Below, piece after piece: positions 1 to 64,000 of a stretch of DNA of 64,000 nucleotides. Below the pieces are notes generated by a model. That model was not told where the DNA came from. It made no database searches and worked only from the letters and a program-made list of their open reading frames with translations. Source of the stretch: Candidatus Doudnabacteria bacterium (GTDB taxonomy: Bacteria > Patescibacteriota > Doudnabacteria > UBA920 > O2-02-FULL-48-8); NCBI GenBank assembly GCA_039931165.1, contig JBDTSL010000002.1, positions 7,134 to 71,133 of the forward strand. Direction: 5' to 3'. A program made the position numbers and the translations under genes. Positions within the stretch are counted from its first letter, which is position 1; every line of letters begins with the position of its first letter.

Positions 1-187
1 CACCGATCAACCCGCGCTTAACTCCATCCGGTTTGACCATGACAAATGTCAATTCTTCTTTTGGGTGAGCTTTGGCCATGTTTACCCCCTCACTAAATGC
101 CCAAACGATAAAATTGTTTGCGGCATATTAATTTTTTTTGATCTTATCATATTTCCTAGTTTATCCGCCACAATTTGGTGTGGGGGT

Positions 188-898
188 TTATTGTATCGTG
201 ATCTTATTGATAATCACCGGCTGTAAAGGCACTGACTGCTCGCCGCTGGCAGGATTTACGTCTGTAGGCACGGCCCCGATCTTGGTCACGACATCCATAC
301 CGGAAGTAACATAGCCAAAAACGGTATATTGGCCATCCAAACTTGTCTGAGGCGCTAAAGTCACGTAGAACTGGCTGCCGGAAGAATCTTTGGTCGGATT
401 GACCGCATCGCCGGTTCTCGCCATGGCGATAGCGCCAAGGGTATGTTTGAGCCCGATTTCCGCCGGAATGGTGTAACCGGGGCCGCCTGTGCCGTCGCCT
501 TTCGGATCGCCGCCCTGGATCATGAATCCCTCTACAATGCGGTGGAACTTCAGCCCGTTATAAAATCCGTTTTTTGCGAGTTTAATAAAATTAGCAACCG
601 TCTGAGGCGCTGCTTTGCCGTTCAGGGTCACCTGGAAACTGCCCATGTTAGTGTCAACACTCGCGATCGCTGAGACCGGCACTGCCGCAATTTCTGCTGC
701 GGTGGGCGGGGTTAGAGTAGTCGTGTTGGCGGCTGGAGGCGGGGTTTGTTTGGGAACTGGTGCCGGAGTTTGTATCTGATCATTGGTCGGGGCTTGGGCT
801 TTGTTTGCCCGGAAGTAAAAATATCCTCCGACCAAAATTACCATGACAACGACCACAAGAATTATCATTAACGTTTTATTGTTCATATTTTTAATCAA
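188..898 (-). CDS. Cyclophilin-type peptidyl-prolyl cis-trans isomerase with N-terminal TM anchor and Pro/Thr-rich linker
   Basis: Cyclophilin motifs ([26 protein letters not shown]) in the 236-aa ORF; hydrophobic N-terminus. Confidence 0.85.
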
Positions 899-934
899 TT
901 AATTTTCTTAAGTCTAGCAAAAATTTAACTTTTT

Positions 935-1094
935 GTAAACCCCGTATATCAACATCGATAATGGTTTTTGGTTCCGCTTTTGCCTAAAAGATAAATTTAC
1001 TAGATTATTTACAAGTCATTTATAGCTTGAAATTTTACTTCTCAAAAACCATTACAGGCAAAAGCATCGATGTTGTATTACGGGGTAAACACCC
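935..1094. repeat. MITE-like imperfect inverted-repeat element, family A copy 1. Its arm overlaps the last codons and stop of comEC.
   Basis: Arms ccccgtatatcaacatcgat / atcgatgttgtattacgggg plus inner complementary blocks; second copy at 39523-39640. Confidence 0.55.
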
Positions 1095-2139
1095 GAGACC
1101 GGCGCCAGTACCAAGCTGACAAAAAGGAGCACAAAACTAAATAATAAAGCCATACAACATAAAAATCAGCGCGCCAGGAAACGGCGGCAAAAGGCAAACT
1201 CGAAAACAACCCCACTATCCTGATGATGAAACTCAAAAGAAACCAGGTCATGCCTGATACCGGAATTGTCAGCGGGACCCAGACCAGTCCCATCAGGCCG
1301 GTTATAAATCCGAACAGCATCGTGACCGGGACCAAGGGCAGAATTAAAATGTTCGGCAGAATTGCGACCAAAGATAATTGCCCGAAATTATAGAGCAGGA
1401 TCGGCAGGGTAAAAATCTGCGCGGCCAGCGTGGCCAAAAAATATTTGCGCAAGAGCTCGGGCAGCCACAAAAAATACGGCTCCATCAGAGGGCTTAAGTA
1501 AACTATGCCGAGAAGAGCTGCGAAAGATAACTGGAAACCCACGTCAAACGCCAAAATCTGCGGATTGATCAGGAGCATCAACGCTGCGGTAAATGCCAGT
1601 GAGTTTGCAGCCACGCTGACGCGGCCGGTATTAAGCGCCAACAACAGCAGTCCTCCCATGAACCCTGCTCTCACTGCCGAGGCCGACGCTCCGGTCATGA
1701 TCACGAATACAACAATGGCAAAAAGCGAAACCCAGAACGAAAATCTTTTTCGCATGCCCAGCCACTGCAGGATCCAAGCCACGGCCGCGGCAATGATCGT
1801 AATATTGTAGCCGGAGATGGCGACAATGTGCGAGGTCCCGGTCCGGTTGAACTGATCGGTCAGGACTTGAGGAATGGAATGTTTGGCTCCCAAAAGCAAG
1901 CCGCCTAAAAAAGAGCTTTGAGGCTCTGGTAAAACCTGATTGATCACGTCCACGAATTTTTCTTTGATCTTAAAGATCCGGACTTTCACCGGGTTGCCAA
2001 AATTGCCGGGAACAATGGTTATTTTTGGCTGGTAAACCACCGCGTCTATGCCGAACCTGGACAAATAATTTTTATAGGAAAAATCCGGATATTCTTTCGG
2101 AAATTTTTTCTTCGAACTTGAGCTTATCTCCGTATTCAT
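1078..2139 (-). CDS. comEC: ComEC/Rec2 competence-domain membrane protein, C-terminal part of a gene that appears frameshifted
   Basis: HIVAISGYNI competence motif and many TM helices; overlaps the upstream DUF4131-type ORF (2072-2527) in another frame. Confidence 0.6.
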   Translation of the reverse strand: MNTEISSSSKKKFPKEYPDFSYKNYLSRFGIDAVVYQPKITIVPGNFGNPVKVRIFKIKEKFVDVINQVLPEPQSSFLGGLLLGAKHSIPQVLTDQFNRTGTSHIVAISGYNITIIAAAVAWILQWLGMRKRFSFWVSLFAIVVFVIMTGASASAVRAGFMGGLLLLALNTGRVSVAANSLAFTAALMLLINPQILAFDVGFQLSFAALLGIVYLSPLMEPYFLWLPELLRKYFLATLAAQIFTLPILLYNFGQLSLVAILPNILILPLVPVTMLFGFITGLMGLVWVPLTIPVSGMTWFLLSFIIRIVGLFSSLPFAAVSWRADFYVVWLYYLVLCSFLSAWYWRRSRVFTP

Positions 2140-2527
2140 ACGGCGGATAGAGGAAGGTCGAAACCAAAATTTTTGATTTTATGGTTTTTCCGTTGACTAT
2201 TAAGCCTGACAAGGTCAGATAAGTTTTATCCGAGCGCACATCCGGCTCTTCCGTAATCACTCCCGTGACTTGGGTGTTCTGGCCGTAAAATTGGGCGATA
2301 TCATTTTGGGCAAAATCCTGTTTAAATCTTACTGCTCCTAAAAGTATAATTAGACCGGTCAGGCCGATCACTACGGCCAGCTTTTTGTGCCAGCCAATTG
2401 TCGCGACAATTATAAAAACCATGGCCAGGATGGCCATGGTTTCGTAATTTATATATTGACCCAAAAATATTCCGAATATGAAGCCCAAACAAAGGATCAA
2501 AAAAATTTTGGGCTTAGTCAGGGTCAT
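2072..2527 (-). CDS. comEC: ComEC N-terminal (DUF4131-like) fragment
   Basis: TM-rich N-terminal domain typical of ComEC; 68-nt out-of-frame overlap with 1078-2139 suggests a frameshift or sequencing error. Confidence 0.45.
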   Translation of the reverse strand: MTLTKPKIFLILCLGFIFGIFLGQYINYETMAILAMVFIIVATIGWHKKLAVVIGLTGLIILLGAVRFKQDFAQNDIAQFYGQNTQVTGVITEEPDVRSDKTYLTLSGLIVNGKTIKSKILVSTFLYPPYEYGDKLKFEEKISERISGFFL

Positions 2528-2539
2528 GCAGAAGAAAGA

Positions 2540-3778
2540 CTACCACAACATAGATTTCACTTCAGTGATCAAATCATCCAAATCCACGGTTCGCTGTTCT
2601 TTTTCCCTCAGATTCTTTAAATTGACTTTTTTCTCTTTCGCTTCTTCAGTTCCATAAATCACCGCTACCTGCATATTTTTTGCCTGCGCGTATTTGAACT
2701 GCTTATCGAGCTTGACCGTTTCGTAGAAAAATTCCGTATCAATACCAGCATTACGAAGATTCGTAGCCATGTTCAAGTAATCCGCGGCTAAATTCTTATC
2801 AAGGTTAAAAACAATAACTTCAGTCGCGGTCTGTGGCGCGACCACATCCATTTCCTCGAGGGCGGCTAATAGCCGATCAAGGCCGATGGAACCGCCAACA
2901 GCCGGAGTTTTGACCCCAGTAATATTTTCAATCAAATTATCGTATCGTCCACCACTACCCACGCTTCCAAACTCCGGTTTTTCAAGTAATGTAAATTCAA
3001 AAACGATGCCCGTGTAATAATCCAAGCCTCGCATTAAATATTTATCAAAACGCTTTTGAGTGACACCAGCGCTAGCAAGTAACTCTTCAATTTCTATCAC
3101 GTATGCTTTGCTGGATTCATCCATAAGCTTTGTGTATTCAGCCCAAATGTTTTTACCAAAGCCTTGTTCTCGCAGACTGGCAATAACTTTTTCTTCGCCG
3201 ATTTTATCAAGCTTATCCATCGTGCGCATAAACTTCACAATTTCTTCTTTGGAAAGTTTGAGTTGGGTTAAAACTTCATCCACGAGTTTGCGATCATTAT
3301 ATTTAACTTCAAATGTTCCGATTTCCAAACTTTTATAAGCCGCGATCAGGGCGGCAACTACTTCTGTATCAGCATTAATTGAACTTGATCCGATTACGTC
3401 TATATCGCACTGCATAAATTCCCGAAATCGGCCCTTCTGCGGTTTATCGGCCCGCCAAACATTTCCAATTTGGTATCGTTTAAACGGCATCGGTAAATCC
3501 CGATACTGCCCAAATACCCGGGCCAGCGGCACAGTCAAATCATATCTTAAAGCCACCTCACGGCCACCGAGATCTGTGAATTTATACATCAACTTTTCAT
3601 CTTCACCTAATTTTCCTTGGAATAATTCGTAAGGCTCTAACGCCGGCGTATCCAATGGTGAAAAGCCGAAGCGCTCGAACACTTCAGATACCTTCGAGAT
3701 AATTTTCTTTCGCGCCAGCGCGTCCTGTGGCAGATAGTCGCGAAAACCTTTTAATAACTGGGGGATTTCCATAGTCAC
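2540..3778 (-). CDS. hisS: Histidyl-tRNA synthetase
   Basis: Class II aaRS motifs including GSGGRYDNL and a C-terminal anticodon-binding domain. An ATG at 3772 is an alternative start. Confidence 0.85.
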   Translation of the reverse strand: MTMEIPQLLKGFRDYLPQDALARKKIISKVSEVFERFGFSPLDTPALEPYELFQGKLGEDEKLMYKFTDLGGREVALRYDLTVPLARVFGQYRDLPMPFKRYQIGNVWRADKPQKGRFREFMQCDIDVIGSSSINADTEVVAALIAAYKSLEIGTFEVKYNDRKLVDEVLTQLKLSKEEIVKFMRTMDKLDKIGEEKVIASLREQGFGKNIWAEYTKLMDESSKAYVIEIEELLASAGVTQKRFDKYLMRGLDYYTGIVFEFTLLEKPEFGSVGSGGRYDNLIENITGVKTPAVGGSIGLDRLLAALEEMDVVAPQTATEVIVFNLDKNLAADYLNMATNLRNAGIDTEFFYETVKLDKQFKYAQAKNMQVAVIYGTEEAKEKKVNLKNLREKEQRTVDLDDLITEVKSMLW

Positions 3779-4062
3779 TTTCAGATTATTCTCCCCTTTT
3801 AGGGGAGATGTCGCGTACTCGCGACAGAGAGGTTGAATTAAATCTGAGTTTAGTTTAGCATAAGCAAAACAATAAAAAAACAGGTTCTAACCACGATACT
3901 TGGAAAAATTTAGTCGGAATTTGAGCGAATTAGCGTTAAAAAACTTGCCTTGTCAGAATGACAACTGCAAGTTTTAGCGAATGAGCGATAAATTTCGGTA
4001 AATTTTTCCCGTGTCGCCAGCTTTTGGCGCCACCTTTTTGTCTGCACAAAAGGTGGCGAATT

Positions 4063-4281
4063 CTATTCTATCTCGATCAATTTATGCCTGCTTTTGTGTC
4101 CGGAACGAATTCTGATCTTGGACGGTGAAACGTCAAAAAAATCCGAGAGAATATCAATCAGAGCTTCGTTGGCCTGGTTGTCTGCCGGGGCGGCTGTGGT
4201 CCAAACTTTATATTCGTCCAAACCAACCTCTTCAACCCGCTCGAATGACGCCCGAGTTTGGACTTTTACTTTAATTATCAT
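4063..4281 (-). CDS. DUF167 (YggU-like) small protein
   Basis: 72-aa ORF resembling the DUF167 family. Confidence 0.5.
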   Translation of the reverse strand: MIIKVKVQTRASFERVEEVGLDEYKVWTTAAPADNQANEALIDILSDFFDVSPSKIRIRSGHKSRHKLIEIE

Positions 4282-4366
4282 GTTTTAATGTAGCGGAAGG
4301 CTTCAGCCTTCCAAGTCTGGAGGTCTAAAGACCTCCGCTACATACAGACTGGTAGATCTCAGCCGA
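4282..4366. other. Closed double-hairpin (three-way-junction-like) inverted-repeat structure in an intergenic leader
   Basis: gtagcgga[aggcttcagccttcc]aagtc[tggaggtctaaagacctcc]gctac; outer stem gtagcgg/ccgctac encloses two perfect hairpins. Confidence 0.5.
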
Positions 4367-4885
4367 CTACTCAGTCAACCGATTTACCGGCTTTAAATTA
4401 CGATTTTTTTGCCAAAAAGCTACTAACTCATAGGAACCGAATAATACTCCGACGTAAAATAAGTCGCCCAATAAAGTGCTTCTGAAAAAAGGCAAAGCAT
4501 TGATGTAAGATGCTATTTGCCCGGGCAAGGTGTGCGGATACATTTTGGTTGAATAAAAAAGTACGCAATTCGTGATCAAATAAAACAAAATCGAACCGCC
4601 AAGGCTGGCGCCGACCACCGTAAAAATATTTTTATGGTTCCGGATCATGAGTCCCAGCAAGCCGATCAGAACAAAACTGCCGTAAATAAGCAGGCGTGAC
4701 TGCAATGAATCAAACCCGATAAAAATATCGGATAAAAACATAGCGGCCAGAGGCACGATCAGCGCGTAGCGCTTGTTCAAATATACCCCGCCGAACAGGG
4801 CCACGGCGCCAATTGGCGTGAAATTCGCCGCATGTGGCATGACGCGCAGGAGAGCGCCAAATAAAATAAAAAAGTAGGCTAGCAT
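4367..4885 (-). CDS. Polytopic membrane protein, possibly an ECF-type substrate-specific (S) component; cobalamin-type is speculative
   Basis: 172 aa with about 5 TM helices; context next to DUF4430 and the cobalamin adenosyltransferase. Confidence 0.35.
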   Translation of the reverse strand: MLAYFFILFGALLRVMPHAANFTPIGAVALFGGVYLNKRYALIVPLAAMFLSDIFIGFDSLQSRLLIYGSFVLIGLLGLMIRNHKNIFTVVGASLGGSILFYLITNCVLFYSTKMYPHTLPGQIASYINALPFFRSTLLGDLFYVGVLFGSYELVAFWQKNRNLKPVNRLTE

Positions 4886-5325
4886 TATTTTGTGGTATCA
4901 ACAGCATCAATTTCCCATTTGATCATATCGGTTGATTTCGTCACGTATGCCGATGCGCCGACTTGTGAAAATTGTCCATTAACATACATGGCCCAGAAAT
5001 GTTTGCTGTCAGGAGATACGCCATCAATGCCAGACACCATATCGCCGAACGAATAATGCGTGGCTTCTACCCGATGACTCGCCTTCAGCAGTTCCAAGGC
5101 ATTTTGCCCGTCTACTCCCGGGTATTCTATGATATTCGAAGGCACCAAGGGAGCCGGATTGACTGAAGTTTGGCCGGAAGGAGAAGTGGCGTCATTCTGA
5201 ATAACATTTGCATTATCCGCGACTGGTGCCGGCAGCGGTTTTTGTTTGAACGCGTAAATAATGCCTATCGTAGCGATAATCACAACGATTACAAATAGTT
5301 CAAGTTTTCTTCCTATATTTTCCAT
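4885..5325 (-). CDS. DUF4430-domain (transcobalamin-like) membrane-anchored protein
   Basis: N-terminal TM followed by a domain resembling DUF4430. Family assignment is by eye only. Confidence 0.4.
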   Translation of the reverse strand: MENIGRKLELFVIVVIIATIGIIYAFKQKPLPAPVADNANVIQNDATSPSGQTSVNPAPLVPSNIIEYPGVDGQNALELLKASHRVEATHYSFGDMVSGIDGVSPDSKHFWAMYVNGQFSQVGASAYVTKSTDMIKWEIDAVDTTK

Positions 5326-5373
5326 AAAAAAATATTAATTATTTTCGCCTATCAATCTTAGCAAGGAATACAA

Positions 5374-5910
5374 CTAATAATCAATACCCCGTTGAGCCAG
5401 GATTCCCTTATAATAAGGATGTTTGATCATTTTCATTTCAGTCACCAGATCCGCCATGTCAATTAATTTCTTGAACTTTTTATGCCCGGTCAGGCACAGA
5501 TGAATTTCCGCGGGCTTGGATTTGATAATTTTTACTACATCTTCAATCGACAGGAGCTTTGATTCAATGGCCGAGATCGCTTCGTCCAAAATCACCAGAT
5601 TATATTTTTTGCTTTTCATAGCTTTAATACTTTCCTTCATGGCGTTCTTCGCGGCCTTGATATGCGCCGCGATCGGCTTCCTGTCACCCAGAATGCCGAC
5701 AAACCCTAGGCCCATCAATTTCACATCCACATTTTTCAGTTTCGATAAAATTTCCCGTTCACCGCTCGGCCAGTCGCCTTTCACAAACTGCAGATACAAA
5801 ACTTTCATCCCGGTGCCCGCGGCGCGCACAGCCAATCCGGCGGCGGCCGAAGTTTTGCCTTTACCGTTGCCGATATAAACTATGGTCAGGCCTTTTTTCG
5901 GTGAGTTCAT
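5374..5910 (-). CDS. cobO: Cob(I)alamin adenosyltransferase (CobA/CobO/BtuR family)
   Basis: P-loop GNGKGKTSAAAG and overall CobA-family similarity; 178 aa. Confidence 0.75.
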   Translation of the reverse strand: MNSPKKGLTIVYIGNGKGKTSAAAGLAVRAAGTGMKVLYLQFVKGDWPSGEREILSKLKNVDVKLMGLGFVGILGDRKPIAAHIKAAKNAMKESIKAMKSKKYNLVILDEAISAIESKLLSIEDVVKIIKSKPAEIHLCLTGHKKFKKLIDMADLVTEMKMIKHPYYKGILAQRGIDY

Positions 5911-5958
5911 ATTGACTTAAAACAATACCTTTGTTATTTTTTAAATGTTGAAAGGAGG

Positions 5959-6342
5959 ATGAATTTGGGAGCTGAAATCAAATCAATTTCGGATGACCTG
6001 ACAGAACTGGGAATAGTAATTCCAAAAACCTCCCATGCGCGCGTTGTGATCTGGAATTTTCTTTTGGGCCCCATGGTTCCGCCCGAAGTAAGATCCCGAC
6101 GCCTCCAAGAGTTCACGGCTTTCCAGGATTCGTATCTGGGGAAAAAAATCCGGCGGAAACTTGAACCAGATGTTGTCGGCATTGTTGACCATATCAGGCC
6201 GATCACAGGCAGCAGCTTCGGAAGGTCCGCCTCCAATCAGTCCCAGCTATTATCCGCCCATGAAGCCTACGTCAAATGGGTGGGTAAAAAAACTGGAGCG
6301 ATGCTGCGGCTAGACCAGATCGAACTTCTCCTCGACCCCTAA
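5959..6342 (+). CDS. Hypothetical protein
   Basis: Strong RBS aaaggagg 5 nt before the ATG; T-rich terminator-like run after the stop (6343-6371). Confidence 0.4.
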   Translation: MNLGAEIKSISDDLTELGIVIPKTSHARVVIWNFLLGPMVPPEVRSRRLQEFTAFQDSYLGKKIRRKLEPDVVGIVDHIRPITGSSFGRSASNQSQLLSAHEAYVKWVGKKTGAMLRLDQIELLLDP

Positions 6343-6371
6343 GGCGCTCCGGCGTCTTTTTTTATTTATTT

Positions 6372-6593
6372 TTATACTTCTTCTTTTTTGGATTCAGTTT
6401 TTGCTGCTAATTTATCTTTCAGCTTGGCAATCGCCCGGTCCAGCGCAGCTATGTCAAGAACGCTCATCCCGGGCTCCAGCTTGGCTTTTTCCAACCCCGC
6501 GATCCTGTAAGGAAGGTTTTCTGCGTTCCCATTTTTTGGGCCATCATCTTTCTTACGTGTTGTATATGCAGGCCTGTGATCTGAAGAAGTCAT
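6372..6593 (-). CDS. Hypothetical small charged protein
   Basis: 73-aa ORF with an aaggaaa RBS; sits downstream of nrdJ. Confidence 0.35.
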   Translation of the reverse strand: MTSSDHRPAYTTRKKDDGPKNGNAENLPYRIAGLEKAKLEPGMSVLDIAALDRAIAKLKDKLAAKTESKKEEV

Positions 6594-6761
6594 AAATTAT
6601 TTCCTTTTTTCCATTGAGCGAGGGCAGCCGCTTCCTTTTTCTGCTCTAGCGAGGTACAGTTGTAAAATTAGCCTTCGGAGGCCGCATCAGCGGCCGAGAA
6701 CGCAGGCTGCAAAATTCGGTAGAATTTTGACAGCCGGTAATTTTCAACTGTACCGAGCGAT

Positions 6762-9452
6762 TTAACATTTACTAAACCCGCACATCTCACACTTTGCGCA
6801 GCCTTCTGCCAAAACCATCATGTTGCCGCATTCCGGACAGCCGGGAGCCAGGCCGTGATTGGCCATGGAAATTTTCTGGCTGGTGAATTCCATGCTGCTG
6901 GTGTGAACTTCTTGCGTGACGGCCTGAAACACCGGTACCTGTTCCGTTTTCGGGATTTCCATCTTTTCCGCGACGGAAAAATCCAATTGCAATTCTTTCT
7001 GTCCGCGCTTGAGATGATTTTCCAAGACATTGGCTATAGCATCGGGCAGAGAAAGAATTTTTTCGCCGTTATGGAACATCGGGTCCGGGCCGCGGATGCC
7101 TTTCAGCTGTTCGGTCACGTCTTGCAAAGAAATTCCGGAGCGGAGCGCCAGAGAAATCATGCGGCAGATCGCTTCGGTCTGAGCGCCAAAAAATCCGCCG
7201 GCTTTGCCGAGCTGGGAGAAAACCTCAAACGGCCCGTATTCATCCTCGTTGACCGTGACATATAGATTGCCATAAGCGGTCGCTACTTTATATGTGGAAC
7301 CCTCCATGACATCCGGACGCTTGCGCGGTGAGACATGGGTCATTTGAGGCGTAGGTTGTGAAGTTGGCATAAATTGCGGGGTTAGTTGTGGTGTTAAAAC
7401 CTCGTCTTTGCGAGCCGTAGGCGAAGCAATCTCTTTTTCTAAAGCTTGGTTACTTAATAGATCTGCCGCGATTTTATTTTCCACTTGATCCGACGCGTCT
7501 TTGCCCAGTTTTTTATGATCCGTGGCCAGGATCTGTTCATCGCGGCTGCCGTCGCGGTAGATCGTGCCGCCTTTACAACCGAGGTCGTACATCAGTTCGT
7601 AAAGTTTTTTCGTCTGCTCGATCGTGTAGTCTTCCGGCGCGTTCACGGTTTTGGAAATTGCCGAATCAGTCCATCTCTGCACCGCGGCCTGGACCTGGAC
7701 GTGTTCTTCGGGAGTCAGTTCCATGGCGGTGACAAAGTAATCCGGCAGCTGCTCGCCCGGATGCGCGTCCAGCCAGTCTTTCGCCAGCTTGATATGCTCC
7801 TTGTGCACGCCTAATCTGGATTTGCGGAAATATATCCAGGAGAAGAACGGCTCAATGCCGGTGGAAGTGCCGACCATGGTGCCGATCGTGCCGGTCGGGG
7901 CTTGGGTCAGGATGGTGACGTTGCGGATGCCGTATTGCCTGACCAGGTGGCGGATATATTCCGGCATGCGCTGCATAAATCCCGATTGTAAAAATTTATC
8001 GGCTTCGAATTTCGAAAACGTCCCTTTCTCTCTTGCCAAGTCCACCGAAGTTTCGTAAGCGGTGATGGAAATAAACTGATAAAGCTTGTCGATGAACTCC
8101 ACTCCCTGAGGACTGCCGTAACGAAGGCGCAACTGGATCAGCATTTCCGCGAGCCCAATGGTGCCCATGCCGACCCTTCTCTCGCTCATCTGTTGCTGGT
8201 AATTCTCGTCGAAGAAATACGGTGTCGCGTCTATGACATTATCCTGAAACCGCACCGCATCCTGCACCGTCCGTTTCAGTTTGTTCCAGTCAACGTCGCC
8301 CGCTTGCCCATCCACGTGCTTGGCCAGATTTATGTGGCCGAGGTTGCAAACTCCCCATGCCGGCAGAGGCTGCTCGCCACAAGGGTTCGTGCACGGCAGA
8401 TCGGCGAAATAATGGGAATTAGAATAATAATTGGCCCGATCAATAAAATACATGCCCGGTTCGGCGGACGAGTGGGCGGAAGAAATGATATTGTCCCAAA
8501 TATCGCGGGCCCGGACGGTCTTGTGTTTGACCACTTTTCCGCCGATCTCGCGCCAGCGGTTGAGGTTGCCGTCCCATCGGTCGCGGTAAAGCACATCCGA
8601 GGTGTCGGGAAAAACCAGGTCCCACGGCTGGTCGTTTTTTACGGCCGTCATAAAATCATCGGTAATGCCCACGGAAATATTGGCATTGGTTATCTTGCCG
8701 GCTTCTTTTTTCGAATTGATGAAATCGATCACATCAGGATGCCAAACATTCAGGATAAGCATCAAGGCACCGCGCCGGCTTCCGCCCTGTTCGATGAGGC
8801 CGGTCACAAAACTGTAAAGCGAAGCCCAAGAGACGGAGCCGGAAGAGCGGCCATTTACACCTTTGACGTAAGCGTAACGGGGCCGAAGCGTCGAAACATT
8901 GATGCCGACACCGCCGCCGCGGGACATGATCTCAGCCATCTGGCTGAGAGTTTCAAAAATTCCGCCTCTGGAATCTTTCGGGGACGGTATTACGTAACAA
9001 TTATAATAGGTCAGATTCTGTCCCGTGCCCGCTCCGGTAAAAATCCTGCCGGCCGGCACGTATTTCCAGTCATCCATCAGGTCGCGGAACCGTCCTTGCC
9101 ATTCGGCCTGTAATTCCGGAGTGGCTTCCACCGAGGCGATGTGACGGGCGATGCGTTCGAACATTTGTTCGGGAACCGTTTCCAAAGGCTTGTCCACATG
9201 TTCAATAGCCCGCGTTTCCAAAGTGCCATCGCGGAGCTTTACCACCACTTCCCGCACATCCTGATTGATCTTCTCCACGACTCCGATCTCCCGCTGGCCG
9301 GTTTTCAGATTAACACAGACAACCACCGTATCACCCACGGCCATAGTTTCTTTTTTGGCGTCTTTAATGGCGTAGCGGTCCAGGAAAATTTTTTCTCCAA
9401 GTTCGGCCAAGGCATTGGTTTTTCGGGCTTGCAGGTTCTCTTTGGGTTGCAT
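6762..9452 (-). CDS. nrdJ: Adenosylcobalamin-dependent (class II) ribonucleotide reductase
   Basis: 896 aa; class II RNR active-site region CGEQPLPAWGVCNLGHINL; C-terminal Cys-rich zinc-ribbon tail CPECGNMMVLAEGCAKCEMCG. Confidence 0.9.
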   Translation of the reverse strand: MQPKENLQARKTNALAELGEKIFLDRYAIKDAKKETMAVGDTVVVCVNLKTGQREIGVVEKINQDVREVVVKLRDGTLETRAIEHVDKPLETVPEQMFERIARHIASVEATPELQAEWQGRFRDLMDDWKYVPAGRIFTGAGTGQNLTYYNCYVIPSPKDSRGGIFETLSQMAEIMSRGGGVGINVSTLRPRYAYVKGVNGRSSGSVSWASLYSFVTGLIEQGGSRRGALMLILNVWHPDVIDFINSKKEAGKITNANISVGITDDFMTAVKNDQPWDLVFPDTSDVLYRDRWDGNLNRWREIGGKVVKHKTVRARDIWDNIISSAHSSAEPGMYFIDRANYYSNSHYFADLPCTNPCGEQPLPAWGVCNLGHINLAKHVDGQAGDVDWNKLKRTVQDAVRFQDNVIDATPYFFDENYQQQMSERRVGMGTIGLAEMLIQLRLRYGSPQGVEFIDKLYQFISITAYETSVDLAREKGTFSKFEADKFLQSGFMQRMPEYIRHLVRQYGIRNVTILTQAPTGTIGTMVGTSTGIEPFFSWIYFRKSRLGVHKEHIKLAKDWLDAHPGEQLPDYFVTAMELTPEEHVQVQAAVQRWTDSAISKTVNAPEDYTIEQTKKLYELMYDLGCKGGTIYRDGSRDEQILATDHKKLGKDASDQVENKIAADLLSNQALEKEIASPTARKDEVLTPQLTPQFMPTSQPTPQMTHVSPRKRPDVMEGSTYKVATAYGNLYVTVNEDEYGPFEVFSQLGKAGGFFGAQTEAICRMISLALRSGISLQDVTEQLKGIRGPDPMFHNGEKILSLPDAIANVLENHLKRGQKELQLDFSVAEKMEIPKTEQVPVFQAVTQEVHTSSMEFTSQKISMANHGLAPGCPECGNMMVLAEGCAKCEMCGFSKC

Positions 9453-9493
9453 GGTTGATTCTTAGTTTAATTACTTTTAAATCGATCTTTATT

Positions 9494-9937
9494 CTAGAGC
9501 TTCTTGGCTTCCTTTACAAACTCTTCTACATCGGCAAACTTTCTGTAAACTGACGCGAATCTGATATACGCCACCTGGTCTTTGCCTTTTATCCTCTTCA
9601 TCACGATATTGCCGATATCGCGGGAAGGGATCTGGGCTTTGCCTGTTTTCTGGATATCCTGCTCGATGCCGGCGACCAGGGAGTGAAAATCATCGCGGGA
9701 CAAGGGCCTTTTCTCAAAAGCCTTGCGGATGCCCGATTCGATCTTCTCCCGCATATAGGCTTCGGTGCTGCCATCGCGCTTGATCACGGCCAGGTCCAGA
9801 ATTTCCATCTCTTCATGGGTGGAAAACCTGGTTTCGCATTTGATACACTCCCGCCGGCGCCGAATTGCCATCCCATCGGAAATGGGCCGCGAGTCTAAAA
9901 CCTTGGTATCGTCATTTGAGCAGTTGGGGCAGCGCAT
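9494..9937 (-). CDS. nrdR: Transcriptional repressor NrdR
   Basis: N-terminal zinc ribbon CPNCSNDDTKVLDSR...CIKCETRF plus ATP-cone; 147 aa. Confidence 0.9.
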   Translation of the reverse strand: MRCPNCSNDDTKVLDSRPISDGMAIRRRRECIKCETRFSTHEEMEILDLAVIKRDGSTEAYMREKIESGIRKAFEKRPLSRDDFHSLVAGIEQDIQKTGKAQIPSRDIGNIVMKRIKGKDQVAYIRFASVYRKFADVEEFVKEAKKL

Positions 9938-10062
9938 TTTTTAGGTCAAAAAAAATAAGAGAAATTGCTTAGGATAAGCCTCTCGGATTGTTATCAAAAG
10001 AAGCGAAGTTTGTGTTTTATTTAGTTTTTGTCTCCTAATAGAGCTTTATTTGTGCTCTCAAA

Positions 10063-10167
10063 CACTATATGTAGTATTGACCACAGTTACTATAGCCCCA
10101 TATGTAGAAACCTGTCAAAGACCAAATTTTGGCTATATATTGCTCAAGCAAACTAGATGTAGTAAAA
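10063..10167. promoter_or_regulatory. Three candidate NrdR boxes upstream of the nrdR-nrdJ operon
   Basis: acactatatgtagtat (10063), ccccatatgtagaaac (10097) and actagatgtagtaaaa (10152) resemble the NrdR-box consensus acaCwAtaTaTwGtgt. Confidence 0.45.
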
Positions 10168-10217
10168 CTTATCAACACAATTTTTAATTTTCGGAACGCT
10201 TTGTCAAATGACAAAAA

Positions 10218-10334
10218 TTGACAAAAAAATTCGCAAACTGTAAACTATAAGCAACATTAATTTTGCAAAAATTATGTTGCTCGGACACTAAAATACAGTT
10301 GACAAAACGCCCCAAAAGGGCGTTTTTGTTTTTT
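10218..10334 (+). promoter_or_regulatory. Promoter TTGACA-N17-TAAACT followed by an 8-bp-stem hairpin and a strong intrinsic terminator directly abutting the ATP-grasp start. Candidate attenuator leader or small RNA.
   Basis: ttgaca 10218-10223, taaact 10241-10246; hairpin agcaacat...atgttgct 10250-10281; terminator acgccc-caaaa-gggcgt plus ttttgtttttt 10307-10334. Confidence 0.45.
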
Positions 10335-11505
10335 GGAGTATAATATGCTCATGAGTAAATGCATATATTGCGGCAATAATCCCATTCCCCACCGGATCCA
10401 TAAATTTTATTCGTCGATCGACATATGTCTTGAGCCGATCCGAAGAAATTTCAGCCAAAGCCGGTTTGGACGCGCTACTGATAAACTGACCACATGGATT
10501 GCTTTGGGCTTATTTCATCTGCTGCGGCCTTTGGGGCTGATAAAGATCAACCGGGATATAAATCTAGTGCCTTTCCCCCGCGCAAAAGCTCTTTGGCAGG
10601 AAGCTGTTGACCGCGGCATCGAACTGGAGGAAATCAAACTTTTCAATCGCTCAATAGATCTTTACCGGACAAAAATCAGGGGCAAACAAATGTATTTTAT
10701 GAATCTGCCTCGGAAGCAGGATGTGGCGACTTCCAATTTGGCTTGGATAGACGATAAGTATTTGCTTAAAAAAAGACTTTTGGACAATCGTTTTCCGGTA
10801 CCTGCGGGCGGCGCTTACACAAACTTATCGGATGCCGTCAAAACTTTTCAAGCGCTGGACAAACCGGTAATAGTCAAGCCGCGCTCCGGATCCCGCGGCC
10901 GGCATACCACTACTAACATTTATTCTGAGGATGATTTTATCCAGGCCTTCAAGATCGCCAAACAGCTCTGTTATTGGGTCATTGTGGAAGAACATTTATT
11001 CGGCGATGTCCAGCGAGGAACCGTGATCGGCGGAAAACTGGTCGGCGTCTTAGGCGGCTCTCCACCGCGCGTGACAGGCGATGGCCGGCAGACAATTGCC
11101 GAACTGATAAAAATCAAAGATGCCGGCCGGCCGGACAAGGTCAAAGAGACAAAAGTCAATCCATATTTTATGCAGCGCGCGAATCTGACTATGGAGACCG
11201 TACCGGAAAACGGCAAAGCAGTGGATTTGTCGGAGAAGATCGGGGTCAATTACGGCGGCACGTCCTATGATTGCACCCCAGAAACCCACCCCGAAACCAA
11301 ACAAATGCTTCAGCACGCGGCTACGGTTCTGGATGTTTCAATCGTCGGCTTTGATTTTATCGTACCGGACATCACCAGAACCTATAAAGAACAAAAATCC
11401 GGCATCATCGAAGCCAACGGCGCGCCTTTCATCCAGCTCCATCACGATCCGCTGTATGGCCAATCCATCAACGCCGCGAAATATGTTTGGGACCTTATTA
11501 CGTAA
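10333..11505 (+). CDS. ATP-grasp ligase, cyanophycin-synthetase (CphA) N-domain / RimK-like, stand-alone
   Basis: IVKPRSGSRGRHTT, GDGRQTIAELI and EANGAPFIQLHHDP blocks typical of the CphA-type ATP-grasp domain; host-like GC. The real start is probably the ATG at 10345 or 10351. Confidence 0.6.
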   Translation: MEYNMLMSKCIYCGNNPIPHRIHKFYSSIDICLEPIRRNFSQSRFGRATDKLTTWIALGLFHLLRPLGLIKINRDINLVPFPRAKALWQEAVDRGIELEEIKLFNRSIDLYRTKIRGKQMYFMNLPRKQDVATSNLAWIDDKYLLKKRLLDNRFPVPAGGAYTNLSDAVKTFQALDKPVIVKPRSGSRGRHTTTNIYSEDDFIQAFKIAKQLCYWVIVEEHLFGDVQRGTVIGGKLVGVLGGSPPRVTGDGRQTIAELIKIKDAGRPDKVKETKVNPYFMQRANLTMETVPENGKAVDLSEKIGVNYGGTSYDCTPETHPETKQMLQHAATVLDVSIVGFDFIVPDITRTYKEQKSGIIEANGAPFIQLHHDPLYGQSINAAKYVWDLIT

Positions 11506-11518
11506 TTAATTACGTAAT
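11497..11518. repeat. Perfect AT-rich palindrome ttacgtaattaattacgtaa overlapping the ATP-grasp stop
   Basis: Perfect 20-bp palindrome; the same 17-mer aattaattacgtaatta recurs at 32555-32571 after topA. Confidence 0.6.
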
Positions 11519-11531
11519 TAAATATATATTG

Positions 11532-11560
11532 ATGTATATACAAGCGTATACATTTTTTTG
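11532..11560 (+). terminator. Intrinsic terminator for the ATP-grasp gene
   Basis: atgtatatac-aagc-gtatacat followed by ttttttt. Confidence 0.5.
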
Positions 11561-11600
11561 GCAAAAAAAATGCCGGAACCTAAATTGCTTAAGTTTCGGC
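11561..11600 (-). terminator. Intrinsic terminator for the purC-like gene (left island boundary)
   Basis: Minus strand: gccgaaac-ttaagcaatttag-gttccggc followed by attttttttgcc. Confidence 0.6.
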
Positions 11601-11618
11601 CAAACGCTTCGATCTGAG

Positions 11619-12647
11619 TCAGGCGGTCATGACTTTTTCTATCTTCATGACGCTCCTCTGGAAGTCCGAAAGCTCACGGGACACCAGTCGTTGAGTGATT
11701 TTCAGATATCTGCCCGTGCATGCCTCCAACACTTCCGCGGGAACAAGGATGTTGCCAACCTGTTGCTGGCTATGAACCGATTTCGCATCGAGTTTCCCGA
11801 TGTTCACGGTTACATTGTCCGGGTATACGCGAGCCTGCTTGCCCCACTCCCGGACCGGCTGCTTGTCGTAGCCGCCCGGAGCTTTGCCCAAAGCCTGGGC
11901 AGCTCGGTACTCGTCCGCGTCCCAGTAACGGGATGAGTCCGGGGTCGCTATCTCATCGCAGATCATCAGTCCCATGTCGAACTCGAACTTCGTATCGGCG
12001 AAGATGATCCCTTTCTCCCGGGCGTGTTTCCGGATCTGATCGAACAGATGAACCGAAAATATCTCAACACCCAACCCGTAGTTGTCCACCACGTACTCTC
12101 GCGTCACTGGCTCGTCGTGCCCGGATTCAGCTTTGTCCGTGGGGGTGTACATCGGCTGCTCAAGCCATGCGCCGTCGATGAGCCCGTCCGGAAGCTGATA
12201 CCCCCAGAGGTTTCGAGAACCGGATTTGTATTTCTCCCAGGCCGACCCTGTGAGCACCCCGCGAACCACGCACTCGACGGGCATCATATCCCGTTTAATG
12301 ACCACGAGCGCGCGAACCTGAAGTTCAGGCCGGTTGCGCAAACGCAGCGGCAGATATTCATCGATCCCGCTGCCGAAGGCGACGAGATGATGAGCGTGCT
12401 TGGCCAATACTTCTGTCAGGAAGTAGACGGTCAAGGCCGTCAATACTTCGCCTTTTTTCGGCACCAGCGCCCCGAGCACGAAGTCGAAAATTGAGATTCG
12501 GTCGGTCGCGACCACCAGCAGATGGTCCGGATAACCTTCCACTGCGTATGTGTCACGGACCTTGCCTTGGTGGACACGCTTGAGTCCGGCCTGCGCCAGT
12601 TCTTCTGAGATCGCGGATTCGGCAACCGACGGCGGAATGTACGGCAT
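11619..12647 (-). CDS. purC: SAICAR synthetase family protein (PurC-like, long form), island gene 6
   Basis: GKVRDTY...LLVVATDRISIFD matches PurC. RBS aaggag overlaps the stop of the upstream mini-ORF. About 60% GC against a 45% flank. Confidence 0.8.
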   Translation of the reverse strand: MPYIPPSVAESAISEELAQAGLKRVHQGKVRDTYAVEGYPDHLLVVATDRISIFDFVLGALVPKKGEVLTALTVYFLTEVLAKHAHHLVAFGSGIDEYLPLRLRNRPELQVRALVVIKRDMMPVECVVRGVLTGSAWEKYKSGSRNLWGYQLPDGLIDGAWLEQPMYTPTDKAESGHDEPVTREYVVDNYGLGVEIFSVHLFDQIRKHAREKGIIFADTKFEFDMGLMICDEIATPDSSRYWDADEYRAAQALGKAPGGYDKQPVREWGKQARVYPDNVTVNIGKLDAKSVHSQQQVGNILVPAEVLEACTGRYLKITQRLVSRELSDFQRSVMKIEKVMTA

Positions 12648-12659
12648 ACCAGCTCCTTA

Positions 12660-12752
12660 TAGTGAATGCCAAAGCAAAAAAGTTAACAAACCTGCCAACA
12701 TCAGGAGAAGTGGCCAATTCACTCGCAGTGAATGAAAGCCCAAAAAACTCAT
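12660..12752 (-). CDS. 29-codon hydrophobic mini-ORF (MSFLGFHSLRVNWPLLLMLAGLLTFLLWHSL), translationally coupled to the purC-like gene
   Basis: RBS gaggagg 5 nt before ATG; stop TAA lies 9 nt before the purC-like ATG with an aaggag in between; contains the 7-bp inverted repeat attcact-cgc-agtgaat (12717-12733). Confidence 0.4.
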
Positions 12753-12753
12753 G

Positions 12754-12848
12754 AGTTCCTCCTCGAAACTCGAAATATACGATAGTCAATATTACTACGG
12801 AAACGGCTTTAAGAGCAAATGCCCAATAAAAAAGAGTTGAGCGACTTG
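12754..12848 (-). promoter_or_regulatory. Island intergenic cassette D (degenerate copy): hairpin over the purB-like stop, T-run, promoter-like element
   Basis: ctcttttttattgggcatttgctcttaaagccg aligns to the other cassette copies; downstream ttgact...tatatt. Confidence 0.4.
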
Positions 12849-14171
12849 TTAGTCACCCAACCCATTGTGCGTTCCAAACACCTGGTCGAAAATGTGATCT
12901 ATGTACTTGAGTTTCTCGTCAAGCACAAAGCACGACTCGATGTCGGAAGGCGAAACAAGACTTGCGATGCGCGGATTGTCGAGCAGCGCCTGCTTGAAAT
13001 CAGCGCCCGTCTCCCAGCAGGCCTGCGCGATGTCATAGGCCAGAGCGTGTGCTTCCTGCCTGGGCAGTCCGCTTTTGTCGGCAAGCAAGGCCTGCACGTC
13101 TTGTGAAAAGATCAAGCCTTTCGTCAGGCTGAGATTATAGAGCATCCTGTCCGGAAACACACTCCATCCCTTCACGATCCTGGTGAACCTGGCCAGAATA
13201 TAGTCGATGAGAATGGACGCATCCGGCAGAATGATCCGTTCGGAGCCGGAGTTCGAGATGTCCCGTTCGTGAAGTGTCAGCTGATTTTCGTATGCCGCGT
13301 GAGTATATCCCTGGATCACCGCGGCAAGTCCTGAGACGTTCTCCGCCCCGATCGAGTTGCGCTTGTGGGGCATGGCCGATGAACCCTTCTGTCCTTTCCG
13401 GAACGCTTCCTGTAGTTCGCGGACCTCCGTCTGCTGCATCAGCCTTCCGGCCATGGCAAACTTGCGGATCGAACCGGCGATGAGACCGAGCACTGTGACG
13501 TACTCGGCGATGATGTCGCGGGAGATGACCTGTGTTGTGATCGTCGGCACCAGGCCCAACCGCTGACAGACGATCTGTTCGACATTCGGAGGCAGCGTGT
13601 ACATTCCGACCGCGCCGGAGAGCTTGCCCACGGTCAATCTCTTCATCAACTGCTGTGTGCGCTCGAAGTGACGGCCCATCTCATCGTGCCAGTTGGCGAG
13701 CTTCACGCCGAAAGTGATGGGCTCGGCATGCACGGTGTGAGTCCGCCCGATCATCGGCGTGTATTTGAATTCATGCGCGCGTGCCCTGAGGGTGAGCATG
13801 AACGCGATGATATCTTCCTGGATCAGCGTCAGGCTTTCCACCAGCTGTAGCATCAGGCCAGTATCGCCGCAATCCATGCTCGTCATATAGTAATGCCAGT
13901 GAGGCCGGAGTGCGGGCGGCAGTTGCGGCGACGTGTAGTCGAGAAACGCCATCACATCATGTCCGGTGCCGCCCTCCTTGGTCTCCAGTTCTTCAATCGC
14001 ACCAGCATCGATGTTGATAGTATGCTGAAGATCATCGGGGATGGCAACCGAAATTTCTCCCAGTTGCGCGCGGGCGCGCATGGCTTCGACGTCGACCCTG
14101 ACCCAGTTGCGCAGCCTCTGGTCTTCGCTCCAGATCTTTCCCATTGGTCCGCGTGTATAACGGTTAATCAC
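12849..14171 (-). CDS. purB: Adenylosuccinate lyase family protein (PurB-like), island gene 5
   Basis: Fumarate-lyase signature GSSAMPHKRNSIG; N-terminal GKIWSEDQRLRNW; 440 aa; GTG start with RBS ggaggag. Confidence 0.85.
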   Translation of the reverse strand: MINRYTRGPMGKIWSEDQRLRNWVRVDVEAMRARAQLGEISVAIPDDLQHTINIDAGAIEELETKEGGTGHDVMAFLDYTSPQLPPALRPHWHYYMTSMDCGDTGLMLQLVESLTLIQEDIIAFMLTLRARAHEFKYTPMIGRTHTVHAEPITFGVKLANWHDEMGRHFERTQQLMKRLTVGKLSGAVGMYTLPPNVEQIVCQRLGLVPTITTQVISRDIIAEYVTVLGLIAGSIRKFAMAGRLMQQTEVRELQEAFRKGQKGSSAMPHKRNSIGAENVSGLAAVIQGYTHAAYENQLTLHERDISNSGSERIILPDASILIDYILARFTRIVKGWSVFPDRMLYNLSLTKGLIFSQDVQALLADKSGLPRQEAHALAYDIAQACWETGADFKQALLDNPRIASLVSPSDIESCFVLDEKLKYIDHIFDQVFGTHNGLGD

Positions 14172-14263
14172 AGTCTCCTCCGATCAAAGAAACGAAAAGT
14201 GCTTAACGCAGTATAGCAAAAATTGGCAATAAAAAAAGGCGGAGACGAAAGCGTCAACGCCGG
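14172..14263 (-). promoter_or_regulatory. Island cassette A: intrinsic terminator plus extended -10 promoter (TGcTATACT) plus RBS
   Basis: Minus strand: ggcgttgacgctttcgtctccgcc-ttttttt-attgccaatttttgctatactgcgttaagc...ggaggagactGTG. Confidence 0.6.
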
Positions 14264-15293
14264 TTAAATAAATCCGTCCACTTGCCATTCCAGAGTTTGA
14301 CCGGCCATATATGGCCGGACTGCACCGATCATCTCCGGCACTTGCCAGGGCTTTCGGATCAAGACCAGTTTCTCCTTGTTCCTCGGCAACCGGTAGAAGT
14401 CAGCTCCGAAAACCGAAGTGAAGTTGGCCAGGGCATCCGGGTTCGCGTGAACCTGAAATAGCCTGACGAGCTCGGGCATGAGCACGGGAGCCGTGAAGCC
14501 GCCGTTCGCAACCTTGATCGGGCCTTTGTTCGCTGCCGGATGCGGCGCCGAGTCGCTGCCAAAAAATACATTCGGTGGACGACTCTCGTACACGAGCTCC
14601 ATGATCGCTTTTTGATCCGCAAACCCCTGGATCTCCGGCTTCATGATCAGCTGTGGTTCAAGTTCGCCGCCGCGAACGTCGTTCTTGTTGTGCTTCAGGT
14701 GCGCCAGAGTCACTGTGGCCGCGACTGGCCGGGTCTTCTCGTGCATGCGACGAACGAACTCTACGGTCTCGCGACAACTGATATGTTCGACGACGATCCT
14801 CAAAGTAGGAAAATCGTCGGAGAGTTGTTCGACCTTAGGCAAGCAGCTGCGCTCGCGCTGATCACAGTCTACGGCCGGATCCGCATCTTCGGCGTGGATC
14901 TGCAGAACCATATCGCAATCCTGCATCACTTCCAAGCAAGAATAAAGCGGACGAAAATCAACAAGTCCGCCTTTCGAACCGGTTGTAATTCCGGCATACA
15001 ACTTCAACCGGCCAAAGTACGACCGGGAAAATTCCTTGACCATGTATGGGGTCGTTGTTGGTATGAGTTTCGGCGAAACCAGAGTGGTGCAGCCGAATTT
15101 CTGAGACTGATCGTTGCATTCGTCATCATAGGCTTGCGCCTCTGCAACTGTTTCGATCGGGGGTACGTTACCCATGGCGATACATCGGCGGAATTGCTTT
15201 GCTGACCACGGAACCACGTCCTTCAGCATCTCGCCGAAACGAAAGTGGGCGTGCCAGTCGTCCGGCGCGGGAAGGGTAATTTCGTTTTTCACA
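14264..15293 (-). CDS. pyrC: Dihydroorotase, type II homodimeric class (PyrC-like), island gene 4
   Basis: DDWHAHFR zinc ligands, LKLYAG (carboxylated Lys), VVEHIS, FFGSDSAPH all conserved. The ORF-track start at 15340 runs through the promoter element; the likely start is GTG 15293 after ctggagg. Confidence 0.8.
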
Positions 15294-15340
15294 ACTGCCT
15301 CCAGTTTGGAAACCGAAAAGGGCTTAACGCAGTATAGCAA

Positions 15341-15399
15341 AAATTACCAATAAAAAAAGACGGTCACGCAAACGTGCCCGTCCAAACCAACTCATCCTC
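15341..15399 (-). promoter_or_regulatory. Island cassette B: intrinsic terminator plus extended -10 promoter
   Basis: Minus strand: gacgggcacg-tttg-cgtgaccgtc-ttttttt-attggtaatttttgctatactgcgttaagc. Confidence 0.6.
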
Positions 15400-16167
15400 C
15401 TATTTCTTCCTGTACTCTTCGTACGTCGCCCGCAAGGTCCGAAACTCCGCCTTGGGCTTCCAGGCGACGTTTCCCGCCAGAATATCTGTCACCACCGCGG
15501 CGTCATCCTGCTGATACTGCGCCATCTGTCGGTGAAGCAGGCTTTCGACGGACAATGCCCCATGATTCGTGTCCTGATCGGCATAGCTCGTCTGCGCCGA
15601 CCGGTTCCACCACGAACAGATGACCACGACCTGACCGCCGCTGTCTTTGACCAGCTTGATCAGCTGGCCTGTCGTTGAGAAATTGTTCGTGACGTCTTCG
15701 CCGATCGCCACGCGCTCACCCGGATTGATGAAGTGACGGTTGAACACGAATTTCTCCTCGCCTCTCTCCTGGCCGATGCCGGCCGCTACCTGGACCTTCT
15801 CCGGGTAAACATAGCGGCAGCTCATCTCGCAAGCCAGGGCTTGCGCGACAGCCAATCCGCCCATGGGCGCGCCGAGCACGACATTGATGCAGTATTCATC
15901 AAGGTCACAAAGCTCACGCATCCGCTGCGCCCAGATGGCGTAGATCTCCGGATACTGTTCGGCGTAGGCGAAATCGGCGTAGTAGTCGCCGACTTTCTGC
16001 TTCATCGCGCCGCGGCTATCCTCGTACTTGCCCGCATACCCCACGAGCTTCCCGATGCGCGTCCCATCGGGGCGCTTCGGGCAATCATATGTCCCGCCGA
16101 CAAGATCTAGTGTCACGTCCGGGCTGTCCCCCATCGCGCTTCTCAGAAATGTTTTGGGAATCTGCAT
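15400..16167 (-). CDS. pyrE: Type I phosphoribosyltransferase, orotate-PRTase-like (PyrE-like), island gene 3
   Basis: PRPP-binding motif VAIGEDVTNNFSTTG; 255 aa; RBS aaggagg; start 10 nt after the pyrF-like stop. Confidence 0.7.
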   Translation of the reverse strand: MQIPKTFLRSAMGDSPDVTLDLVGGTYDCPKRPDGTRIGKLVGYAGKYEDSRGAMKQKVGDYYADFAYAEQYPEIYAIWAQRMRELCDLDEYCINVVLGAPMGGLAVAQALACEMSCRYVYPEKVQVAAGIGQERGEEKFVFNRHFINPGERVAIGEDVTNNFSTTGQLIKLVKDSGGQVVVICSWWNRSAQTSYADQDTNHGALSVESLLHRQMAQYQQDDAAVVTDILAGNVAWKPKAEFRTLRATYEEYRKK

Positions 16168-16177
16168 TCGGCCTCCT

Positions 16178-16855
16178 TCAGGCTGTCTGAATTTCGGCGA
16201 CCAGGCTTTTCCACGCTTCGGCCGGATCTGAGGCCTCGATCACCTGACTTGCGATCACCAGATGGTGAGCGCCGGCTGCCAACGTTGCCGCCGGTGTTGC
16301 CACGCGTTTCTGATCACCTGCTGCGACTCCGACAGAACGCGTGCCCGGCACGACTCTTTTGAACACGCCGTGCATGTGAATCAGAGACTCCACTTCGAGA
16401 GGCGAACAAACGAATCCAGACGTGCCGCCACTCGCCGCGAGCTCCGCGAAGTAAGCCACAGCCTCTGCCGGAGTTCGGCCGTACATGTCGTGAATTTGCA
16501 TCGAAGTCAGTGAGGTGAGGACCGTGATACTCAATACCTCTAGCCCAGACTCCACCGCCGCCTTGACCATGTCCCTGCCGCCCTGTGCGTGAACCGTGAT
16601 AATGTCGGCTCCGGCTTTCCTGAGCGCCGTCGCGCGGCGGCCCACGGTCTTCGGAATGTCATGAAGCTTACAGTCGACCCAGACCCGAGCCGCGCCGTTG
16701 TCTTTCAATCGCTGAATGATCTCGGGCTGATCACTCCCGTCAAGCAGGTCGTGGACCTTCACGCAGTACGCGTACTGGCCCAAAAGTTGGGTCAGCTCAA
16801 TCGCCCTAGACTCCTTCAGACCGTCCAATGCCAGGATCAAACGTTCGTCTCGCAT
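16178..16855 (-). CDS. pyrF: Orotidine-5'-phosphate decarboxylase (PyrF-like), island gene 2
   Basis: ILALD, CVKVHD, DCKLHDIPKT (D-x-K-x-x-D) and TVHAQGG all conserved. Confidence 0.85.
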   Translation of the reverse strand: MRDERLILALDGLKESRAIELTQLLGQYAYCVKVHDLLDGSDQPEIIQRLKDNGAARVWVDCKLHDIPKTVGRRATALRKAGADIITVHAQGGRDMVKAAVESGLEVLSITVLTSLTSMQIHDMYGRTPAEAVAYFAELAASGGTSGFVCSPLEVESLIHMHGVFKRVVPGTRSVGVAAGDQKRVATPAATLAAGAHHLVIASQVIEASDPAEAWKSLVAEIQTA

Positions 16856-16991
16856 TGTTCTACCCTCGGTTCAACTGTCATTTGTACTGCCAAGCAGTTT
16901 GCTTAGTCGCTATATACTAGCAAATCCCCCAATCGCGAGGCAAATAAAAAGAGGCGTTTCTGAAAGACAACGCCCCGCTGACTTCTTGAAC
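16856..16991 (-). promoter_or_regulatory. Island cassette C: intrinsic terminator after the pyrD-like gene plus promoter-like element upstream of the pyrF-like gene
   Basis: Minus strand: ggcgtt-gtctttcaga-aacgcc-tctttttatttgcc...tttgctagtatatagcgactaagc...gaggg. Confidence 0.55.
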
Positions 16992-18005
16992 CTAGCGCTC
17001 ATAAAACGCACCCGCACGGCCAAGTTTGTTTGCTCGATTGATGATGCGCTGGACCCGCCACGGACGCAAAAATGCGACAGAACCGATTGCGACGGCCGAT
17101 GCTCCTGCCTCCGCCAGCCGATTGACGTCCCGCGGCTTCAGTATCCCGCCGCCGGCGATGATTGGTTTTTTTATGCCTGCTACGCGAGCTTCTCTTACCC
17201 ACTTCACCACCTGCGGCAAGAGATATGCGCCTGACAGTCCGCCGCCGCCAGCTCCTTTAATGTGATTAAGCGGCGATAAAGTGGTCCCAAACATCTTTAC
17301 GCGGTCAGCTTCCGGAATCTCCAACCACGGAATCGTATTCGAGCTGCAGAAGCCGGCGCAGTTGTCATCCTGGGAGATCTCAAATGCCGCTATGATCGGG
17401 AAGTTGGTATTGATCTTCACGATCACCGGTGCGCGAAGCGAGTGCAGGATGGCGGCACTGGCTTTGGTCTCCCGTACTTTCTCGGCGATGATCTGGTCTT
17501 CGTGCTCGACGTTTGGGCAACTGATGTTAAGCTGGATGCCAAACGGGACCTGGAAAGGCCGGAATTGACGAATCATCCAGACCATGTCCCGCAATTCCTG
17601 CAGTCGTTCGTGCATGGTCCCGGCCACCGACATGACCGAAATCTGGAACGGTTTCTCAAGCTTGTGCCAGATTCCTTTATGAAGGAGTTCCGTAAGTCCG
17701 GGCCCTGAAAGCCCGACCGCATTCAGCGCAACGCCGAGCAGAAAACTGCGCGGGCTTACGAATATGCACTTGGGTTTGAGTTCCCGAGGCGTCATTCCGT
17801 CTGACCGCAGCGGCATGTTGCCGCCTTCACAGTAAGCCGGTCCCCGGCGCGGATCGAGAGTTGTAGTCTTGGCGACGAAGGAACAATTATCGAAGCTGAA
17901 ACCGCTCCCTTTCAAGTAGCGATGATAAGGGTAGCCATTGCCGTCGAAATTGCGGATCCCGCTCTGGTCGATGGCGTAGTTGAACCGAATATTTCCAAGC
18001 AGCAT
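16992..18005 (-). CDS. pyrD: Dihydroorotate dehydrogenase family protein, class 1-like (PyrD-like), island gene 1
   Basis: NAVGLSGPG, LNISCPNV (catalytic Cys), GGGGLSGAYL and PIIAGGGI motifs; start ATG 18005 with RBS ggaggag. The ORF-track start at 18056 is a GTG extension. Confidence 0.75.
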   Translation of the reverse strand: MLLGNIRFNYAIDQSGIRNFDGNGYPYHRYLKGSGFSFDNCSFVAKTTTLDPRRGPAYCEGGNMPLRSDGMTPRELKPKCIFVSPRSFLLGVALNAVGLSGPGLTELLHKGIWHKLEKPFQISVMSVAGTMHERLQELRDMVWMIRQFRPFQVPFGIQLNISCPNVEHEDQIIAEKVRETKASAAILHSLRAPVIVKINTNFPIIAAFEISQDDNCAGFCSSNTIPWLEIPEADRVKMFGTTLSPLNHIKGAGGGGLSGAYLLPQVVKWVREARVAGIKKPIIAGGGILKPRDVNRLAEAGASAVAIGSVAFLRPWRVQRIINRANKLGRAGAFYER

Positions 18006-18057
18006 CTCACTCCTCCATGAAAGCTGAAAAAAGGACTTCGAAATATTATAGCACACC

Positions 18058-18110
18058 CAGCAGTAGAAATTCGATTCGCTTCGTGGTAAAAAAATCGAAT
18101 TTCACTGCTG
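18058..18110. other. 18-19-bp inverted repeat at the right island boundary
   Basis: cagcagtagaaattcgatt ... aatcgaatttcactgctg with a 16-nt loop, immediately upstream of the pyrD-like gene. Confidence 0.5.
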
Positions 18111-18112
18111 GG

Positions 18113-18141
18113 CAAGAAAAAGCCGCGGCAATTGCCGCGGC
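18113..18141 (-). terminator. Intrinsic terminator of ftsZ
   Basis: Perfect hairpin gccgcggc-aatt-gccgcggc followed on the minus strand by tttttctt. Confidence 0.7.
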
Positions 18142-18153
18142 TTTCGTCAAAAT

Positions 18154-19278
18154 TTATTTAATTTTTTTCCGTATAAACGCGGGGATCTCCAGTTCGTCCT
18201 GCTCTTGCGGAAGTTCCGGTTCTTCTTCTATCACTTTCGGAGTAAAAAAAGATTTTCTCGGCTCGCTTTTCACCGGCTCTTCCCGCCGCTGTGCCGGTTC
18301 GGCCCTGCGTAAAGTCTCGTCAAACCCGGTGGCCACGACGATGATCTTGACCTCCTCATCCATTTCCTCGTCGATCACGGCGCCAAAAATAATTTTTGCT
18401 TCAGGATCAACCGATTTGGTGATGAACTTGGCAGCTTCCTCGACTTCATACATTCCCAGATCCTTGCCGCCGGTAATGTTGAACAAGACCCCGCGCGCTC
18501 CGTCGATCGAAAGCTCCAAAAGCGGAGAATCAATCGCGGATCGGGCCGCATCCATGGCCCGGTTCTCTCCGGTGCCGCGTCCTATGCCCATCAGGGCCGA
18601 GCCGGCGTTTTGCATCACGGCTTTTACGTCCGCGAAATCCACATTGATCATTCCCGGGGTGGTGATCAGGTCGGAAATGCCTGCAACCCCCTGGCGCAGC
18701 ACATCATCGACGGTGCGGAAAGCGTCGAGCAAAGAAGTTTTCTTGTCGATTATCTGTAATATCCGGTCATTGGGAATGACAATGATCGTATCCACGTGCT
18801 GTTTGAGCGATTCCAGCCCTTTCTCCGCCAATTCCTTGCGCTTGGCGCCCTCAAAAGCAAACGGCTTGGTCACTACCCCGACGGTCAAAATCCCGGTTTT
18901 TTTCGCCAGCTCCGCCACCACGGGCGCGGCTCCGGTGCCGGTGCCGCCGCCGAGGCCGCAAGTGATAAATACCATATCGGCGTTTCTTATCACGTCCAAT
19001 ATCTGATCCTTGCTTTCTTCCGCGGCCGCCCGGCCGATATCCGGGTTCATGCCCGCGCCCAAACCTCTGGTGATGGTCTGGCCGATGTGGATCTTGTGGT
19101 CGGCCGCCGAGTTATGCAAAGCCTGCGCATCGGTATTGATGGCCACAAACTCAACGCCTCTGATGCCGGTCTCCATCATGCGATGAATGGCATTGTGCCC
19201 CGAGCCTCCGACGCCGATGACTTTTATCCGGGCAAAGGTTTCAATTTTCGGTTTAACTTCCGAAGATCTAAATTTCAT
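18154..19278 (-). CDS. ftsZ: Cell division protein FtsZ
   Basis: GGGTGTG tubulin signature; 374 aa. Confidence 0.95.
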
Positions 19279-19280
19279 AA

Positions 19281-20528
19281 TTATGGCAAAAAAGATTTAA
19301 ACCACTTGCGCAAATTAGTCACAGTAGTGTTTTCCAAAACAGTGCGGGTAAATTTATTCACTGTGCGGGTGGAGCCTAGCAAAAATTCATTGGCCCAAAG
19401 CACCAGCCCGACTGCGGTGGCATACGACGGATCATCCACTCGGTCGATAACCGTGGTCACCGAACCGGGAGCTCCGGCGATTACAGGCAGGCGGAGCTGC
19501 TTTTTTGCTAATTCTACCACTCCGGGGAGCTTTGCGCCACCGCCTGTCAAGACGACTCCGGCCGGCAGTTGTCCGTCTTTATTTATTCTTTTCAATTCTT
19601 TGTTGATCAGATCAAAAGTTTCTTCCAAACGAGCTTCAATGATCTCCGCAATGTGCTTGGTCGAAACTTTGCCCTCTTCTTGCTTGTCGATTTTACTTAA
19701 ATCCACATCCACGTCTTTTTTTACCTCACGCATCTCGGCCTGGCCGTATTGCAGTTTTACTTTTTCCGCGGTATCCACCGATGTGCGCAGGCCGATCGCC
19801 AGGTCATTGGTGATATGCATGCCGCCGACAGGCAAAATTGTCGAGGAAACCAGATCTCCTTCTTCAAAAACCACCAATCCGGTGGTTCCTCCGCCCAGAT
19901 CGATCACAGCCACGCCCAGTTCTTTCTGTTTTTTTGACAAAACAGCCTGCGCCGCCGCCAGCGGGGCCAGGACCAGATCATCGATCTCTAATCCCGCCTG
20001 CTGAATGCATTTGGTCAGATTTTTTATGAACGGCACCGAGGCCTGGATGATCTGACTGTCCACTTCCATGCGGATGCCTGACATTCCGACGGGATCTTTA
20101 ATGCCGGTCTGGCCGTCGACGGTAAAATTTTTGGGGATGACATGCAGGATCTCGCGGTTGGCAGGTATAGAAATAGCCTGCGATGCATCCACTACCCTCA
20201 CTACGTCATTTTCCGTTATTTCACCATCAGCCCTGGATACTGCCACTACTCCATGGCTTTCCTGGGAGGATATTTGCGCGCCGCCCACAGACACTACGGC
20301 GTGGTCGATCGTCAATCCGGTCATGCGTTCGGTTTTTTCCAAAGCTTCGGAGATCGAAGATACGGCTTCATCAATATCCACGATAACGCCGCGGCGGATG
20401 CCTTGCGATACGGCTTCACCCACGCCAATAATGCTGGGCGAGCCCAGTTCCGATTCCTGTTTGCCTACGACCACCCGGATCATTGAGGACCCGATATCGA
20501 GGCCGACAAATATGCGTTCTTTTGGCAT
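19281..20528 (-). CDS. ftsA: Cell division protein FtsA
   Basis: Actin-like ATPase; N-terminal [17 protein letters not shown]; 415 aa; 2 nt from ftsZ. Confidence 0.9.
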
Positions 20529-20530
20529 AC

Positions 20531-20971
20531 TTATTTCAAATTTTCTTTAACAATTTTTGAGATCATGCCGCCGTCCGCCTGGCCTTTTACTTTTGCCATA
20601 ACTTCTTTCATGACCTTGCCGAAATCAGCAGGTGTGGCATTCATGCCCATAACGACATTTTTTACGATCGAGGAAAGTTCGGTTTCATCCATTTGCTTCG
20701 GCAGATATTTTTGCAAGACTTTCATTTGTGCTTGCTCATGCTGTGCCAGGTCTGCTCTGGCGCCGGCAGTGAAACTCTCTATAGAATCCTTATGCTGTTT
20801 TACTTTCTTTGCCGAGACAGCCAAGATATCTTCATCGGCAAGGGGCTTGCCCTTTTCAATTTCCGCATTTTTCAAGGCAGCCTTCAAGTTCCGCAATGAG
20901 GAAACAGCCACTTCATTTTTCTCTTTTTGGGCTGTTTTCAGGTCTTCGTCTATTTGTTGGGCAATAGTCAT
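20531..20971 (-). CDS. yqeY: GatB/YqeY-domain protein
   Basis: 146 aa with YqeY-family similarity. Confidence 0.7.
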   Translation of the reverse strand: MTIAQQIDEDLKTAQKEKNEVAVSSLRNLKAALKNAEIEKGKPLADEDILAVSAKKVKQHKDSIESFTAGARADLAQHEQAQMKVLQKYLPKQMDETELSSIVKNVVMGMNATPADFGKVMKEVMAKVKGQADGGMISKIVKENLK

Positions 20972-20976
20972 TTCGA

Positions 20977-21225
20977 TCAGCGTCTTTTAAATCTAGTTGT
21001 GGGCGGGAGTTTGCCCTGGCGTTTTAACTCTTCGCGTTTTTCACGGTTGACTGCGCGTCTGGCCGCGTCTTCCCGCAATAAATTGCGGGACCGGTTCGGT
21101 TCATAAAACCGGATTCTGCGAGCCCGCACCAAAACACCGCTCTGCTGGATCTTGCGGTTGAATCGCCTGAGCAAACTTTCAAATGATTCGTTATCTTTAC
21201 GTTTAACTTCTACCAAAAAACTCAC
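20977..21225 (-). CDS. rpsU: 30S ribosomal protein S21
   Basis: FESLLRRFNRKIQQSGVLVRARRIRFYE is typical of S21. Confidence 0.85.
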   Translation of the reverse strand: MSFLVEVKRKDNESFESLLRRFNRKIQQSGVLVRARRIRFYEPNRSRNLLREDAARRAVNREKREELKRQGKLPPTTRFKRR

Positions 21226-21335
21226 CCCTTTCTAATAAGCTGGCCGGCCTAGACTCGTAATCGAGAATAACGTAGGCGAGGCTGGCCCAAATATAACATA
21301 AAATTCATAATTAATCAATCTGTCCACAGTTTGAA

Positions 21336-22655
21336 CTACTTCCCCAGCCTTTTTTTGACTTCCTCAATAATTCTTTCGTATGTAAACAGTTCCTGCATGC
21401 CGCTTCTTACATCGCGGAGGATGACTGTGCCGTCGCGCGCTTCTTTTTGGCCGATGATCAGGGCGATCGCGACTTTATTGGATTCGGCCAGCTTGAGCTG
21501 GGTCTTGATCGAGCCGGGTCCGACGAACTCGGAAGCCATGATGTGATGGTTCCAGAGCTCGGTGAACAATCGCAAGGTTTTTTTCGCGGCCAGATCGCCC
21601 AAAGGGACCAAAAAAACATCAACTTTGTTCTTGCTGACGAATTTCAGCTGCGCAAGTTCGAACGCCGCCAAGATCGAATCCAGGGTTCCCGAAAATCCCA
21701 AGGCCTGGGTCGGCAATCCGCCCAAACTTTGGATCAGATCATCGGCGTGTCCGCCCTGCCCTAAAGCCAAGCCGCCCGCAGGTGAATGGAAGCGGATCTC
21801 AAAAACAGTCCGTTTCGACCAGGGCTTGCCGATGACTTTTTGGTTCAGATTGTAAACTATTCCCAGCTCATCAAGGCCTTCAAGAACACCGATAAAATGC
21901 CGGCGGCAATTTTCGCACAGATAATCGATCAGAGCCGGCGCATCAGCGGCAGCGGTCGAGCAGGACAAATTGGCGCAGGCCAAAATTTGCAGTGACTGGT
22001 TATTTTCCAGGTAGTCCAGGCAGTTTTCGCACAAATCGTATTTTTTATCTTTGAAATAACTTTTCAGCTGCTCCTGGTACGTCGGCAGACATTCGATACA
22101 GCCGATATTGTTGATCTCCAGCGACAGGTCATTTAGCCCGATCTCGGTGAACAATTTCAGGATGAGGTTGATCATCTGGGCATCGGCGATCGGAGCTGTT
22201 TGTCCGAAGAGCTGAAAACCGTATTCATGGGTCTGTTTTATATCATCGCCCGAGACAAAAGCTATCGGCGACGAATAATACCACTTGCTGACTCTTTCTC
22301 TTTCGGGAAAATGATATTCCAAATAAGCTCTGACCAAACCGAAAATATTGGCTGGCTTGGCCGCTATTGGATTTCCTTTCCGGTCAGCGAGAGTCAATAG
22401 ACGGTCTTTACCGTTTGACCAAAAGCCGAACAAATGGGCATCCTCGAACATCGGCGTGTCGATTTTGACATAGCCGAAATTATGCGCCAGAGTCACCAGT
22501 TTTTCTAAAAAAACATCCCAAGACAAATGATGCTCAGGCAAAAGATCCGCAGATCCTGTAAGCCTGGGCGGAGCTTTTTCGATTGTCGGGGTGATTTTGC
22601 GCGGTCGTCCCATAAAATTTCGAAGAAATTTTACCCCGAGTGAGTCCCGATTCAT
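21336..22655 (-). CDS. Divergent HisS/HisZ-like class II aaRS paralog with a Cys-rich insertion
   Basis: HisS-like anticodon-binding domain at the C-terminus; GGRYD motif replaced by GQGGHADD; insertion CIECLP...CENCLD...CSTAA...CENCRR. Confidence 0.6.
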   Translation of the reverse strand: MNRDSLGVKFLRNFMGRPRKITPTIEKAPPRLTGSADLLPEHHLSWDVFLEKLVTLAHNFGYVKIDTPMFEDAHLFGFWSNGKDRLLTLADRKGNPIAAKPANIFGLVRAYLEYHFPERERVSKWYYSSPIAFVSGDDIKQTHEYGFQLFGQTAPIADAQMINLILKLFTEIGLNDLSLEINNIGCIECLPTYQEQLKSYFKDKKYDLCENCLDYLENNQSLQILACANLSCSTAAADAPALIDYLCENCRRHFIGVLEGLDELGIVYNLNQKVIGKPWSKRTVFEIRFHSPAGGLALGQGGHADDLIQSLGGLPTQALGFSGTLDSILAAFELAQLKFVSKNKVDVFLVPLGDLAAKKTLRLFTELWNHHIMASEFVGPGSIKTQLKLAESNKVAIALIIGQKEARDGTVILRDVRSGMQELFTYERIIEEVKKRLGK

Positions 22656-22737
22656 CGGGACGAACCGAGGGGTAATTAAATAAAAGCTAAAAGCGAAAAA
22701 GAAAGATGTTTTACTTTTTAGCTTTTAGTTTTTACTT

Positions 22738-23364
22738 TTATAAATTATATGCCGGCAAACGGCTGGTCACTTCGTATGCATTTAACGGCAGTACCCTGAC
22801 CAAAACCCTGCCGACCATGTATTTGCGTTCAAGCGGCCCCCAGTCGCGCGAATCGGAAGAAGCTAGCCGGTTATCTCCCATCATAAAATATTCATCGCTG
22901 GCCAAAGTTAGAATTTTTTTGCCGCCCACGATAGCCGCATCGTGCGGATAACTTAAGCTCTGGTTCGGCAGGTACGGCTCATCTATAGTAACTCCTTCCG
23001 GGTGCTGGTCGTTAAATACGATAACTTTGCCGTTGTCGACCCCGATTTTCTCCCCTGGCAGGCCGATTACGCGCTTGATGAAAAACTGTTTCGGGTCTTT
23101 AGGGTAATGCAGGACCACGATCTGGCCGCGCTGTGGGGAACCCAAACGATATGACAGTTCATCAATGATCAAATATTGCCCGTTTGAAAAATTCGGTTCC
23201 ATCGAGGAGCCGGAAACGATAAACGGCTGGAACACGAAATATCGGATCGGTACTATGATCAAAAGCGCCACCAGTATAATCTTCAAAAAATCCCAAACCA
23301 AAAGCAGCCCTGAGGACAGACCGTGGAAAAAATTTTTGTTGGGTTCTTGGTTTTCTGGTTGGTC
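22738..23364 (-). CDS. lepB: Signal peptidase I
   Basis: SGSSMEPNF and GDNRLASSDSR motifs. The ORF-track start at 23427 overlaps tRNA-Val; the likely start is the ATG at 23364. Confidence 0.8.
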   Translation of the reverse strand, partial: DQPENQEPNKNFFHGLSSGLLLVWDFLKIILVALLIIVPIRYFVFQPFIVSGSSMEPNFSNGQYLIIDELSYRLGSPQRGQIVVLHYPKDPKQFFIKRVIGLPGEKIGVDNGKVIVFNDQHPEGVTIDEPYLPNQSLSYPHDAAIVGGKKILTLASDEYFMMGDNRLASSDSRDWGPLERKYMVGRVLVRVLPLNAYEVTSRLPAYNL

Positions 23365-23377
23365 CATACAAATTTTA

Positions 23378-23451
23378 TGGTGGGCGGTACAGGATTCGAA
23401 CCTGTGGCCCCTGCAATGTGAATGCAATGCTCTACCGCTGAGCTAACCGCC
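23378..23451 (-). tRNA. tRNA-Val (anticodon CAC), CCA encoded
   Basis: Manual cloverleaf: acceptor GGGCGGT/ACCGCCC, D-arm GCTC-AGCGGTA-GAGC, anticodon loop TTCACAT, T-arm ACAGG-TTCGAAT-CCTGT, discriminator A plus CCA. Confidence 0.8.
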
Positions 23452-23600
23452 CGAATATTAAAAATTAGTAATTAGAAATTAAAAATTCTTTTTAGTAGCT
23501 TTATTAGCTTACCAGATAACAGATGAATTAATCAACCTTTCGTTTTGGTATGGATTAATCGCGATTTTTCGCCTATAATTACAGGGTATTTAATATTCCT

Positions 23601-25103
23601 ATGGCAAATTTCGACATCGTAAGACCCAAGCTTGCGCAAGCCAACCATAACCCAACCCATGAAATCGTCCAAAAGCCCCGCAGGCGTGGACGATTTGGTA
23701 AATGGGTGATTGTAATTTTAATTATCATCGCCTTGGCCGGATTCGGAGGCTTTAAATTATTATCCAAGACCAATCAAATATTTACCGGCCAAGGAAATAT
23801 ATTTAGCCGCTTCAGCAGTTTGATCTTAAGCCCGGACAAACCTTTGATCGGCGAGGACGAAGGCCTGGTCAACGTCTTACTTATGGGTGTCGGGGGCAGC
23901 GGCCACGAAGGCGCGTATCTGACCGACACTATGATCGTGGCCAGCATCAATACTAATACCTCGGAAGTTGTATTGGTTTCCATTCCCCGCGATTTCGCCC
24001 TGGATCTGGCGAATGTTGGCTACAACAAGATCAACGCCGCCTATGCTTATGCTTACCGCGACAATCCGCAGACCGCCGGCGATGCGGCCATTGCCGCCGC
24101 ACAGCAGGTTACCGGATATAAAATTCCGTATTATGCCGTAATTGACTTCAAGGGCTTTGTTCAGGCAGTGGATCACGTCGGTGGAGTGAACGTCACGGTT
24201 GATCACGCGTTTACCGACAGTACTTTCCCCAATGATTTTCCTTACGATACGAAGGGATACCTGGCGCCAGTGACCTTTGCCAAAGGGCAGCAGTACATGG
24301 ACGGACACCGGGCGCTGATATTTGCCCGCTCGCGCCACAGCGGCGATGCCAATGAAGGCTCGGATTTCGCCCGCTCCGAACGCCAGAAAAAAATAATAGT
24401 CGCCATTCGGACCAAAATTCTTAAATTAAACCTTACCAACCTTGCAACCATCAATAATTTGCTGACCGACTTTACCGAAAACTTCCGGACCAACCTCGAA
24501 CCTTTCGAACTGAAGCGACTGGGCGATATTTCAAAAAAAATCGATCCGAACAGCATTTATTCTTTAACCCTTGAGCCGACCGCTAATCTGATCTGTTCAG
24601 CATTGGTTGATCCGAAAACCGGCAAAAGAGTGCCTGATGCGCCGATAAATCCTCCTGCCCCGGAACCGACTTTGGTTCCTCAAACCCCAGCGACCCCAAC
24701 CAATGCTGCAGTACCTGAACCGGCGCCTGAAATTCAAAAGATGTATGTAGTGCATCCATGTGAAGGAAAAACATTAGCAGACATTCATGACTATTTAGTC
24801 AACACCGCGACTCTGGCCAAATATATAAAAGAGGGGGCAGTGGTCGAGATCCAAAGTTCAACCGGCAAAACCATCTCGCCTTCGAAATTCAATAAACTCA
24901 TTGATCTGGGAATTAATGTGCAATATGTGAAGTTCCTCGGAAAATCTACATATGAACAGACGATTTTGTATGATAATTCCCGCGCTACCAAGCCCGTTAC
25001 GCTGGAAGCGATCAAAACCAATTATAACTACCCGGTTTCGGATGTCAATTTCCCGGGATCAACAGCGGACTTTGTGATCATATTAGGTAAAGACGCATTT
25101 TAA
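23601..25103 (+). CDS. LytR-CpsA-Psr (LCP) family cell-envelope phosphotransferase
   Basis: N-terminal TM, LCP domain (LLMGVGGSGHEGAYLTDTMIV...IPRDF), Pro-rich linker. Confidence 0.8.
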   Translation: MANFDIVRPKLAQANHNPTHEIVQKPRRRGRFGKWVIVILIIIALAGFGGFKLLSKTNQIFTGQGNIFSRFSSLILSPDKPLIGEDEGLVNVLLMGVGGSGHEGAYLTDTMIVASINTNTSEVVLVSIPRDFALDLANVGYNKINAAYAYAYRDNPQTAGDAAIAAAQQVTGYKIPYYAVIDFKGFVQAVDHVGGVNVTVDHAFTDSTFPNDFPYDTKGYLAPVTFAKGQQYMDGHRALIFARSRHSGDANEGSDFARSERQKKIIVAIRTKILKLNLTNLATINNLLTDFTENFRTNLEPFELKRLGDISKKIDPNSIYSLTLEPTANLICSALVDPKTGKRVPDAPINPPAPEPTLVPQTPATPTNAAVPEPAPEIQKMYVVHPCEGKTLADIHDYLVNTATLAKYIKEGAVVEIQSSTGKTISPSKFNKLIDLGINVQYVKFLGKSTYEQTILYDNSRATKPVTLEAIKTNYNYPVSDVNFPGSTADFVIILGKDAF

Positions 25104-25115
25104 AAAATTAGTAGT

Positions 25116-25169
25116 ACGTAGTAGGTAGTAGATAGAAACTCAACAATTCTACCTCCCTACCTACTACGT
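25116..25169. terminator. 13-bp perfect inverted repeat acgtagtaggtag / ctacctactacgt within a TAGTAG-rich tract, between the LCP gene and der
   Basis: Seen directly; the arms are embedded in a longer imperfect palindrome at 25108-25185. Confidence 0.45.
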
Positions 25170-25195
25170 CCCTACTTACTATCTATTATTTCTTT

Positions 25196-26515
25196 ATGAA
25201 AATTCCACTGGTCGCAATCATCGGACTTCCAAACAGCGGCAAATCCACTTTTTTTAATAAAGTTCTGGAACGCCGCACCGCTTTAACTTACCATGAGGCC
25301 GGCACTACGCGCGACCGTGCCTACGGTCTTGCCGCTTGGAATGGATTGTCTTTTTATTTAATCGATACCGCCGGGATTATCAAGCGGCCAAATTCGGATT
25401 TGGAAATAAATATCCAGAAACAAACCGCCATCGCCCGCGATGAAGCGGATCTGATCGTGCTTTTGGTGGACGGCAAGACCAATCCCTCTTCGGAAGACCT
25501 GCGCGTAGCATCGCTTTTAACACAATCCGGCAAACCCGTTGTTTTGGGCGTGAACAAAATTGACGTACGCAACACCAAAACCCAAACCGCCGGGGAAGTC
25601 TATCAAAAACTGGGTCTGGGCCAGCCTTTCATGCTTTCATCCGTAAACGGTTCCGGCGTCGGCGATATTTTGGATGAAATAGTCAGAAAACTCAGCTCTG
25701 AGCGCTCAGCGCTGAGCGCTGACGAGGGGCGTCTGAAAATCGCCTTCGTCGGCAAGCCGAATGTCGGCAAATCATCCTTGATCAACGCATTGATCAAGCA
25801 AGAACGCCTGCTGGTGCACGAAAAAGCAGGGACTACGCGGTCAACGGTCGAAGTTCCTTTCTCCGCCAAAGGCCAAAAATTTTTATTACTTGATACAGCC
25901 GGCATAAAAAAGAAGTGGGACCAGGAGGCTGATGTCGAAGCCGCCGCCGCCTTCCAATCGATCCGCACCATCACCCAGACCGACGTGGCACTATTCGTCG
26001 TTGACGCCTCGGCCGGAATCGAAGTTGCCGATCAGAATATTGCTCACCAGATCCTGGAACAAGGCAAGGCTACTGTCATATTGTTGAACAAAATCGACAA
26101 GCTCGATAAAAAAAGCCAGGACGATCTGCTGGATATCCTCCCTAGTTACTTGCCGCAAATGTGGTTTTTACCGGTTCTGTTTACGTCGGCCAAAACCGGG
26201 CAAGGCCTGGATCTTTTGCTAAAATTCGCCCAAAACGCGTTTGGCTCAAGCAAGCGCGAAGTTGATCCGGATGAATTGGATAAGTTTTTGGAAAAAATCC
26301 TTATTGAAAAAATGCCGGGAAAAATGGAGGACCAAAGAGCGCCTAAAATTTATAATCTTAAACAAATTGGTGTCAATCCGCCAACATTCAAAATGACCGT
26401 CAACTTCCCGGCGGCTGTGGCCGAGGCCTGGAAAAAATGGTTTGAAAAACAATTCCGCCTGAAATTCGGTTTCGAAGGCACACCTATAGAAATTAAATAT
26501 ATTAAAAGAATTTAA
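25196..26515 (+). CDS. der: GTPase Der (EngA), double GTPase domain
   Basis: Two G-domains (GLPNSGKST and GKPNVGKSS) plus a KH-like C-terminus. Confidence 0.9.
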   Translation: MKIPLVAIIGLPNSGKSTFFNKVLERRTALTYHEAGTTRDRAYGLAAWNGLSFYLIDTAGIIKRPNSDLEINIQKQTAIARDEADLIVLLVDGKTNPSSEDLRVASLLTQSGKPVVLGVNKIDVRNTKTQTAGEVYQKLGLGQPFMLSSVNGSGVGDILDEIVRKLSSERSALSADEGRLKIAFVGKPNVGKSSLINALIKQERLLVHEKAGTTRSTVEVPFSAKGQKFLLLDTAGIKKKWDQEADVEAAAAFQSIRTITQTDVALFVVDASAGIEVADQNIAHQILEQGKATVILLNKIDKLDKKSQDDLLDILPSYLPQMWFLPVLFTSAKTGQGLDLLLKFAQNAFGSSKREVDPDELDKFLEKILIEKMPGKMEDQRAPKIYNLKQIGVNPPTFKMTVNFPAAVAEAWKKWFEKQFRLKFGFEGTPIEIKYIKRI

Positions 26516-26560
26516 AGCACTTTTTGCCATTTGGTCAAGGCTGAGATAAGATAACCTTAT

Positions 26561-27100
26561 ATGTATCTCATTGTGGGTTTAGGCAATCCCGGCAAACAAT
26601 ATCAAAACTCCAGGCACAATTTCGGGTTCCGCGTATTGGACCTAATGGCCGGCGGTGAAGAATGGGAAAATAAATACGATTGCCAGTTTATCAGGCTGGA
26701 TGATTTGATTTTGGCCAAACCACAGCTATTTATGAATTTATCCGGCAAGGCCGTGGCCCAAATTTTAAAATATCACCCTGCCGCGGAACTTATTGTGATC
26801 CATGATGAGTTGGACCTGCCTCTGGGCACGCTAAAAATTGTCAAAAATATTTCTGCAGCCGGGCATAAGGGCGTGCAATCCATCATCGACGAGACCGGCA
26901 CCAAAGATTTTATTCGCATCAGGCTGGGCATCGATAACCCAGAAACCAGAAATGGAATTGCTGGCGATGATTTTGTATTGCAAAAGTTCACAATGCAAGA
27001 AGAAACCATTGTCGCGGAAATCCTGAAAAAGACCAGTGATGCCTTAGAAGCCCTGCAAACTCAGGGGTTTGAAATCGCCCGATCAAAGTATAACGGATAA
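26561..27100 (+). CDS. pth: Peptidyl-tRNA hydrolase
   Basis: MYLIVGLGNPGKQYQNSRHNFGF. Confidence 0.9.
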   Translation: MYLIVGLGNPGKQYQNSRHNFGFRVLDLMAGGEEWENKYDCQFIRLDDLILAKPQLFMNLSGKAVAQILKYHPAAELIVIHDELDLPLGTLKIVKNISAAGHKGVQSIIDETGTKDFIRIRLGIDNPETRNGIAGDDFVLQKFTMQEETIVAEILKKTSDALEALQTQGFEIARSKYNG

Positions 27101-27255
27101 AAAAAGTGACTACGCAAATCAAAAAGGCCGCTCGAAGTTTAAACTGAAGTTTAAACAATCGATGGCCTTTTGAATTTTGATTTTTGCCTGTTTCGGCGAG
27201 AGCCAAGCCTGGGCAAAACTTACCCGATTACTATCGGGTGGGGAAGGGAATACGG

Positions 27256-27471
27256 CTATTGCTTGCGTTTCGGACCGAGATCCAGAGGTCCGTTTGCGAA
27301 CAATTTGTCGAACTGCCGTTCGGCCTCAGCTCGAGGTGCTGCGTGCAACTGTCTCTCGGGTGCGTCCGATGCCTTGACAGGTAACGCGGATGGTTCCGAA
27401 GCCACTTGCCTTTTCTCCTTTTTCACCAACCGCGGTGGACCGAGCGGACCGAGTGGACCGAGTGAATGCAT
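27256..27471 (-). CDS. Candidate small basic protein with a GPL-GPL-GPP repeat (71 aa)
   Basis: RBS ggaggg 8 nt before the ATG; terminator-like cccgat-agta-atcggg plus tttt downstream. Composition is atypical and the region may instead be non-coding. Confidence 0.25.
   Translation of the reverse strand: MHSLGPLGPLGPPRLVKKEKRQVASEPSALPVKASDAPERQLHAAPRAEAERQFDKLFANGPLDLGPKRKQ
27436..27462. repeat. 3x tandem 9-bp repeat (t/c)ggaccgag
   Basis: tggaccgag cggaccgag tggaccgag. Confidence 0.7.
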
Positions 27472-27837
27472 AGAAATTATCCCTCCTTTTCCTCCAAACC
27501 TGGTTAGGATATAACCACGAATATCACGCCTCCTTCCCTAAAACTTTTCCTCCTGAAAATGAAAAAAACCCGCGCTGATCCTGACCGATCAAATTTTTGA
27601 CCAACCAAAACCAGCGCGAATTTTTAATATACTTAACCCTACCCACGAGCGCAGGACATATACGGAAAACCGCACCTGCCCTGACTTGTGGTTACTCGCA
27701 AACAATAGGAGGGATGCTGCCTGCTTTCGCCGCTCGCAAGGTAGGATGAAAAATACAAAATTCGTCTAGGAATCAAAACCGGGATATGATATTGTTAAAC
27801 AACACCCGACCACATAGCTTAACAGAAAATCCGCCTT

Positions 27838-28941
27838 ATGTCAACCCCTGCTAATGTGCTTGAAGCCAAAATTTACGCCAATGCCTTTAACCTGATCCCT
27901 GAGATCGGTCCGGTCACTTTGCAAAAAATATATAATCATTTCGGCGATTGGCACCGGGCCTGGATCGGCAGCCCGACAGACTACATCGACGCCGGTCTGT
28001 CTGCCAAAACTATCAGTCAAATTATAGCAAAAAAACCTAAAATCAAGCCAGAGCAGTCATTTGCCGAACTGACCCGCAAGCAGATCGAAGTTGTGCTGAT
28101 ATCAGAAGCCGAATATCCCAAACTGTTGAAAGAGATCCATGCCGCGCCCCCGATCATTTACGTCCGCGGCGAAAAACAAGCCTTAAATAAACTCTCCCTG
28201 GCTGTGGTGGGCACTCGCAAAATGTCCAATTATGGCGCCCTGGCTGCGGAGGAAATTGTCCTGGGACTGGTGAACAATGGAGTAACCATCGTTTCAGGGC
28301 TGGCGTTCGGCATAGACGCGCAGGCTCTAACTACTGCTGTTGCCAACCATGGCAGCACCGTAGCTGTATTGGCATCGGACCTGAACGATACCAGCATTTC
28401 TCCCCGCTCAAACTTTAATTTATCTCAAAAAATAATAGAATCAGGCGCGCTGGTTTCCGAATACCCCCTGGGCATGGCGGTGCAAAAACAAAATTTCCCT
28501 ATCCGCAACCGGATCATTTCGGGCATGAGCTTGGGAATTTTGGTGGTTGAGGCAGATGATAAGTCCGGCGCTTTGATCACGGCCAACTTTGCTCTGGAGC
28601 AAAACAGGGAAGTGTTTGCTGTGCCGGGGTCGATCTTCTCCCCTACCAGCCGCGGCACCAATCAACTGATCAAAAAAGGGGCCAAGCTCGTGAACACGGC
28701 ATTCGACATTCTGGAGGAACTGAACCTGGACGCAAGCACCTTAAGCCAACCGGTGCTGATGGAAGTAAACCTGTCCGAAGAATTAATTTTAAAACACCTC
28801 AGCCGCGAAGGCTTGCATATCAATGAGCTTATCAAAGCCGTGAAGCTTACAGCAAGCTTGGTTGCTTCCAATCTGACTCTGCTGGAGATGAAAGGCCGGA
28901 TAAAAAATCTGGGAGCGGGAATATATGCCAAAATCAGATAA
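27838..28941 (+). CDS. dprA: DNA processing protein DprA (Smf)
   Basis: Rossmann-like DprA core (GLAFGIDAQA...GALITA) plus a C-terminal winged-helix-like region. Confidence 0.85.
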   Translation: MSTPANVLEAKIYANAFNLIPEIGPVTLQKIYNHFGDWHRAWIGSPTDYIDAGLSAKTISQIIAKKPKIKPEQSFAELTRKQIEVVLISEAEYPKLLKEIHAAPPIIYVRGEKQALNKLSLAVVGTRKMSNYGALAAEEIVLGLVNNGVTIVSGLAFGIDAQALTTAVANHGSTVAVLASDLNDTSISPRSNFNLSQKIIESGALVSEYPLGMAVQKQNFPIRNRIISGMSLGILVVEADDKSGALITANFALEQNREVFAVPGSIFSPTSRGTNQLIKKGAKLVNTAFDILEELNLDASTLSQPVLMEVNLSEELILKHLSREGLHINELIKAVKLTASLVASNLTLLEMKGRIKNLGAGIYAKIR

Positions 28942-30100
28942 ACCCCCTCAACAAACGAAGTTCTGGTGTGGGGGTAAATATATAATAAATATTTGGATCG
29001 GGCTCGTGGTCTTCGTCCTCATCTTGAGCTTGGGGCTAATTTTAATGACGAAAAAATCATCAACAGAGCCAATCCGCCTGCCTTCACAAACGCAAACGAA
29101 TGGGAAGGCAAAAGGGCTGACTATTCCTCCAAGCTCTAACCTCAAACCTACCACCTTGTTCTTGGCCGGCGACATAATGCTTTCAAGAAATGTTGGCAAA
29201 AAAATGTCGGAAGCCAAAGATTTTAGCCTGCCTTTTAAAAATGTCGCCGATGCAATAAAAAACGCGGACATCGCTTTTGCAAATCTCGAGTCGCCTTTCA
29301 ATGATTCAGGCGCCCATTTTATCGATCGCAGTTTGGTCTTTAATGCTGACCCTCAAACTGTCGCGGGTCTGACAGACGCCGGATTTGACGTTCTGTCCAC
29401 GGCCAACAATCATACTTTGGATCAGGGCACAAAAGGATTGCAATATACTTATAATTTTTTAAAGCAAAATTACATTGAGCCCATCGGCACTACTGCCAGC
29501 TGCCATGACGGTGTGATTATCACAAAAAATGATACTAAATTCGGTTTTCTCGCCTACTCCTACGCCGCCCACAATGACGGCGGTAAAAAACCGGAACCCC
29601 AGGTCTGTGACGCCAATAATTCCGCGCGGGTGGCCGAAGACGCAGAGCAACTGCGGCCGAATGTTGATTTTCTGATCGTCTCCATGCACATGGGTATTGA
29701 GTACACGCGCAAACCGACCTTAGCACAAACCAATTTTGCCCACACCGCGATTGATTCAGGGGCTGATTTCGTGGTTGGCGCGCATCCGCATTGGGTCCAA
29801 ACTCCGGAGCAATACAAAGGAAAATGGATATTCTATTCTCTCGGAAATTTTGTATTCGACCAGATGTGGAGCCAGGAGACCAGAGAGGGCCTGACACTAA
29901 AATTATCCGTGGAAGATAAAAAATTAACAAAAATTGAACTTCGGCCCGTGATTATTGACGATTTCTGCTGTGTCCGATCCGCAAATCCGGATGAAGCCTC
30001 GGCTATTTTAACCAAAGTACACCCCCACACCAATACAAACGTTATTTTTGATAATGACAATATTTCAGACGATTGGAAAGATGTGATTTATCCCAAATAA
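28925..30100 (+). CDS. capA: CapA-family (PGA_cap) metallophosphatase-like membrane-anchored protein
   Basis: N-terminal TM; CapA motifs (FLAGDIML, SMHMGIEY, AHPHW). Confidence 0.8.
   Translation: MPKSDKPPQQTKFWCGGKYIINIWIGLVVFVLILSLGLILMTKKSSTEPIRLPSQTQTNGKAKGLTIPPSSNLKPTTLFLAGDIMLSRNVGKKMSEAKDFSLPFKNVADAIKNADIAFANLESPFNDSGAHFIDRSLVFNADPQTVAGLTDAGFDVLSTANNHTLDQGTKGLQYTYNFLKQNYIEPIGTTASCHDGVIITKNDTKFGFLAYSYAAHNDGGKKPEPQVCDANNSARVAEDAEQLRPNVDFLIVSMHMGIEYTRKPTLAQTNFAHTAIDSGADFVVGAHPHWVQTPEQYKGKWIFYSLGNFVFDQMWSQETREGLTLKLSVEDKKLTKIELRPVIIDDFCCVRSANPDEASAILTKVHPHTNTNVIFDNDNISDDWKDVIYPK
28963..28978. repeat. 14-mer GGTG(T/C)GGGGGTAAA motif copy 1 (inside the capA 5' end)
   Basis: ctggtgtgggggtaaa; other copies at 30108 and 52157. 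Confidence 0.6.
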
Positions 30101-30107
30101 TCTATAT

Positions 30108-30123
30108 TTGGTGTGGGGGTAAA
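30108..30123. repeat. 14-mer motif copy 2 (just after the capA stop)
   Basis: ttggtgtgggggtaaa. Confidence 0.6.
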
Positions 30124-30161
30124 CTTGACAAGTCCAATCTTTATGAATAACAATTAAAAAG

Positions 30162-30293
30162 TTCTCGTCTTCGCGAGCGACTGCTTTACTCAGAAGAATT
30201 AGTTTTGGCAGTCGCGTGGAGATCTCTTTATTAAGAGATTGCTTCGTCGCCCCATCAAGTCGGAGCTCCTCGCAAAGACGATATATTTTTATA
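30162..30293. repeat. MITE-like element, family B copy 1 (about 135 bp; terminal inverted repeats cgtcttcgcgag / ctcgcaaagacg) forming the 5' leader of topA
   Basis: Aligns along its length with 44441-44590 (gtcttYgcgagcgactgc, ttttggcag, agagattgcttcgtcg, tcctcgcaaagacg, tatatttttataa). Confidence 0.6.
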
Positions 30294-30301
30294 AACAGAT
30301 T

Positions 30302-32548
30302 ATGTCTAAATCCCTAGTAATAGTTGAGTCGCCAACCAAAGCCAAAACGATCAGCCGATTCCTCAAAGGCGAATACAAAGTGGAGGCTTCTTTTGGCCAT
30401 GTCCGCGATCTGCCTTCCAGCAAAATGGGAATTGATATTGAACATGATTTTGAGCCAACTTATGTAATTCCGCCGAAATCAAAAAAGCGCGTGGCTGATC
30501 TGAAAAAACTGGCCAAAGACGCTGCCGAAGTCATCCTGGCCACTGACGAGGACCGCGAAGGCGAGGCAATTGCCTGGCACTTGATCTCCGCTTTGGACCT
30601 GAAGAAAAATATCAAACGCATCGCCTTCCATGAGATCACCAAAACCGCGATTGATGAAGCGCTCTTAAATCCTCGTCAGCTCGATTTGCATCTGGTGGAT
30701 GCCCAGCAGGCCCGCCGCGTGCTCGACCGGCTGGTCGGCTATGAACTGTCCCCTTTCCTGTGGAAAAAAGTCAGGCGCGGCCTCTCCGCCGGCCGCGTGC
30801 AGTCGGTAGCGCTGCGCCTGATAGTTGAGCGTGAGCGGGAGGTCCAAAAATTCAAGCCTCAAGAATACTGGAGCATTGAGACCACTTTCAATAAGGATGG
30901 CCAATTTATTGGCAGGCTCGCCAAAATTGACGGCAAAACCCTGGACAAGCTGGGCATAAAAAATGAAGCTGCGGCGCATAAGATCGTGGCGGACCTGGCT
31001 AACCGAACGGCGGTTGTTTCCGAGGTTACAAAAAAGGAAGTCCGCAGAAACCCGGCTGCTCCTTTCACCACCTCCACACTCCAGCAGGAAGCCGCGCGAA
31101 AACTGGGATTTTCCGCCAAGCAAACAATGATGTACGCCCAACAGTTGTATGAAGGCGTGGAACTCGGCGAAGATAATGCCACCGGTTTGATCACCTACAT
31201 GCGTACGGATTCGGTCAACCTCGCGGACCAGGCGCTGCAATCCGCTCACGACGCCATTTTGGCAAAATACGGCAAGAATTACCTTTTGGACCAGCCTCGC
31301 AAATACGCTTCCAAGCAAAAAAACGCGCAGGAAGCCCACGAAGCCGTGCGCCCGACCGAGCTGACCCGCGATCCGGACAGCGTCAAGGATTTCTTGGATA
31401 AAAACCAGCTTCGCCTATATGATCTGATCTGGAAGCGCACGATCGCCACCCAAATGCCCGAAGCCGTGTTCGACGCCACCAGCGTAGATATCGATATGGC
31501 CGGCCAGACAAAGAAGTATATTTTCCGCGCCACGGGCCAGGTCATCAAATTCGACGGCTTCATGAAGGTCTATTTGGAAGGCACTGATGATGAGGAAGCG
31601 GAAGAAGAAGGGTTGCTGCCAGATCTGGCCAAAGGCGATCAGCCGAAAGTGCTGAAAACCATTCCCAAACAGCACTTTACCCAGCCGCCGCCCCGTTTTA
31701 CCGACGCTTCGTTGATCAAGGCCTTGGAAGAATTTGGCATCGGGCGCCCGTCAACTTACGCTCCGACCATTTCGACCATTCAGGAACGCGGTTATGTCAA
31801 CAAGATCGACAAAAAATTCCACCCTACCGATATCGGATTCGTCGTCAACGATATTTTGGTTGAACATTTCCCCGCGGTCGTAGACCTGCAATTCACGGCA
31901 AAAATGGAAGAAGAACTGGATGAGATCGCCGAAGGGACCAAGCAATGGGTGCCGGTCATCCGGGAATTCTATGAGCCCTTCCACAAAAATTTGAAGCTCA
32001 AAGAAACGGAAGTTGAAAAGCATGTGGAAATGCTGGAGGAAAAATGCCCTTTATCCGGCCATCCCCTACAGATCAAATTCGGCCGGTTCGGAAAATTCAT
32101 AGCCTGCTCCAATTATCCGGAATGCAAATACACCCGGCCTATGCCCGAGGAGCAAAAGATCATTGATGAAAATTCCGGCGTGATCTGCGACGTCTGCGGC
32201 CGGCCGATGGTGGTCAAATTTGGCAGATTTGGATCCTTCCTCGGCTGCTCCGGCTATCCTGAATGCAAGAACATAAAAAAAATCGAGAAAAGCACGGGCG
32301 TGGTCTGTCCGCTGTGCGGCGAAGGAGAATTGGTCGAGCGCCGGAGCAAACGCGGAATTTTTTATTCCTGCTCCAAATACCCTCAATGTAAATTCCTCCT
32401 CAACGGCAAACCTACGGGCGAAAAATGTCCGAAATCCGGAGATTTATTGATGGAAACGAAAGACGGCGGCCTGAAGTGTTCGAACAAAGAATGTGATTAT
32501 GCGCGGGAGCCGGTCATAGAGCCGGAAAAAAAAGAAGCCAAAATTTAA
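30302..32548 (+). CDS. topA: DNA topoisomerase I with C-terminal zinc ribbons
   Basis: TOPRIM N-terminus MSKSLVIVESPTKAKTISRFL; several C4 zinc ribbons at the C-terminus. The ORF-track start at 30239 runs through the repeat; the ATG at 30302 is preferred. Confidence 0.9.
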   Translation: MSKSLVIVESPTKAKTISRFLKGEYKVEASFGHVRDLPSSKMGIDIEHDFEPTYVIPPKSKKRVADLKKLAKDAAEVILATDEDREGEAIAWHLISALDLKKNIKRIAFHEITKTAIDEALLNPRQLDLHLVDAQQARRVLDRLVGYELSPFLWKKVRRGLSAGRVQSVALRLIVEREREVQKFKPQEYWSIETTFNKDGQFIGRLAKIDGKTLDKLGIKNEAAAHKIVADLANRTAVVSEVTKKEVRRNPAAPFTTSTLQQEAARKLGFSAKQTMMYAQQLYEGVELGEDNATGLITYMRTDSVNLADQALQSAHDAILAKYGKNYLLDQPRKYASKQKNAQEAHEAVRPTELTRDPDSVKDFLDKNQLRLYDLIWKRTIATQMPEAVFDATSVDIDMAGQTKKYIFRATGQVIKFDGFMKVYLEGTDDEEAEEEGLLPDLAKGDQPKVLKTIPKQHFTQPPPRFTDASLIKALEEFGIGRPSTYAPTISTIQERGYVNKIDKKFHPTDIGFVVNDILVEHFPAVVDLQFTAKMEEELDEIAEGTKQWVPVIREFYEPFHKNLKLKETEVEKHVEMLEEKCPLSGHPLQIKFGRFGKFIACSNYPECKYTRPMPEEQKIIDENSGVICDVCGRPMVVKFGRFGSFLGCSGYPECKNIKKIEKSTGVVCPLCGEGELVERRSKRGIFYSCSKYPQCKFLLNGKPTGEKCPKSGDLLMETKDGGLKCSNKECDYAREPVIEPEKKEAKI

Positions 32549-32552
32549 TATA

Positions 32553-32571
32553 TAATTAATTACGTAATTAA
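32553..32571. repeat. Palindrome taattaattacgtaattaa immediately after the topA stop
   Basis: Same 17-mer as at 11504-11520. Confidence 0.6.
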
Positions 32572-32577
32572 AAACAT

Positions 32578-32775
32578 ATGGAAACAACACAATCGGTTCC
32601 CAAAAGTCTGGAAGAGCTGAAAAAAGAACAAAGCGAGGTCGCCAGTCAGATCATGGGCCTGGATGCCAAAGGCGATAAGGGAGAAGCTTGGCAGAAGCTT
32701 AAAGCCCACCACGAAGAACTCACTGCCATGATCGAAGATATGCCGAACGAAGATGAGCTTCACAAAAAAACATAG
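32578..32775 (+). CDS. Small coiled-coil acidic protein (65 aa)
   Basis: ORF followed by an intrinsic terminator. Confidence 0.4.
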   Translation: METTQSVPKSLEELKKEQSEVASQIMGLDAKGDKGEAWQKLKAHHEELTAMIEDMPNEDELHKKT

Positions 32776-32787
32776 TTTTGCCAATAA

Positions 32788-32816
32788 AGCCGGGAGTGAT
32801 TCCCGGCTTTATGTTT
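32788..32816 (+). terminator. Intrinsic terminator
   Basis: agccggga-gtga-tcccggctt followed by tatgttt. Confidence 0.6.
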
Positions 32817-32881
32817 ACCAAAGAATCTTGGATCCCGGCTTTTCAAAAACGTTTTGAAAGTGTAAACTATAAATTATATAT

Positions 32882-33877
32882 ATGAAAATCTCATTTTTCG
32901 AAACCAAAGAAGAATATCAAAAAGTTCTGCAACCCTTGTTGCCGGATATGACCGTCGAATATTCAACAGAGCCTCTGTCACCGAAAAATGTCGCGAATTT
33001 TAAAGATAGCGAAGCCATAGCGATATTTGTGGGATCCAAAATCGACAAAAATATCATCGATTCCCTGCCGAAGCTGAAAGCCATTATGACCATGTCGACC
33101 GGTTATGACCATATCGATACCAAATATGCCAAACAAAAAGGGATCGCGGTATGCAATGTTGCCGGTTACGGCTCGGTCTGCGTGGCTGAATTTGCTTTTG
33201 GCCTGATTCTGTCCCTTTCGCGGAAGATCACCCAGGCCAACCGGCATCTGCGGGATACAAATGAATTCAGCTTTGAAAACCTGCAGGGATTCGATTTGAA
33301 CGGAAAAATTCTGGGCATTATCGGGACCGGCCGGATCGGCCAGCACGTCGCGCAAATCGCAAATGCGTTCGGGATGAAAATTTTGGGGTTTGACGCTAAG
33401 CCAAACCCGGCCTTGGCCGAAAAATTCCAATACGTCAGTCTGGATGAACTGTTAAAACAATCGGACGTCATCACCATTCACGTTCCCTATCTGCCCAGCA
33501 CTCATCACTTGATCAATAAAGACAACTTGCGGTTTGTCAAAAAAGGAGCGATATTGGTCAACACCGCGCGCGGGGAGATCATAGAAACGGAAGCATTAGT
33601 AGCGGTACTCACCGAAGGCCGGCTGGCGGGCGCGGGCTTGGATGTGCTGGAAGGCGAACACGAAATGAAAGACGAACTCCATATTTTAGCCAACCCTGCT
33701 TCCACCGTGGCGGATTTCAGAAAACTCTACGTCAATCACATGCTGATAGATTTCCCCCAGGTCATCGTGACTCCGCATATGGCTTTTTATTCCCGTGAAG
33801 CGCTGAATGAGATTATGGTCACGACCGCGGAGAACATAAAAAGTTTTCTGCAAGGAACGCCCAAAAATCTGGTTTAA
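32882..33877 (+). CDS. D-isomer-specific 2-hydroxyacid dehydrogenase (D-lactate/glycerate dehydrogenase-like)
   Basis: NAD-binding GIIGTGRIGQHVA and catalytic domain. Confidence 0.8.
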   Translation: MKISFFETKEEYQKVLQPLLPDMTVEYSTEPLSPKNVANFKDSEAIAIFVGSKIDKNIIDSLPKLKAIMTMSTGYDHIDTKYAKQKGIAVCNVAGYGSVCVAEFAFGLILSLSRKITQANRHLRDTNEFSFENLQGFDLNGKILGIIGTGRIGQHVAQIANAFGMKILGFDAKPNPALAEKFQYVSLDELLKQSDVITIHVPYLPSTHHLINKDNLRFVKKGAILVNTARGEIIETEALVAVLTEGRLAGAGLDVLEGEHEMKDELHILANPASTVADFRKLYVNHMLIDFPQVIVTPHMAFYSREALNEIMVTTAENIKSFLQGTPKNLV

Positions 33878-33879
33878 TC

Positions 33880-35148
33880 ATGGAATCACATACGATAAAA
33901 AATTACGACAAACTGGCCACAAGCAAACTCCGCCAAGATATTTTGGCCATGGGCGAGGCCGGTTTGACCGCCATCGATACGGCCAAGGTCATCGAAGCCC
34001 AAATTCAGCTCAAAGGCCGGACCCTGACCATAAGAAACAAGAGTTTCGACCTGGATAAATTCAAAAACATAAAAGTCATCGGATTCGGCAAGGCCTCCTG
34101 CAAAGCCGCCGAGGCATTAGAAAAAAAATTGGGCAAATTAATTGAGTCCGGAGTGGCCATTGGCCTGACTGCCACCGCATGCGAGATCATCAAAACTTAT
34201 GGAGGCACTCATCCCGAGCCTTCGTACCACAATGTTGATATCTCCCGGCAAATTTTTGAAATTGGCAAGACCGCTACAGCCGATGATCTGGTCATCGTCA
34301 TAGTGTCCGGAGGCGGGTCGTCTCTGCTCTGCTGGCCGAAAACAGAATGCGATCAGGGGCAGATCTTGTATCATCAGTTCCTGAAGACCGGCGGCACCAT
34401 AAAAGAGCTGAATACGGTGCGCAAGCACATTTCACTGCTGAAAGGCGGAGGTCTGGCAAAAATCCTTTACCCGGCAACCGTGATCGGCCTGATCTTTTCC
34501 GACATTCCGGGTGATCATTTCGACATGGTCGCTTCGGGGCCGACTTACAAAGACAGCAGCACCGTCAAAGACGCGGAGGCGATCATAGATAAATATAATC
34601 TGACGAAATTCGATCTGGTCGAAACCCCGAAGGACGACAAATATTTCGCCAATGTCTCCAATATCCACCTGGTGGACAATATTCAGGCTCTTGAAGGCAT
34701 AAAAAAATGCGCGCAAGATCTGGGTTACAATCCCGTAGTACTTTCAAACGAAGTCTACGAACAAGCTCCTGTGGTTGTCAAAAAAATGCGTGACCTGCTG
34801 GATAATTACGATCTGATCTTGGCCGGCGGGGAACCGGCGATGAAGGTCGCAGAAGGAGGAAATGGCGGCCGCAATCTTTATGTCGCCATGATCGCTCTGG
34901 ATTTGATCGGGCCGGACGAATGTTTTTTGGCTCTGGCTTCCGACGGCATGGATAATTCGGACGCGGCCGGAGCAGTGGTAGATGCTAAAACCAAAAAAAC
35001 TCTGAATGATCTGAAAATCAACCTGGCTGATTCCATCGCCAAATTCAACGGATATAAATTATTCGAACAATTGGGCGAACTGGTTTTCACCGGGCCGACC
35101 GAGGCCAACGTTTCGGACTTATTCATTTTGGTAAAAAATAAGCTCTAA
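33880..35148 (+). CDS. Glycerate kinase (MOFRL / DUF4147 family)
   Basis: DUF4147 N-domain plus MOFRL C-domain similarity; adjacent to the 2-hydroxyacid dehydrogenase. Confidence 0.65.
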   Translation: MESHTIKNYDKLATSKLRQDILAMGEAGLTAIDTAKVIEAQIQLKGRTLTIRNKSFDLDKFKNIKVIGFGKASCKAAEALEKKLGKLIESGVAIGLTATACEIIKTYGGTHPEPSYHNVDISRQIFEIGKTATADDLVIVIVSGGGSSLLCWPKTECDQGQILYHQFLKTGGTIKELNTVRKHISLLKGGGLAKILYPATVIGLIFSDIPGDHFDMVASGPTYKDSSTVKDAEAIIDKYNLTKFDLVETPKDDKYFANVSNIHLVDNIQALEGIKKCAQDLGYNPVVLSNEVYEQAPVVVKKMRDLLDNYDLILAGGEPAMKVAEGGNGGRNLYVAMIALDLIGPDECFLALASDGMDNSDAAGAVVDAKTKKTLNDLKINLADSIAKFNGYKLFEQLGELVFTGPTEANVSDLFILVKNKL

Positions 35149-35150
35149 AA

Positions 35151-35178
35151 TTTAGTCATGAGCATGCTCATGACTAAA
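35151..35178. terminator. Bidirectional terminator; perfect 28-bp palindrome
   Basis: tttagtcatgagcatgctcatgactaaa between the convergent glycerate kinase and dus genes. Confidence 0.6.
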
Positions 35179-36157
35179 CAAAGATTTTTTGCGCGATCAG
35201 GAACTTCTCGACCAGCTCTTCAGCTTCTTGGGAAGTCTCGGCTTCCATCAGATTCATCCGCAGTTCTTTAGCGCCGTCGAACCCATTGACGTAGGCTTTA
35301 TAATGTTTTTTCATGACGGCAAAATCTTTTATTCCGGCAAATTTCCGTTCAAATAGTTTTGTGTGTTCTATCATGGCTAGCATGCGCTTGTGGACCGGAA
35401 CTTTTTCTATCGAGGTTTCGCGGTTAAACAGCCACGGGTTGCCGAAAATCCCCCGGCCGATCATGACGCCATCGGCGCCGGTTTCCAGCACTTTCTGTTC
35501 CGCGTCGGCAAGACTTAAAACATCACCGTTTCCGAGGATCAATGGTCTGGTTTCTTGATTTCCTGATCTCAAAATTTCTACAATCTTTGAAATCAACTCC
35601 CAATGCGCCGGCACTAAAGATAATTCTTTCACAGTCCGCAAATGGGCCGTTATCGCGGCCAACTCCTGTGCGGCCAGAAAACCAAACCATTCCTCAAGCA
35701 TGGGCTTGCTAACCCCAATTCTGGTCTTCACCGAAACAGGCAATTCAGGGGCGCCTTCTTTGGTCGCCAAGATAATTTCCCGGGCCAGTTCAGGATTTTT
35801 GATCAAAGCTCCGCCTGCTCCCTGTTTCAGAACCGCCCTGTCCGGACAGCCCATATTGATATCTATGCCGTCAAAGCCCAACTGCTTTATCATTTGTGCG
35901 ACTTTATAAAAATTCTCGGGCTTAGCGCCAAAAATCTGCGCCACGATCGGATGCTCATTTTCTGAATGCCAAAAATCAACCAACAATTTTTCTTTTCCGG
36001 CCGAGCAAAGTCCATCCACTGAGACAAATTCCGTCCATGTCACGTCCGGCTTGCCGTAATTACTGATCAAAAATCGAAAAGCGGCATCCGTGACATTGGC
36101 CATAGGCGCCAAAACAAAAATCGGTTTTTTAAGTTTGCTCCAGAAGCCTTTAATCAT
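35174..36157 (-). CDS. dus: tRNA-dihydrouridine synthase
   Basis: Dus-family TIM barrel (FVLAPMANVTD...DINMGCP). Confidence 0.85.
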   Translation of the reverse strand: MIKGFWSKLKKPIFVLAPMANVTDAAFRFLISNYGKPDVTWTEFVSVDGLCSAGKEKLLVDFWHSENEHPIVAQIFGAKPENFYKVAQMIKQLGFDGIDINMGCPDRAVLKQGAGGALIKNPELAREIILATKEGAPELPVSVKTRIGVSKPMLEEWFGFLAAQELAAITAHLRTVKELSLVPAHWELISKIVEILRSGNQETRPLILGNGDVLSLADAEQKVLETGADGVMIGRGIFGNPWLFNRETSIEKVPVHKRMLAMIEHTKLFERKFAGIKDFAVMKKHYKAYVNGFDGAKELRMNLMEAETSQEAEELVEKFLIAQKIFV

Positions 36158-37388
36158 TTTTCATGAAGATTTTATTTTCAAACAGCCAATAAGCCAAAGC
36201 CTTATACAGCGGCAATACCGAAAAAAAGTACTGCAAATCAGCAAACTTTCTGATCACCCATCCCCAAAATCCGGCAACAATCAAATTCGGGCTGTACAAT
36301 ACCGCGAACTTCCCACTGGCGGGAATTATATATCTGATCGGTCCAGGAATATAGCTTGCCGCGGGCTTGCCTCTGATCTGGCGGTAAATATTTCTGGCCA
36401 CCGTTTTCGCCTGATTTATCGCCTCTTGCGCAGTTTGGGGAACTGATTTTTTCGTTTTCGGATCAATGAAGCCCAAATTATCACCCGCTATAAATATGCG
36501 CGGATAATTTTCAAGATTCAAGACGGAACGGGTGAGCGTGCGATCTTTACTATCCTGGACGAGCTCGCAATCAAGAGGCAGCCGGACCGACCTGACCCCG
36601 CCGGTCCAGATCAATAAATCGCAATCAAGCTTTTCTTTCATATTCAACACTACATGATCACCGGCGGCCTCCGTGATCCGGGTCGCAAACTTCGATTCAA
36701 CTCCCATTTGGATCATACGGTTGCCGACTATTGCCGAAACCTTCTCGGAAAGCCCGGGCAAAAACCCGGTGGCTGCTTCCACCAGAGTGATTTTGAAATT
36801 GTCAGGATTTTTTTCGTGTTGCCGGCATTCTTGCTTCAATAGATTATGCAATTCTCCGGCAAACTCCGTACCCGCAAAACCCGCGCCCCCGACCACGATC
36901 CGGGCTTCGTCTTTTTTTGTCACGATTTCCTCGATCCGGTTTCTGATCATCATTGCATCCTCCAAAGTTTTGAGAGTGAATCCGAATTTATCCAGATTCT
37001 TGATATCATAAAAATCGGCAACGCTACCCATCGCGATCACCAGATATTCAAAAGGGACAATTCTCGCGTCAGTGATAACCCTGCCGGATTTGGTATCAAT
37101 TCTGTCGATATAGGCTTCCAGTACTTTAACCCTGGTTTTACCGAAAATGTCTGAAAAAGGAATAGCCACGGTCCGTTTTACTTTTTTTGCACCCACAAAT
37201 GCGTGTTCAGTGGTGGCGGCTTCATATAACCCGGACTGATAAGTCTGGTAATTCTTGCGGTCAATCAAAATAATCTCGTAATCCCGGTTATCATGCAGAT
37301 AGTTGTCCAGATCAAGAGCCGCCCGCACCCCGGCAAACCCGCCGCCTGCGATGACAATATTCTTTTTTTCTTGGTTGGTGGATTTCAT
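36150..37388 (-). CDS. ndh: Type II NADH dehydrogenase / FAD-dependent pyridine nucleotide-disulfide oxidoreductase
   Basis: Two Rossmann dinucleotide motifs (IVIAGGGFAG and IVVGGAGFAG). Confidence 0.75.
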   Translation of the reverse strand: MKSTNQEKKNIVIAGGGFAGVRAALDLDNYLHDNRDYEIILIDRKNYQTYQSGLYEAATTEHAFVGAKKVKRTVAIPFSDIFGKTRVKVLEAYIDRIDTKSGRVITDARIVPFEYLVIAMGSVADFYDIKNLDKFGFTLKTLEDAMMIRNRIEEIVTKKDEARIVVGGAGFAGTEFAGELHNLLKQECRQHEKNPDNFKITLVEAATGFLPGLSEKVSAIVGNRMIQMGVESKFATRITEAAGDHVVLNMKEKLDCDLLIWTGGVRSVRLPLDCELVQDSKDRTLTRSVLNLENYPRIFIAGDNLGFIDPKTKKSVPQTAQEAINQAKTVARNIYRQIRGKPAASYIPGPIRYIIPASGKFAVLYSPNLIVAGFWGWVIRKFADLQYFFSVLPLYKALAYWLFENKIFMKND

Positions 37389-37390
37389 AC

Positions 37391-37432
37391 AAAATCAAAA
37401 AACAGCATCTTAATTATACCATAGACGCTGTT
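37391..37432 (-). terminator. Intrinsic terminator of the rluB operon, with an extended -10 (TGgTATAAT) for ndh embedded in its loop
   Basis: Minus strand: aacagc-gtctatggtataattaagat-gctgtt followed by ttttgatttt. Confidence 0.55.
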
Positions 37433-37520
37433 TCTTCTTTTTAGGATCTTTGTTCTCGTTTTAGTCTGCAAGATTATGATGTATGGAATCTATCCTGTCA
37501 ACGTATCTCTAATCTGCGGA

Positions 37521-37745
37521 TTATTCTTCAATTTTCTTCAAATCCACTTCAATCTGTTTTAATTCGTTCACCAGCTCTCTGGCTCGCGTATTTTTTATCT
37601 CATCCATCTGAATTAAAGGCGATATCCGATCCAATTCTTCCTGTAGTTGAGATCTAAGTGACTGCAATCGCTTCTTTTTCAATTCAATATCTTCCATTAA
37701 TCCTCTTCCTTCAGGTACTGCTCTTTCGGTTGATTCAGGTCCCAT
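37521..37745 (-). CDS. Small coiled-coil protein (74 aa)
   Basis: ORF abutting rluB; heptad-like charged sequence. Confidence 0.4.
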   Translation of the reverse strand: MGPESTERAVPEGRGLMEDIELKKKRLQSLRSQLQEELDRISPLIQMDEIKNTRARELVNELKQIEVDLKKIEE

Positions 37746-38428
37746 TAAATAATCTCCTTACTGCCAATAATCTTACATTGCCCTAATTGTAAATCATTCA
37801 GGGTTAATTTGCCAATCCGGATGCGCTTAAGGTTTCTGACGGTATAACCCAACGAACCGAACATTTTGCGCACCTGGCGGTTCATTCCTTCGTGGATGGT
37901 GATGTAGACAGTGGTTCCGCTGATCTTAAGCTTGGCGGGCGAGGTCTTTTTGCCGTCGATAATCATGCCATTTTTGATTTTTTCTATTCGTCCCGCCGAT
38001 AATTCCTTGTCCAAAATCACTTCATATTCTTTTTCGTGCTCTTTTGATGGATGGGTCAGGAGCTGGGTCAGTCCGCCGTCATTGGTAAAGATCAAAAGCC
38101 CTTCGGTATTAAAATCAAGGCGGCCGACTGGCCAGACAACATTCCGCAAATTTAGGGGCAATAATTCGTACACGGTTTTACGGTGCTCCGGATCATGCCG
38201 GGTCGTCATATAGCGTTTGGGTTTGTTCAAAACCAGGTAAACCAGTTTTTGCGATCCGATTTTTTTGCCGTTGACCTCAACTTTATCTTTTTCGGGATCG
38301 ATCTTCGTTCCCAGTTCGGTCACGACCTTGCCGTTTACTTTCACTTTCCTGTTCACGATCAAATCTTCGGCATGCCGGCGGGAAGCCACTCCTGCTTGTG
38401 AAATAAATTTTTGTAATCGTTCCAGCAT
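37745..38428 (-). CDS. rluB: rRNA pseudouridine synthase (RluB/RsuA family) with S4 domain
   Basis: N-terminal S4 domain plus the GRLD catalytic motif. Confidence 0.85.
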   Translation of the reverse strand: MLERLQKFISQAGVASRRHAEDLIVNRKVKVNGKVVTELGTKIDPEKDKVEVNGKKIGSQKLVYLVLNKPKRYMTTRHDPEHRKTVYELLPLNLRNVVWPVGRLDFNTEGLLIFTNDGGLTQLLTHPSKEHEKEYEVILDKELSAGRIEKIKNGMIIDGKKTSPAKLKISGTTVYITIHEGMNRQVRKMFGSLGYTVRNLKRIRIGKLTLNDLQLGQCKIIGSKEII

Positions 38429-38907
38429 CAGCTTGATCCGATCAAATAGCCGGCCAGGAAAACCAAGGCACCCCCGACCACCACTTGGAGTATCGAAACA
38501 AAAAAGTTCATTTTCATATACCTGTAGCGGATAAACGCGATGACAAACAACTCAACTCCCACGATCAAATATGCCCAAAACAAAGCGCTGTTAAAATTAT
38601 GCGACAAGAACGGCAAAGTATGGAAAATTCCTCCCAAAAAAGTCATCAGGCCGGTGATGAATCCCCGCATCACCGGATGCCCTCTTCCGGTCAGTTCGCC
38701 CGTATCGGATAGCCCTTCGGCAAAAGCCATGCTGATGGCAGCGCCAGCGGCGGCCGAGAAGCCGATCAAAAATGCGATGTGGTTGCTGCGGGTGGCGAAT
38801 GCCGCGGCGAACAGCGGCGCCAGAGTGGACACCGAGCCGTCCATCAGCCCCAGCAAACCGGGTTGAATTATGCGGCGCAAAAAATGCGCTTCTTGTTCAG
38901 TGTGCAT
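38428..38907 (-). CDS. VIT1/CCC1-family (short form) membrane protein
   Basis: 159 aa with TM helices; VIT-family similarity. Confidence 0.55.
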   Translation of the reverse strand: MHTEQEAHFLRRIIQPGLLGLMDGSVSTLAPLFAAAFATRSNHIAFLIGFSAAAGAAISMAFAEGLSDTGELTGRGHPVMRGFITGLMTFLGGIFHTLPFLSHNFNSALFWAYLIVGVELFVIAFIRYRYMKMNFFVSILQVVVGGALVFLAGYLIGSS

Positions 38908-38977
38908 TAAAATCTTACTTTGAATTACATTAATTTAAAGTTATACTTAAACGGTCTCGGGTTTTGAAGGAGGAAAC

Positions 38978-39250
38978 ATGGAAATCTTAATTGCTGCCTT
39001 GGTAGTGAGCACTGGCATCGTGGCTTGTGTCAAACGTTTCAGGGAAGCGCAAAGAGAACGCTTCGACAACATCGGTCCCACCGTCATGATCCAAGCGATA
39101 GCGCTGGCAGTAAGTTTGGTCTGCCTGGTTTTTGCAGGCGAGTCGGTAATTCTTGCTGTCTGGTCAATCGGTTTTTCAGGACTGGTCATCAGCAGCTACG
39201 TGGTGCATCTCTTCGTACTCGCGGTTAGCAGTGCCAACCCGCCCTGTTAG
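38978..39250 (+). CDS. Small membrane protein (90 aa)
   Basis: RBS ggaggaaac; two TM helices; intrinsic terminator follows. Confidence 0.55.
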   Translation: MEILIAALVVSTGIVACVKRFREAQRERFDNIGPTVMIQAIALAVSLVCLVFAGESVILAVWSIGFSGLVISSYVVHLFVLAVSSANPPC

Positions 39251-39268
39251 TTTTTGAGAACCTTCATG

Positions 39269-39300
39269 CCGCGGTGAACTACACCTTGCGGCTTTTTTTT
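39269..39300 (+). terminator. Intrinsic terminator
   Basis: gccgc-ggtgaactacacctt-gcggc followed by ttttttttt. Confidence 0.6.
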
Positions 39301-39375
39301 TGGTGGGTGTGGCGCGGATCGAACGCGCGACCCTCTGCTTAAAAGGCAGGTGCTCTACCACTGAGCTACACACCC
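39301..39375 (-). tRNA. tRNA-Lys (anticodon TTT), CCA encoded
   Basis: Manual cloverleaf: acceptor GGGTGTG/CACACCC, anticodon loop CTTTTAA, T-arm GCGCG-TTCGATC-CGCGC. Confidence 0.8.
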
Positions 39376-39522
39376 AAAAATTGCCAAGCAATTTTTGCCT
39401 CGAGCCTGCCGAGAGGCTCAGACAATAAAAGCCTACTTATTATACAGATTTTGGGAGATTTTTCAACCTTCTCGACACCGCTCGAGGTTGACCCTGAGCG
39501 ATAGCCGAACGGGTCAAGACTT

Positions 39523-39640
39523 GAACCCAGTATATCAACTTTTGATAATGGCCTTCAAAAATTACTTTAGCAGTGATCTAAATTCACTGTTCACGGCCAT
39601 TTGAACCGCAAAAGCATCAAAGTTGTATTACTGGGTGAAC
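39523..39640. repeat. MITE-like element, family A copy 2, supplying the last codons and stop of dnaJ
   Basis: acccagtatatcaacttttgataatgg...ggccatt...atcaaagttgtattactgggtgaac; about 85% identical to the arms of 935-1094. Confidence 0.55.
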
Positions 39641-40767
39641 TTTCCCCAAAAACCTTCGTCCACATCTACGGCTTCGCCTTTTTCTCCGGCCATTTGCTTG
39701 AACAATTCTTTTTCTTTCTTGGTAAGCTTCGTCGGAGTCACAACATGGACTGTCACAAAATGATCTCCCCGTCCCGAACCGTTGAGGATGGGCACGCCCT
39801 TGCCTTTCAGCCGGAAAACTTTTTCGGTCTGGGTTCCGGCCGGGATTTTCATTTTTGCTGTGCCATCCACCGTCATCACCTCAATCGTGGTGCCCAGCGC
39901 CGCCTGATAAAAGCTAACCGGGAGCTCTGAAAAAACATTGCTGCCTTCCCTCTTAAATCCGGATTTTTCGGAAACATGGATCCGCAAATAAAGGTCGCCG
40001 AAATTTGATCCTTTGTAGCCCACTTCTCCTTCGTTGGCCACACGAATCCTCTGCCCTTCCTCAATCCCCGCCGGAATTTTTACCTTTAAAGTTTTTCTTG
40101 CCCTGACTGAACCCGATCCTTTACAGACCGAACACGCCCGCTCCGGGACTTTGCCCGTGCCATCGCACTCATCGCACGTTGCGGTTGATGCGATGGAACC
40201 GAATATGGTGCGGCGGTTGGTCCGGATCTGGCCTGTGCCATGGCATTTCGGGCAGGTCAGAATCTTGCTCCCGGGCTCTCCTCCCGAACCTTTACAATGC
40301 GCGCAGGTGTCGGTTTTCTCCAAGGTTATTTCTTTTTCTACCCCAAAAACAGCCTCATCGAAAGTCAGATAAATTTCCATCTCCAGATCCACTCCGCGTT
40401 CGCGCCGGGCTCGCCTGGTGGCGGTAGGCCCGCCAAAAATATCCGAGAACATATCAAAGGCATCGTCAAATTCAATGCCACCATTAAATCCCTGAGTGAA
40501 ATTGGAAAAATCAAACCCCTCGAAACCGGTCCCTGTCGCCCCCGCTCCCGCCCTATTCTGGTAATTCGAGCCAAACCGGTCGAACTGCTGACGCTTTTCG
40601 GGATTGGACAGAACCTGATAAGCCTCATTTATTTCCTTAAACTTGGCCTCATTGCCTTTGTCCTTGTCCGGATGATGCTCATGGGCCAATTTCCGGTACG
40701 CCTTCTTGATCTCTTCCGGACTGGCATTTTTTGCCACACCGAGTGTGGAATAATAATCAGCTGCCAT
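39628..40767 (-). CDS. dnaJ: Chaperone DnaJ
   Basis: J-domain with HPD, G/F region, four CxxCxGxG zinc fingers, C-terminal domain. Confidence 0.95.
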   Translation of the reverse strand: MAADYYSTLGVAKNASPEEIKKAYRKLAHEHHPDKDKGNEAKFKEINEAYQVLSNPEKRQQFDRFGSNYQNRAGAGATGTGFEGFDFSNFTQGFNGGIEFDDAFDMFSDIFGGPTATRRARRERGVDLEMEIYLTFDEAVFGVEKEITLEKTDTCAHCKGSGGEPGSKILTCPKCHGTGQIRTNRRTIFGSIASTATCDECDGTGKVPERACSVCKGSGSVRARKTLKVKIPAGIEEGQRIRVANEGEVGYKGSNFGDLYLRIHVSEKSGFKREGSNVFSELPVSFYQAALGTTIEVMTVDGTAKMKIPAGTQTEKVFRLKGKGVPILNGSGRGDHFVTVHVVTPTKLTKKEKELFKQMAGEKGEAVDVDEGFWGKFTQ

Positions 40768-40770
40768 AAA

Positions 40771-41664
40771 TTATACGGTTAGTCTCTCCACTTCAACCTG
40801 GATTTTGGCTAATTTGAAAAACTTCACCGCCAATAATATCCTGAACAATACCCAGCATATCAATTGAGTGGTCCAATTGAGCAAAAACGCGAATGTCAGC
40901 AGCAAGCCGGTAACAATGATCGCGAAAACAAACGGGAAATATCCCTCGTAATTGAGCGAGGCCTGACGTAGCTTGTCGGTGGCGATCTGGGCGAAGACGT
41001 CAGCCAGGGACTGATTGCCGGACACAGCCTTGATCTGAAACTGTTTAAAAAAATCGGCGCGGTATTGTCTGATGACCGAAGGATTTGTGGTCTTGGCCTG
41101 GTTTGATAAAAATTGGTCAAGCGTCTGGTTAAAATCAACCCCGGCCGGCAGGTCCTTGGTAAAATATGGCACGGTTTTGGCCGCGGCCTGTCCCAGACGC
41201 TGATAATAAGCATCGGGGTTAGCCAGAAAATCAGCTTGCGTATTGTAGTAGACGATGCACCCGATCAAAAGCAAAATGGCGTAGATCATGACCGAGACGC
41301 TGTTACTGATCACTCGCCGCATAGAAAAATCCACGGAGTTTTTTTCTTCGGACCTGATGCGCCATTCGAACAAAAACATTAAGATCAGAAAAAGCCCGCC
41401 GCCCAAAATCACTGCCGGGTCTTTGGGCATGACCAGAACATAACCGGCGATGGTCAAAATTTCCACAACCAGAGCAGTCCGGCGGCTCTTATTGGTCAGA
41501 TAAAAAAAGGTCAAAAACGAAATAGCCGTGATCGATGCAAGCACTGCCCAAAGCCAAAAAATCGGGGACTTGCCGTCAATAATTCCCTGCCGCAACAAAA
41601 ACCAGTCAGCTGTCCATAGAACCACCGAAACCAGGCCCAAAACATCAACTTTAATATTTTTCAT
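40771..41664 (-). CDS. Polytopic membrane protein, hypothetical
   Basis: Multiple TM helices. Start taken at the internal Met (MKNIKV) to avoid overlap with the upstream ORF. Confidence 0.5.
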   Translation of the reverse strand: MKNIKVDVLGLVSVVLWTADWFLLRQGIIDGKSPIFWLWAVLASITAISFLTFFYLTNKSRRTALVVEILTIAGYVLVMPKDPAVILGGGLFLILMFLFEWRIRSEEKNSVDFSMRRVISNSVSVMIYAILLLIGCIVYYNTQADFLANPDAYYQRLGQAAAKTVPYFTKDLPAGVDFNQTLDQFLSNQAKTTNPSVIRQYRADFFKQFQIKAVSGNQSLADVFAQIATDKLRQASLNYEGYFPFVFAIIVTGLLLTFAFLLNWTTQLICWVLFRILLAVKFFKLAKIQVEVERLTV

Positions 41665-41671
41665 TTGTTTT

Positions 41672-41998
41672 TTATTTACTGCCGAACCCGAATGGCCGGT
41701 CAGAGCTTGACGTTTGGCCTCCGGCTTGGGGTTTCTGCTCCTCAATTTTCCCGAACTGTTCTTCGTATTTTTTCAGATTATCGTTGATCGCCGCAGCCAT
41801 CCGCTTGAAATGCCCGGGACTGGTGATGACTTTCGCCGTGGCGATGCCTTGTCCCGGCGGCGGAAAAAACGCGAGGTTGATAAAATCCAAAACAAATTCT
41901 TCCTTGGAATGCGACACGAACATATTGTTGGCATAAGAGCCTTTCAGGACATCATCGGGAATTTTTATATTGATGTTTTGACCTTGTTGTTGATCCAT
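41672..41998 (-). CDS. DUF3467-like small protein
   Basis: 108-aa ORF between dnaK and dnaJ. Confidence 0.5.
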   Translation of the reverse strand: MDQQQGQNINIKIPDDVLKGSYANNMFVSHSKEEFVLDFINLAFFPPPGQGIATAKVITSPGHFKRMAAAINDNLKKYEEQFGKIEEQKPQAGGQTSSSDRPFGFGSK

Positions 41999-42007
41999 AT
42001 TGATTAT

Positions 42008-42086
42008 CTACGAAAGTACGAATTTTTCGAAATTACGAAGCGGGCTAACTCTTTTCGTAATTTCGTTTTCTTTCGTACTTTCGTAG
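42008..42086. other. 79-bp near-perfect nested palindrome between dnaK and the DUF3467 gene
   Basis: ctacgaaagtacgaa-ttttt-cgaaattacgaa-gcgggctaactc-ttttcgtaatttcg-ttttc-ttcgtactttcgtag. Confidence 0.6.
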
Positions 42087-42094
42087 CAAGTTAA

Positions 42095-43954
42095 TTATTT
42101 CTTAGTTTCATCGACAACTTCGGCATCCACTGGACCCTGTTTGGCATCCGGCTCAGTCTTTTCTGTTCCCTGGGCGCTGGCGCCTGGCCCCTGCTCTTTA
42201 TACATAGCCGCGCCGACTTTTTGGATGGCAGCAGATAACTCATCCATGGCTTTTTTTATCGGATCCAATTCCGGTTTATCTTTGATCGCTTTAAGGGCGT
42301 CAATCTTGGTTTGGACTTCTTTTTTATCGGCTTCGGAAGCCTTTCCCTCCGCGTCTTTCAGCGTTCGTTCTGAAACGGAGATCAAAGTGTCGGCGTTATT
42401 CCGAGTCTCAATCACTTCCTTATTCTTGCGGTCTTCCTCGGCATGAGCTTCCGCTTCCTTTTTCATGCGCTCCACTTCTTCTTTTGACAGGTTGGATGAA
42501 CCGGTCACGGTAATGTTCTGGGATTTTCCGGTCCCTTTGTCTTTGGCCGTAACTTTCAGGATGCCGTTGGCATCAATGTCGAAAGTCACTTCTATCTGGG
42601 GCACGCCCCGGGGCGCAGGCGGCAAGCCGTCCAAGTGGAAGCTGCCGAGCGACTTGTTATCTTTGGCGAATGGCCTCTCGCCCTGCACGATATTTATTTC
42701 CACAGAGGTCTGGTTGTCCGCCGCGGTTGAGAAAGTCTGGCTTTTTGAGGTCGGAATCGTGGTGTTCCGTTCGATGAGAGGCGTGGCTACCCCGCCCAGA
42801 GTTTCCAGGCCCAGGGTCAGCGGTGTCACATCCAGCAGAAGAATTTCTTTTCCGGCAACATCGCCGGACAGCACACCGGCCTGCACTGCGGCGCCCTTAG
42901 CCACGGCTTCCATCGGATCAATGCCGCGCTCCACCTGCTTGCCGATGTATTCTTCCACGAATTTGGCAACTACCGGCATGCGGGTCGGGCCTCCGATCAA
43001 AATAATTTTGGCGATGTCGGCAGGAGTGAGTTTTGCGTCTGTCAGAGCCTGCTCGACCGGCTGCTTCATCCGCGCCACGATCGGTTTAACCAAATCTTCC
43101 AGTTTCGAGCGTGTCAATTTCATGTTTAGATGTTTTGGACCGGCAGCGTCCGCGGAGATGAACGGCAGGTTCAGATCGGTTTCGAGAGTGGTGGATAGTT
43201 CAATTTTGGCTTTTTCCACGGCCTCGCGCACGCGGTTCATGGCCATTTTGTCTTGTGTCAGATCCAAGCCGGTTTCGCGTTTGAATTCGGACGCCACAAA
43301 ATCAATCAGAGTCTGGTCCATGTCCTTGCCGCCGAGCTGGGTGTCGCCTGACGTCGACAAAACCTCGAAAGTCGCCTGTCCTCCCGCTTCGCCGAAATCC
43401 ATGATCGTCACATCCAGCGTACCGCCGCCCAGATCGAACACCAGGATCTTCTGGTCTTTGCCCGATTTATCCAGGCCGTAGGCGAAAGCCGCGGCAGTCG
43501 GCTCATTGATCACGCGCACCACATCCAAGCCCGCGATTACGCCGGCATTTTTCGTGGCCGTTCTTTGGCTGTCGTCAAAGTATGCGGGAACCGTGATCAC
43601 AGCCTTGGCCACAGGCTCGCCCAAAAACGCTTCCGCGTCTTTTTTGATCTTTTGCAGCAAAAACGCGGAAAGCTGCTCCGGCGTATACTCCTTGCCAATA
43701 AGTTTATACTTGAAATTGGTGCCCATTTTGCGTTTAAATTCAAACGCTGTGCCTTCCGGATTGGTCACAGCCTGCCGTCTGGCCGGCTCGCCGACCAGAA
43801 GCTGACCGTCCTTCGTGAACGCGACATATGATGGGAAGGCTTTGCCTGACATGGTCTGGCCTTCGGCCGACGGAATGATCACCGGCTTCCCGGCTTCCAT
43901 CACCGAGGCGGCGCTATTTGATGTTCCCAAATCTATTCCTATAATTTTTGGCAT
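42095..43954 (-). CDS. dnaK: Chaperone DnaK (Hsp70)
   Basis: [23 protein letters not shown] and other motifs; 619 aa. Confidence 0.95.
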
Positions 43955-43955
43955 A

Positions 43956-44426
43956 CTATTTATCCTTTCCCACTCCGACTTTCGCCGGAATAATTACTTT
44001 ATTGTTCAATAAAAATCCGGGCTGAATTTCTTTCACGATCTTGCCTGGCTCCGATCCCTCAATTTGTTCAACCGCTTCATGCCTGGTCGGATCAAACTTT
44101 TCGCCAACTGTCTTGATCTTCACCACTCCCAGTTCTTCCATGCTTTTTTCCAGTTGCTGTATAGTGGCGCGCAATCCCGTCAGCCAATCTTTATACTTTT
44201 CGTCTTCCGGCGCGTAAAACAGAACCTGTTCCAGGCTCTGCAAACTCGGCATCAATCTGATGACCGCCATTTCTTTGGCGAATTCAAACAGTTCTTTCGA
44301 TTCCGCTTCCTTGCGCTTCCGGTAGTTCTCAAAATCCGCCGCGGTGCGCTTCCAGTTCGCGGTCAGTTCCGCGATCTGTTCTTCGGGACTGACTATTTTC
44401 GGTTCGTCTTGTTGCTGATCTGTCAT
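43956..44426 (-). CDS. grpE: Nucleotide exchange factor GrpE
   Basis: GrpE-family similarity; operon with dnaK. Confidence 0.85.
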
Positions 44427-44440
44427 ATTATTTCTTGCCT

Positions 44441-44590
44441 CCTCTAGCGTCTTTGCGAGGAGGCCGATTAATTAAGCCTTCGTCTTGCGGCCGACGAAGC
44501 AATCTCTTTCCTGTGAAAAGATTGCTTCGCTCCTGCCAAAATTTAACCCCTAAGCAGCAGTCGCTCGCAAAGACATTATATTTTTATAAG
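44441..44590. repeat. MITE-like element, family B copy 2. It lies between hrcA and grpE, supplying the grpE leader and RBS and overlapping the hrcA stop.
   Basis: The reverse complement aligns with 30162-30293 over about 130 bp. Confidence 0.6.
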
Positions 44591-45307
44591 TAAAACTATA
44601 ATAGCGGTTCCGGCAATCAGTTTGGCTAAATAATTGATAATCGACAAATTCTTCGCGTACGACATCCGTTTCGGGCCGATTATCCCGATCACGCCTTTTT
44701 TTCCGTCCTTCAGCTTGACGTTTGAAACTATCAAGCTCAGATTTTTTGGCACCGGCACAGGCGATTCACCGCCGATTATGGCTTCGGCATTCAGGTCCGA
44801 TTTCTTCACAAGCTTATTCGCGGTCTGGTCAATGTTCTCCAGAAGCTGGGCGACCTGTTTCATGGTTTTGGGATCCGCGAATTCAGGATCACCAATAATG
44901 TGGGACAGTCCGGTAGAGGACGATTGGTTCGGCAGAAGCGCAAACGCGGCCTGTCCCGAAACCTGCGAAAGAAGATTGGAAATGGACCGTCCCAGCTGTT
45001 CGTGGGCAGCAGTTAGCTTGATCAGTTCGGATTTCAGCATCTTTCTTTCCTTTTCCGACAATTCAAACCTGCGCATCAGCTCATTCACGAAAAATCGATA
45101 GCCTTTATCAGTCGGCACGCGGCCGGCGGATTTATGCGGCTGCATGATATAGCCCTGCTCTTCCAGTTGTGCCATGTCATTGCGGATGGTGGCCGAACTG
45201 ACGCGCAAGCCATAGCGATCCTCGATTTCCTTGGATCCCACAGGATTAGCGGATTCCGAGTATTCTTTGACTATTGCGGCTAGTATCTTTTGATGGCGGA
45301 TATCCAT
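44576..45307 (-). CDS. hrcA: Heat-inducible transcription repressor HrcA
   Basis: HrcA-family N-terminal wHTH and C-terminal domain. Confidence 0.85.
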   Translation of the reverse strand: MDIRHQKILAAIVKEYSESANPVGSKEIEDRYGLRVSSATIRNDMAQLEEQGYIMQPHKSAGRVPTDKGYRFFVNELMRRFELSEKERKMLKSELIKLTAAHEQLGRSISNLLSQVSGQAAFALLPNQSSSTGLSHIIGDPEFADPKTMKQVAQLLENIDQTANKLVKKSDLNAEAIIGGESPVPVPKNLSLIVSNVKLKDGKKGVIGIIGPKRMSYAKNLSIINYLAKLIAGTAIIVLLIKI

Positions 45308-45319
45308 TTTCTGGCTTAC

Positions 45320-45346
45320 TTAGCACTATTAGAACTTTGGTGCTAA
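45320..45346. promoter_or_regulatory. CIRCE operator upstream of hrcA
   Basis: ttagcacta-ttagaactt-tggtgctaa against the consensus TTAGCACTC-N9-GAGTGCTAA. Confidence 0.6.
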
Positions 45347-45454
45347 CCTTATTTAATATTTTAATATTAGCACTCCACCTTGTCAAGTGCCAGCTCAACA
45401 AAAAAGCCGCTCTGCCAGCTGGCGGATAAGCGGCTCTTTTGTTGCCTCCGGTTT

Positions 45455-46396
45455 TTACTGAAGCGGCTGAGGTCTAGGTAGAGGCGGGGATGACTTGTTA
45501 TACAATTGCGGGTCTATGGTCCTCTCGAAGCAAACCCGGCCGTAGTCATGATTCCAATTGTCATAAGGATAGATCATGGGGATTGCTTTTCCCTGATCCA
45601 AACTTGGGAGATTGAAATTGGCGCAGAGCTGAAAAGCCAAGTTTCCGGTGATTGCATATTCATAAGGATTATTTGTTTCAGGATCGACAGGCGAGCTGAA
45701 TCCCGAAATACTGTCCTTCAGATCGTTCAGAGTCGGAGGCAGGCTGTCTTTTTGCTGCCAGTAATTGACCACCTGGCCTTGAATGGTCTGCAGGTCCGAA
45801 ACTTTACGGGAATCAAAGTTAAGCTGGCGTTGGCGGGCAGGACTGCCAACCGCTATAAATCCGCCAATGGCGCTTGCCAGAACCAAAAGTGAAACACCCC
45901 ACGCCAGAACTTTAATATTTTTAATGCTTCCCAGGCGCAGATCGTAATAATAATAGAGGAAGACCGCGGCCGCGGTTATCAGCACTACGAGAATTTTCAG
46001 AAAAAATCTCAGCGTCACCTCGCCGCCGAACAAGTTATAAACCAGAGTTATCACATCTATGATCACGGTCAGGGCCGAAATAAACAATGTCAGGTACACC
46101 AACCATTTACGCACCCGGATTTCGCGCAGCGCAGGGTCCGAACCAAACTCCCGGTTGATCAGCCAGGTCATCAGGACATATACCGGATACATAACGACCA
46201 AAACAGAGGCTGACCAGCGGATGCTGTTAAGAATGGAAGTATAATAGTAGTTAAGCGGGTCCGGGAACCAGATATTGATAAACTGCCAAAGCAGCGCTAT
46301 AAAACTTACCACCGATGCATAGAGCGTGACAATGGCCAAAAGGTGCATAAATACATCTTTCGGAGTGCTCCTGGGAGCCGTAATTAATTGTGCCAT
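45455..46396 (-). CDS. Membrane protein, hypothetical
   Basis: 313 aa with about 6 TM helices; intrinsic terminator downstream (agagccgct...agcggct plus tttttt). Confidence 0.5.
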   Translation of the reverse strand: MAQLITAPRSTPKDVFMHLLAIVTLYASVVSFIALLWQFINIWFPDPLNYYYTSILNSIRWSASVLVVMYPVYVLMTWLINREFGSDPALREIRVRKWLVYLTLFISALTVIIDVITLVYNLFGGEVTLRFFLKILVVLITAAAVFLYYYYDLRLGSIKNIKVLAWGVSLLVLASAIGGFIAVGSPARQRQLNFDSRKVSDLQTIQGQVVNYWQQKDSLPPTLNDLKDSISGFSSPVDPETNNPYEYAITGNLAFQLCANFNLPSLDQGKAIPMIYPYDNWNHDYGRVCFERTIDPQLYNKSSPPLPRPQPLQ

Positions 46397-46465
46397 GAAA
46401 AAAATTGGTTAATAACTTAATCTAATTATAGGACAAATGACGCATACGTTCAAGAATCGCTAATT

Positions 46466-49372
46466 CTATTTCACTTTTTCCTTTACTTGTTTTAAGACCT
46501 TTGCCAAGTATTGGCCGGTGTAAGAGCGCTTAACTTTTGCAACCTCCTCGGGTGTGCCGATGGCCACCACTTCCCCGCCCTTATTTCCGCCTTCGGGCCC
46601 GAGATCAATCACCCAATCAGCGGATTTGATGACGTCCAGGTTGTGTTCGATGACCAACACGGTATTTCCTTTTTCCACCAGACGGGCCAAGACAGCCATC
46701 AGTCTTTTCACATCATCAAAGTGCAGGCCGGTGGTTGGCTCGTCCAAAATATAAAGCGTGCGGCCGGTCGAGGCGCGGGACAGTTCGGAAGAAAGTTTGA
46801 TGCGCTGGGCTTCGCCGCCGGACAATGTGGTTGCTTGCTGACCCAAGTGCATGTAGCCCAGGCCGACCAGGGACAAAGTTTCCAGTTTGCGGGCGATCAG
46901 CGGCACGTTTCGGAAAAATACATGCGCTTCATCCACGGTCATTTCCAAAACATCGGAAATATTCTTGGATTTATAGTGAATATCCAAAGCTTCCTTATTG
47001 TACCGCTTGCCTTTGCATTCCTCGCAGGCCACATAGACGTCCGGCAGGAAATGCATTTCGATCTTGATCACGCCATCGCCGCCGCAAACCTCGCAGCGGC
47101 CGCCTTTGACATTAAAACTGAACCGGCCGGCCCTGTAGCCGCGCATCCTGGCTTCCTGGGTTGCCGCAAATAAATCTCTAACGTAGGTAAAAACACCGGT
47201 GTATGTCGCGGGGTTGGACCTCGGCGTGCGGCCGATGGGCGATTGATCGATGTTGATGACCTTATCGATATTTTCTATGCCCAAAATTTTCTTGTGCTCT
47301 CCAGGAGAGTCTTTTGCATTGTAAAAATATGCTGATAGTGCTTTGGCCAAAATTTCATTGAGCAGAGTGGATTTGCCGCTGCCGGATACACCGGTTAGAA
47401 CCACGAACTTGCCCAGAGGAATTTCCACGTCAATATTTTTCAGATTGAATTCGGACGCGCCGACGATCTTCAGCGTCTTGCCATTGCCTTTTTTCCGGTG
47501 CGCCGGCACGGCCACGATCTCTGTGCCGGCCAAATATCTGCCGGTCAGAGAGTGCTTATCTTTCGCCACTTGCGCGGGTGTTCCTTGCGATACCACTTCG
47601 CCGCCGTGTTTGCCGGCTCCGGGTCCGATGTCCACGACCCAATCAGATTCCCAAATCGTCTCCTCATCGTGCTCGACCACGATCACAGTATTTCCCAGGT
47701 CACGCAAATTTTTCAGGGTTTTCAGCAGACGCGCGTTATCGCGCTGATGCAAGCCGATGGACGGCTCATCCAAAATATACAGAACTCCGGTCAAGCCGGA
47801 GCCGATCTGAGTGGCCAGGCGGATCCTTTGCGCTTCTCCGCCGGACAGTGTGTCGGCCCCACGGTCCAAAGTCAGGTAATCCAACCCCACATCCTGCAAA
47901 AATTTCAATCTAGCTACGATCTCTTTAAATATCTGGCGTGCGATCTTCATATCTTTTTCCGACATTTTTTTCGGCAGATCTTCGGTGAAATCCACCGCTT
48001 CATCAATAGAAAAATTCGAAACATCGACAATGGATTTTCCTTGAATGGTCACGGCCAAGAACTCGGGCTTCAGGCGCTTGCCTTTGCAGGTCGGACATTT
48101 GCGGATGCGCATGTACTGCTCGATCTCTCCGCGCATATAATCCGAATCGGTTTCTTTGTACTTCCGCTCCAGGTTGTTGATCACGCCCTCAAAAGTCGTG
48201 GTCCGCTCGGGCCCGCCCGCCTGTCCGGTAGGCAGGGTTGCATATTCATCGCCAAAGTCAGATTCCCTTTCGCCGGAAATTTTTATCTTGCGGTCTCCGG
48301 TGCCGTACAGCACCACCTCCAAAGCTTTCTTCGGCAGATCTTTGACCGGAGTATGCACCGAAAACCCATATTCGCGGGCAACAGCTTCCAGCACCCTGGA
48401 ATACCATGACAACCTGGAAGTTGTTTTGCTCCACGGCCAAATCGCCCCTTCTGCCAAAGTCAGCTTGTGATTCGGGATGACCAGTTCGGCATCGATCTCA
48501 AGCCGAGTACCCAGTCCCGTGCAGTCGGGACAGGCGCCATGGGGGGAATTAAAAGAAAAGTTCCGGGGATTCAGTTCCGGCAGATTCATGTGGCCATCCG
48601 GACAGGCAAAATTGGACGAAAGAGTAAATTCTTCTCCGTCAGCCGGCGGATCGCCTTTCTGAATGATCACTGAATCATCTCCCAGGTCCAAAGCAGTCTC
48701 CAAGGAGTCGGCGATTCTTGCCCGGTCTCCGGAGTCCAGTGAAATGCGGTCAACCACTACGTCAATCGTATGTTTCTTTTTCTTGTCCACGTTGAGTTGC
48801 ATGGCTTCGCTCAAATCCATGATCGTGCCATCGAACCGGATGCGCTGATAGCCCGAGCGCCTGGCCTCTTCCAGAAGATGCTTGTGCTCGCCTTTTTGGT
48901 CTTTTATCATCGGCGCCATGATCACGACTTTAGTATCCTGCGGCATGCTCATGATCTGGTCGACCATCTGGGTCACGGTTTGGCCGGAAATTTTCTTGCC
49001 GCAGACTGGACAATGCGGCACGCCTACGCGCGCAAACAGCAAACGCAGGTAATCATAAATCTCCGTCACGGTGCCGACAGTCGAACGCGGGTTGTGGGAT
49101 GCGGATTTTTGGTCAATCGAGATGGCCGGGGACAATCCTTCGATCTTGTCCACGTCCGGCTTGTCCATCAAACCCAAAAACTGCCTGGCATAAGCCGACA
49201 GGCTTTCGACGTACCTGCGCTGGCCTTCCGCATAGATGGTGTCAAAGGCCAGAGAGGATTTTCCGCTACCCGAAAGACCGGTGATGACCACCAGTTTATT
49301 TCGGGGAATATCGAGGTTGATATTTTTCAGGTTGTGGACCCGCGCGCCGCGAATGACTATTTTGTCCGACAT
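46466..49372 (-). CDS. uvrA: Excinuclease ABC subunit A
   Basis: Two ABC ATPase modules with zinc fingers; 968 aa. Confidence 0.95.
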
Positions 49373-49480
49373 AAGGGGGTCACTTTCGGATTTGAAAAAT
49401 TTAGACGACCAGACAGCCCTCGAATTGAGGGCTTAAATAAGCCCACGCAGTATATATAAAAAAAATCCCCTTGGCAAGAG

Positions 49481-49930
49481 CTAAGAGGAAGTACGTTTCG
49501 TACTACGGCGGGCGCGAGCTTTATCTCCCAGGTAAATCACCATGGATTCGACTTTCATCACGGCGAGATACCACAAGGAATTACCGGCTGTGATAACCAC
49601 AGCGCATGCGCAAATCATCCCCCAGATGATAATCGGAGCGCCACGCAGATAGTACAGCGTGGGATGGCTTCCGAGCAGTGTGAGTAGCACGGGGACGATG
49701 AAGCAGCCAGCGCCGAAGAAAAAAACGCGCTGAGAGTCCACATCCTCCGGTTGGGATTGCCAGACGTCGAAGAAAAAATACGTCACGAGAATCATGCAGA
49801 GCAGCGCGAATCCAAAAATCGGTTCCTTCAACGCCGGCATATCTGTCAGTTCAGCGTAGCCAGCCGTGAGCGCGATGAGGATCAGCACGGCCAAGGTGGC
49901 CATGAACAGAATACGAAAGGCCTTACTCAT
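49481..49930 (-). CDS. Small membrane protein, hypothetical
   Basis: 149 aa with 4 TM helices; slightly elevated GC. Confidence 0.4.
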   Translation of the reverse strand: MSKAFRILFMATLAVLILIALTAGYAELTDMPALKEPIFGFALLCMILVTYFFFDVWQSQPEDVDSQRVFFFGAGCFIVPVLLTLLGSHPTLYYLRGAPIIIWGMICACAVVITAGNSLWYLAVMKVESMVIYLGDKARARRSTKRTSS

Positions 49931-49998
49931 TGGAAACCTCCTAACGCAGTGGACGTGGATCGCAAGACAGCTTTTCGTGTATCAAGTATAATGTTTTT

Positions 49999-51780
49999 AT
50001 GCCGAAAACACTAGCAGACAAACTTAACGATCTCCCCCAGAAACCCGGTGTCTATATTTTCAAAGACGCCAAGGGGTTGGTTTTGTATGTGGGGAAAGCG
50101 ATCAAACTCAAAAACCGCGTTTCGTCATACTTCAAAAAAGGCGGCGGCGATAACCGGGGGCCCAGGATTGAGCTCATGATCTCGCAAATCGCCGACCTTG
50201 ACTACACGATCACGGACAACGAACTCGAAAGCCTGATCCTGGAAAAAAATTTCATCAAACAGCTCAAACCCAAATACAATGTGGATTTGCGGGATGACAA
50301 AAATTATCTGTTCCTGAAGATAAACATTAAAGACGAGATCCCGACCATCGGCTATGAACGGAAGGCCTCAGATAAATCGGCACGGTACTTCGGGCCTTAT
50401 AGTTCCGGACTCGCGATAAAAGACACTCTGCGCCTGGTGCGTAAAATTTTTCCGTATTGCGCGGCCAAAAAAATTTCCACCAAACCTTGCTTTTATTATC
50501 ATATCGGCAAATGTCCAGGGGTCTGCTTCGGTAAGATCAGTCTCGAAGAATACCGCGAAAATTATATCAAAAAAATCATCCAGTTCCTGGAAGGGCGCCA
50601 AACCGAGATCCTCAAGGATTTACAGCTTCAAATGAAAACTTATGCCGCTCACAGGCAGTTCGAGAAAGCGGCCAAAGTCCGCAACCAGATTTTTGCGCTT
50701 AACCGCGTGCTGGAGCGGCAAAAATTGGTTTATCCGAAAAAACTGGACCAGGATGTGGTTTCCGTCCATACGGACGGAGTAGCGGCCATCAATTTGTTCA
50801 TTATCCGGGAAGGAAAATTGATCCAAAAAGAAAATTTCATTTTGGACAACACCAAACAGATGCCGGAAGGCGAAATCCTGCAAAGTTTCCTGGAAAGGTA
50901 TTACCTTGACACTACCAGCATCCCCAAAGAAATATTGCTGCCGGCCCAGATCAACCAGGATGAATTTTATCCGGTGTTTATCGGCCGCAGAATCCCGAAA
51001 ATAATCATTCCCACGCGAGGTCAAAAACTGCAGTTGATGAAATTGGGAACACTGAACGCCCGGCAATATTTGGAATCCACTTCCGATAAGCATCTGCTGG
51101 AAGAAGCCCGGCTTTTAAGCTCATTGAAAGAACTACAGCGGGTACTGGACCTGCCTATTCTTCCGGGAAGAATCGAGGCTTATGACATTTCAAACTTCCA
51201 GGGGACCAATCCGGTCGGGTCCATGATCGTCTTTGATTTTGCCCGGCCGAAAAAAGACCAATACCGCAAATTTAAGATCAACAAAAAACAGACACCTGAC
51301 GACTTCGCCATGATGCGCGAGCTGCTCGAACGAAGATTTCGGCATTCTAACTGGCCTCTGCCCGATCTTATCCTGATCGACGGCGGCAAAGGACAACTAT
51401 CCAGCGCGGTCAAAATATTAAAGCAATATAATTTAAATATTCCAATTATCGGATTAGCCAAAAGAATTGAGGAAATTTTTAAACCACTACAACCTACCCC
51501 TTACAACCTACCGCCTAATTCCCAAGCGTTATACTTGTTACAACTCATCCGCGACGAAGCGCACCGCTTCGCCGTGACCTATCACCGCAAACTCCGCTCC
51601 CGCTCAGCGGTTTCTTCAGTTCTGGACAAAATTTCCGGCATCGGCCCGGCCAAAAAAAAATTGCTTCTTCAAAAATACGGTTCCGCCGCATCGGTCCGCT
51701 CCGCATCCCTGACCGACTTGGCAAACATCATCGGCTCCAAGGCCGCGGAAAAGGTCAAGGCCAGCCTGCCTGCTCGGTAG
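49999..51780 (+). CDS. uvrC: Excinuclease ABC subunit C
   Basis: GIY-YIG N-terminus, UvrBC motif, RNaseH-like and HhH C-terminus. Confidence 0.9.
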   Translation: MPKTLADKLNDLPQKPGVYIFKDAKGLVLYVGKAIKLKNRVSSYFKKGGGDNRGPRIELMISQIADLDYTITDNELESLILEKNFIKQLKPKYNVDLRDDKNYLFLKINIKDEIPTIGYERKASDKSARYFGPYSSGLAIKDTLRLVRKIFPYCAAKKISTKPCFYYHIGKCPGVCFGKISLEEYRENYIKKIIQFLEGRQTEILKDLQLQMKTYAAHRQFEKAAKVRNQIFALNRVLERQKLVYPKKLDQDVVSVHTDGVAAINLFIIREGKLIQKENFILDNTKQMPEGEILQSFLERYYLDTTSIPKEILLPAQINQDEFYPVFIGRRIPKIIIPTRGQKLQLMKLGTLNARQYLESTSDKHLLEEARLLSSLKELQRVLDLPILPGRIEAYDISNFQGTNPVGSMIVFDFARPKKDQYRKFKINKKQTPDDFAMMRELLERRFRHSNWPLPDLILIDGGKGQLSSAVKILKQYNLNIPIIGLAKRIEEIFKPLQPTPYNLPPNSQALYLLQLIRDEAHRFAVTYHRKLRSRSAVSSVLDKISGIGPAKKKLLLQKYGSAASVRSASLTDLANIIGSKAAEKVKASLPAR

Positions 51781-51838
51781 GCAAGTCTTTGACACCCGCG
51801 CTGTTATCTGGCAATATACTTGGGCGAATTCTACTACT

Positions 51839-52066
51839 ATGAAAATCCCTCAAAACATTTTAATTTTTGCCCTGATCGCGGTTGATGTATTATTGATCGT
51901 CAGCATTCTTCTGCAGCAACGGGAAGGCGGCCTATCTACGGTTTTCGGCGGCGAAGGCAATGTCTACCGCTCCAAGCGCGGCATCGCCCTCGGCCTCCAC
52001 TACTTCACAGTAGTTTTGGCCGTGGTGTTTGTGGCCCTTAGCGTCCTGATCGTTTTCCTGAAATAA
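51839..52066 (+). CDS. secG: Preprotein translocase subunit SecG
   Basis: 75 aa, two TM helices; SecG-like QQREGGLSTVFGG. Confidence 0.75.
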   Translation: MKIPQNILIFALIAVDVLLIVSILLQQREGGLSTVFGGEGNVYRSKRGIALGLHYFTVVLAVVFVALSVLIVFLK

Positions 52067-52156
52067 ACCCCCTCACCAATCCTATCCAGTATGAATATAA
52101 CGGATAATTTCTTTAAATTTTTAAAAAACCAAATACTAGAACCAATTTATCCTTAT

Positions 52157-52172
52157 TGGTGCGGGGGTAAAT
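52157..52172. repeat. 14-mer motif copy 3
   Basis: ttggtgcgggggtaaa, 9 nt before the MITE-like element at 52181. Confidence 0.55.
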
Positions 52173-52180
52173 TTTCTCTG

Positions 52181-52321
52181 CCGGGTAGTAAAATTTAATT
52201 TGATTTAATTATTTAATTTAAACCTTTCTTGAAAATAATAGATTCCGACCTGACTAAATTGAAAAGTAATTATTCTATCTGTTTCGCTTCGCGAAACAGA
52301 TATTAAATTTCTACTACCCGG
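52181..52321. repeat. MITE-like element (family C) with 16-bp terminal inverted repeats ccgggtagtaaaattt / aaatttctactacccgg and an internal 11-bp-stem palindrome. It abuts the start codon of the peptide-binding protein gene.
   Basis: Terminal repeats at 52181-52196 and 52305-52321; internal atctgtttcgc-ttc-gcgaaacagat at 52277-52301. Confidence 0.55.
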
Positions 52322-54097
52322 ATGAGCAATCTTTGGTTGCAACTTAAAACTTTTTTTCAGAGCTTGCAGGTCGGGTTGATTTCGGTTCCCAATCTCAAGC
52401 GCCGGCAGATCCCCGACATCCTGGAGAATATTTACAAAAAAGAGTTTTATATCTTCACTGCCGCCCTCCTGATATTCATCTTCTCAGGCGGGTTTTTGCT
52501 TTTTCAGGCATTCCAGTTTCAGGGCTCCGGACCGCGTTCCGGAGGGGAACTGGTGGAAGGTTTGGTCGGCGAACCGCAATTCATCAATCCGGTGCTTTCC
52601 GAAACTTCGGGCGTGGACATGGATATATCGCGACTGGTTTACGGTCAGTTGTTGAAATTCGACGACCAGGAAAAATTGACGCCGGATCTGGCCGCTGCAT
52701 TGCCGCAAATCAGCCAAGATCAAAAAACTTATACTTTAAACCTAAAACCGAATCTAAAATGGCAGGACGGGCATGCACTGAATGCCGATGATATCCTGTT
52801 CACGATCCAGACGATCCAAAACGGCGACTATCAGTCCCCACTTCGTCCGAACTGGGCGCGGGTCAAAGTAGCGAAAGTGGATGACCTGACTCTGACATTC
52901 GTATTGCACGAAGTTTCCGCTTCTTTTGCTTCAAACTTTGCTTTGGGGATCCTGCCGAAACACGTTTGGGCAGGCATTTCCGCCCAAAACTTCCGCCTCA
53001 CCGACTATAACCTCAAACCTGTCGGCTCCGGGCCGTTTGCGGTTTCGGAGATCAAAAAAACTTCCGACGGCACGATCAAATCGGTCAGTTTGCGCGCCAA
53101 CGATAAGTACTACCAGGGCCGGCCCTACCTAAACCAAATCACTTTTAAATTCTATGACGGCTACGACAGCCTGATAGGCGCTTATCAGGCCAAAGACATT
53201 CAAAGTTTAGGTGTGGTGCCTTTTGACCAGAAAGCTTTTTTGGGAACTTCCGACAGGATGAAGGCGAACCGGATAAATCTGCCTCAATACCAGGCTGTTT
53301 TTTTCAACTTACCGAAAAATTCGACCCTCAACGAAAAAGCCGTGCGTCAGGCCTTATGGCTTGCTACCGACCGCGGTTCGATAATCAAAGACGTTTATTT
53401 AGGAAACGCGGCGCCCGCTTATGGACCGATCCTGGAAGGAAGTTTGGGATATAATCCGAGCATCGCCAAGTCTGCCCATACCAATCTTGAGGAAGCGGCC
53501 GGTATTCTGAATAAGGCTGGCTGGATCCTGGACCCGGCTACAAATATCAGGTACAAAAATTCCGCCAAAGGCGGATCCGCCTCCGGCGGAAAAAAAACGC
53601 TGGAGTTCAGTCTGGCCACCACAAGCAATCTGGTGATCAATGTCAAAGCCGCGCAGATCTTGCAAAACCAATGGGCCGCCATCGGCGTCAAGGTTAATTT
53701 AATTATTGTCAATTCATACGACCTGGAGTCCCAGTACATCCGGCCGAGAGCTTTTGACGCTTTATTGTTCTCAGAAAATGTGGGGGCCGATCCCGACCCG
53801 TTTCCTTTCTGGCATTCCAGCCAGTCCCGAGATCCGGGTTTGAATCTATCCGGCTTCACCAATGCCGAAGCGGATAAACTTCTGACCGAAGCCAGACAAA
53901 CTTCGGATCCGAGCATCCGGACCCGCGACTATCTGCGGTTCCAGGAGATCATCAATGACCAGCTGCCCGCCTTATTTCTGGTCCGCTCATTATATATTTA
54001 CAATGTGCCGAAAAATCTCCAGGGCATAAATTTAACCGACATCATCCATCCGTCGGAACGGTTCCTTGATGTGAATCGTTGGTATTTCCAAAATTAA
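52322..54097 (+). CDS. ABC transporter substrate-binding protein, family 5 (peptide/nickel)
   Basis: SBP_bac_5 similarity; N-terminal TM anchor. Carries the 36-bp in-frame insert NSAKGGSASGGK at 53558-53593. Confidence 0.8.
   Translation: MSNLWLQLKTFFQSLQVGLISVPNLKRRQIPDILENIYKKEFYIFTAALLIFIFSGGFLLFQAFQFQGSGPRSGGELVEGLVGEPQFINPVLSETSGVDMDISRLVYGQLLKFDDQEKLTPDLAAALPQISQDQKTYTLNLKPNLKWQDGHALNADDILFTIQTIQNGDYQSPLRPNWARVKVAKVDDLTLTFVLHEVSASFASNFALGILPKHVWAGISAQNFRLTDYNLKPVGSGPFAVSEIKKTSDGTIKSVSLRANDKYYQGRPYLNQITFKFYDGYDSLIGAYQAKDIQSLGVVPFDQKAFLGTSDRMKANRINLPQYQAVFFNLPKNSTLNEKAVRQALWLATDRGSIIKDVYLGNAAPAYGPILEGSLGYNPSIAKSAHTNLEEAAGILNKAGWILDPATNIRYKNSAKGGSASGGKKTLEFSLATTSNLVINVKAAQILQNQWAAIGVKVNLIIVNSYDLESQYIRPRAFDALLFSENVGADPDPFPFWHSSQSRDPGLNLSGFTNAEADKLLTEARQTSDPSIRTRDYLRFQEIINDQLPALFLVRSLYIYNVPKNLQGINLTDIIHPSERFLDVNRWYFQN
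53558..53593. repeat. 36-bp palindromic in-frame insertion, copy 1
   Basis: aattccgccaaaggcggatccgcctccggcggaaaa, identical to 60738-60773. Confidence 0.8.
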
Positions 54098-54181
54098 ATA
54101 TTTAGATTAAACTATAATGACCCAGACAAAAATAGGTCTATAGACCCGACAAACGGGTCGAGCACGACTTTTGTCCGACGA

Positions 54182-54267
54182 GGGCGAGTGGCGGAATGGC
54201 AGACGCACTGGCTTCAGGAGCCAGCGATCGCAAGATCATGGAGGTTCGACTCCTCTCTCGCCCACCA
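54182..54267 (+). tRNA. tRNA-Leu (anticodon CAG), long variable arm, CCA encoded
   Basis: Manual cloverleaf: acceptor GGGCGAG/CTCGCCC, anticodon stem CTGGC/GCCAG with loop TTCAGGA, T-arm GGAGG-TTCGACT-CCTCT. Confidence 0.8.
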
Positions 54268-54289
54268 GTATTTTACTGAATGGAATTTT

Positions 54290-55069
54290 ATGGAACAAGA
54301 AACTCAACAGCAACCAGAGCAATTTAATTCGCCTCCAGAAAATAAAAAGAAAATAATTATAGCTATTGGTGTGGTCGTTCTTGTTCTCCTTCTTGCCAGC
54401 GGATATTTTCTTTTTTCAAAACGTTCGGTAAAACAACCCGAAACTCAACAAATATCCCAGCCAGTAGATATTACCGGACAGAAAATGTATAGGAATCAAG
54501 AATATGGATTTGAGTTTCAATACCCGCAAAATTTTTTGGTTGGAAAATTTAAGCCTGAAGTTACTCCCTCTAGCAATGTTCCGCCAGATATACTAGAGAA
54601 ACAGCGCGACCTAAGTTTCAACAATGCAATAGTATTAGTTGAATTAGAACAAAAAGCTTTATTTTCAAAATCACCAAAAAATTTCTCGATAGACAGCATC
54701 CCAATTGGTGAAGTTCCGACTATCAGTATTAAGCCGATTACAACTTCGGCTGATTTTTACCGGAAAAATTTTATTGATAGTGATACAACATGGGGCGGTA
54801 AAAATATAAAAATTAATGAATATCAGGTTACTAAACTGCCTGGATATCCGGGACCATACGGAGACGCGGTATATTATTATTTACTCCCGATTTCAGACAA
54901 TTTAATCATTGAATTCATAGGCTTCAAACAAAAAATTCTTACAAACACCACAATGACCGAAAGTTATTACGACAAAATAATTGAAAATATCATTTCTACT
55001 TTCAAATTAACCCAAAAAGTTGTAGAAGGGCGCGTGATAACTCCATATTATTTAGGATTTAGAGTTTAG
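54290..55069 (+). CDS. Hypothetical membrane-anchored protein
   Basis: The ORF-track start at 54188 overlaps tRNA-Leu; the ATG at 54290 is preferred. Q/E-rich N-terminus, one TM helix. Confidence 0.5.
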   Translation: MEQETQQQPEQFNSPPENKKKIIIAIGVVVLVLLLASGYFLFSKRSVKQPETQQISQPVDITGQKMYRNQEYGFEFQYPQNFLVGKFKPEVTPSSNVPPDILEKQRDLSFNNAIVLVELEQKALFSKSPKNFSIDSIPIGEVPTISIKPITTSADFYRKNFIDSDTTWGGKNIKINEYQVTKLPGYPGPYGDAVYYYLLPISDNLIIEFIGFKQKILTNTTMTESYYDKIIENIISTFKLTQKVVEGRVITPYYLGFRV

Positions 55070-55092
55070 ATATTAGGATTTCGAATAGAGAG

Positions 55093-55121
55093 TTGACTAA
55101 ATCCACCGTTAGGTATATACT
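55093..55121 (+). promoter_or_regulatory. Sigma-70-like promoter TTGACT-N17-TATACT, with a roughly 170-nt structured leader before rnj
   Basis: ttgact 55093-98, tatact 55116-21. Confidence 0.5.
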
Positions 55122-55298
55122 ATATATACATTAGTTTCCTCTTATTTGAATCAAAAGTTAATAAAAGTCAGTCAATAAACGAAAGTTTGTTGTTTGTCTT
55201 GTGTTAATTGAGCAATTAGGCCTTGGGTTTAGCCCTGCCTGACGCTCGTAATATATCTTTAATGTCGTAAGCGACACAATTACGATTAGTAGGTTTTT

Positions 55299-57041
55299 AT
55301 GATGTTGCGCAAACAAGCAACCACCGCTGTAGCCACACGCCCACAAGAACGTGTTGCGGATAGCAAAGCCACTCTGAAAGTCATCCCATTGGGAGGTATC
55401 GAAGAGGTCGGCGAAAACATGACCGTGCTGGAGTACGGTGATGACATTCTTGTGATCGACATGGGACTCGGGTTTCCGGATGAGACCATGCCGGGGATTG
55501 ATTACATCATCCCGAACACCAAATATCTGGAAGACAATAAAAAAAGGATCCGCGGAGTGATCATCACTCATGGCCATTTGGACCATATCGGCGCCATCCC
55601 TTACATCATGCCAAAAATCGGCGACCCGCCGATCTATACCATGAAGTTGACCGGCGAGCTGATCAAAAAGCGCCTGGAAGAATTCCATCTGCTCGGAAGA
55701 AGCCAGATCCACGAACTGAACAAGGACGATGTTTTGACTTTGGGCAATTTTCGCATCCGATTTTTCCGGATCAACCATAACATCCCCGATGGCGTGGGGC
55801 TGGCGATAAATACGCCGGCAGGCCTTTTGGTTTATGCCACTGACTGGAAATTCGACCACACTCCTGTGGACGGCCGCCCCACGGAGTTCGACAAACTGGC
55901 CAAATTCGGCGGCGAGGGCGTGGCTCTGCTGATGTCCGATTCCACTAATGCGGAAAAGCCCGGCTATTCCATGTCCGAAAAAACACTCGGAGATACAATT
56001 GACCGGATCATGACCGAAGCCAAAGGGCGCGTGATTTTCGCGACCTTCTCCACTCTTATTTCCCGCGTCCAGCAAGTGATCGACGCCGCGTTCAAAAGCA
56101 ACCGTAAAATTGTCATCACCGGCAGGTCGCTTGTGAACAACGTGGAAATTTGTCTTGCAACCAATTATCTGAAAATGCCGGCCAAAGGCATGATCATAAA
56201 AATGGAACAGGCCCGCAAACTGCCCGACAACCAGGTCGTGATCCTGACCACCGGGTCGCAGGGCGAAGAAGCATCGGCCCTGGCCCGCATAGCCAGAAGC
56301 GAGCACAAGACCATTGAGATAAAAAAAGGCGACACCTGCGTAGTGTCCGCCTCTCCGATCCCAGGCAATGAACGCGCGGTGTCAGGTATTCTGTCCAACC
56401 TGGCGCGATTGGGCGCCAGAGTGCTGTACCAAAAGATCTTGGATATCCATACTTCCGGGCATGCCTACCAGGAAGATCTGAAGCTGATGATCTCCCTGAC
56501 CAAACCCAAAAACTTCATGCCGATTCACGGCGAGCACCACATGTTGGTGGCGCACGCGCAGCTGGCGAAGGATGTCGGAGTTCCGGAAGAAAATATTTTC
56601 ATTCTGGACAACGGCCAGATGCTGGAAATGGCGCCGACGGGATTGCATATCACGGAAGCCAAAATCCCGACCGGCTACGTTTATGTGGATGGTCTGGGAG
56701 TCGGCGATGTCGGCGAAGTTGTGCTCCGCGACCGGCAGGTCATGAGCAAGGATGGTATGTTTGTCATCATCATGACCATTGACCGCAAAACCAGCAAACT
56801 GACAAACCCGCCGGATATTATCTCGCGCGGCTTCATCTATATGAAAGGCTCTGAAGATCTTCTGAAAGAGGTTAAGCACGAAGTACGGAAGGTCGTGGAA
56901 AGCAAAGGCAAGGGCAATGGCACCATGCGCGAACCGAACTGGAGCTTTATCCGCTCCGAGGTCCGCGACCAGATCGGTGAGTTTCTGTTCCAACGGACGG
57001 AACGCAGACCCATGGTCTTGCCGGTAGTTATTGAAGTATAA
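55299..57041 (+). CDS. rnj: Ribonuclease J (metallo-beta-lactamase / beta-CASP)
   Basis: HGHLDH motif plus beta-CASP and C-terminal domain; 580 aa; intrinsic terminator at 57049-57080. Confidence 0.9.
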   Translation: MMLRKQATTAVATRPQERVADSKATLKVIPLGGIEEVGENMTVLEYGDDILVIDMGLGFPDETMPGIDYIIPNTKYLEDNKKRIRGVIITHGHLDHIGAIPYIMPKIGDPPIYTMKLTGELIKKRLEEFHLLGRSQIHELNKDDVLTLGNFRIRFFRINHNIPDGVGLAINTPAGLLVYATDWKFDHTPVDGRPTEFDKLAKFGGEGVALLMSDSTNAEKPGYSMSEKTLGDTIDRIMTEAKGRVIFATFSTLISRVQQVIDAAFKSNRKIVITGRSLVNNVEICLATNYLKMPAKGMIIKMEQARKLPDNQVVILTTGSQGEEASALARIARSEHKTIEIKKGDTCVVSASPIPGNERAVSGILSNLARLGARVLYQKILDIHTSGHAYQEDLKLMISLTKPKNFMPIHGEHHMLVAHAQLAKDVGVPEENIFILDNGQMLEMAPTGLHITEAKIPTGYVYVDGLGVGDVGEVVLRDRQVMSKDGMFVIIMTIDRKTSKLTNPPDIISRGFIYMKGSEDLLKEVKHEVRKVVESKGKGNGTMREPNWSFIRSEVRDQIGEFLFQRTERRPMVLPVVIEV

Positions 57042-57100
57042 AAAAATCCGCTCCGAAAGGGGCGGTTTTCTTTTTGCTTTAAAAGTCATATAATACAGTT

Positions 57101-58081
57101 ATGAAAGATATCATTGTTTCGGGAATCCAGCCCACGGGCGAATTGCATATCGGCAATTACTTGGGCTCGCTCAAAAACTTCGTCGAGCTCCAAGGCCAGG
57201 CCAAGTGCTATTTCTTTGTCGCGGACTTGCATTCATTGACCGAAGAGTTTCAGCCGGGAAAGGCCAAACGCGAGCAAATAAAAAATCTGGTACTGACATT
57301 TCTGGCCGCCGGACTTGATCCTGAGAAATGCACTATTTTCATCCAATCTCACGTCCCTGCCCATACTGAACTGGCCTGGATTTTCAATACCATCCTGCAC
57401 ATGGGCGAACTGGAACGGATGACCCAGTTCAAAGATAAATCCGCTCGGCAAGCCGCCAACATCAATGTCGGCCTGTTCGACTATCCCGTGCTTATGGCCG
57501 CGGATATTTTGCTTTACAAAGCGACACACGTGCCGGTCGGCCATGACCAGATCCAGCATCTGGAGCTGACCAATACCATCGCCCGTAAATTTAACCATAA
57601 ATTCGGTAATACTTTCAAAGAAATCAAACCGTATATTCAAAAACCCCTCCGCATCATGAGCCTTTCGGACCCTGACCGTAAAATGAGCAAATCCGAACCC
57701 GGTTCCTATATCAACATGTTCGACTCCCCCGAAATGATCCGCAAAAAATTGGCCAAAGCCGTAACTGCCACGAATGCGCCGGAAGGACAAATGCCCAAAG
57801 GGGTTCTGAACCTGTTTGACCTCCTGCTTCAATTCGGATCAAAACCGGTTCACCAGGATTTCACCAAACAATACCACTCGGGGTTGATCAAATACTCCGA
57901 ACTCAAGGAAGTACTGGCCCAATCCATTGCCGACTACTTCGCGCCCATGCGCTCCATGCGAAAAGAGCTGGAACAAAACAGCGATCAAATCGCAGAAATT
58001 TTGGCGGAAGGCGCCGCCGCGGCCCGCAAGGTTGCGGAAGCAACCTTATCGGAAGTGAAACAGAAAATAGGTTTGATATAA
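57101..58081 (+). CDS. trpS: Tryptophanyl-tRNA synthetase
   Basis: Class I HIGH (TGELHIGNY) and KMSKS motifs. Confidence 0.9.
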   Translation: MKDIIVSGIQPTGELHIGNYLGSLKNFVELQGQAKCYFFVADLHSLTEEFQPGKAKREQIKNLVLTFLAAGLDPEKCTIFIQSHVPAHTELAWIFNTILHMGELERMTQFKDKSARQAANINVGLFDYPVLMAADILLYKATHVPVGHDQIQHLELTNTIARKFNHKFGNTFKEIKPYIQKPLRIMSLSDPDRKMSKSEPGSYINMFDSPEMIRKKLAKAVTATNAPEGQMPKGVLNLFDLLLQFGSKPVHQDFTKQYHSGLIKYSELKEVLAQSIADYFAPMRSMRKELEQNSDQIAEILAEGAAAARKVAEATLSEVKQKIGLI

Positions 58082-58121
58082 ACACGCGCTTAACCGCGTG
58101 TTTCGTGTTTCAAGGAGGCCT

Positions 58122-58442
58122 ATGAAAATTTGGATCCAGTGCCGATCTCAAGCTGACGCGCAATTTTTCGAACAGGCGGTCATCGAGGGGTATTTTGGTG
58201 AACCGCTTGCCTGCCAGATCAGTCCGCTGAACCCGTGTTCGTTGGATGTGAATTTCCGCTCATTCCCGGTTGACGATGAAAAGATCCGGATCATATCCTT
58301 TCTCGTGGAGTGGGACTACTATGAAGAAGATCTCTCGTGCGAGGATCATCTGGCGGTGGTGGTGAAAACAAACATTCCGCAGCCGGCGGATCTGAGGCGT
58401 GGAGTTCTTCTGCGGATGCGCAGCCGCAAAGCATCGGGCTGA
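58122..58442 (+). CDS. Hypothetical protein
   Basis: RBS aaggagg before the ATG at 58122; T8 terminator region follows. Confidence 0.45.
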   Translation: MKIWIQCRSQADAQFFEQAVIEGYFGEPLACQISPLNPCSLDVNFRSFPVDDEKIRIISFLVEWDYYEEDLSCEDHLAVVVKTNIPQPADLRRGVLLRMRSRKASG

Positions 58443-58491
58443 AAACAAACGAGAGCGATCGATTTGGTGTCGACTGCCCTCTTTTTTTTGT

Positions 58492-59841
58492 CTAATTTTG
58501 AATTAATTCCAAAAGCGACTGAGTAGCTACTTTCAAGGTTTCCGGATCTCTGGCTTCCACATTCAACCGGATCAAAGACTGGGTGTTTGAAGAACGGATA
58601 TTGGCGCGCCAATCTGAATACTCCAAAGACAAACCGTCCGTGCGGTCAATTGCCGAGTCTTTAAATTCTTTTTCGATGCGCTCAAAAGTTTCGGCAATCT
58701 GGCTGTCCGATTGCAGGCTGGTATTAATCTCACCCGATACAAAATATTGCTCGAAGAAAGGCTCAAACAATTCGGAAACTTTTTTACCGGATCCGGATAC
58801 GATCTCTAAGATCAGCAAAAAAGGGATCAAGCCGTTATCGCAATAAAAAAAATCTTTGAAATAAAAATGCCCGCTCATTTCGCCACCGAATACGGCATCT
58901 TCTTTTCTCATCCGTTCCTTTATAAAACTATGCCCCGCTTTATTCATCAGGGGCACGCCACCAGCCTTCGTCACCGAATCAATGGTCGCCCAAGTTGCCC
59001 TCGGATCGAAGATAATTTTTGCGCCTGGGATTTTTTGTGCAAAATATCGGCCCAAAAAAGCCGTGAGATAGTAACCAGGAATAAACCGGCCGTTCTCGTC
59101 AAAAAGAAAAAAACGGTCGGCATCGGCATCCCAGGCGGCTCCCATATCCGCCTTGGAACTTTTTACCAATTCCGTTGTTTCCGTCCGATTCTGTTCTAAA
59201 AGCGGATCCGGTGCCCCTTTTGGAAAATGGCCGTCAGGCACTTCGTTCAGCGGTACCAATTCAACCGGCAAGTTAAGCTTAAACACATTCTGAACCGCCG
59301 GGCCGAACATGCCGTTGACCACTACTTTCAGAACTTTAAGTTTTTTGGAATCGATAAAGGATGCGCATTTCGCCAGATAATCCACCGCAACGTCTTTCGT
59401 TTGTAAATTACCCGAAGTTTCGGCTTTGAATTTATAATCCGCTAAAACCAATCGCTTCAGTTCCTCGATTCCCGTATCACCTGAGGTAGGGATCGATTTC
59501 TCGCGGACTATTTTTAAACCATTGTATTCGCCCGGATTGTGAGAAGCGGAGATCATCATCCCGCCATCATAACCATAATTCGCCACAGCGAAATAAAACA
59601 TATCGGTAGTCCCGATTCCGATATCGATCACGTTCACGCCATGGTCAACCAGTCCGTTTTTAACGGCTTCAAATAAAGCGGGTCCGGACAGCCTGACGTC
59701 CCGGCTCAAGACAACTGTTTTAGGATTTACAAATTTCGCATAAGCCTGCGCGATTTTATATACCGCTTCCTCGTTTATTTGAGAAGGATATACTCCGCGG
59801 ATGTCGTAAGCTTTAAAAATTGTCGGATCGATTTTTTCCAT
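58492..59841 (-). CDS. Phosphoglucomutase/phosphomannomutase family protein
   Basis: Active-site SASHNP plus PGM/PMM domains; 449 aa. Confidence 0.85.
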   Translation of the reverse strand: MEKIDPTIFKAYDIRGVYPSQINEEAVYKIAQAYAKFVNPKTVVLSRDVRLSGPALFEAVKNGLVDHGVNVIDIGIGTTDMFYFAVANYGYDGGMMISASHNPGEYNGLKIVREKSIPTSGDTGIEELKRLVLADYKFKAETSGNLQTKDVAVDYLAKCASFIDSKKLKVLKVVVNGMFGPAVQNVFKLNLPVELVPLNEVPDGHFPKGAPDPLLEQNRTETTELVKSSKADMGAAWDADADRFFLFDENGRFIPGYYLTAFLGRYFAQKIPGAKIIFDPRATWATIDSVTKAGGVPLMNKAGHSFIKERMRKEDAVFGGEMSGHFYFKDFFYCDNGLIPFLLILEIVSGSGKKVSELFEPFFEQYFVSGEINTSLQSDSQIAETFERIEKEFKDSAIDRTDGLSLEYSDWRANIRSSNTQSLIRLNVEARDPETLKVATQSLLELIQN

Positions 59842-59862
59842 ATTAATATATCAAAGGTTGGG

Positions 59863-60153
59863 TTAATGCCGCCGAGGCCCCCATTGCCAACGCGGCTTCT
59901 CGCCAGTCTTGTAACAAATTCGGAGAAGGGTTGCGGTTAAGAGAATAGCCGGCAGAATAAAGGTAAAAGCTACTTCGCGGGCGGACGATTGTTCGTCAAT
60001 TGTAAGGGCAAAAAAAACAACAGCCGCAATATAACTCAGGATAACTGCCCATCCTTGCCACCTCGCTGGAGTCCAGCCCCAACCATAAAGCTTGGCCTTG
60101 AACCAATAACCCTCTGGGTTATCCTTCAAATATTGTAGGTATTCTTTGATCAT
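59863..60153 (-). CDS. Small membrane protein, hypothetical
   Basis: 96 aa, Trp-rich, two TM helices. Confidence 0.4.
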   Translation of the reverse strand: MIKEYLQYLKDNPEGYWFKAKLYGWGWTPARWQGWAVILSYIAAVVFFALTIDEQSSAREVAFTFILPAILLTATLLRICYKTGEKPRWQWGPRRH

Positions 60154-60275
60154 AATTACCAGTCTTCATAAAATAAAAAATTTGGATCATATCTATCAAA
60201 GTCTATCAAAATTTATCAAAATTTGCTAGAATAATCAAAGCTTTTATTATTACTTTTAATTTTTTACCGAATACG

Positions 60276-61361
60276 ATGAGTTTTGCTGTAGGAATTGTCG
60301 GCCTGCCGAACGTCGGCAAGTCAACATTATTCAACGCTTTAACGAAGCAGGCTGCGGCCGCTTCGAATTTTCCGTTCACCACTATCGATCCGAACGTGGG
60401 CATCATCAGTGTGCCTGATGAAAGACTAGCAAAACTGGCCGCCTTGGAAAAATCGGAAAAAATCGTGCCAACCTCGATCGAATTCGTGGACATCGCGGGT
60501 CTGGTCAAGGGCGCGGCAGTTGGCGCTGGCCTGGGCAATAAATTTCTGTCTCACATCCGCGAAGTGGATGCCATTGTCCAGGTTGTAAGGTTTTTTGATA
60601 ACCCGGATATTATTCATGTTGAAGGAAAAGTGGACCCCGCGCACGATATTGAAGTGATTAACATTGAACTGATGCTGGCAGACCTGTCAGTCGTGAATAA
60701 GCGCCTTGAAAGTTTGGGCAAAGAAGTCAAAGGCGGCAATTCCGCCAAAGGCGGATCCGCCTCCGGCGGAAAAGACTCCGCTATTCTAAAAACGGCGTTG
60801 GAAAAGATCAAAACCGCGCTCGACGGAGGTCTTCTGGCTAAAACAGTATCACTGACAGAAGATGAAACTAAATTGGTGAAAGGTCTCAGCTTATTAACTA
60901 TGAAGCCAACTCTCTATGTGGCCAATATCGCCCTACAACCTACTCCCTACAGCCTACCACCTGATTTTCTGCCGATCGACATAAAGATAGAATCGGAATT
61001 GGCTGAACTTGCTGACGATGAACGCGTTCTGTACATGAAAGAGCTCGGGATCAATGAATCCGGTTTAGACCGGCTGGCGGGCGCTGCTTACAAACTTTTG
61101 AATTTAATCACTTTCATCACAGCCGGACCCAAAGAGAGCAAGGCCTGGACAATAGTCAACGGAACCAAAGCGCCCCAAGCCGCCGGAGTCATCCATACTG
61201 ACTTCGAAAAAGGCTTTATCCGCGCCGAGATCATCCAATGGGACAAACTTCTCGAAGCCGGCGGCTATGGGCCCGCTAGGGACAAAGGCTGGCTTCGGGT
61301 CGAGGGTAAGGAATACGTCATGGCTGACGGCGACGTCGCGCATTTCCGAGTAAACGCCTAA
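60276..61361 (+). CDS. ychF: Ribosome-binding ATPase YchF (Obg family)
   Basis: G1 GLPNVGKST, TGS C-terminus. Carries the 36-bp in-frame insert at 60738-60773. Confidence 0.9.
   Translation: MSFAVGIVGLPNVGKSTLFNALTKQAAAASNFPFTTIDPNVGIISVPDERLAKLAALEKSEKIVPTSIEFVDIAGLVKGAAVGAGLGNKFLSHIREVDAIVQVVRFFDNPDIIHVEGKVDPAHDIEVINIELMLADLSVVNKRLESLGKEVKGGNSAKGGSASGGKDSAILKTALEKIKTALDGGLLAKTVSLTEDETKLVKGLSLLTMKPTLYVANIALQPTPYSLPPDFLPIDIKIESELAELADDERVLYMKELGINESGLDRLAGAAYKLLNLITFITAGPKESKAWTIVNGTKAPQAAGVIHTDFEKGFIRAEIIQWDKLLEAGGYGPARDKGWLRVEGKEYVMADGDVAHFRVNA
60738..60773. repeat. 36-bp palindromic in-frame insertion, copy 2
   Basis: Identical 36-mer; begins exactly on a codon boundary and encodes NSAKGGSASGGK. 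Confidence 0.8.
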
Positions 61362-62065
61362 TGACAACTAAAACAAAACCAATTTACGCACTGGGTATCG
61401 TCGCTCATCCGGATGATGAGTCGTTTCTGTTTGCCGGAACTTCGCTGATGCTGGCCAGTGAAGGAAAAAAAGTGGGAGTAGTAAGTGCTACCAAAGGCGA
61501 AATGGGAGCTGACAGGCTGAACCGCAAGCTCTCCAAAAAACAAATGGCCGTAATTCGCCTAGCCGAAGGCAAAAAAGCCGGCAAGATCATCAAATTAACT
61601 TTTGTTGATTTCCTCAATCATCCGGATGGCGGTTTGGAACAAATAAATTTTAATAAATTTGTAAAAGAATTAGTAAAAAAAATTGAACAACACAGACCAA
61701 AAATTGTTTTAACTTTTGGCCGCGAAGGGATTTCTGGACACCGCGACCACATTGCCATCCACCGCGCCACAGTCGCTGCCGTCAAACAAGCCCGCCATAA
61801 ACCTGACAGTTTATTGCTGGCCAGTTTGCCAAGTTCCGCGATGCCAGCATTTAACAAACATCTGCTGACCAGAAAAGTCCATCATTCTCATTTCAAACCT
61901 CAACCTCTCAAAGGAGTTGCGGACAATAAACTGTTGAAAATCGATATCGGAAAATTTGCCAAGCAAAAACATAAAGCTTTAAAAGCGCACGAAAGCCAGT
62001 ACCTGCCGAGTTTTGTGTTGGATGTTTTTCAAAAATACGAATGTTTTGAAGTTATTATGCCCTGA
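61361..62065 (+). CDS. PIG-L / LmbE-family N-acetylglucosaminyl deacetylase
   Basis: HPDDE motif near the N-terminus. Confidence 0.75.
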   Translation: MTTKTKPIYALGIVAHPDDESFLFAGTSLMLASEGKKVGVVSATKGEMGADRLNRKLSKKQMAVIRLAEGKKAGKIIKLTFVDFLNHPDGGLEQINFNKFVKELVKKIEQHRPKIVLTFGREGISGHRDHIAIHRATVAAVKQARHKPDSLLLASLPSSAMPAFNKHLLTRKVHHSHFKPQPLKGVADNKLLKIDIGKFAKQKHKALKAHESQYLPSFVLDVFQKYECFEVIMP

Positions 62066-62151
62066 CAAATCAAGGCTTTTGTGCTATCGTGAAGAGTAAG
62101 AATTGTCCAACCTGCATTCGTTTGGCAGGGTTTGAAATAAACAGGGGGAAC

Positions 62152-62823
62152 ATGCGTCAATTAATCATCGTTGTCGGAGTTCTGCTGTTGAGTTCTGTTG
62201 CGTCAGCGCAACAAAGAGCAATTACCCCGAAAAATTGGGTGATTTCTGCGGATGCTGCGTTCAAGTGGGTCGAACAGGTGGCTACTCCGATCCTGCTCAA
62301 GCATGCCGATGACCCGAAAGAATTGCCGGCGGTTAAAAACCGTATTGCCAAACTCCGGCAGATGCTTGAAGCTAAACAACTGGAATACTTAGCAGAGCCG
62401 TTCTTCTATCACGGAAGCAAGACTTCGCTCGGTCATACTGATTACGACCGTACTGCCCGTAGGCCGGTTCTGATGATCTTCGTTCCGGCATGGCAGGCCT
62501 ACCAAAAAACAGTAGCCCCGGGCGTGTTCGAAAACGAAATCGTGTTGGCCTATGCGCACGAAATGATCCACGTCGAGCATATGGTCAGTGGTGAATTCCC
62601 GTCGACTTTTGGCAAGCCTTGGGGCATCGACGGCATGCGTGAGGAAGCGGCCGCTTGGGGCCAAACCATCCTCGAAATCATCCGGCCTTGGAACCAGCAG
62701 GGACGGGCATTGGAACCATCTTTGATGAAACTCAGCGAACAGTTAGCTGAGGTCAAGGACGATTACAAGGACGCACGCTGGGTGCTAACATTCAGCAACT
62801 ACGAAACGAGGTTGGGGCAATGA
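62152..62823 (+). CDS. Secreted protein with an HExxH motif (putative zinc metallopeptidase-like)
   Basis: Signal peptide MRQLIIVVGVLLLSSVASA; HEMIHVEH. Confidence 0.45.
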   Translation: MRQLIIVVGVLLLSSVASAQQRAITPKNWVISADAAFKWVEQVATPILLKHADDPKELPAVKNRIAKLRQMLEAKQLEYLAEPFFYHGSKTSLGHTDYDRTARRPVLMIFVPAWQAYQKTVAPGVFENEIVLAYAHEMIHVEHMVSGEFPSTFGKPWGIDGMREEAAAWGQTILEIIRPWNQQGRALEPSLMKLSEQLAEVKDDYKDARWVLTFSNYETRLGQ

Positions 62824-62850
62824 CATTGTTCATCGCCTTCTTTTTTTGCC

Positions 62851-62879
62851 TTGACGCTTTATCCGATTCTTGCTAAAAT
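62851..62879 (+). promoter_or_regulatory. Promoter TTGACG-N17-TAAAAT upstream of rpsF
   Basis: Seen directly; a hairpin cggcaag-caattga-cttgccg lies in the leader. Confidence 0.5.
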
Positions 62880-62948
62880 GGCAAAGCTTTTACAATTTAA
62901 CTCAATATTCGGCAAGCAATTGACTTGCCGATAGAAAGATCACTTTCT

Positions 62949-63404
62949 ATGCCAAAATATGAGCTGATGTATATATTATCTTCAGCCGTCTCCGACAACG
63001 ACGTGCCGACAATTTCAGCGGAAGTCGATAAATTTCTGACTGACGCCGCCGGCACGATACTTACCACAGAAATGCTGGGTAAGAAAAAATTGGCCTATCC
63101 AATCAAGAAAACCCGGAACGGTTTTTATGTTCTGGAAACTTTTAATTTGGAAGGCGGTAAACTAACGGGTTTGGACAACAAGTTGCGGAGCATGGAACCG
63201 ATCATCCGCTATCTGGTCGTGAGCCTGGATGAACAGGAGCGCCGGGCGGCCAAAGACAAAACTGTTCAGGATAAGATGAAAGCCGCCCGCAAACCGCAAA
63301 AAATAGAAACCGCCGAGCCGGCTGTACCGGAAGTCAAGCTAACCGAAACCGAGCTTGAGCAAAAAATCGATAAAGCCCTGGAATCGGAAGACTTGGCAAA
63401 ATAA
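62949..63404 (+). CDS. rpsF: 30S ribosomal protein S6
   Basis: MPKYELMYIL... S6 family with an acidic C-terminal tail. Confidence 0.85.
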   Translation: MPKYELMYILSSAVSDNDVPTISAEVDKFLTDAAGTILTTEMLGKKKLAYPIKKTRNGFYVLETFNLEGGKLTGLDNKLRSMEPIIRYLVVSLDEQERRAAKDKTVQDKMKAARKPQKIETAEPAVPEVKLTETELEQKIDKALESEDLAK

Positions 63405-63496
63405 GTATTCAGTGGCCAGTATTCAGTATTGAGAGATTATCCTCTCAATACTATATACTGCATACTGTATACTCTAATAAGAATTAACTTAAATAT

Positions 63497-63958
63497 ATGG
63501 ATTTAAATAAAGTCATGATCATCGGGCGACTGACCCGCGACCCGGAAGTCCGCACCACCTCCACCGGCACCAACGTAGCCTCGTTTTCTGTGGCCACCAG
63601 CTTCAACTGGACCGACCAGCAGGGGCAAAAAAAAGAACAAACCGAATTTCACAACGTCGTGGCCTGGCGCAAACTTGCCGACATTATCGGCCAGTATCTG
63701 AAAAAAGGCACACAGGTTTACATCGAAGGACGCCTGCAAACCTCATCCTGGGACGACAAGACCAGCGGACAAAAACGCTATAAAACGGAAATTATCGCCG
63801 ACAACATGATCATGCTGGCACGCGCCGGAAGCTCATCCGGCACTCCCTCAGGTGCCGCCTCATCCTCAATCCCAAATCAAACTCCATTAGGACAACAGCC
63901 GGAACCCAAATCCGATATCCCGGAAATTCAAATTGACGACTCGGATATTCCGTTCTAA
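63497..63958 (+). CDS. ssb: Single-stranded DNA-binding protein
   Basis: OB fold plus a Gly/Ser-rich tail ending DDSDIPF. Confidence 0.9.
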   Translation: MDLNKVMIIGRLTRDPEVRTTSTGTNVASFSVATSFNWTDQQGQKKEQTEFHNVVAWRKLADIIGQYLKKGTQVYIEGRLQTSSWDDKTSGQKRYKTEIIADNMIMLARAGSSSGTPSGAASSSIPNQTPLGQQPEPKSDIPEIQIDDSDIPF

Positions 63959-64000
63959 CAAGTATCCAGAGACAGTATATAGTATTGAGAGACAAATACT

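Follow-up and report, generated by a model that had tools for sequence, protein, structure and literature searches.

Predicted self-contained transcription units and a repeated promoter module in a mosaic nucleotide-metabolism island of Candidatus Doudnabacteria

Promoter-coupled intrinsic terminators, whose T-tract lies just 5' of the same-strand -10 element of the next transcription unit, were described by Fletcher, Forrest, Cooper, Adams, Kapanidis and Grainger (2026 preprint, bioRxiv 10.64898/2026.08.19.745784), with a termination site at most 35 bp upstream of the same-strand start and a modal gap of 10 bp. Such arrangements save intergenic space and are particularly frequent where tandem genes have related functions (bioRxiv 10.64898/2026.08.19.745784). 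The locus presented here has a similar predicted layout between tandem genes of related function (pyrD, pyrF, pyrE', pyrC, purB and purC), with a predicted gap of ~28 nt (gaps 2 and 3 below) to ~40 nt (gap 1) instead of the modal 10 bp. A terminator leading into a promoter is thus already described and ordinary on its own, and our predicted signals extend it to an uncultured CPR lineage outside the study of Fletcher et al.

Other described systems offer partial parallels. In 2003, Omelchenko et al. reportedly described in Genome Biology how in-situ xenologous gene displacement gives rise to mosaic operons; here too, close relatives have distant homologs in equivalent functional slots between conserved flanks, but the island appears not to be one operon, its units having their own predicted terminator and promoter and a permuted order. 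Gene conversion drives the concerted evolution of short paralogous sequences such as tufA/tufB or the rRNA operons, a situation resembling ours in that within-genome paralogs are closer than orthologs (13 sites vs 0), although the tract is here a 40–80-nt non-coding promoter module and not a gene. Integron cassettes, which are usually promoterless, are likewise single genes bounded by repeats in a variable array, whereas the repeats are here promoter modules, with neither an attC-type structure nor an annotated integrase nearby. An integron cassette or attC site was considered as a candidate and rejected, the only inverted repeats being terminator stems and the annotated neighbours within ~10 kb including no integrase.

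The window, i.e. the whole stretch of DNA analysed, covers 64,000 nt of a Candidatus Doudnabacteria (CPR/Patescibacteria) genome (GCA_039931165.1, contig JBDTSL010000002.1, positions 7,134–71,133, forward strand), a taxonomic placement that the sequence itself supports. Nucleotide synthesis is known to be patchy in CPR bacteria. The window's own locus (W) was compared with nine related loci (L002, L003, L007, L009–L012, L038 and L039). The region of interest lies between ftsZ and nrdR and comprises five units of functionally related genes, all on the minus strand:

11619–18005, minus strand: GC-rich nucleotide-metabolism island, pyrD / pyrF-pyrE' / pyrC / purB / small ORF-purC (GC content, annotation and mosaic comparison)

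Two of these units are coupled pairs, pyrF-pyrE' (10-nt gap) and the small ORF with purC. The GC content is raised in the island (0.559 vs 0.478 at W), as in all six loci examined. Annotated neighbours within ~10 kb are hisS, S21, yqeY, ftsA, ftsZ, an ATP-grasp protein, nrdR and RNR, and no regulator gene was found among the annotated genes in or adjoining the island of W. While the genes flanking the island are 76–94% identical among relatives, the island genes share only 19–80% identity with conflicting affinities, and at least seven gene orders were observed. Compared in this way, the island is a mosaic, its genes having seemingly been swapped one by one for distant homologs. These discordant histories beside conserved flanks support the idea, put forward in an earlier sequence-only reading of this DNA, of an assembled locus.

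Every spacer of the island, including the one between ftsZ and pyrD, contains on the minus strand a GC-rich stem-loop after the stop codon, with five or more consecutive T immediately behind it, as expected from an intrinsic terminator:

18116–18148, minus strand: ftsZ intrinsic terminator, GCCGCGGCaattGCCGCGGC then T5 (fold; dG -17.7, z -5.0)
16946–16976, minus strand: gap 1, pyrD terminator, hairpin 16951–16976 and T5 16946–16950 (fold; -12.9 kcal/mol)
15359–15383, minus strand: gap 2, pyrE' terminator hairpin GGACGGgCACGtttgCGTGaCCGTC, then T7 (fold; -14.1 kcal/mol)
14238–14261, minus strand: gap 3, pyrC terminator hairpin GGCGttGACGctttCGTCtcCGCC, then T7 (fold; -12.1 kcal/mol, z -3.7)
12828–12863, minus strand: gap 4, purB terminator, a 13-bp stem across the stop codon and T6 (fold; -19.1 kcal/mol, z -6.2)

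The T7 run first attributed to every gap is therefore restricted to gaps 2 and 3. The hairpins of gaps 1 and 2 fold no better than shuffled sequences (z -0.85 and -1.7, respectively). Terminator-like sites nevertheless occupy 5/5 island spacers vs 7/24 of the other co-directional spacers of the window (Fisher p = 0.007). In eight related loci, such a site was likewise seen in 28 of 33 island spacers, and its persistence there despite differing hairpin sequences suggests selection on the structure. The proposal that each gene has its own terminator applies to units and not to every gene of the two coupled pairs. As far as predicted signals can tell, single genes and gene pairs alike resemble separate transcription units. 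In gaps 1–3, the T-tract leads straight into the next predicted promoter, the predicted stop-to-start distance (~28–40 nt) being 28 nt for gaps 2 and 3, against ~39–40 nt for gap 1, when counted from the last T to a start 7 nt past the -10.

The downstream signals are less uniform than the terminators. Hairpin, T-run and a GGAGG-like ribosome-binding site with its start codon are found in all four gaps for which a common layout had been claimed, but the extended -10 is limited to gaps 1–3, and also precedes pyrD:

18045–18053, minus strand: pyrD extended -10, TGCTATAAT (motif search; ortholog in L007 and L012)
16914–16943, minus strand: gap 1, predicted pyrF promoter, TTGCCT, 18-nt spacer, TAGTAT with TGc (motif and alignment)
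12657–12764, minus strand: GAGGAGG ribosome-binding site (12758–12764) and 31-aa small ORF (12657–12752) (sequence reading)

At pyrD and in gaps 1–3, a TGn motif joined to TAnnnT is suitably spaced from the start codon, as in extended -10 sigma-70 promoters, and the TGn motif marks most of the recognisable promoters of the window. The orthologous region of the pyrD element (start codon ATG, 18005–18003) reads TG(c/t)TATAAT(a/g)TTT(c/t)GAAGT and was found in both L007 and L012. The pyrF promoter of gap 1 (extended -10 TGCTAGTAT, 16914–16922, minus strand) has a canonical -35/-10 spacing and is unrelated in sequence to gaps 2 and 3, its best alignment partner being the orthologous pyrF spacer of L007 (score 31). 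The predicted TGcTAtAcT elements of gaps 2 and 3 have no usable -35 at 16–18 nt, so any activity would depend on TGn. In gap 4, no -10 occurs at the position matching gaps 1–3, and no homologous promoter block was found after the terminator (alignment score 20); the small ORF directly precedes purC (ATG 12647), and L002 has a comparable small ORF with GFHSxRxN in common.

Much of this resemblance is, judging from motif counts, the generic promoter of the genome, a T-tract with TGCTAnAnT, often followed by AAGC. TGCTAnAnT has 10 sites in the 64-kb window, eight of them truly intergenic; after correction of two over-extended ORF calls, its enrichment in intergenic DNA is ~30-fold. AAGC is common past the -10 elements of this genome, and the T7-ATTG-N9-TGCTAAACT layout also stands at 3852 ahead of an unrelated gene. 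A metagenome search with the generic pattern gave 24 matches in unrelated bacteria, none with GCGTTAAGC. By eye, a hairpin is evident just 5' of the T-run in many of these 24 matches.

By contrast, gaps 2 and 3, on either side of pyrC, are homologous, and they are the only ones among the four according to alignment. The following features describe this repeat:

15284–15375, minus strand: copy A of the promoter-leader module, 5' of pyrC (repeat finder, alignment)
14163–14254, minus strand: copy B of the promoter-leader module, 5' of purB (repeat finder, alignment)
14195–15363, minus strand: block of common ancestry with L002, comprising module, pyrC and module (blastn, 69.7% DNA identity)

The repeat finder returned copies A and B as a two-copy family of 92 nt at 76% identity, the copy search covering 64 kb of the genome. 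Copy A includes the 3' arm of the pyrE' terminator, T7 (15352–15358), TGCTATACT (15331–15339), GCGTTAAGC (15322–15330), GGAGG (15298–15302) and GTG (15290–15292); copy B includes T7 (14231–14237), TGCTATACT (14210–14218), GCGTTAAGC (14201–14209), GGAGG (14177–14181) and GTG (14169–14171). The limit of gap 2 was initially placed at 15341 because a TTG ORF had been extended too far: pyrC starts at GTG 15292 (342 aa, in agreement with the database protein) and the true gap 2 spans 15293–15399, gap 3 spanning 14172–14263. Aligned locally against every spacer of the window, gap 3 scored 86 with gap 2, and only 23 with gap 1 and 20 with gap 4, i.e. at background (six unrelated spacers 24–26; shuffle null maximum 28). 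The 20-mer TTTGCTATACTGCGTTAAGC has only two occurrences in 64 kb, also when as many as three mismatches are allowed, so the ~35-bp block thought to recur four times is a pair, and the "identical promoter" of every gene reduces to two homologous promoters beside generic T-tract and TGCTAnAnT elements.

Relatives indicate how this pair evolved. A single blastn HSP of 1.17 kb joins W 15363–14195 to L002 9927–11095, and the genes bordering the shared block are non-orthologous (pyrE' 24% and purB 35% protein identity). The module pair of L002 is 97% identical over 77 nt, the repeat stopping at the ATG, whereas that of W is 92% identical in its core and 61% in its leader. In a four-way alignment of the W and L002 modules, the 13 informative sites grouping paralogs are opposed by none grouping orthologs, and the 10 core differences between the two loci are all common to both paralogs, including the -10 hexamer (TATACT vs TACAAT). 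Within-genome module pairs around pyrC scored 137 in L002, 86 in L007, where pyrC has a different location, and 62 in L010, for a background median of 19. No repeat surrounds a W-type pyrC in L003, L009, L011 and L012 (four of the nine comparison loci), while in L038 and L039, whose pyrC-like genes are all distant, spacer modules are repeated in other parts of the island. On these alignments, the pyrC-flanking module evolves in concert, and both gene conversion and independent re-duplication in each lineage would fit the module data. Separately, the contrast between core and leader in W also fits selection on the core instead of neutral homogenisation.

We consider as the probable explanation that these genes form autonomous transcription units within a gene-replacement hot spot, the promoter module having been duplicated or homogenised by recombination. 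Hairpin and T-tract would terminate one transcript, RNA polymerase would restart ~7 nt past the -10, near the A of AAGC, and a short unstructured leader with GGAGG would drive translation, an insulation making each unit expressible at any position. Such insulation fits the persistence of the terminator-promoter layout despite permuted and replaced island genes. A promoter-leader module of 75–92 nt would have been duplicated in connection with the placement of pyrC, and its copies, 1.1 kb apart, later homogenised by recombination or gene conversion, leaving pyrC and purB with the same promoter core. Counting against this explanation are the two hairpins that fold no better than shuffles, the missing -35 of gaps 2 and 3, the contrast between core and leader in W, and the loci whose W-type pyrC has no repeat around it or whose repeated modules lie elsewhere.

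A shared operator or small regulon, perhaps specific to this lineage, in which one regulator would bind both promoters, co-control pyrC and purB and keep the core identical, is a doubtful alternative. The core common to gaps 2 and 3 (ATTGsyAATTTTTGCTATACTGCGTTAAGC, ~-25 to +5) lies across the -10 and start site, a position typical of repressors; its identity in W, compared with that of the leader, is the pattern expected from site selection, and clearer shared elements exist in other Doudnabacteria islands (the CACCAAAaTTTGGTG palindrome and a PaaX_M-like gene with palindromes). However, the GCGTTAAGC box suspected of being a regulator site has no dyad symmetry, reads GCCGAGACGC in the orthologous L002 module and ends in the generic AAGC found past -10 elements; a regulator would not drive the -10 hexamer change between W and L002, and the L002 copies remain identical through the leader, ribosome-binding site and ATG, which copying explains better, and, as noted, the annotated genes in or adjoining the W island include no regulator.

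Quite improbable, in turn, is a single polycistronic operon with mRNA-stabilising or processing hairpins, or weak attenuators, and inactive -10-like motifs. Co-directional genes of related function, two thermodynamically unremarkable hairpins and the missing -35 of gaps 2 and 3 agree with it, but hairpins with T-runs are retained across genomes despite sequence turnover, TGCTAnAnT is concentrated in intergenic DNA, and an obligate operon would resist the free permutation of gene order among relatives. Direct repeats on either side of a single gene, and the repeated intercistronic attenuators of Firmicutes pyr operons, could also evoke a cis-regulatory RNA (PyrR-type attenuator, riboswitch) or a mobile repeat (MITE, integron attC), a very remote and largely refuted explanation: the Rfam search of the spacers (gathering and E-value thresholds) returned nothing credible, the best sub-threshold E-values being ~0.5, the ~36-nt leaders fold no better than shuffles (z -1.0 to +0.1), the repeat has only two copies in 64 kb without terminal inverted repeats, recombinases are absent among annotated neighbours and, unlike integron cassettes, the units have their own promoters.

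Beyond autonomous units, we advance as a speculative and rather unlikely extension that the promoter-leader modules serve as portable homology bounding single-gene cassettes, recombinase-free recombination moving, duplicating and replacing individual genes of nucleotide metabolism within the Doudnabacteria ftsZ-nrdR hot spot. If so, an incoming ORF would automatically acquire the expression signals of the host, and the gene downstream of it a fresh promoter copy, i.e. a functional analogue of an integron array without a dedicated recombinase; modules acting as recombination substrates would explain one-at-a-time metabolic gene swaps without loss of expression in streamlined symbionts. The setting deserves follow-up: the pyr and pur genes found in this one chromosomal slot between ftsZ and nrdR differ from relative to relative in composition, order and origin, all units of the slot are separately insulated according to predicted signals, and a promoter module is reused before non-orthologous ORFs.

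Regarding the palindromes of the relatives, CACCAAAaTTTGGTG lies 5' of the non-orthologous pyrC genes of L007 and L038, and the PaaX_M-like gene of L003 has its palindrome on both sides. At L039, palindromic sequence is likewise visible by eye on both sides of a PaaX_M-like gene.

The island of nucleotide-metabolism genes located between ftsZ and nrdR contains pyrC, pyrD, pyrE', pyrF, purB and purC, and its pathways look partial when judged on the island alone, because pyrB and carAB are absent from it. An NCBI Candidatus Doudnabacteria protein, encoded on a 140-kb contig from a CPR/Patescibacteria metagenome-assembled genome, matches the pyrC product at 100% identity. The GC content of the pyrD-purC stretch reaches 55.9%, vs 47.8% in the remaining window, and the island lies 4-11 points above its own flanks in each of the six loci compared (the window and the related Doudnabacteria loci L002, L003, L007, L011 and L012).

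Genes of the island and its surroundings
21336-22655, minus: hisS
20977-21225, minus: S21
20531-20971, minus: yqeY-like
19281-20528, minus: ftsA
18154-19278, minus: ftsZ
16992-18005, minus: pyrD
16178-16855, minus: pyrF
15400-16167, minus: pyrE' (name used for the PRTase-like gene)
14264-15292, minus: pyrC, GTG start
12849-14171, minus: purB
12657-12752, minus: small ORF, 31 aa
11619-12647, minus: purC
10333-11505, plus: ATP-grasp gene, between purC and nrdR
9494-9937, minus: nrdR
6762-9452, minus: ribonucleotide reductase (RNR)

The spacers preceding pyrF (gap 1), pyrC (gap 2), purB (gap 3) and the small ORF-purC pair (gap 4) share the layout described in the sequence-only reading: a stem-loop abuts a T-run in all four, followed on the minus strand by a TGn-extended -10 in gaps 1-3, and each closes with a GGAGG-like site ahead of a start codon; gap 4 lacks a -10 at the corresponding position. 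The T7 run attributed to every gap is found in gaps 2 and 3, gaps 1 and 4 carrying T5 and T6, and gap 2 truly extends over 15293-15399, its former limit of 15341 stemming from an over-extended TTG ORF.

Hairpins and T-runs of the four gaps
Gap 1, minus: hairpin -12.9 kcal/mol, z -0.85; T5 at 16946-16950
Gap 2, minus: hairpin -14.1 kcal/mol, z -1.7; T7 at 15352-15358
Gap 3, minus: hairpin -12.1 kcal/mol, z -3.7; T7 at 14231-14237
Gap 4, minus: hairpin -19.1 kcal/mol, z -6.2, stem across the purB stop codon; T6 at 12828-12833

Hairpins in two of the four gaps are thermodynamically unremarkable. Terminator-like sites occupy 5/5 island spacers vs 7/24 among the remaining window spacers that lie between co-directional genes and measure 40 nt or more (Fisher p = 0.007), and the layout is special to the island in its density. 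Across the window and seven related loci, 28 of 33 island spacers hold a hairpin that folds at -8 kcal/mol or lower and ends within 3 nt of a T-run. The terminator structure is apparently kept by selection, since it persists across genomes while the hairpin sequences differ and are unconserved. Own signals had been assigned to every gene; this holds for the terminator-like sites of the five spacers, but pyrF-pyrE' (10-nt gap) and small ORF-purC are coupled, and the island therefore comprises five units rather than one per gene.

The four gaps do not represent one repeat. A single block of ~35 bp recurring four times had been proposed, and this was ruled out by local alignment scores (a semi-global spacer identity matrix, with a background of 0.7-0.8, was uninformative). 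When gap 3 was aligned with every window spacer, only gap 2 rose above background (score 86), gaps 1 and 4 reaching 23 and 20, six unrelated spacers 24-26 and the shuffle null 28. The 20-mer TTTGCTATACTGCGTTAAGC occurs twice in the 64-kb window, even with three mismatches allowed, and a repeat finder returned a two-copy family of 92 nt at 76% identity.

The features common to the four gaps are those of a generic promoter of this genome. The motif TGCTAnAnT has 10 sites in the window, 8 of them truly intergenic, two having carried a coding label solely through over-extended ORF calls. Among the intergenic ones are the promoter of pyrD, TGCTATAAT (18045-18053), and sites ahead of unrelated genes (911, 3852, 60224, 62871), with the arrangement T7-ATTG-N9-TGCTAAACT of gaps 2 and 3 recurring at 3852. 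AAGC lies 4-9 nt after the -10 in 5/9 intergenic TGCTAnAnT sites and was observed 10 times over all TGNTANNNT sites vs 4.1 expected, so that the proposed regulator box is itself generic in part. The generic part of the block is widespread among bacteria: a metagenome scan with TTTTTTATTG-N5-8-TTTGCTAYAMTG gave 24 hits from unrelated bacteria (GC 0.26-0.61), many with an evident hairpin directly before the T-run (by eye), none related to the pyrC-flanking module and none with GCGTTAAGC.

Gaps 2 and 3 carry in addition a promoter-leader module that brackets pyrC, with a promoter core (T-run to ~+12) 92% identical between the copies and a leader 61% identical. In L002, which has the same gene order, the two modules share 97% identity over 77 nt, from the 3' arm of the terminator to the ATG. 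Between window and L002, modules are 65-75% identical and pyrC DNA ~70%, and in the four-way comparison 13 informative sites group the copies within a genome and 0 group the orthologs, with even the -10 hexamer among the shared differences. One blastn HSP (window 15363-14195, L002 9927-11095) extends from the opening base of the upstream module as far as the core of the downstream one, with no comparable alignment in the neighbouring pyrE' and purB. Within-genome pairs also bracket pyrC in L007, there between pyrD and pyrF (score 86), and pyrC plus one small gene in L010 (score 62), against a spacer-pair background with median 19 and 90th percentile 26. No pair surrounds pyrC in L003, L009, L011 or L012, and in L038 and L039 spacer modules are repeated at other places in the island. 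By eye, these are a hairpin module ACGGCTCAGAC..GTCTGAGCCGT before pyrD and pyrF in L038 (13476-13576, 16863-17015) and an AT-rich module of ~115 nt ahead of pyrD and pyrC in L039 (6647-6907, 8487-8745). It is rather probable that the segment was duplicated on both sides of pyrC, its copies, 1.1 kb apart, later being homogenised by recombination; either such gene conversion or independent re-duplication in each lineage would account for their within-genome likeness.

Relatives were retrieved through pyrC homologs (eight Doudnabacteria loci) and purB homologs (L038, L039); a genome-collection scan with the pyrC alignment yielded a single locus, equivalent to L003. For P0004 and P0008, pyrC is 70-71% identical.

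Amino-acid identity of window proteins to four relatives (purB, to more)
Flanks hisS, ftsA, ftsZ, nrdR, RNR: 76-94%
pyrC: 76% to L002; 52-54% to L012, L007, L003
pyrD: 61% to L002, 58% to L007, 26% to L012
pyrF: 36-45%
pyrE': 24-39%
purB: 30-35% to L002, L003, L007, L010, L012; 69-70% to L038, L039
purC: 68-72% to L012 and L007; 29% to L002

The window is nearest to L012 and L007 by its flanking genes, but to L002 by pyrC. Between L007 and L012, identity reaches 93-94% in ftsZ and RNR vs 35% in pyrD (partial alignment), 19% in pyrE' and 31% in purB. These discordant affinities, together with at least seven gene orders between the same conserved flanks, support the earlier suggestion of an assembled locus. 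Single genes have been displaced one at a time and reshuffled while the chromosomal slot stayed the same, which gives each unit a reason to carry its own signals.

A 2026 preprint (bioRxiv 10.64898/2026.08.19.745784) reports promoter-coupled terminators, in which no more than 35 bp separate a termination site from the following start site; they are over-represented between functionally related genes in tandem, and their T-tract helps the promoter. The predicted signals of the window gaps resemble this architecture, and we consider it rather probable that the gaps are promoter-coupled terminators, insulating units that are transcribed autonomously at a hot spot of gene replacement. An operator shared by gaps 2 and 3 is unlikely. 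Core conservation far above that of the leader would fit it, as would the clearer shared elements of other genomes (a palindrome in L007 and L038, a palindrome-bracketed PaaX_M-like gene in L003); however, the GCGTTAAGC box put forward as a regulator site downstream of the -10 forms no palindrome, is unconserved in L002 and has a generic AAGC part, and no regulator gene lies near the window island. Transcription of the whole island as a single polycistronic mRNA seems more doubtful still. RNA elements or mobile repeats in the spacers are very improbable: riboswitch, PyrR attenuator and structured leader were ruled out, the window spacers having no Rfam match and the leaders no structure.

By eye, the leader TTTT runs seem too distant from the predicted start to allow UTP-sensitive reiterative transcription. 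Half of the E. coli PurR box is matched by the hairpin of gap 2 (~13/16 positions, by eye), a likeness absent in gap 3 and attributed to the palindromic stem.

Several palindromes were observed. A perfect palindrome with core CACCAAAaTTTGGTG lies between terminator T-run and -35 in L007 (9922-9946, 11125-11149), where it precedes pyrF as well as pyrC, and upstream of pyrC in L038 (14588-14602). The two pyrC genes behind it are non-orthologous, just 34% identical, making it a candidate operator conserved across gene replacement; this palindrome, CACCAAAATTTGGTG, is absent from the window island, its window matches being at chance level. Small PaaX_M-domain genes occur within the islands of L003 and L039 (12879-13675). 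The long palindrome ttgtcgcaaaaacaatgtaattacattgtttttgcgacaa brackets that of L003 on both sides (11084-11140, 11845-11901), an arrangement suggesting that it regulates itself and also controls purB; palindromic sequence also flanks the L039 gene on both sides (by eye only). The palindrome TAATTACGTAATTA, present three times in the window vs 0 expected, has two tandem copies in the convergent gap after purC (11495-11520) and one after a gene ending at 32548 (32557-32570), and is a possible protein-binding site. Promoter-like sites are dense in the divergent region 5' of nrdR (9938-10332), which also has ctatatgtagta / ccatatgtagaa type repeats resembling NrdR boxes; similar sequences precede nrdR in L038 and L039.

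The 31-aa product of the small ORF immediately 5' of purC is hydrophobic (MSFLGFHSLRVNWPLLLMLAGLLTFLLWHSL) and may serve as a leader peptide or be a membrane protein of small size; the ORF has a strong GAGGAGG site, and its stop overlaps the purC ribosome-binding site. A similar ORF, sharing GFHSxRxN, precedes the non-orthologous purC of L002. A 55-nt near-perfect hairpin (18057-18111, minus), single-copy in the window, separates the ftsZ terminator from the pyrD -10, and the 104-nt ftsZ-pyrD gap comprising both folds at -50.4 kcal/mol (z -9.8). This hairpin is absent from the orthologous L007 and L012 spacers, where the T-run directly abuts the -10. Finally, an exact 36-nt direct repeat, AATTCCGCCAAAGGCGGATCCGCCTCCGGCGGAAAA, occurs at 53558-53593 and 60738-60773, 7.2 kb apart, apparently within two plus-strand ORFs.

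Follow-up and report, generated by a model that had tools for sequence, protein, structure and literature searches.

Palindromic repeats ahead of topA and grpE in a Candidatus Doudnabacteria genome: probable inserted doublets of a REP-type unit

Two related palindromic segments precede topA and grpE in a 64-kb window of a Candidatus Doudnabacteria genome (the window being the whole stretch of DNA analyzed here), and a sequence-only reading had described them as a family of 135-bp, MITE-like repeats serving as structured 5' leaders of stress genes. Are these segments dedicated regulators, or are they inserted repeats that happen to lie there? Family distribution and bias were measured across other genomes, and the source genome was covered by the 64-kb window (coordinates in Table 1). 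Scatter over ~20 phyla, together with absence at the corresponding position in the nearest relatives, points to an inserted selfish element: we consider it probable (roughly 75%) that copies A and B are head-to-head doublets, and the unit at 7403–7433 a singleton, of an inserted REP-type repeat that is selfish or neutral and not a dedicated heat-shock regulator.

Table 1. Repeat units and neighboring features, in window coordinates.
Feature	Position	Strand	Remarks
Single unit (third, partial copy)	7403–7433	+	CGTCTTTGCGAG-CCGTAGG-CGAAGCAATCTC
Promoter-like site	30125–30154	+	TTGACA-18-AACAAT; consensus match at 10/12 positions; just upstream of copy A
Copy A, dimer	30166–30280		115 nt; two repeat units head-to-head, CGTC tags outside; between the stop of the upstream gene (30100) and the topA ATG (30302)
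Copy A, left unit (degenerate)	30166–30226	+	Tag and left frame CGTCTTCGCGAG intact
Copy A, right unit	30235–30280	-	Frame intact; minus-strand reading CGTCTTTGCGAG..CGAAGCAATCTC (frame scan)
Copy A, terminal inverted repeats	30166–30177; 30269–30280		CGTCTTCGCGAG; CTCGCAAAGACG
Flank of copy A	30282–30294	+	13-mer TATATTTTTATAA, adjoining copy A
grpE Shine-Dalgarno	44438–44442	-	GGAGG; outside the element; complementary to CCUCC of the adjacent unit
Copy B, dimer	44448–44575		128 nt; head-to-head; directly abuts the hrcA stop codon (44576–44578); ends 21 nt before the grpE ATG (44426–44424, minus strand)
Copy B, plus-strand unit	44448–44506	+	Inner hairpin GGCCG..CGGCC (frame scan)
Copy B, minus-strand unit	44518–44575	-	Inner hairpin CGACTGC..GGCAG (frame scan)
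Copy B, terminal inverted repeats	44448–44459; 44564–44575		CGTCTTTGCGAG; CTCGCAAAGACA
CIRCE-like operator	45320–45346		Follows the hrcA promoter-like site; separate from the repeat
hrcA promoter-like site	45358–45386	-	Upstream of the CIRCE-like operator

The supposed 135-bp MITE was resolved into a head-to-head pair of a smaller unit. The two look-alike segments were found where they had been described, as related palindromic elements, and so were their terminal inverted repeats, which are 12 bp in both dimers. Each copy is followed on the plus strand by the same 13-mer, TATATTTTTATAA, as had also been noticed; beside copy B (44577–44589) this is hrcA coding sequence. The 13-mer had no further occurrence anywhere in the 64-kb window and may mark a context favored for insertion. 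Aligned as A (plus strand) versus B (minus strand), the bodies are homologous, with 72% identity over 89 nt (E = 8e-5) and related inner hairpins, the element aligning in either orientation because it is a quasi-palindrome. To this extent the proposed whole-length alignment held; the T-rich flank that it took in at copy B is not part of the element and, by comparison with orthologs, belongs to hrcA itself as its native 3' end (..LIKI-stop). Copy B proper abuts the hrcA stop codon and does not overlap it, and the grpE ribosome binding site, said to be supplied by the element, lies outside the terminal repeat.

Frame scans of the window returned four perfect units, compared with about one weak match in block-shuffled sequence, and missed the left unit of copy A; the window holds 5 units (tags CGTC, CGTC, CGTC and TGTC). 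In that left unit the inner hairpin (CGACTGC..GCAGTCG) is intact, its homolog being the inner hairpin of the minus-strand unit of copy B, and the right frame has decayed to CGTGGAGATCTC instead of CGAAGCAATCTC. Two extra frame matches (9963–10065 and 34527–34554) were weak, with four mismatches each, and were assigned to background. The family is real, non-autonomous and palindromic, as had been proposed, but is not limited to two copies, since a third is present at 7403–7433. This unit lies in frame inside a class II ribonucleotide reductase (RNR) gene (6762–9452, minus strand) and is translated as ..EKEIASPTARKDE.. at a hypervariable inter-domain linker. Short 'proteins' or extra residues encoded by the element (..EIAS..ARKD..) should be read as repeat-derived.

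The frame of the unit was written as YGTC-(A/T)TTGC-GAG-[variable hairpin]-CGAA-GCAAT-CTC and searched with a pattern of 23 specified bases, for which ~0.5 chance matches are expected in 596 Gb by our own arithmetic. Among the matches listed, the base before GTC in 194 strict units was C in 89, T in 89, G in 12 and A in 4. The stem started as TTTGC/GCAAT in 142 of these 194 units and in all units of the window, leaving a T-T mismatch at position 1 with position 2 paired, and as ATTGC/GCAAT in 48/194. The outer stem measures 4–5 bp and leads into an asymmetric internal loop, the conserved GAG/CGAA, and the tail is CTC or CCC, a count biased by the tail being part of the search pattern. Hammerhead and kink-turn readings of GAG/CGAA were dropped on inspection, as their core nucleotides do not fit. 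The inner segment is hypervariable (5–80 nt, with modes at 7 and 13 nt among the matches listed), and frames of 11–12 nt are alike across ~20 phyla around unrelated inner sequences. GCGN(N)AGC was found in 151/392 inner segments versus 7 after shuffling; the commonest segments are exactly GCGAAGC, GCGTAGC, GCGCAGC and GCGGAGC, and the shortest units are a GCGNAGC mini-hairpin inside the frame. Folding energy of the inner segments gave a modest signal (62% more stable than shuffles), and nearest-neighbor rules probably miss credit for sheared G-A pairs here. Around the units there was no target-site consensus, with no conserved flank beyond Y at position -1.

At least 119 frame matches were obtained in species-representative genomes from ~20 phylum-level lineages, including Parcubacteria, Saccharibacteria and another Doudnabacteria, and at least 120 in viral contigs. 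The unit was also present, unannotated, on plasmids from cultured bacteria, namely Methylosinus, Methylocystis, Halomonas and Calothrix. Among the genome matches listed, singletons made up 101 of 146 clusters; multi-unit arrangements were tags outside in 31 cases, tags inside in 7 and tandem in 4, and the corresponding counts among the viral matches listed were 23, 1 and 9. Clusters in the genome matches listed lay in 71 unidirectional, 14 convergent and 10 divergent contexts and 16 times within genes, and were nearer to stops (median 88 nt from the upstream stop versus 152 nt to the downstream start among the matches listed), all positions resting on crude ORF calls. In-frame intragenic copies were seen in the RNR linker, in uvrC of the other Doudnabacteria and in an ABC transporter. 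Orientation with versus against transcription was even among the matches listed (25:24 in genomes, 30:29 in viral contigs), and neighboring singletons were co-oriented 40:7, which fits strand-specific insertion. Neither a recurrent neighboring gene nor a transposase-like family was found among the 119 listed loci, where adjacent genes were unrelated. Across other genomes the family has no association with gene starts, close to what the sequence-only reading had itself named as counting against it, namely copies scattered without positional bias.

The hrcA-grpE junction was compared in seven relatives with 84–89% HrcA identity to the source genome. In 6/7 the two genes abut or overlap (-11 to +5 nt), and in the seventh the junction is occupied by an unrelated hairpin element. 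The gap is at most 5 nt in relatives without an element versus 149 nt in the source, and 82 kb of sequence from these relatives held 0 units (versus 5 in the 64-kb window). For topA, 0 units were found at 80 Patescibacteria loci (808 kb around the genes), a comparison at phylum scale, the relatives from the metagenome scan being only 55–71% identical to TopA, with no sister genomes among them. Two lineages thus carry two different hairpin elements at the same hrcA-grpE junction; this shared use, together with TATATTTTTATAA beside both dimers, could reflect selection or site-specificity. A dedicated regulator of stress genes is at odds with an element that is missing at orthologous sites, is spread over ~20 phyla beside unrelated genes and is found within coding sequences.

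Judged from gene layout and predicted folds, both full copies should be co-transcribed with topA and grpE and add stable hairpins to those mRNAs, and this much of the leader claim stands. Copy A starts ~10 nt after the TTGACA-18-AACAAT site and, if that site is used, would form the 5' leader of topA mRNA; copy B is within the hrcA-grpE operon, which is under CIRCE control. The part of the claim that found no support is the dedicated leader, or an RNA thermometer whose hairpin would melt on heat shock and free the ribosome binding sites of grpE and topA. Both genes are stress-responsive in model bacteria, and like the ROSE and fourU thermometers and CIRCE/HrcA control the element occupies the leader of a heat-shock gene, where the grpE Shine-Dalgarno can pair with it. 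In nearest-neighbor folding of a 244-nt RNA, which is weak evidence, this Shine-Dalgarno was nevertheless predicted to be unpaired with probabilities of 0.09, 0.03, 0.02, 0.01 and 0.02 at 20, 30, 37, 42 and 50 ˚C, a slight drop with temperature and no rise. The helix is a G+C-rich 10-bp stem, whereas ROSE and fourU are weak, mismatch-rich helices, and the topA copy includes neither the AUG nor any Shine-Dalgarno, the -15 to -5 region being predicted 54–86% unpaired already. Rfam at the gathering threshold returned only three tRNAs in the whole window and nothing at the element, and with E up to 10 its sole match was at chance level (E = 0.76, an S. pyogenes antisense RNA). Of the seven orthologous hrcA-grpE junctions, six lack the element, and heat-shock control of that operon is already provided for by the CIRCE-like site upstream of hrcA, which had been pointed out correctly (3 mismatches to the consensus; zero matches in shuffled sequence). 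We regard a thermometer as extremely improbable.

A doublet that was inserted and then exapted as a post-transcriptional element, now tuning expression, is harder to dismiss, if still unlikely in our judgment. It might make grpE translation independent of hrcA, occlude the grpE Shine-Dalgarno, or serve as an RNase processing or stability site that sets the repressor and chaperone parts of the operon at different mRNA levels, with the topA leader buffered likewise; the dnaK operon of Bacillus subtilis has a transcript processing site between hrcA and grpE. Both dimers are in transcribed positions and have very stable predicted folds (copy A, a four-way hairpin structure with MFE -49.4 kcal/mol and z = -4.2; copy B, -56 kcal/mol and z = -3.6), and folding predicts that the GGAGG of grpE pairs with the element's CCUCC (P(unpaired) 0.01–0.09). 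The enlarged hrcA-grpE gap and the independent presence of a different hairpin element at this junction in a second lineage (L120) would also suit such a role, and REPs have been proposed as RNA stability elements (PMC3733652). However, the element is conserved at neither site among relatives, the family is biased neither in orientation nor towards gene starts, positions next to stop codons are where REPs usually land neutrally, and the effect itself is predicted only, from the folding of the 244-nt RNA. The term 'MITE-like' was only loosely right. A classical MITE, an internally deleted IS with IS-type ends that is moved by the parent transposase and leaves target-site duplications, would account for the 12-bp terminal inverted repeats, the size of ~115–128 bp and the several non-coding copies. 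These 'terminal repeats', however, correspond to the frames of two independent units; such units are also found alone (101/146 clusters among the matches listed), and their frames enclose unrelated inner sequences throughout ~20 phyla; no direct repeat was seen at the ends of A or B, no IS-type ends were seen, and no transposase was linked in the 119 listed loci. The architecture is that of a REP doublet, and a true MITE is in our view very improbable.

On the preferred reading of an inserted REP-type repeat, the units would have entered the source Doudnabacteria lineage after its split from relatives with 89%-identical HrcA, landing at tolerant spots (immediately downstream of stop codons, in the short gaps between genes and, with the reading frame kept, in flexible linkers of proteins). 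That they are mobile is suggested by their presence and absence among relatives, and by analogy with REP/RAYT and IS200/IS605 an enzyme supplied in trans may move them as hairpins of single-stranded DNA. The copies are presumably neutral, and any effect on topA or grpE expression would be incidental, with no conserved regulatory design behind it. Most REPs are clade-specific; a frame so extremely conserved in ~20 phyla is unusual among them and leaves room for a conserved function or a conserved recognizing protein. A more speculative and rather doubtful proposal is that the frame around GCGNAGC is the putative recognition module of a very widely distributed single-strand DNA enzyme, as the near-identical sequence in ~20 phyla and in viral contigs, and the co-orientation of singletons independently of transcription, would suggest. 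If true, this would answer what mobilizes CGTC-type REPs, and the gene-poor carriers among Doudnabacteria, Parcubacteria and Saccharibacteria would sharply narrow the candidate genes.

For annotation, neither a stress regulon signal nor a riboswitch-like element should be recorded on the strength of the similarity between the topA and grpE leaders. What the locus offers is a family of REP type whose 23-nt frame hardly varies across ~20 phyla and surrounds the most stable known DNA mini-hairpin; the family is present in ultra-small genomes of the candidate phyla radiation and in viral contigs. Cultured hosts such as Methylosinus trichosporium OB3b make it open to experiment, and it is a good handle on the spread of transposase-less CGTC REPs, a question left by the paper that defined them in 2013 (PMC3733652).

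Several known systems resemble the window repeats in part. REPINs, reportedly described by Bertels and Rainey in 2011, are said to be REP doublets that form hairpins and are moved by RAYT transposases. RAYT-associated REPs carry a GTAG tag, the gene for the RAYT (a Y1 HUH transposase) is flanked by REPs in the same genome, and the families are clade-specific. As in REPINs and the BIMEs of E. coli, two inverted units with a short spacer form one long hairpin here; the window dimers are likewise non-autonomous and intergenic, and the doublet is the commoner multi-unit form. Unlike in the REPIN/RAYT system, the tag is CGTC and not GTAG, no transposase-like neighbor recurs in the 119 listed loci, and phyla differ very little in the frame. 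Rickettsia palindromic elements are also short palindromes inserted in frame in genes at tolerant sites, but RPE-1 is ~100–150 bp and restricted to Rickettsia, whereas the intragenic copy here measures 31 nt, a single unit within a linker between domains. The commonest inner segments are exactly GCGNAGC, which, with GCGNNAGC, is a very stable DNA mini-hairpin (Hirao et al.; review PMC13037366); this is a structural motif known from phage replication origins and promoters (PMC13037366) and not a repeat family, and the window's own units have longer inner hairpins, one of them GCC-GTA-GGC.

The closest comparison is with the CGTC-tagged REP superfamily of Di Nocera, De Gregorio and Rocco (2013, BMC Genomics 14:522; PMC3733652), which includes Neisseria dRS3 and Rickettsia RPE-4 and RPE-6 and to which, or beside which, the window repeats belong by their sequence. 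Members of the superfamily have a terminal unpaired CGTC (TGTC and CCTC also being accepted), a stem of 8–9 bp with complementary A-T at positions 1 and 2, a loop of 4–5 nt and an unpaired 3-nt tail with consensus CCA (PMC3733652). They have been recorded from 5 phyla, none of the candidate phyla radiation (PMC3733652). Neither that paper with its supplements nor the RepRanger paper contains the frame words, and a full-text literature search for them gave unrelated primer matches only. The units differ from CGTC REPs in their outer stem of 4–5 bp plus GAG/CGAA in place of 8–9 bp, in a 'loop' that is a hypervariable second hairpin of 5–80 nt and not 4–5 nt, and in a CTC tail instead of CCA. They share the unpaired CGTC/TGTC tag and may also share a short 3-nt tail and, in the ATTGC variant, a stem that starts A-T, A-T. 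Dimers of CGTC REPs have mainly tags outside, with tags inside rare and tandem negligible (PMC3733652), and tags-outside dimers predominate here too, including both in the window. CGTC REPs have no associated transposase and include in-frame copies inside genes, notably for replication and repair (PMC3733652); the present units, too, occur in many phyla mostly after stop codons, with no linked transposase and with in-frame copies in replication and repair genes (here RNR and uvrC).

The repeats upstream of topA (copy A) and between hrcA and grpE (copy B) are read here as inserted CGTC-type REP doublets (probability about 0.75). Both segments were present as the sequence-only reading had claimed. 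A search with the terminal repeat returned a third copy, from which the elementary unit could be read: YGTC-(A/T)TTGC-GAG-(variable, self-complementary insert)-CGAA-GCAAT-CTC. A frame scan of the window gave four perfect matches, versus about one weak match in block-shuffled sequence, and the left half of copy A was a fifth, decayed unit. Each supposed 135-bp MITE is therefore two head-to-head units with the CGTC tags outside. The terminal inverted repeats described earlier exist, as the left frames of two units and not as the ends of one module; the central hairpin (atctctt..aagagat) is common to both copies and is formed by the tails of their two units.

Positions of repeat units, terminal repeats and other features in the window
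Feature	Position	Strand	Sequence or remark
Third copy	7403-7433		CGTCTTTGCGAG-CCGTAGG-CGAAGCAATCTC
Intact unit	7404-7429	+	frame scan
Intact unit	30239-30279	-	frame scan
Intact unit	44449-44502	+	frame scan
Intact unit	44522-44574	-	frame scan
Copy A left terminal repeat	30166-30177		CGTCTTCGCGAG
Copy A right terminal repeat	30269-30280		CTCGCAAAGACG
Copy B left terminal repeat	44448-44459		CGTCTTTGCGAG
Copy B right terminal repeat	44564-44575		CTCGCAAAGACA
CIRCE-like site	45320-45346		3 mismatches to consensus
Second CIRCE-like match	45367-45393		3 mismatches
36-nt double hairpin	53558-53593, 60738-60773		AATTCCGCCAAAGGCGGATCCGCCTCCGGCGGAAAA, identical
92-nt direct repeat	14163-14254, 15284-15375		76% identity
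AT-rich palindromic motif	11483-11544 (tandem), 32545-32582		type TTACGTAATTAATTACGTAATTAA

The common sequence reported after the copies was confirmed as a 13-mer, TATATTTTTATAA, 3' of A and B on the + strand, with no further occurrence in the 64-kb window. In terms of intrinsic orientation, it adjoins one end of dimer A and the other end of dimer B, and next to copy B it is demonstrably host sequence. Being quasi-palindromes, the copies can be aligned in either orientation; their non-palindromic inner parts showed homology in one pairing only, A(+) with B(-) (72% identity, 89 nt, E = 8e-5). With topA on the + strand and grpE on the - strand, both copies thus have equal intrinsic orientation relative to the downstream gene. 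Single-strand folding of the doublets gave -49.4 kcal/mol for A (z = -4.2 vs shuffles) and -56.1 kcal/mol for B (z = -3.6). No family matching the repeat was returned by an Rfam search of the window. Elsewhere in the window, the 36-nt double hairpin (copies 7 kb apart) appears to be a further small repeat family in the source genome, the 92-nt direct repeat (1.1 kb apart) may stem from duplication of a leader or promoter, and the second AT-rich palindromic motif lies directly 3' of the topA stop codon.

A one-genome-per-species collection was searched with GAGATTGCTTCG-N(5-35)-CTCGCAAAGAC (23 specified bases), for which about 0.5 chance matches were expected in 596 Gb by our arithmetic. At least 119 stretches matched. 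The matches listed, assigned by record title, represented about 20 phylum-level lineages (Chloroflexota, Nitrospirota, Bacteroidota, Cloacimonadota, Omnitrophota, Desulfobacterota, Alpha-/Gammaproteobacteria, Acidobacteriota, Bacillota, Ignavibacteriota, Marinimicrobia, Latescibacterota, Zixibacteria, WOR-3, Deferribacterota, Melainabacteria and, within Patescibacteria, Parcubacteria, Saccharibacteria and another Doudnabacteria), and the frame was near-invariant across them. At least 120 IMG/VR viral contigs matched a slightly relaxed pattern, some with 3-7 copies. The canonical ATTGC unit (CGTCATTGCGAGGAGCGAAGCGACGAAGCAATC) was found at 100% identity on the Methylosinus trichosporium OB3b megaplasmid (NZ_CP023738.1), and also on plasmids of cultured Methylocystis, Halomonas and Calothrix (NZ_CP034088.1, NZ_CP040452.1, NZ_CP011383.1), in every case with no annotation at the unit. 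In the flanks of three genome matches (L080, L113, L086), the searched family was adjoined by related frames whose stem word differs (GTCATCCTGAG..CGAAGGATC; GTCACCCTGAA..GAAGGGT; classical CGTC-1-like GGATTCCCGCCTTCGCGGGAATGACG); judged by sequence, these appear to belong to one superfamily and to differ by compensatory stem changes.

Strict units among the matches listed had C or T before GTC in 89/194 each, and T (142/194) or A (48/194) at stem position 1. Multi-unit arrangements in these matches were tags outside, tags inside or tandem in 31, 7 and 4 cases in genomes and in 23, 1 and 9 in viral contigs. GCGN(N)AGC was found in the inner segments of 151/392 units (matches listed, L001-L119 and L207-L326) vs 7 after shuffling, the commonest segments being GCGAAGC (50), GCGTAGC (17), GCGCAGC (16) and GCGGAGC (13). 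GCGNAGC has been described as "extraordinarily stable mini-hairpin DNA", with two G-C pairs, a sheared G-A pair and a Tm of 76.5 C (PMC13037366). By crude ORF calls, unit clusters among the matches listed lay between co-directional (71), convergent (14) or divergent (10) genes or inside ORFs (16); the median distance was 88 nt to the preceding stop and 152 nt to the following start. Beside these units, no recurrent neighbour gene family suggestive of a transposase was found. Among the matches listed, the ratio of single units running with transcription to those running against it was 25:24 for genomes and 30:29 for viral contigs. Where single units were neighbours on one contig, they had the same or opposite orientation at 40:7 overall (29:4 viral, 11:3 genomes; same matches), for example in viral L222, L243, L209 and L325 and genome L015 and L034. 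Co-oriented neighbours occurred in both orientations relative to co-directional genes, about 50:50 across contigs. This co-orientation points to a strand bias at contig level that may be tied to replication; being per-contig and independent of transcription, it is as would be expected of strand-specific, replication-linked ssDNA insertion.

Seven relatives (HrcA 84-89% identical) were compared at the hrcA-grpE junction. The genes overlapped by 11 nt in L205 (89%), and were 1 nt apart in L206 (89%) and 2-5 nt apart in L121, L122, L123 and the contig of protein P0010 (84-85%). In L120 (87%), a 150-nt spacer held a different multi-hairpin element of about 150 nt (L120:10705-10855; ends like CTACCTCCCC and GAGGGGTAGAG), which occurred only once in the loci examined. 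This element is unrelated to copy B, so that two unrelated hairpin elements occupy one junction in two lineages. Units numbered zero in 82 kb of DNA from six relatives, versus five in the 64-kb window. Copy B had been said to overlap the hrcA stop and to provide the grpE RBS. Its T-rich "end" belongs natively to the 3' end of hrcA (..LIKI-stop), recognisable in element-free orthologues, so the element abuts the stop codon instead; the grpE GGAGG lies outside the terminal repeat, and a similar Shine-Dalgarno region is also found 3' of the unrelated L120 element. The CIRCE claimed upstream of hrcA was recovered as a CIRCE-like site (shuffles, zero matches) just downstream of promoter-like TTGACA-17-TAAAAT. 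The second CIRCE-like match lies upstream of it and overlaps the promoter-like site.

Copy A is probably the topA 5' leader, since it begins about 10 nt past promoter-like TTGACA-18-AACAAT. It is a leader gained by insertion. Across 808 kb from 80 topA loci of Patescibacteria (55-71% identity), topA was never preceded by a unit, and bona fide units were absent throughout. The third copy lies in frame within a class II ribonucleotide reductase gene (about residues 672-684), in the linker preceding the C-terminal domain; alignment with the Thermotoga enzyme extends as far as residue 643 of the window protein. Linker length and sequence vary freely among 12 homologues, and the EIAS..ARKD peptide was present in 0/12. 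Candidatus Doudnabacteria RIFCSPHIGHO2_12_FULL_48_16 has a whole head-to-head doublet in frame within its uvrC (L037:3436-3476; ..SSLQATAKQSQNEIASSSRLIGTPRKDR..), echoing the published tendency of CGTC REPs towards excision-repair genes, and a Bacteroidetes MAG carries a unit in frame within a C39-peptidase ABC transporter.

MITE identity was rejected because units are found singly and neither an IS-type module nor a target duplication is present. For the proposed RNA thermometer, the leaders of topA and grpE (the latter 244 nt, mRNA sense) were folded in silico at 20-50 C. At every temperature, CCUCC in the neighbouring unit was the predicted partner of the grpE GGAGG, whose P(unpaired) was 0.09, 0.03, 0.02, 0.01 and 0.02 at 20, 30, 37, 42 and 50 C; the doublet of the topA leader was predicted to fold by itself, with the -15 to -5 region already 54-86% unpaired. 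Such predicted folding would be the opposite of thermometer behaviour, and an RNA regulator was rejected as the identity of the repeat. What stands of the sequence-only reading is a repeat family in leader position; its regulatory or thermometer role does not. That copies were co-opted for tuning neighbour expression has a modest chance and is considered unlikely. The near-invariant frame, the mini-hairpin core, the co-oriented neighbours, the 13-nt flank common to both dimers and the hrcA-grpE junction filled independently by two different hairpin elements would fit ssDNA insertion selective for both site and strand, by a putative enzyme.

The CGTC-tagged REPs of Di Nocera et al. have a CGTC/TGTC tag, an 8-9-bp stem starting A-T, A-T, a 4-5-nt loop and a 3-nt tail; tags-outside dimers predominate, and in-frame intragenic copies, often in replication/repair genes, occur without a dedicated transposase (PMC3733652). 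They are reported from 5 phyla and include Neisseria dRS3 and Rickettsia RPE-4 and RPE-6 (PMC3733652). Frame words of the window family were not in that paper or its supplements, nor in a 2025 REP survey. The family is like CGTC-tagged REPs in tag, dimer type, intragenic copies and lack of a transposase, is ambiguous in A-T stem start and tail, and is unlike them in its 4-5-bp stem, conserved GAG/CGAA internal loop and hypervariable second hairpin. It is therefore placed among the CGTC-type REPs, as a new family or variant.

Follow-up and report, generated by a model that had tools for sequence, protein, structure and literature searches.

The 36-mer AATTCCGCCAAAGGCGGATCCGCCTCCGGCGGAAAA was found twice, both times as an exact match, in the window, i.e., the whole stretch of 64,000 nucleotides of Candidatus Doudnabacteria DNA that was analyzed. 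Both copies are located on the + strand inside genes, 7.2 kb apart, and each of them begins on a codon boundary and is read in frame with the surrounding ORF. The identity between the two copies ends precisely at 36 nt. A third match was not found in the window with up to three mismatches, and 0 were expected by chance (100 shuffles). The features of the locus are:

52322..54097, + strand: host gene 1, ABC-transporter peptide/nickel substrate-binding protein (SBP_bac_5, PF00496), 591 aa
53558..53593, + strand: first 36-nt identical stretch, the 30-nt insert plus native-type AAT and AAA, 3 bases on each side
53561..53590, + strand: 30-nt insert in the SBP_bac_5 gene, encoding SAKGGSASGG, residues 414-423
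53561-53575, + strand: insert unit 1 in the SBP_bac_5 gene, TCCGCC-AAA-GGCGGA
53576-53590, + strand: insert unit 2 in the SBP_bac_5 gene, TCCGCC-TCC-GGCGGA
60276..61361, + strand: host gene 2, ribosome-binding ATPase YchF, 361 aa
60738..60773, + strand: second 36-nt identical stretch, the 30-nt insert with AAT and AAA flanks
60741..60770, + strand: 30-nt insert in ychF, identical two units, encoding SAKGGSASGG, residues 156-165

The positions of the repeat, its start on a codon boundary and its location in two unrelated genes had been claimed in a preliminary description made from the sequence alone, and these claims held. The further claim that 36 nt (12 aa) were inserted failed, since the DNA of orthologs shows that the actual insert comprises 30 nt (10 aa). 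Compared with the ortholog L121, ychF shows an exact gap of 30 nt between AAY and AAA, where the ortholog reads GGC AAC^AAA GAA. The YchF protein of H. influenzae (1JAL) shows a 10-aa gap at KGGD^KE, and 25 of 26 aligned YchF proteins have no insert. The SBP orthologs are 581 aa long with KN^KK at the insert site, and the ortholog DNA in L126 (AAA AAT^AAA AAG) lacks the insert. The AAT (N) and AAA (K) codons bordering the insert are thus native, so that the insertion points lie after EVKGGN in YchF and after RYKN in the peptide-binding protein, instead of after EVKGG and RYK as given previously. The same comparison with ortholog DNA shows that a target-site duplication is absent at both inserts. 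A 5-bp direct repeat beside a 32-mer was considered as a target duplication and rejected, as the ortholog DNA and the heptamer periodicity described below point to a 30-nt insert without duplication. A TCC footprint in the empty SBP relative L127 was also rejected, the serine codon at this place being AGC.

The insert consists of two tandem, abutting 15-nt hairpin units of the form TCCGCC-NNN-GGCGGA, placed at AAT^AAA. The claimed folding into hairpins was confirmed for both nucleic acids: the DNA of the 36-mer folds as a strong hairpin (-13.2 kcal/mol, z -4.2), and the RNA hairpin is very stable (-21.2 kcal/mol). The minimum free energy fold of the RNA is one long hairpin, whereas the two-hairpin fold is backed by covariation of the closing pairs across the family. 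For each unit, the closing bases form a Watson-Crick pair in 94% of the copies, but pairing of the same bases in the long hairpin reaches only 70%. A coupled change from T·A to C·G was found in 10 and 21 copies (Fisher p 1e-13 and 5e-20; 0/500 shuffles), although this could also go back to a single ancestral double change inherited by descent. The arrangement of T-run and A-run forms no terminator on either strand, and an Rfam scan of positions 52000-62000 revealed only a tRNA and one sub-threshold chance match, i.e., no known structured RNA. The 36-mer holds a BamHI site and its start resembles an EcoRI overhang.

Both inserts are located in predicted loops, as was to be checked according to the preliminary description. 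In YchF the loop lies between the helices 121-152 and 164-183 (model of low confidence), and in the binding protein it lies between the strands 410-413 and 424-434 of an AlphaFold model, with a pLDDT below 50 at residues 416-422. The peptide is modeled at the tip of a helical hairpin in YchF and at the tip of a beta-hairpin in the binding protein. In both of these essential-type genes of an uncultured Doudnabacteria genome, the insert is read in frame and gives a flexible loop that is probably harmless.

Among 120 SBP and 120 YchF homologs, element-derived residues occur at one site only in each protein. Some distant SBP orthologs carry intact, half or decayed copies of the element at the same site, and the YchF homolog P0006 has an insert at the same site as the YchF of the window. 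The nearest relatives of several occupied SBP and YchF lineages are empty. Native residues of this kind encoded by divergent DNA in close relatives had been named as a possible refutation of an insertion. This was partly met, as some distant orthologs have related residues, but these are decayed or half copies of the DNA element and not native protein.

A 26-base core pattern was searched in species-representative genomes, and at least 120 loci in 105 assemblies, all of them metagenome-assembled genomes (MAGs), were found. The hosts are mostly Patescibacteria, but also Omnitrophota, Kiritimatiellia, Lentisphaerae, Verrucomicrobiota, Planctomycetes, Ignavibacteria, Bacteroidota and one Firmicute. 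Some of the assemblies are based on nanopore reads and include contigs of more than 1 Mb; Logan/JGI contigs carry related inserts as well. An independent metagenome search with a looser pattern gave at least 120 contigs. Only one match was found among 2.9 million viral contigs, and phages therefore do not stand out as a reservoir. No record in PLSDB (72,556 plasmid records) matches at least 80% of the 36-mer, which is therefore not a vector or linker sequence. In the searched literature, the only matches to the DNA of the core, to the units or to the peptides are unrelated cloning primers, and articles on CPR, RAYT, REPIN, RPE and in-frame palindromes do not describe the element. As far as can be inferred from this literature, the family is undescribed.

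Throughout the family the stems are conserved and the loops variable, and there are subfamilies as well as copies that have lost one unit or decayed through point mutation. The 5′ flanks are T-rich (65-78% T, without a fixed sequence) and the 3′ flanks A-rich; of 125 metagenome copies, 108 have a T 5′ of CCGCC and 96 an A on the 3′ side. The element also lies within heptamer arrays, and it is the removal of exactly 30 nt that best restores their 7-nt periodicity. Insertion takes place at T^A junctions in an A/T-rich context (consensus tTT^AAa) without duplication of the target. Most loci have a single copy, and the two copies of the window lie 7.2 kb apart inside genes, unlike CRISPR repeats, which form regularly spaced arrays with unique spacers. 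The copy number per genome seems low in the sequence examined. Pairs of copies within one genome share the same loop variant in 15 of 34 cases, compared with 5.6% between genomes.

About half of the copies are non-coding. Inside long ORFs lie 50 of 124 copies from genomes and 73 of 125 from metagenomes, versus 70% for random positions, which leaves 42-60% outside. By a large majority, the copies embedded in ORFs lie in the one phase reading SAxGGSAxGG (44/50 and 51/73). This bias is significant against one third (p ~1e-14 and 2e-10) and also against the share of ~0.5 expected from the phase that TT^AA sites have in ORFs (p 2e-7 and 4e-5). When GlmS, LysRS and other gene products are aligned with homologs, about 10 aa remain as a gap (range 7-11, with exactly 10 in five pairs). 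Pfam confirms that the hosts are real genes, among them those for Wzy_C (Omnitrophota), a UvrD-like helicase (Kiritimatiellia) and a T9SS tail (Chitinophagales).

The element resembles several known systems. Like the REP/REPIN sequences mobilized by RAYT (Bertels and Rainey, 2011; PMC3116915), it is a short, G+C-rich, non-autonomous palindrome with conserved stems, its functional unit is a doublet with a long-hairpin or two-hairpin fold, singlets appear as remnants, and the Y1 mechanism predicts no target duplication. For REPINs, the less stable two-hairpin fold has been proposed as the form recognized by a RAYT dimer (PMC3116915). However, REPINs are longer (doublet spacings of ~71-110 bp) and overwhelmingly extragenic, and they are limited to one species or genus, where they reach tens to hundreds of copies, whereas here 30 nt with abutting hairpins lie in ORFs in about half of the cases and the same core occurs in many phyla. 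REPINs also lie beside their own RAYT, but no cognate RAYT was found adjoining this element in the loci examined, which are not whole genomes. A conserved 5′ tetranucleotide of GTAG type is reported to adjoin the REP palindrome (Nunvar et al., 2010); it is absent beside the element, where the flanks are only T-rich and A-rich. Miniature elements derived from IS200/IS605 (PATE-like) share the absence of a target duplication and the two hairpins on one strand. Such elements insert 3′ of a fixed tetra- or pentanucleotide, with a matching TnpA in the genome; the 5′ flank of the present element is T-rich without being fixed. Classical MITEs differ by terminal inverted repeats, target duplication and a size of ~50-500 bp.

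Rickettsia palindromic elements (RPE), reportedly described by Ogata et al. (2000), and the QMITEs of Coxiella (PMC5896051) are also selfish palindromic DNA placed in frame in conserved protein genes at surface-exposed, tolerated positions. They measure ~100-150 bp or more, belong to one genus each and are unrelated in sequence to the 30-bp cross-phylum element; RPE are restricted to Rickettsia, whereas the hosts here are Patescibacteria, Omnitrophota and PVC and FCB lineages. Small dispersed repeats (SDR) of Nostoc, reportedly mobile, well under 100 nt and often in tandem heptamer arrays (Elhai et al., 2008), resemble the element in size and in this embedding. SDR are restricted to cyanobacteria, are 21-27 nt long and have unrelated sequences, and they are not known to occupy housekeeping genes systematically in frame. 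The GC42 clusters of yeast mitochondria (PMC4478555) are likewise G+C-rich hairpins of tens of nt in A+T-rich surroundings, with changes concentrated in the loops, constrained stems and an unidentified mobilizer. The same double-hairpin architecture is found in mtDNA elements of Allomyces (Paquin et al., 2000, cited in PMC4478555). These clusters belong to organelles of eukaryotes, and GC42 has a duplicated AG target at its borders, whereas the element has no duplication.

Based on these data, the sequence is likely a non-autonomous miniature palindromic element, REPIN-like or GC-cluster-like. It would spread within genomes, while selection would act as a filter on the copies in coding DNA. 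The preliminary description had suggested a very small mobile or recombinogenic element inserted in frame, comparable to RPE, and this idea is supported by orthologs without insert, the dispersed core and shared loop variants. The unit of insertion is the 30-nt sequence T-CCGCC-NNN-GGCGG-A twice, able to refold into one long hairpin, and it may multiply within a genome either by copy-and-paste or through conversion from copies already present. The conserved stems are inferred to be the recognition structure of the mobilizing activity, and insertions that are out of phase or structurally disruptive may be removed by purifying selection. The leading guess for the mobilizer, still an unproven hypothesis, is a hairpin-recognizing single-strand HUH Y1 transposase of IS200/IS605 or RAYT type acting in trans. 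Y1 enzymes require two hairpins, leave the target unduplicated and carry out precise excision. Only as a hypothesis, precise Y1 excision could account for the empty sites in nearest relatives.

Clustering of neighboring genes revealed Y1_Tnp (IS200/RAYT-like) genes in 5 of 121 loci. Their linkage to the element was not accepted, because the RAYT-like genes at these five loci are flanked by different hairpins and are no more frequent than several housekeeping genes. The window contains no Y1_Tnp gene, and no mobilizing gene is linked to the element. Transposition is only inferred, as no event was observed, and an experimental system is missing because all hosts are MAGs. Occupancy of the same site in several SBP and YchF lineages with empty nearest relatives is not expected of random transposition and might mean an old insertion with repeated precise loss or a spread by homologous recombination. 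Moreover, the window copies share the rare 5′ flank AAT, whose A at this position is found in 3% of the family. This is a hint of copying guided by homology instead of transposition in the classical sense.

The strongest rival, though unlikely, assumes a few old insertions that are not, or never were, actively transposing, homogenized by gene conversion, exchanged by homologous recombination between related lineages and repeatedly lost by hairpin slippage. The restriction of element-derived residues to one site in the examined SBP and YchF homologs, the intact, half or decayed state of this site in lineages with empty nearest relatives, the origin of L123 and L124 from one sample, and the 3 + 3 flanking bases shared by the window copies, which could act as microhomology, speak for it. 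It does not explain the core at hundreds of unrelated sites in more than 10 phyla, including non-coding DNA and heptamer arrays, or the shared loop variant in unrelated genes of one genome, and some copying to new sites would still be needed. Still less probable is a nucleic-acid signal selected by the host, such as a protein-binding palindrome (cf. parS) or an mRNA hairpin tuning translation or stability. Stems invariant across phyla with varying loops, the covariation and the RNA stability (-21 kcal/mol) would fit, but orthologs and nearest relatives manage without the element, its positions differ from genome to genome, decay of copies is tolerated, it occupies arbitrary genes as well as intergenic repeats, and neither an Rfam match nor a terminator was found.

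The two remaining explanations can practically be dismissed. An artefact of assembly, library or construct, or contamination by a synthetic linker, was an option in the preliminary description and is suggested by the restriction to MAGs, the linker-like DNA with its BamHI site and EcoRI-like start and a peptide resembling engineered GGS linkers. Against it stand assemblies from many laboratories, assemblers, sequencing platforms and independent samples, the variable loops, subfamilies and decayed copies, the maintained reading frames, and the lack of matches in PLSDB at the 80% threshold or in the literature beyond primers. The other option is that selection on the proteins favored a flexible Gly/Ser loop, acquired by each of the two independently. 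A linker-like peptide in predicted loops is in line with this, but the two DNA copies are identical including synonymous positions, and the copies outside long ORFs place the conservation at the level of the DNA palindrome. The earlier statement that such selection is insufficient therefore held.

If the mobile-element reading is true, selfish palindromic DNA in protein genes extends from one genus (Rickettsia) to a cross-phylum scale, with its center in the Candidate Phyla Radiation and further lineages from groundwater and sediment. With its 2 x 15 nt, the element would then be the minimal substrate of the enzyme that moves REP-like hairpins, synthesizable and directly testable, as well as a natural experiment on the tolerance of conserved proteins to Gly/Ser loops of 10 residues. 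It would also introduce false indels when marker genes such as YchF, aminoacyl-tRNA synthetases, GlmS, LigA and UvrA are aligned or used for phylogenies, and it might mark gene flow between co-resident uncultured bacteria. A bolder reading, improbable but not ruled out, is that no smaller mobile DNA has so far been observed in bacteria than this element, 30 nt consisting of a recognition structure only, which crossed phyla among co-occurring uncultured bacteria. It would be moved by an unidentified hairpin-specific activity (a new Y1/HUH clade or ordinary replication and repair enzymes) and would introduce flexible loops into the core proteins of bacteria with reduced genomes.

Finally, a profile HMM built from 124 copies and mismatch scans detected no further copies in the window except for one single unit. 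This unit, located at 58376, has one mismatch and is compatible with chance.

The 36-mer AATTCCGCCAAAGGCGGATCCGCCTCCGGCGGAAAA is present in two exact copies on the + strand of the window, at 53558-53593 and 60738-60773, and sequence identity between the two stops precisely at its edges. No further match with ≤3 mismatches was found in the window, by chance none would be expected, and a search of the whole window for other copies of the element returned none beyond these two. The host genes were identified by homology search and the extent of the inserts by comparison with ortholog DNA:

52322..54097: ORF of 591 aa, SBP_bac_5 peptide-binding protein (SBP), copy at a codon boundary
53561-53590, + strand: 30-nt insert in the SBP gene
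60276..61361: ORF of 361 aa, ribosome-binding ATPase YchF, copy at a codon boundary
60741-60770, + strand: 30-nt insert in ychF

The YchF orthologs are 350-351 aa long and lack exactly the peptide SAKGGSASGG. The closest of them with available DNA, from the syntenic locus L121 (83% identical), reads GGC AAC/AAA GAA (slash, insertion point) versus GGC AAT (30 nt) AAA GAC in the window, and the Haemophilus influenzae YchF (1JAL) shows a matching 10-residue gap at KGGD/KE. SBP orthologs have mostly 581 aa and the site KN/KK; here locus L126 reads AAA AAT/AAA AAG versus AAA AAT (30 nt) AAA AAA in the window. The insert therefore comprises 30 nt and was added without target-site duplication, and the extra 3 + 3 identical bases around it are native-type flanks. 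Thus, the preliminary description was right that an exact 36-mer occurs at a codon boundary in both genes, and the ortholog alignment confirmed an insertion in both proteins with refined insertion points, but the proposed size of 36 nt or 12 aa did not hold.

In addition, a single unit with one mismatch (TCCGCAGCCGGCGGA) was found at 58376-58390 in the small ORF 58098..58442, where its translation is IPQPAD, and chance alone would yield about 0.3 matches of this kind. At 54182-54264 lies a tRNA gene (Rfam, 54 bits). It is overlapped by the mechanically called ORF 54188..55069, the 5′ part of which is therefore unlikely to be coding.

The 30-mer consists of two tandem 15-nt units TCCGCC-NNN-GGCGGA, each of which folds into a 6-bp stem capped by three loop nucleotides (as RNA, -8.9 kcal/mol). 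Both units can also refold together into a single long hairpin, which is the minimum free energy structure (-21.2 kcal/mol as RNA, -13.2 as DNA). A metagenome scan, in which only the CCGCC/GGCGG blocks were fixed, recovered at least 125 copies. In 94% of these 125, the base 5′ of each CCGCC pairs with the base 3′ of each GGCGG, whereas in only 70% do the bases pair as the long hairpin requires. A joint change of the closing bases, with T·A replaced by C·G, is seen in 10 and 21 copies (Fisher p 1e-13 and 5e-20), and this number of double changes was reached in 0 of 500 shuffles. As a caveat on this covariation, the C·G subfamily could stem from one double substitution. The loops are free to vary, except for a conserved A ending loop 1 and a conserved T starting loop 2. 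No Rfam family matches the element.

The self-complementary 26-base core TTCCGCC N3 GGCGGATCCGCC N3 GGCGGAA was found in 124 copies in 105 assemblies (at least 120 loci) among one-genome-per-species contigs, all of them metagenome-assembled genomes (MAGs). The looser pattern again gave at least 120 matching loci in metagenomes; these abundances are lower bounds. According to the depositors' labels, the majority of the carriers of the core are Patescibacteria, and the others belong to Omnitrophota, Kiritimatiellia, Lentisphaerae, Verrucomicrobiota, Planctomycetes, Auribacterota, Ignavibacteria, Bacteroidota/Chitinophagales and Desulfotomaculaceae. That the element reaches beyond the CPR is confirmed by its host genes, a T9SS sorting tail being one example, and nanopore contigs >1 Mb are among the carriers. 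Among 2.9 million viral contigs only a single one has the element, and no plasmid record matched ≥80% of the 36-mer. All evidence is comparative and derives from MAGs and short loci, without a whole-genome scan. No description of the sequence or its peptide was found in the literature searched, but this search was incomplete and a prior description cannot be excluded. In the Kiritimatiellia locus L091 (JBAZEM, 3407-5385), several copies with identical flanks (TGTAGAGCCGGTTT...TACCGGCTATCCTA) are spaced by ~450 bp and more, and the element there belongs to a longer repeat unit.

Beyond the unit's own T, the 5′ flank is T-rich (65%, 78%, 50%), and beyond its own A the 3′ flank is A-rich (61%, 74%, 54%). 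The AAT flank of both window copies is atypical, since 3% of the family members have an A there. A 5-bp target duplication was considered and rejected as an artefact, for which the unit's T and A had been taken as flank. A minority of the copies lies in short heptamer arrays, and in five near-perfect arrays the periodicity is best recovered by removing exactly the 30-mer. Intergenic arrays of this kind (e.g., AATCCTG, ATGGTCA, GAAGATT) surround the element at L014, close to the 5′ end of uvrC, at L022, which has an adjoining 15-nt tandem array, and at L054, L064, L106, L220 and L245.

Within long open frames, 50 of the 124 genome copies were located, compared with 70% of random positions at the same loci. 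In 44 of these 50, the reading phase is xxT TCC GCC NNN GGC GGA TCC GCC NNN GGC GGA Axx, coding for SAxGGSAxGG. This was replicated in the metagenomes, where 73 of 125 copies lie in ORFs and 51 of the 73 share this phase. Detection bias does not account for the excess, because the fixed core is free of stops in every reading frame. TT^AA-type sites in ORFs fall on codon boundaries about as often as after codon position 2, and against the resulting null of ~0.5 the bias is supported with p 2e-7 (genomes) and 4e-5 (metagenomes). The simplest explanation of the bias is selection on the encoded peptide. The host genes include those of GlmS, LysRS, IleRS, LigA, UvrA, UvrC, a UvrD-like helicase, a Wzy_C ligase and a T9SS tail, and in the homologs compared, 7-11 residues are missing opposite the insert, with a gap of exactly 10 in five pairs. 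In two Bacteroidota MAGs (L007:~1238 and L093:~3926), T9SS C-terminal sorting domains are interrupted by the element at the same NYPNPF/NP motif; in L007, its TGA loop creates an in-frame stop. LigA (L086) and the UvrD-like helicase (L059) each contain one intact copy and, in addition, a second, decayed peptide that is element-like (SAESGSASGG; FSATGGPAAGGN), which suggests repeated hits in one gene.

For both window proteins, structure models place the insert in a predicted disordered loop. The SBP insert is bordered by the beta-strands 410-413 and 424-434 (mean pLDDT 73.5, insert <50). The YchF insert is flanked by the two long helices of the coiled-coil domain; this model is of low confidence (mean pLDDT only 58), and the 1JAL alignment agrees with the placement.

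Four kinds of element variant occur at the identical SBP site in other Doudnabacteria-like lineages:

L123: slightly diverged single unit, TCCGCTAAGGGCGGA
L124: intact single unit in place of a native codon
L125: decayed double element after AAC, TCCGCCAAAGGTAGCACCGCCTCTGGCGGA
L128: decayed single unit

The nearest relatives of each carrier are empty at this site, one of them with a 90%-identical protein reading AAA AGC AAA AAA. Likewise, the YchF homolog P0006 has NS-KGGSASGGK at the window's insertion site, and no element-like peptide was found at any other position in 240 homologs. Residues native to both proteins in orthologs would, according to the preliminary description, have refuted an insertion; close orthologs lack them, while P0006 and the SBP-site lineages carry element-like versions. 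The same loop variant was shared by 15 of 34 within-genome copy pairs, some lying in larger repeats, versus 5.6% between genomes. All three copies in another Doudnabacteria MAG are of the AAA/TCC variant seen in the window.

In function, the element resembles a minimal REPIN as well as a mitochondrial GC cluster or double-hairpin element, and in its effect on proteins the Rickettsia palindromic elements, but it fails defining features of all three. REP/REPIN sequences are predominantly extragenic and have their own RAYT and a GTAG motif, whereas this element is not extragenic and has neither an adjacent RAYT nor GTAG. The GC cluster GC42 has a target duplication, which is absent here, and Rickettsia palindromic elements are genus-restricted, which this element is not; it is also far smaller than these and REPINs. 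At a second site (columns ~262-313 of the YchF alignment), the homologs P0028, P0047, P0005, P0037 and P0061 carry unrelated insertions, e.g., PLPKGEGN...GEGGRRPDEG and GRRPGEGE. They look like another G+C-rich palindromic repeat in translated form, and CPR genes appear to be colonised by several repeat families.

The 30-nt palindromic module is added without target duplication and reaches unrelated sites; its copies are homogeneous within a genome, undergo decay and are filtered by reading phase. From this a non-autonomous selfish element is inferred, whose stems would be the recognition structure. The tiny in-frame mobile or recombinogenic palindrome proposed in the preliminary description is thereby supported, its mobility by inference and its recombination by argument. 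The two same-strand hairpins, the missing duplication and the seamless empty sites fit IS200/IS605 and RAYT Y1 transposases, which "peel and paste" single strands, and for REPINs the less stable two-hairpin fold was proposed as the recognised form (PMC3116915). Y1_Tnp genes are the most recurrent neighbour family (5 of 121 loci); their enrichment is not clear, the hairpins flanking them at these five loci differ from the element, and the window contains no Y1_Tnp gene. That a Y1 transposase moves the element remains a tentative reading, which we slightly disfavour. Two observations, the recurrence at the same site and the atypical AAT flank common to both window copies, argue for a homology-guided component such as conversion, exchange between lineages by recombination or recurrent precise loss, but this component is unproven.

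Finally, a RAYT-like Y1_Tnp gene (L090:6342-7220) contains the peptide ILSGTVPDK twice. This peptide is the in-frame reading of the palindrome TCGGGGACTGTCCCCGA, which is present immediately upstream of the gene as well. The RAYT-like genes of L111 and L071 are flanked by distinct hairpins of their own.
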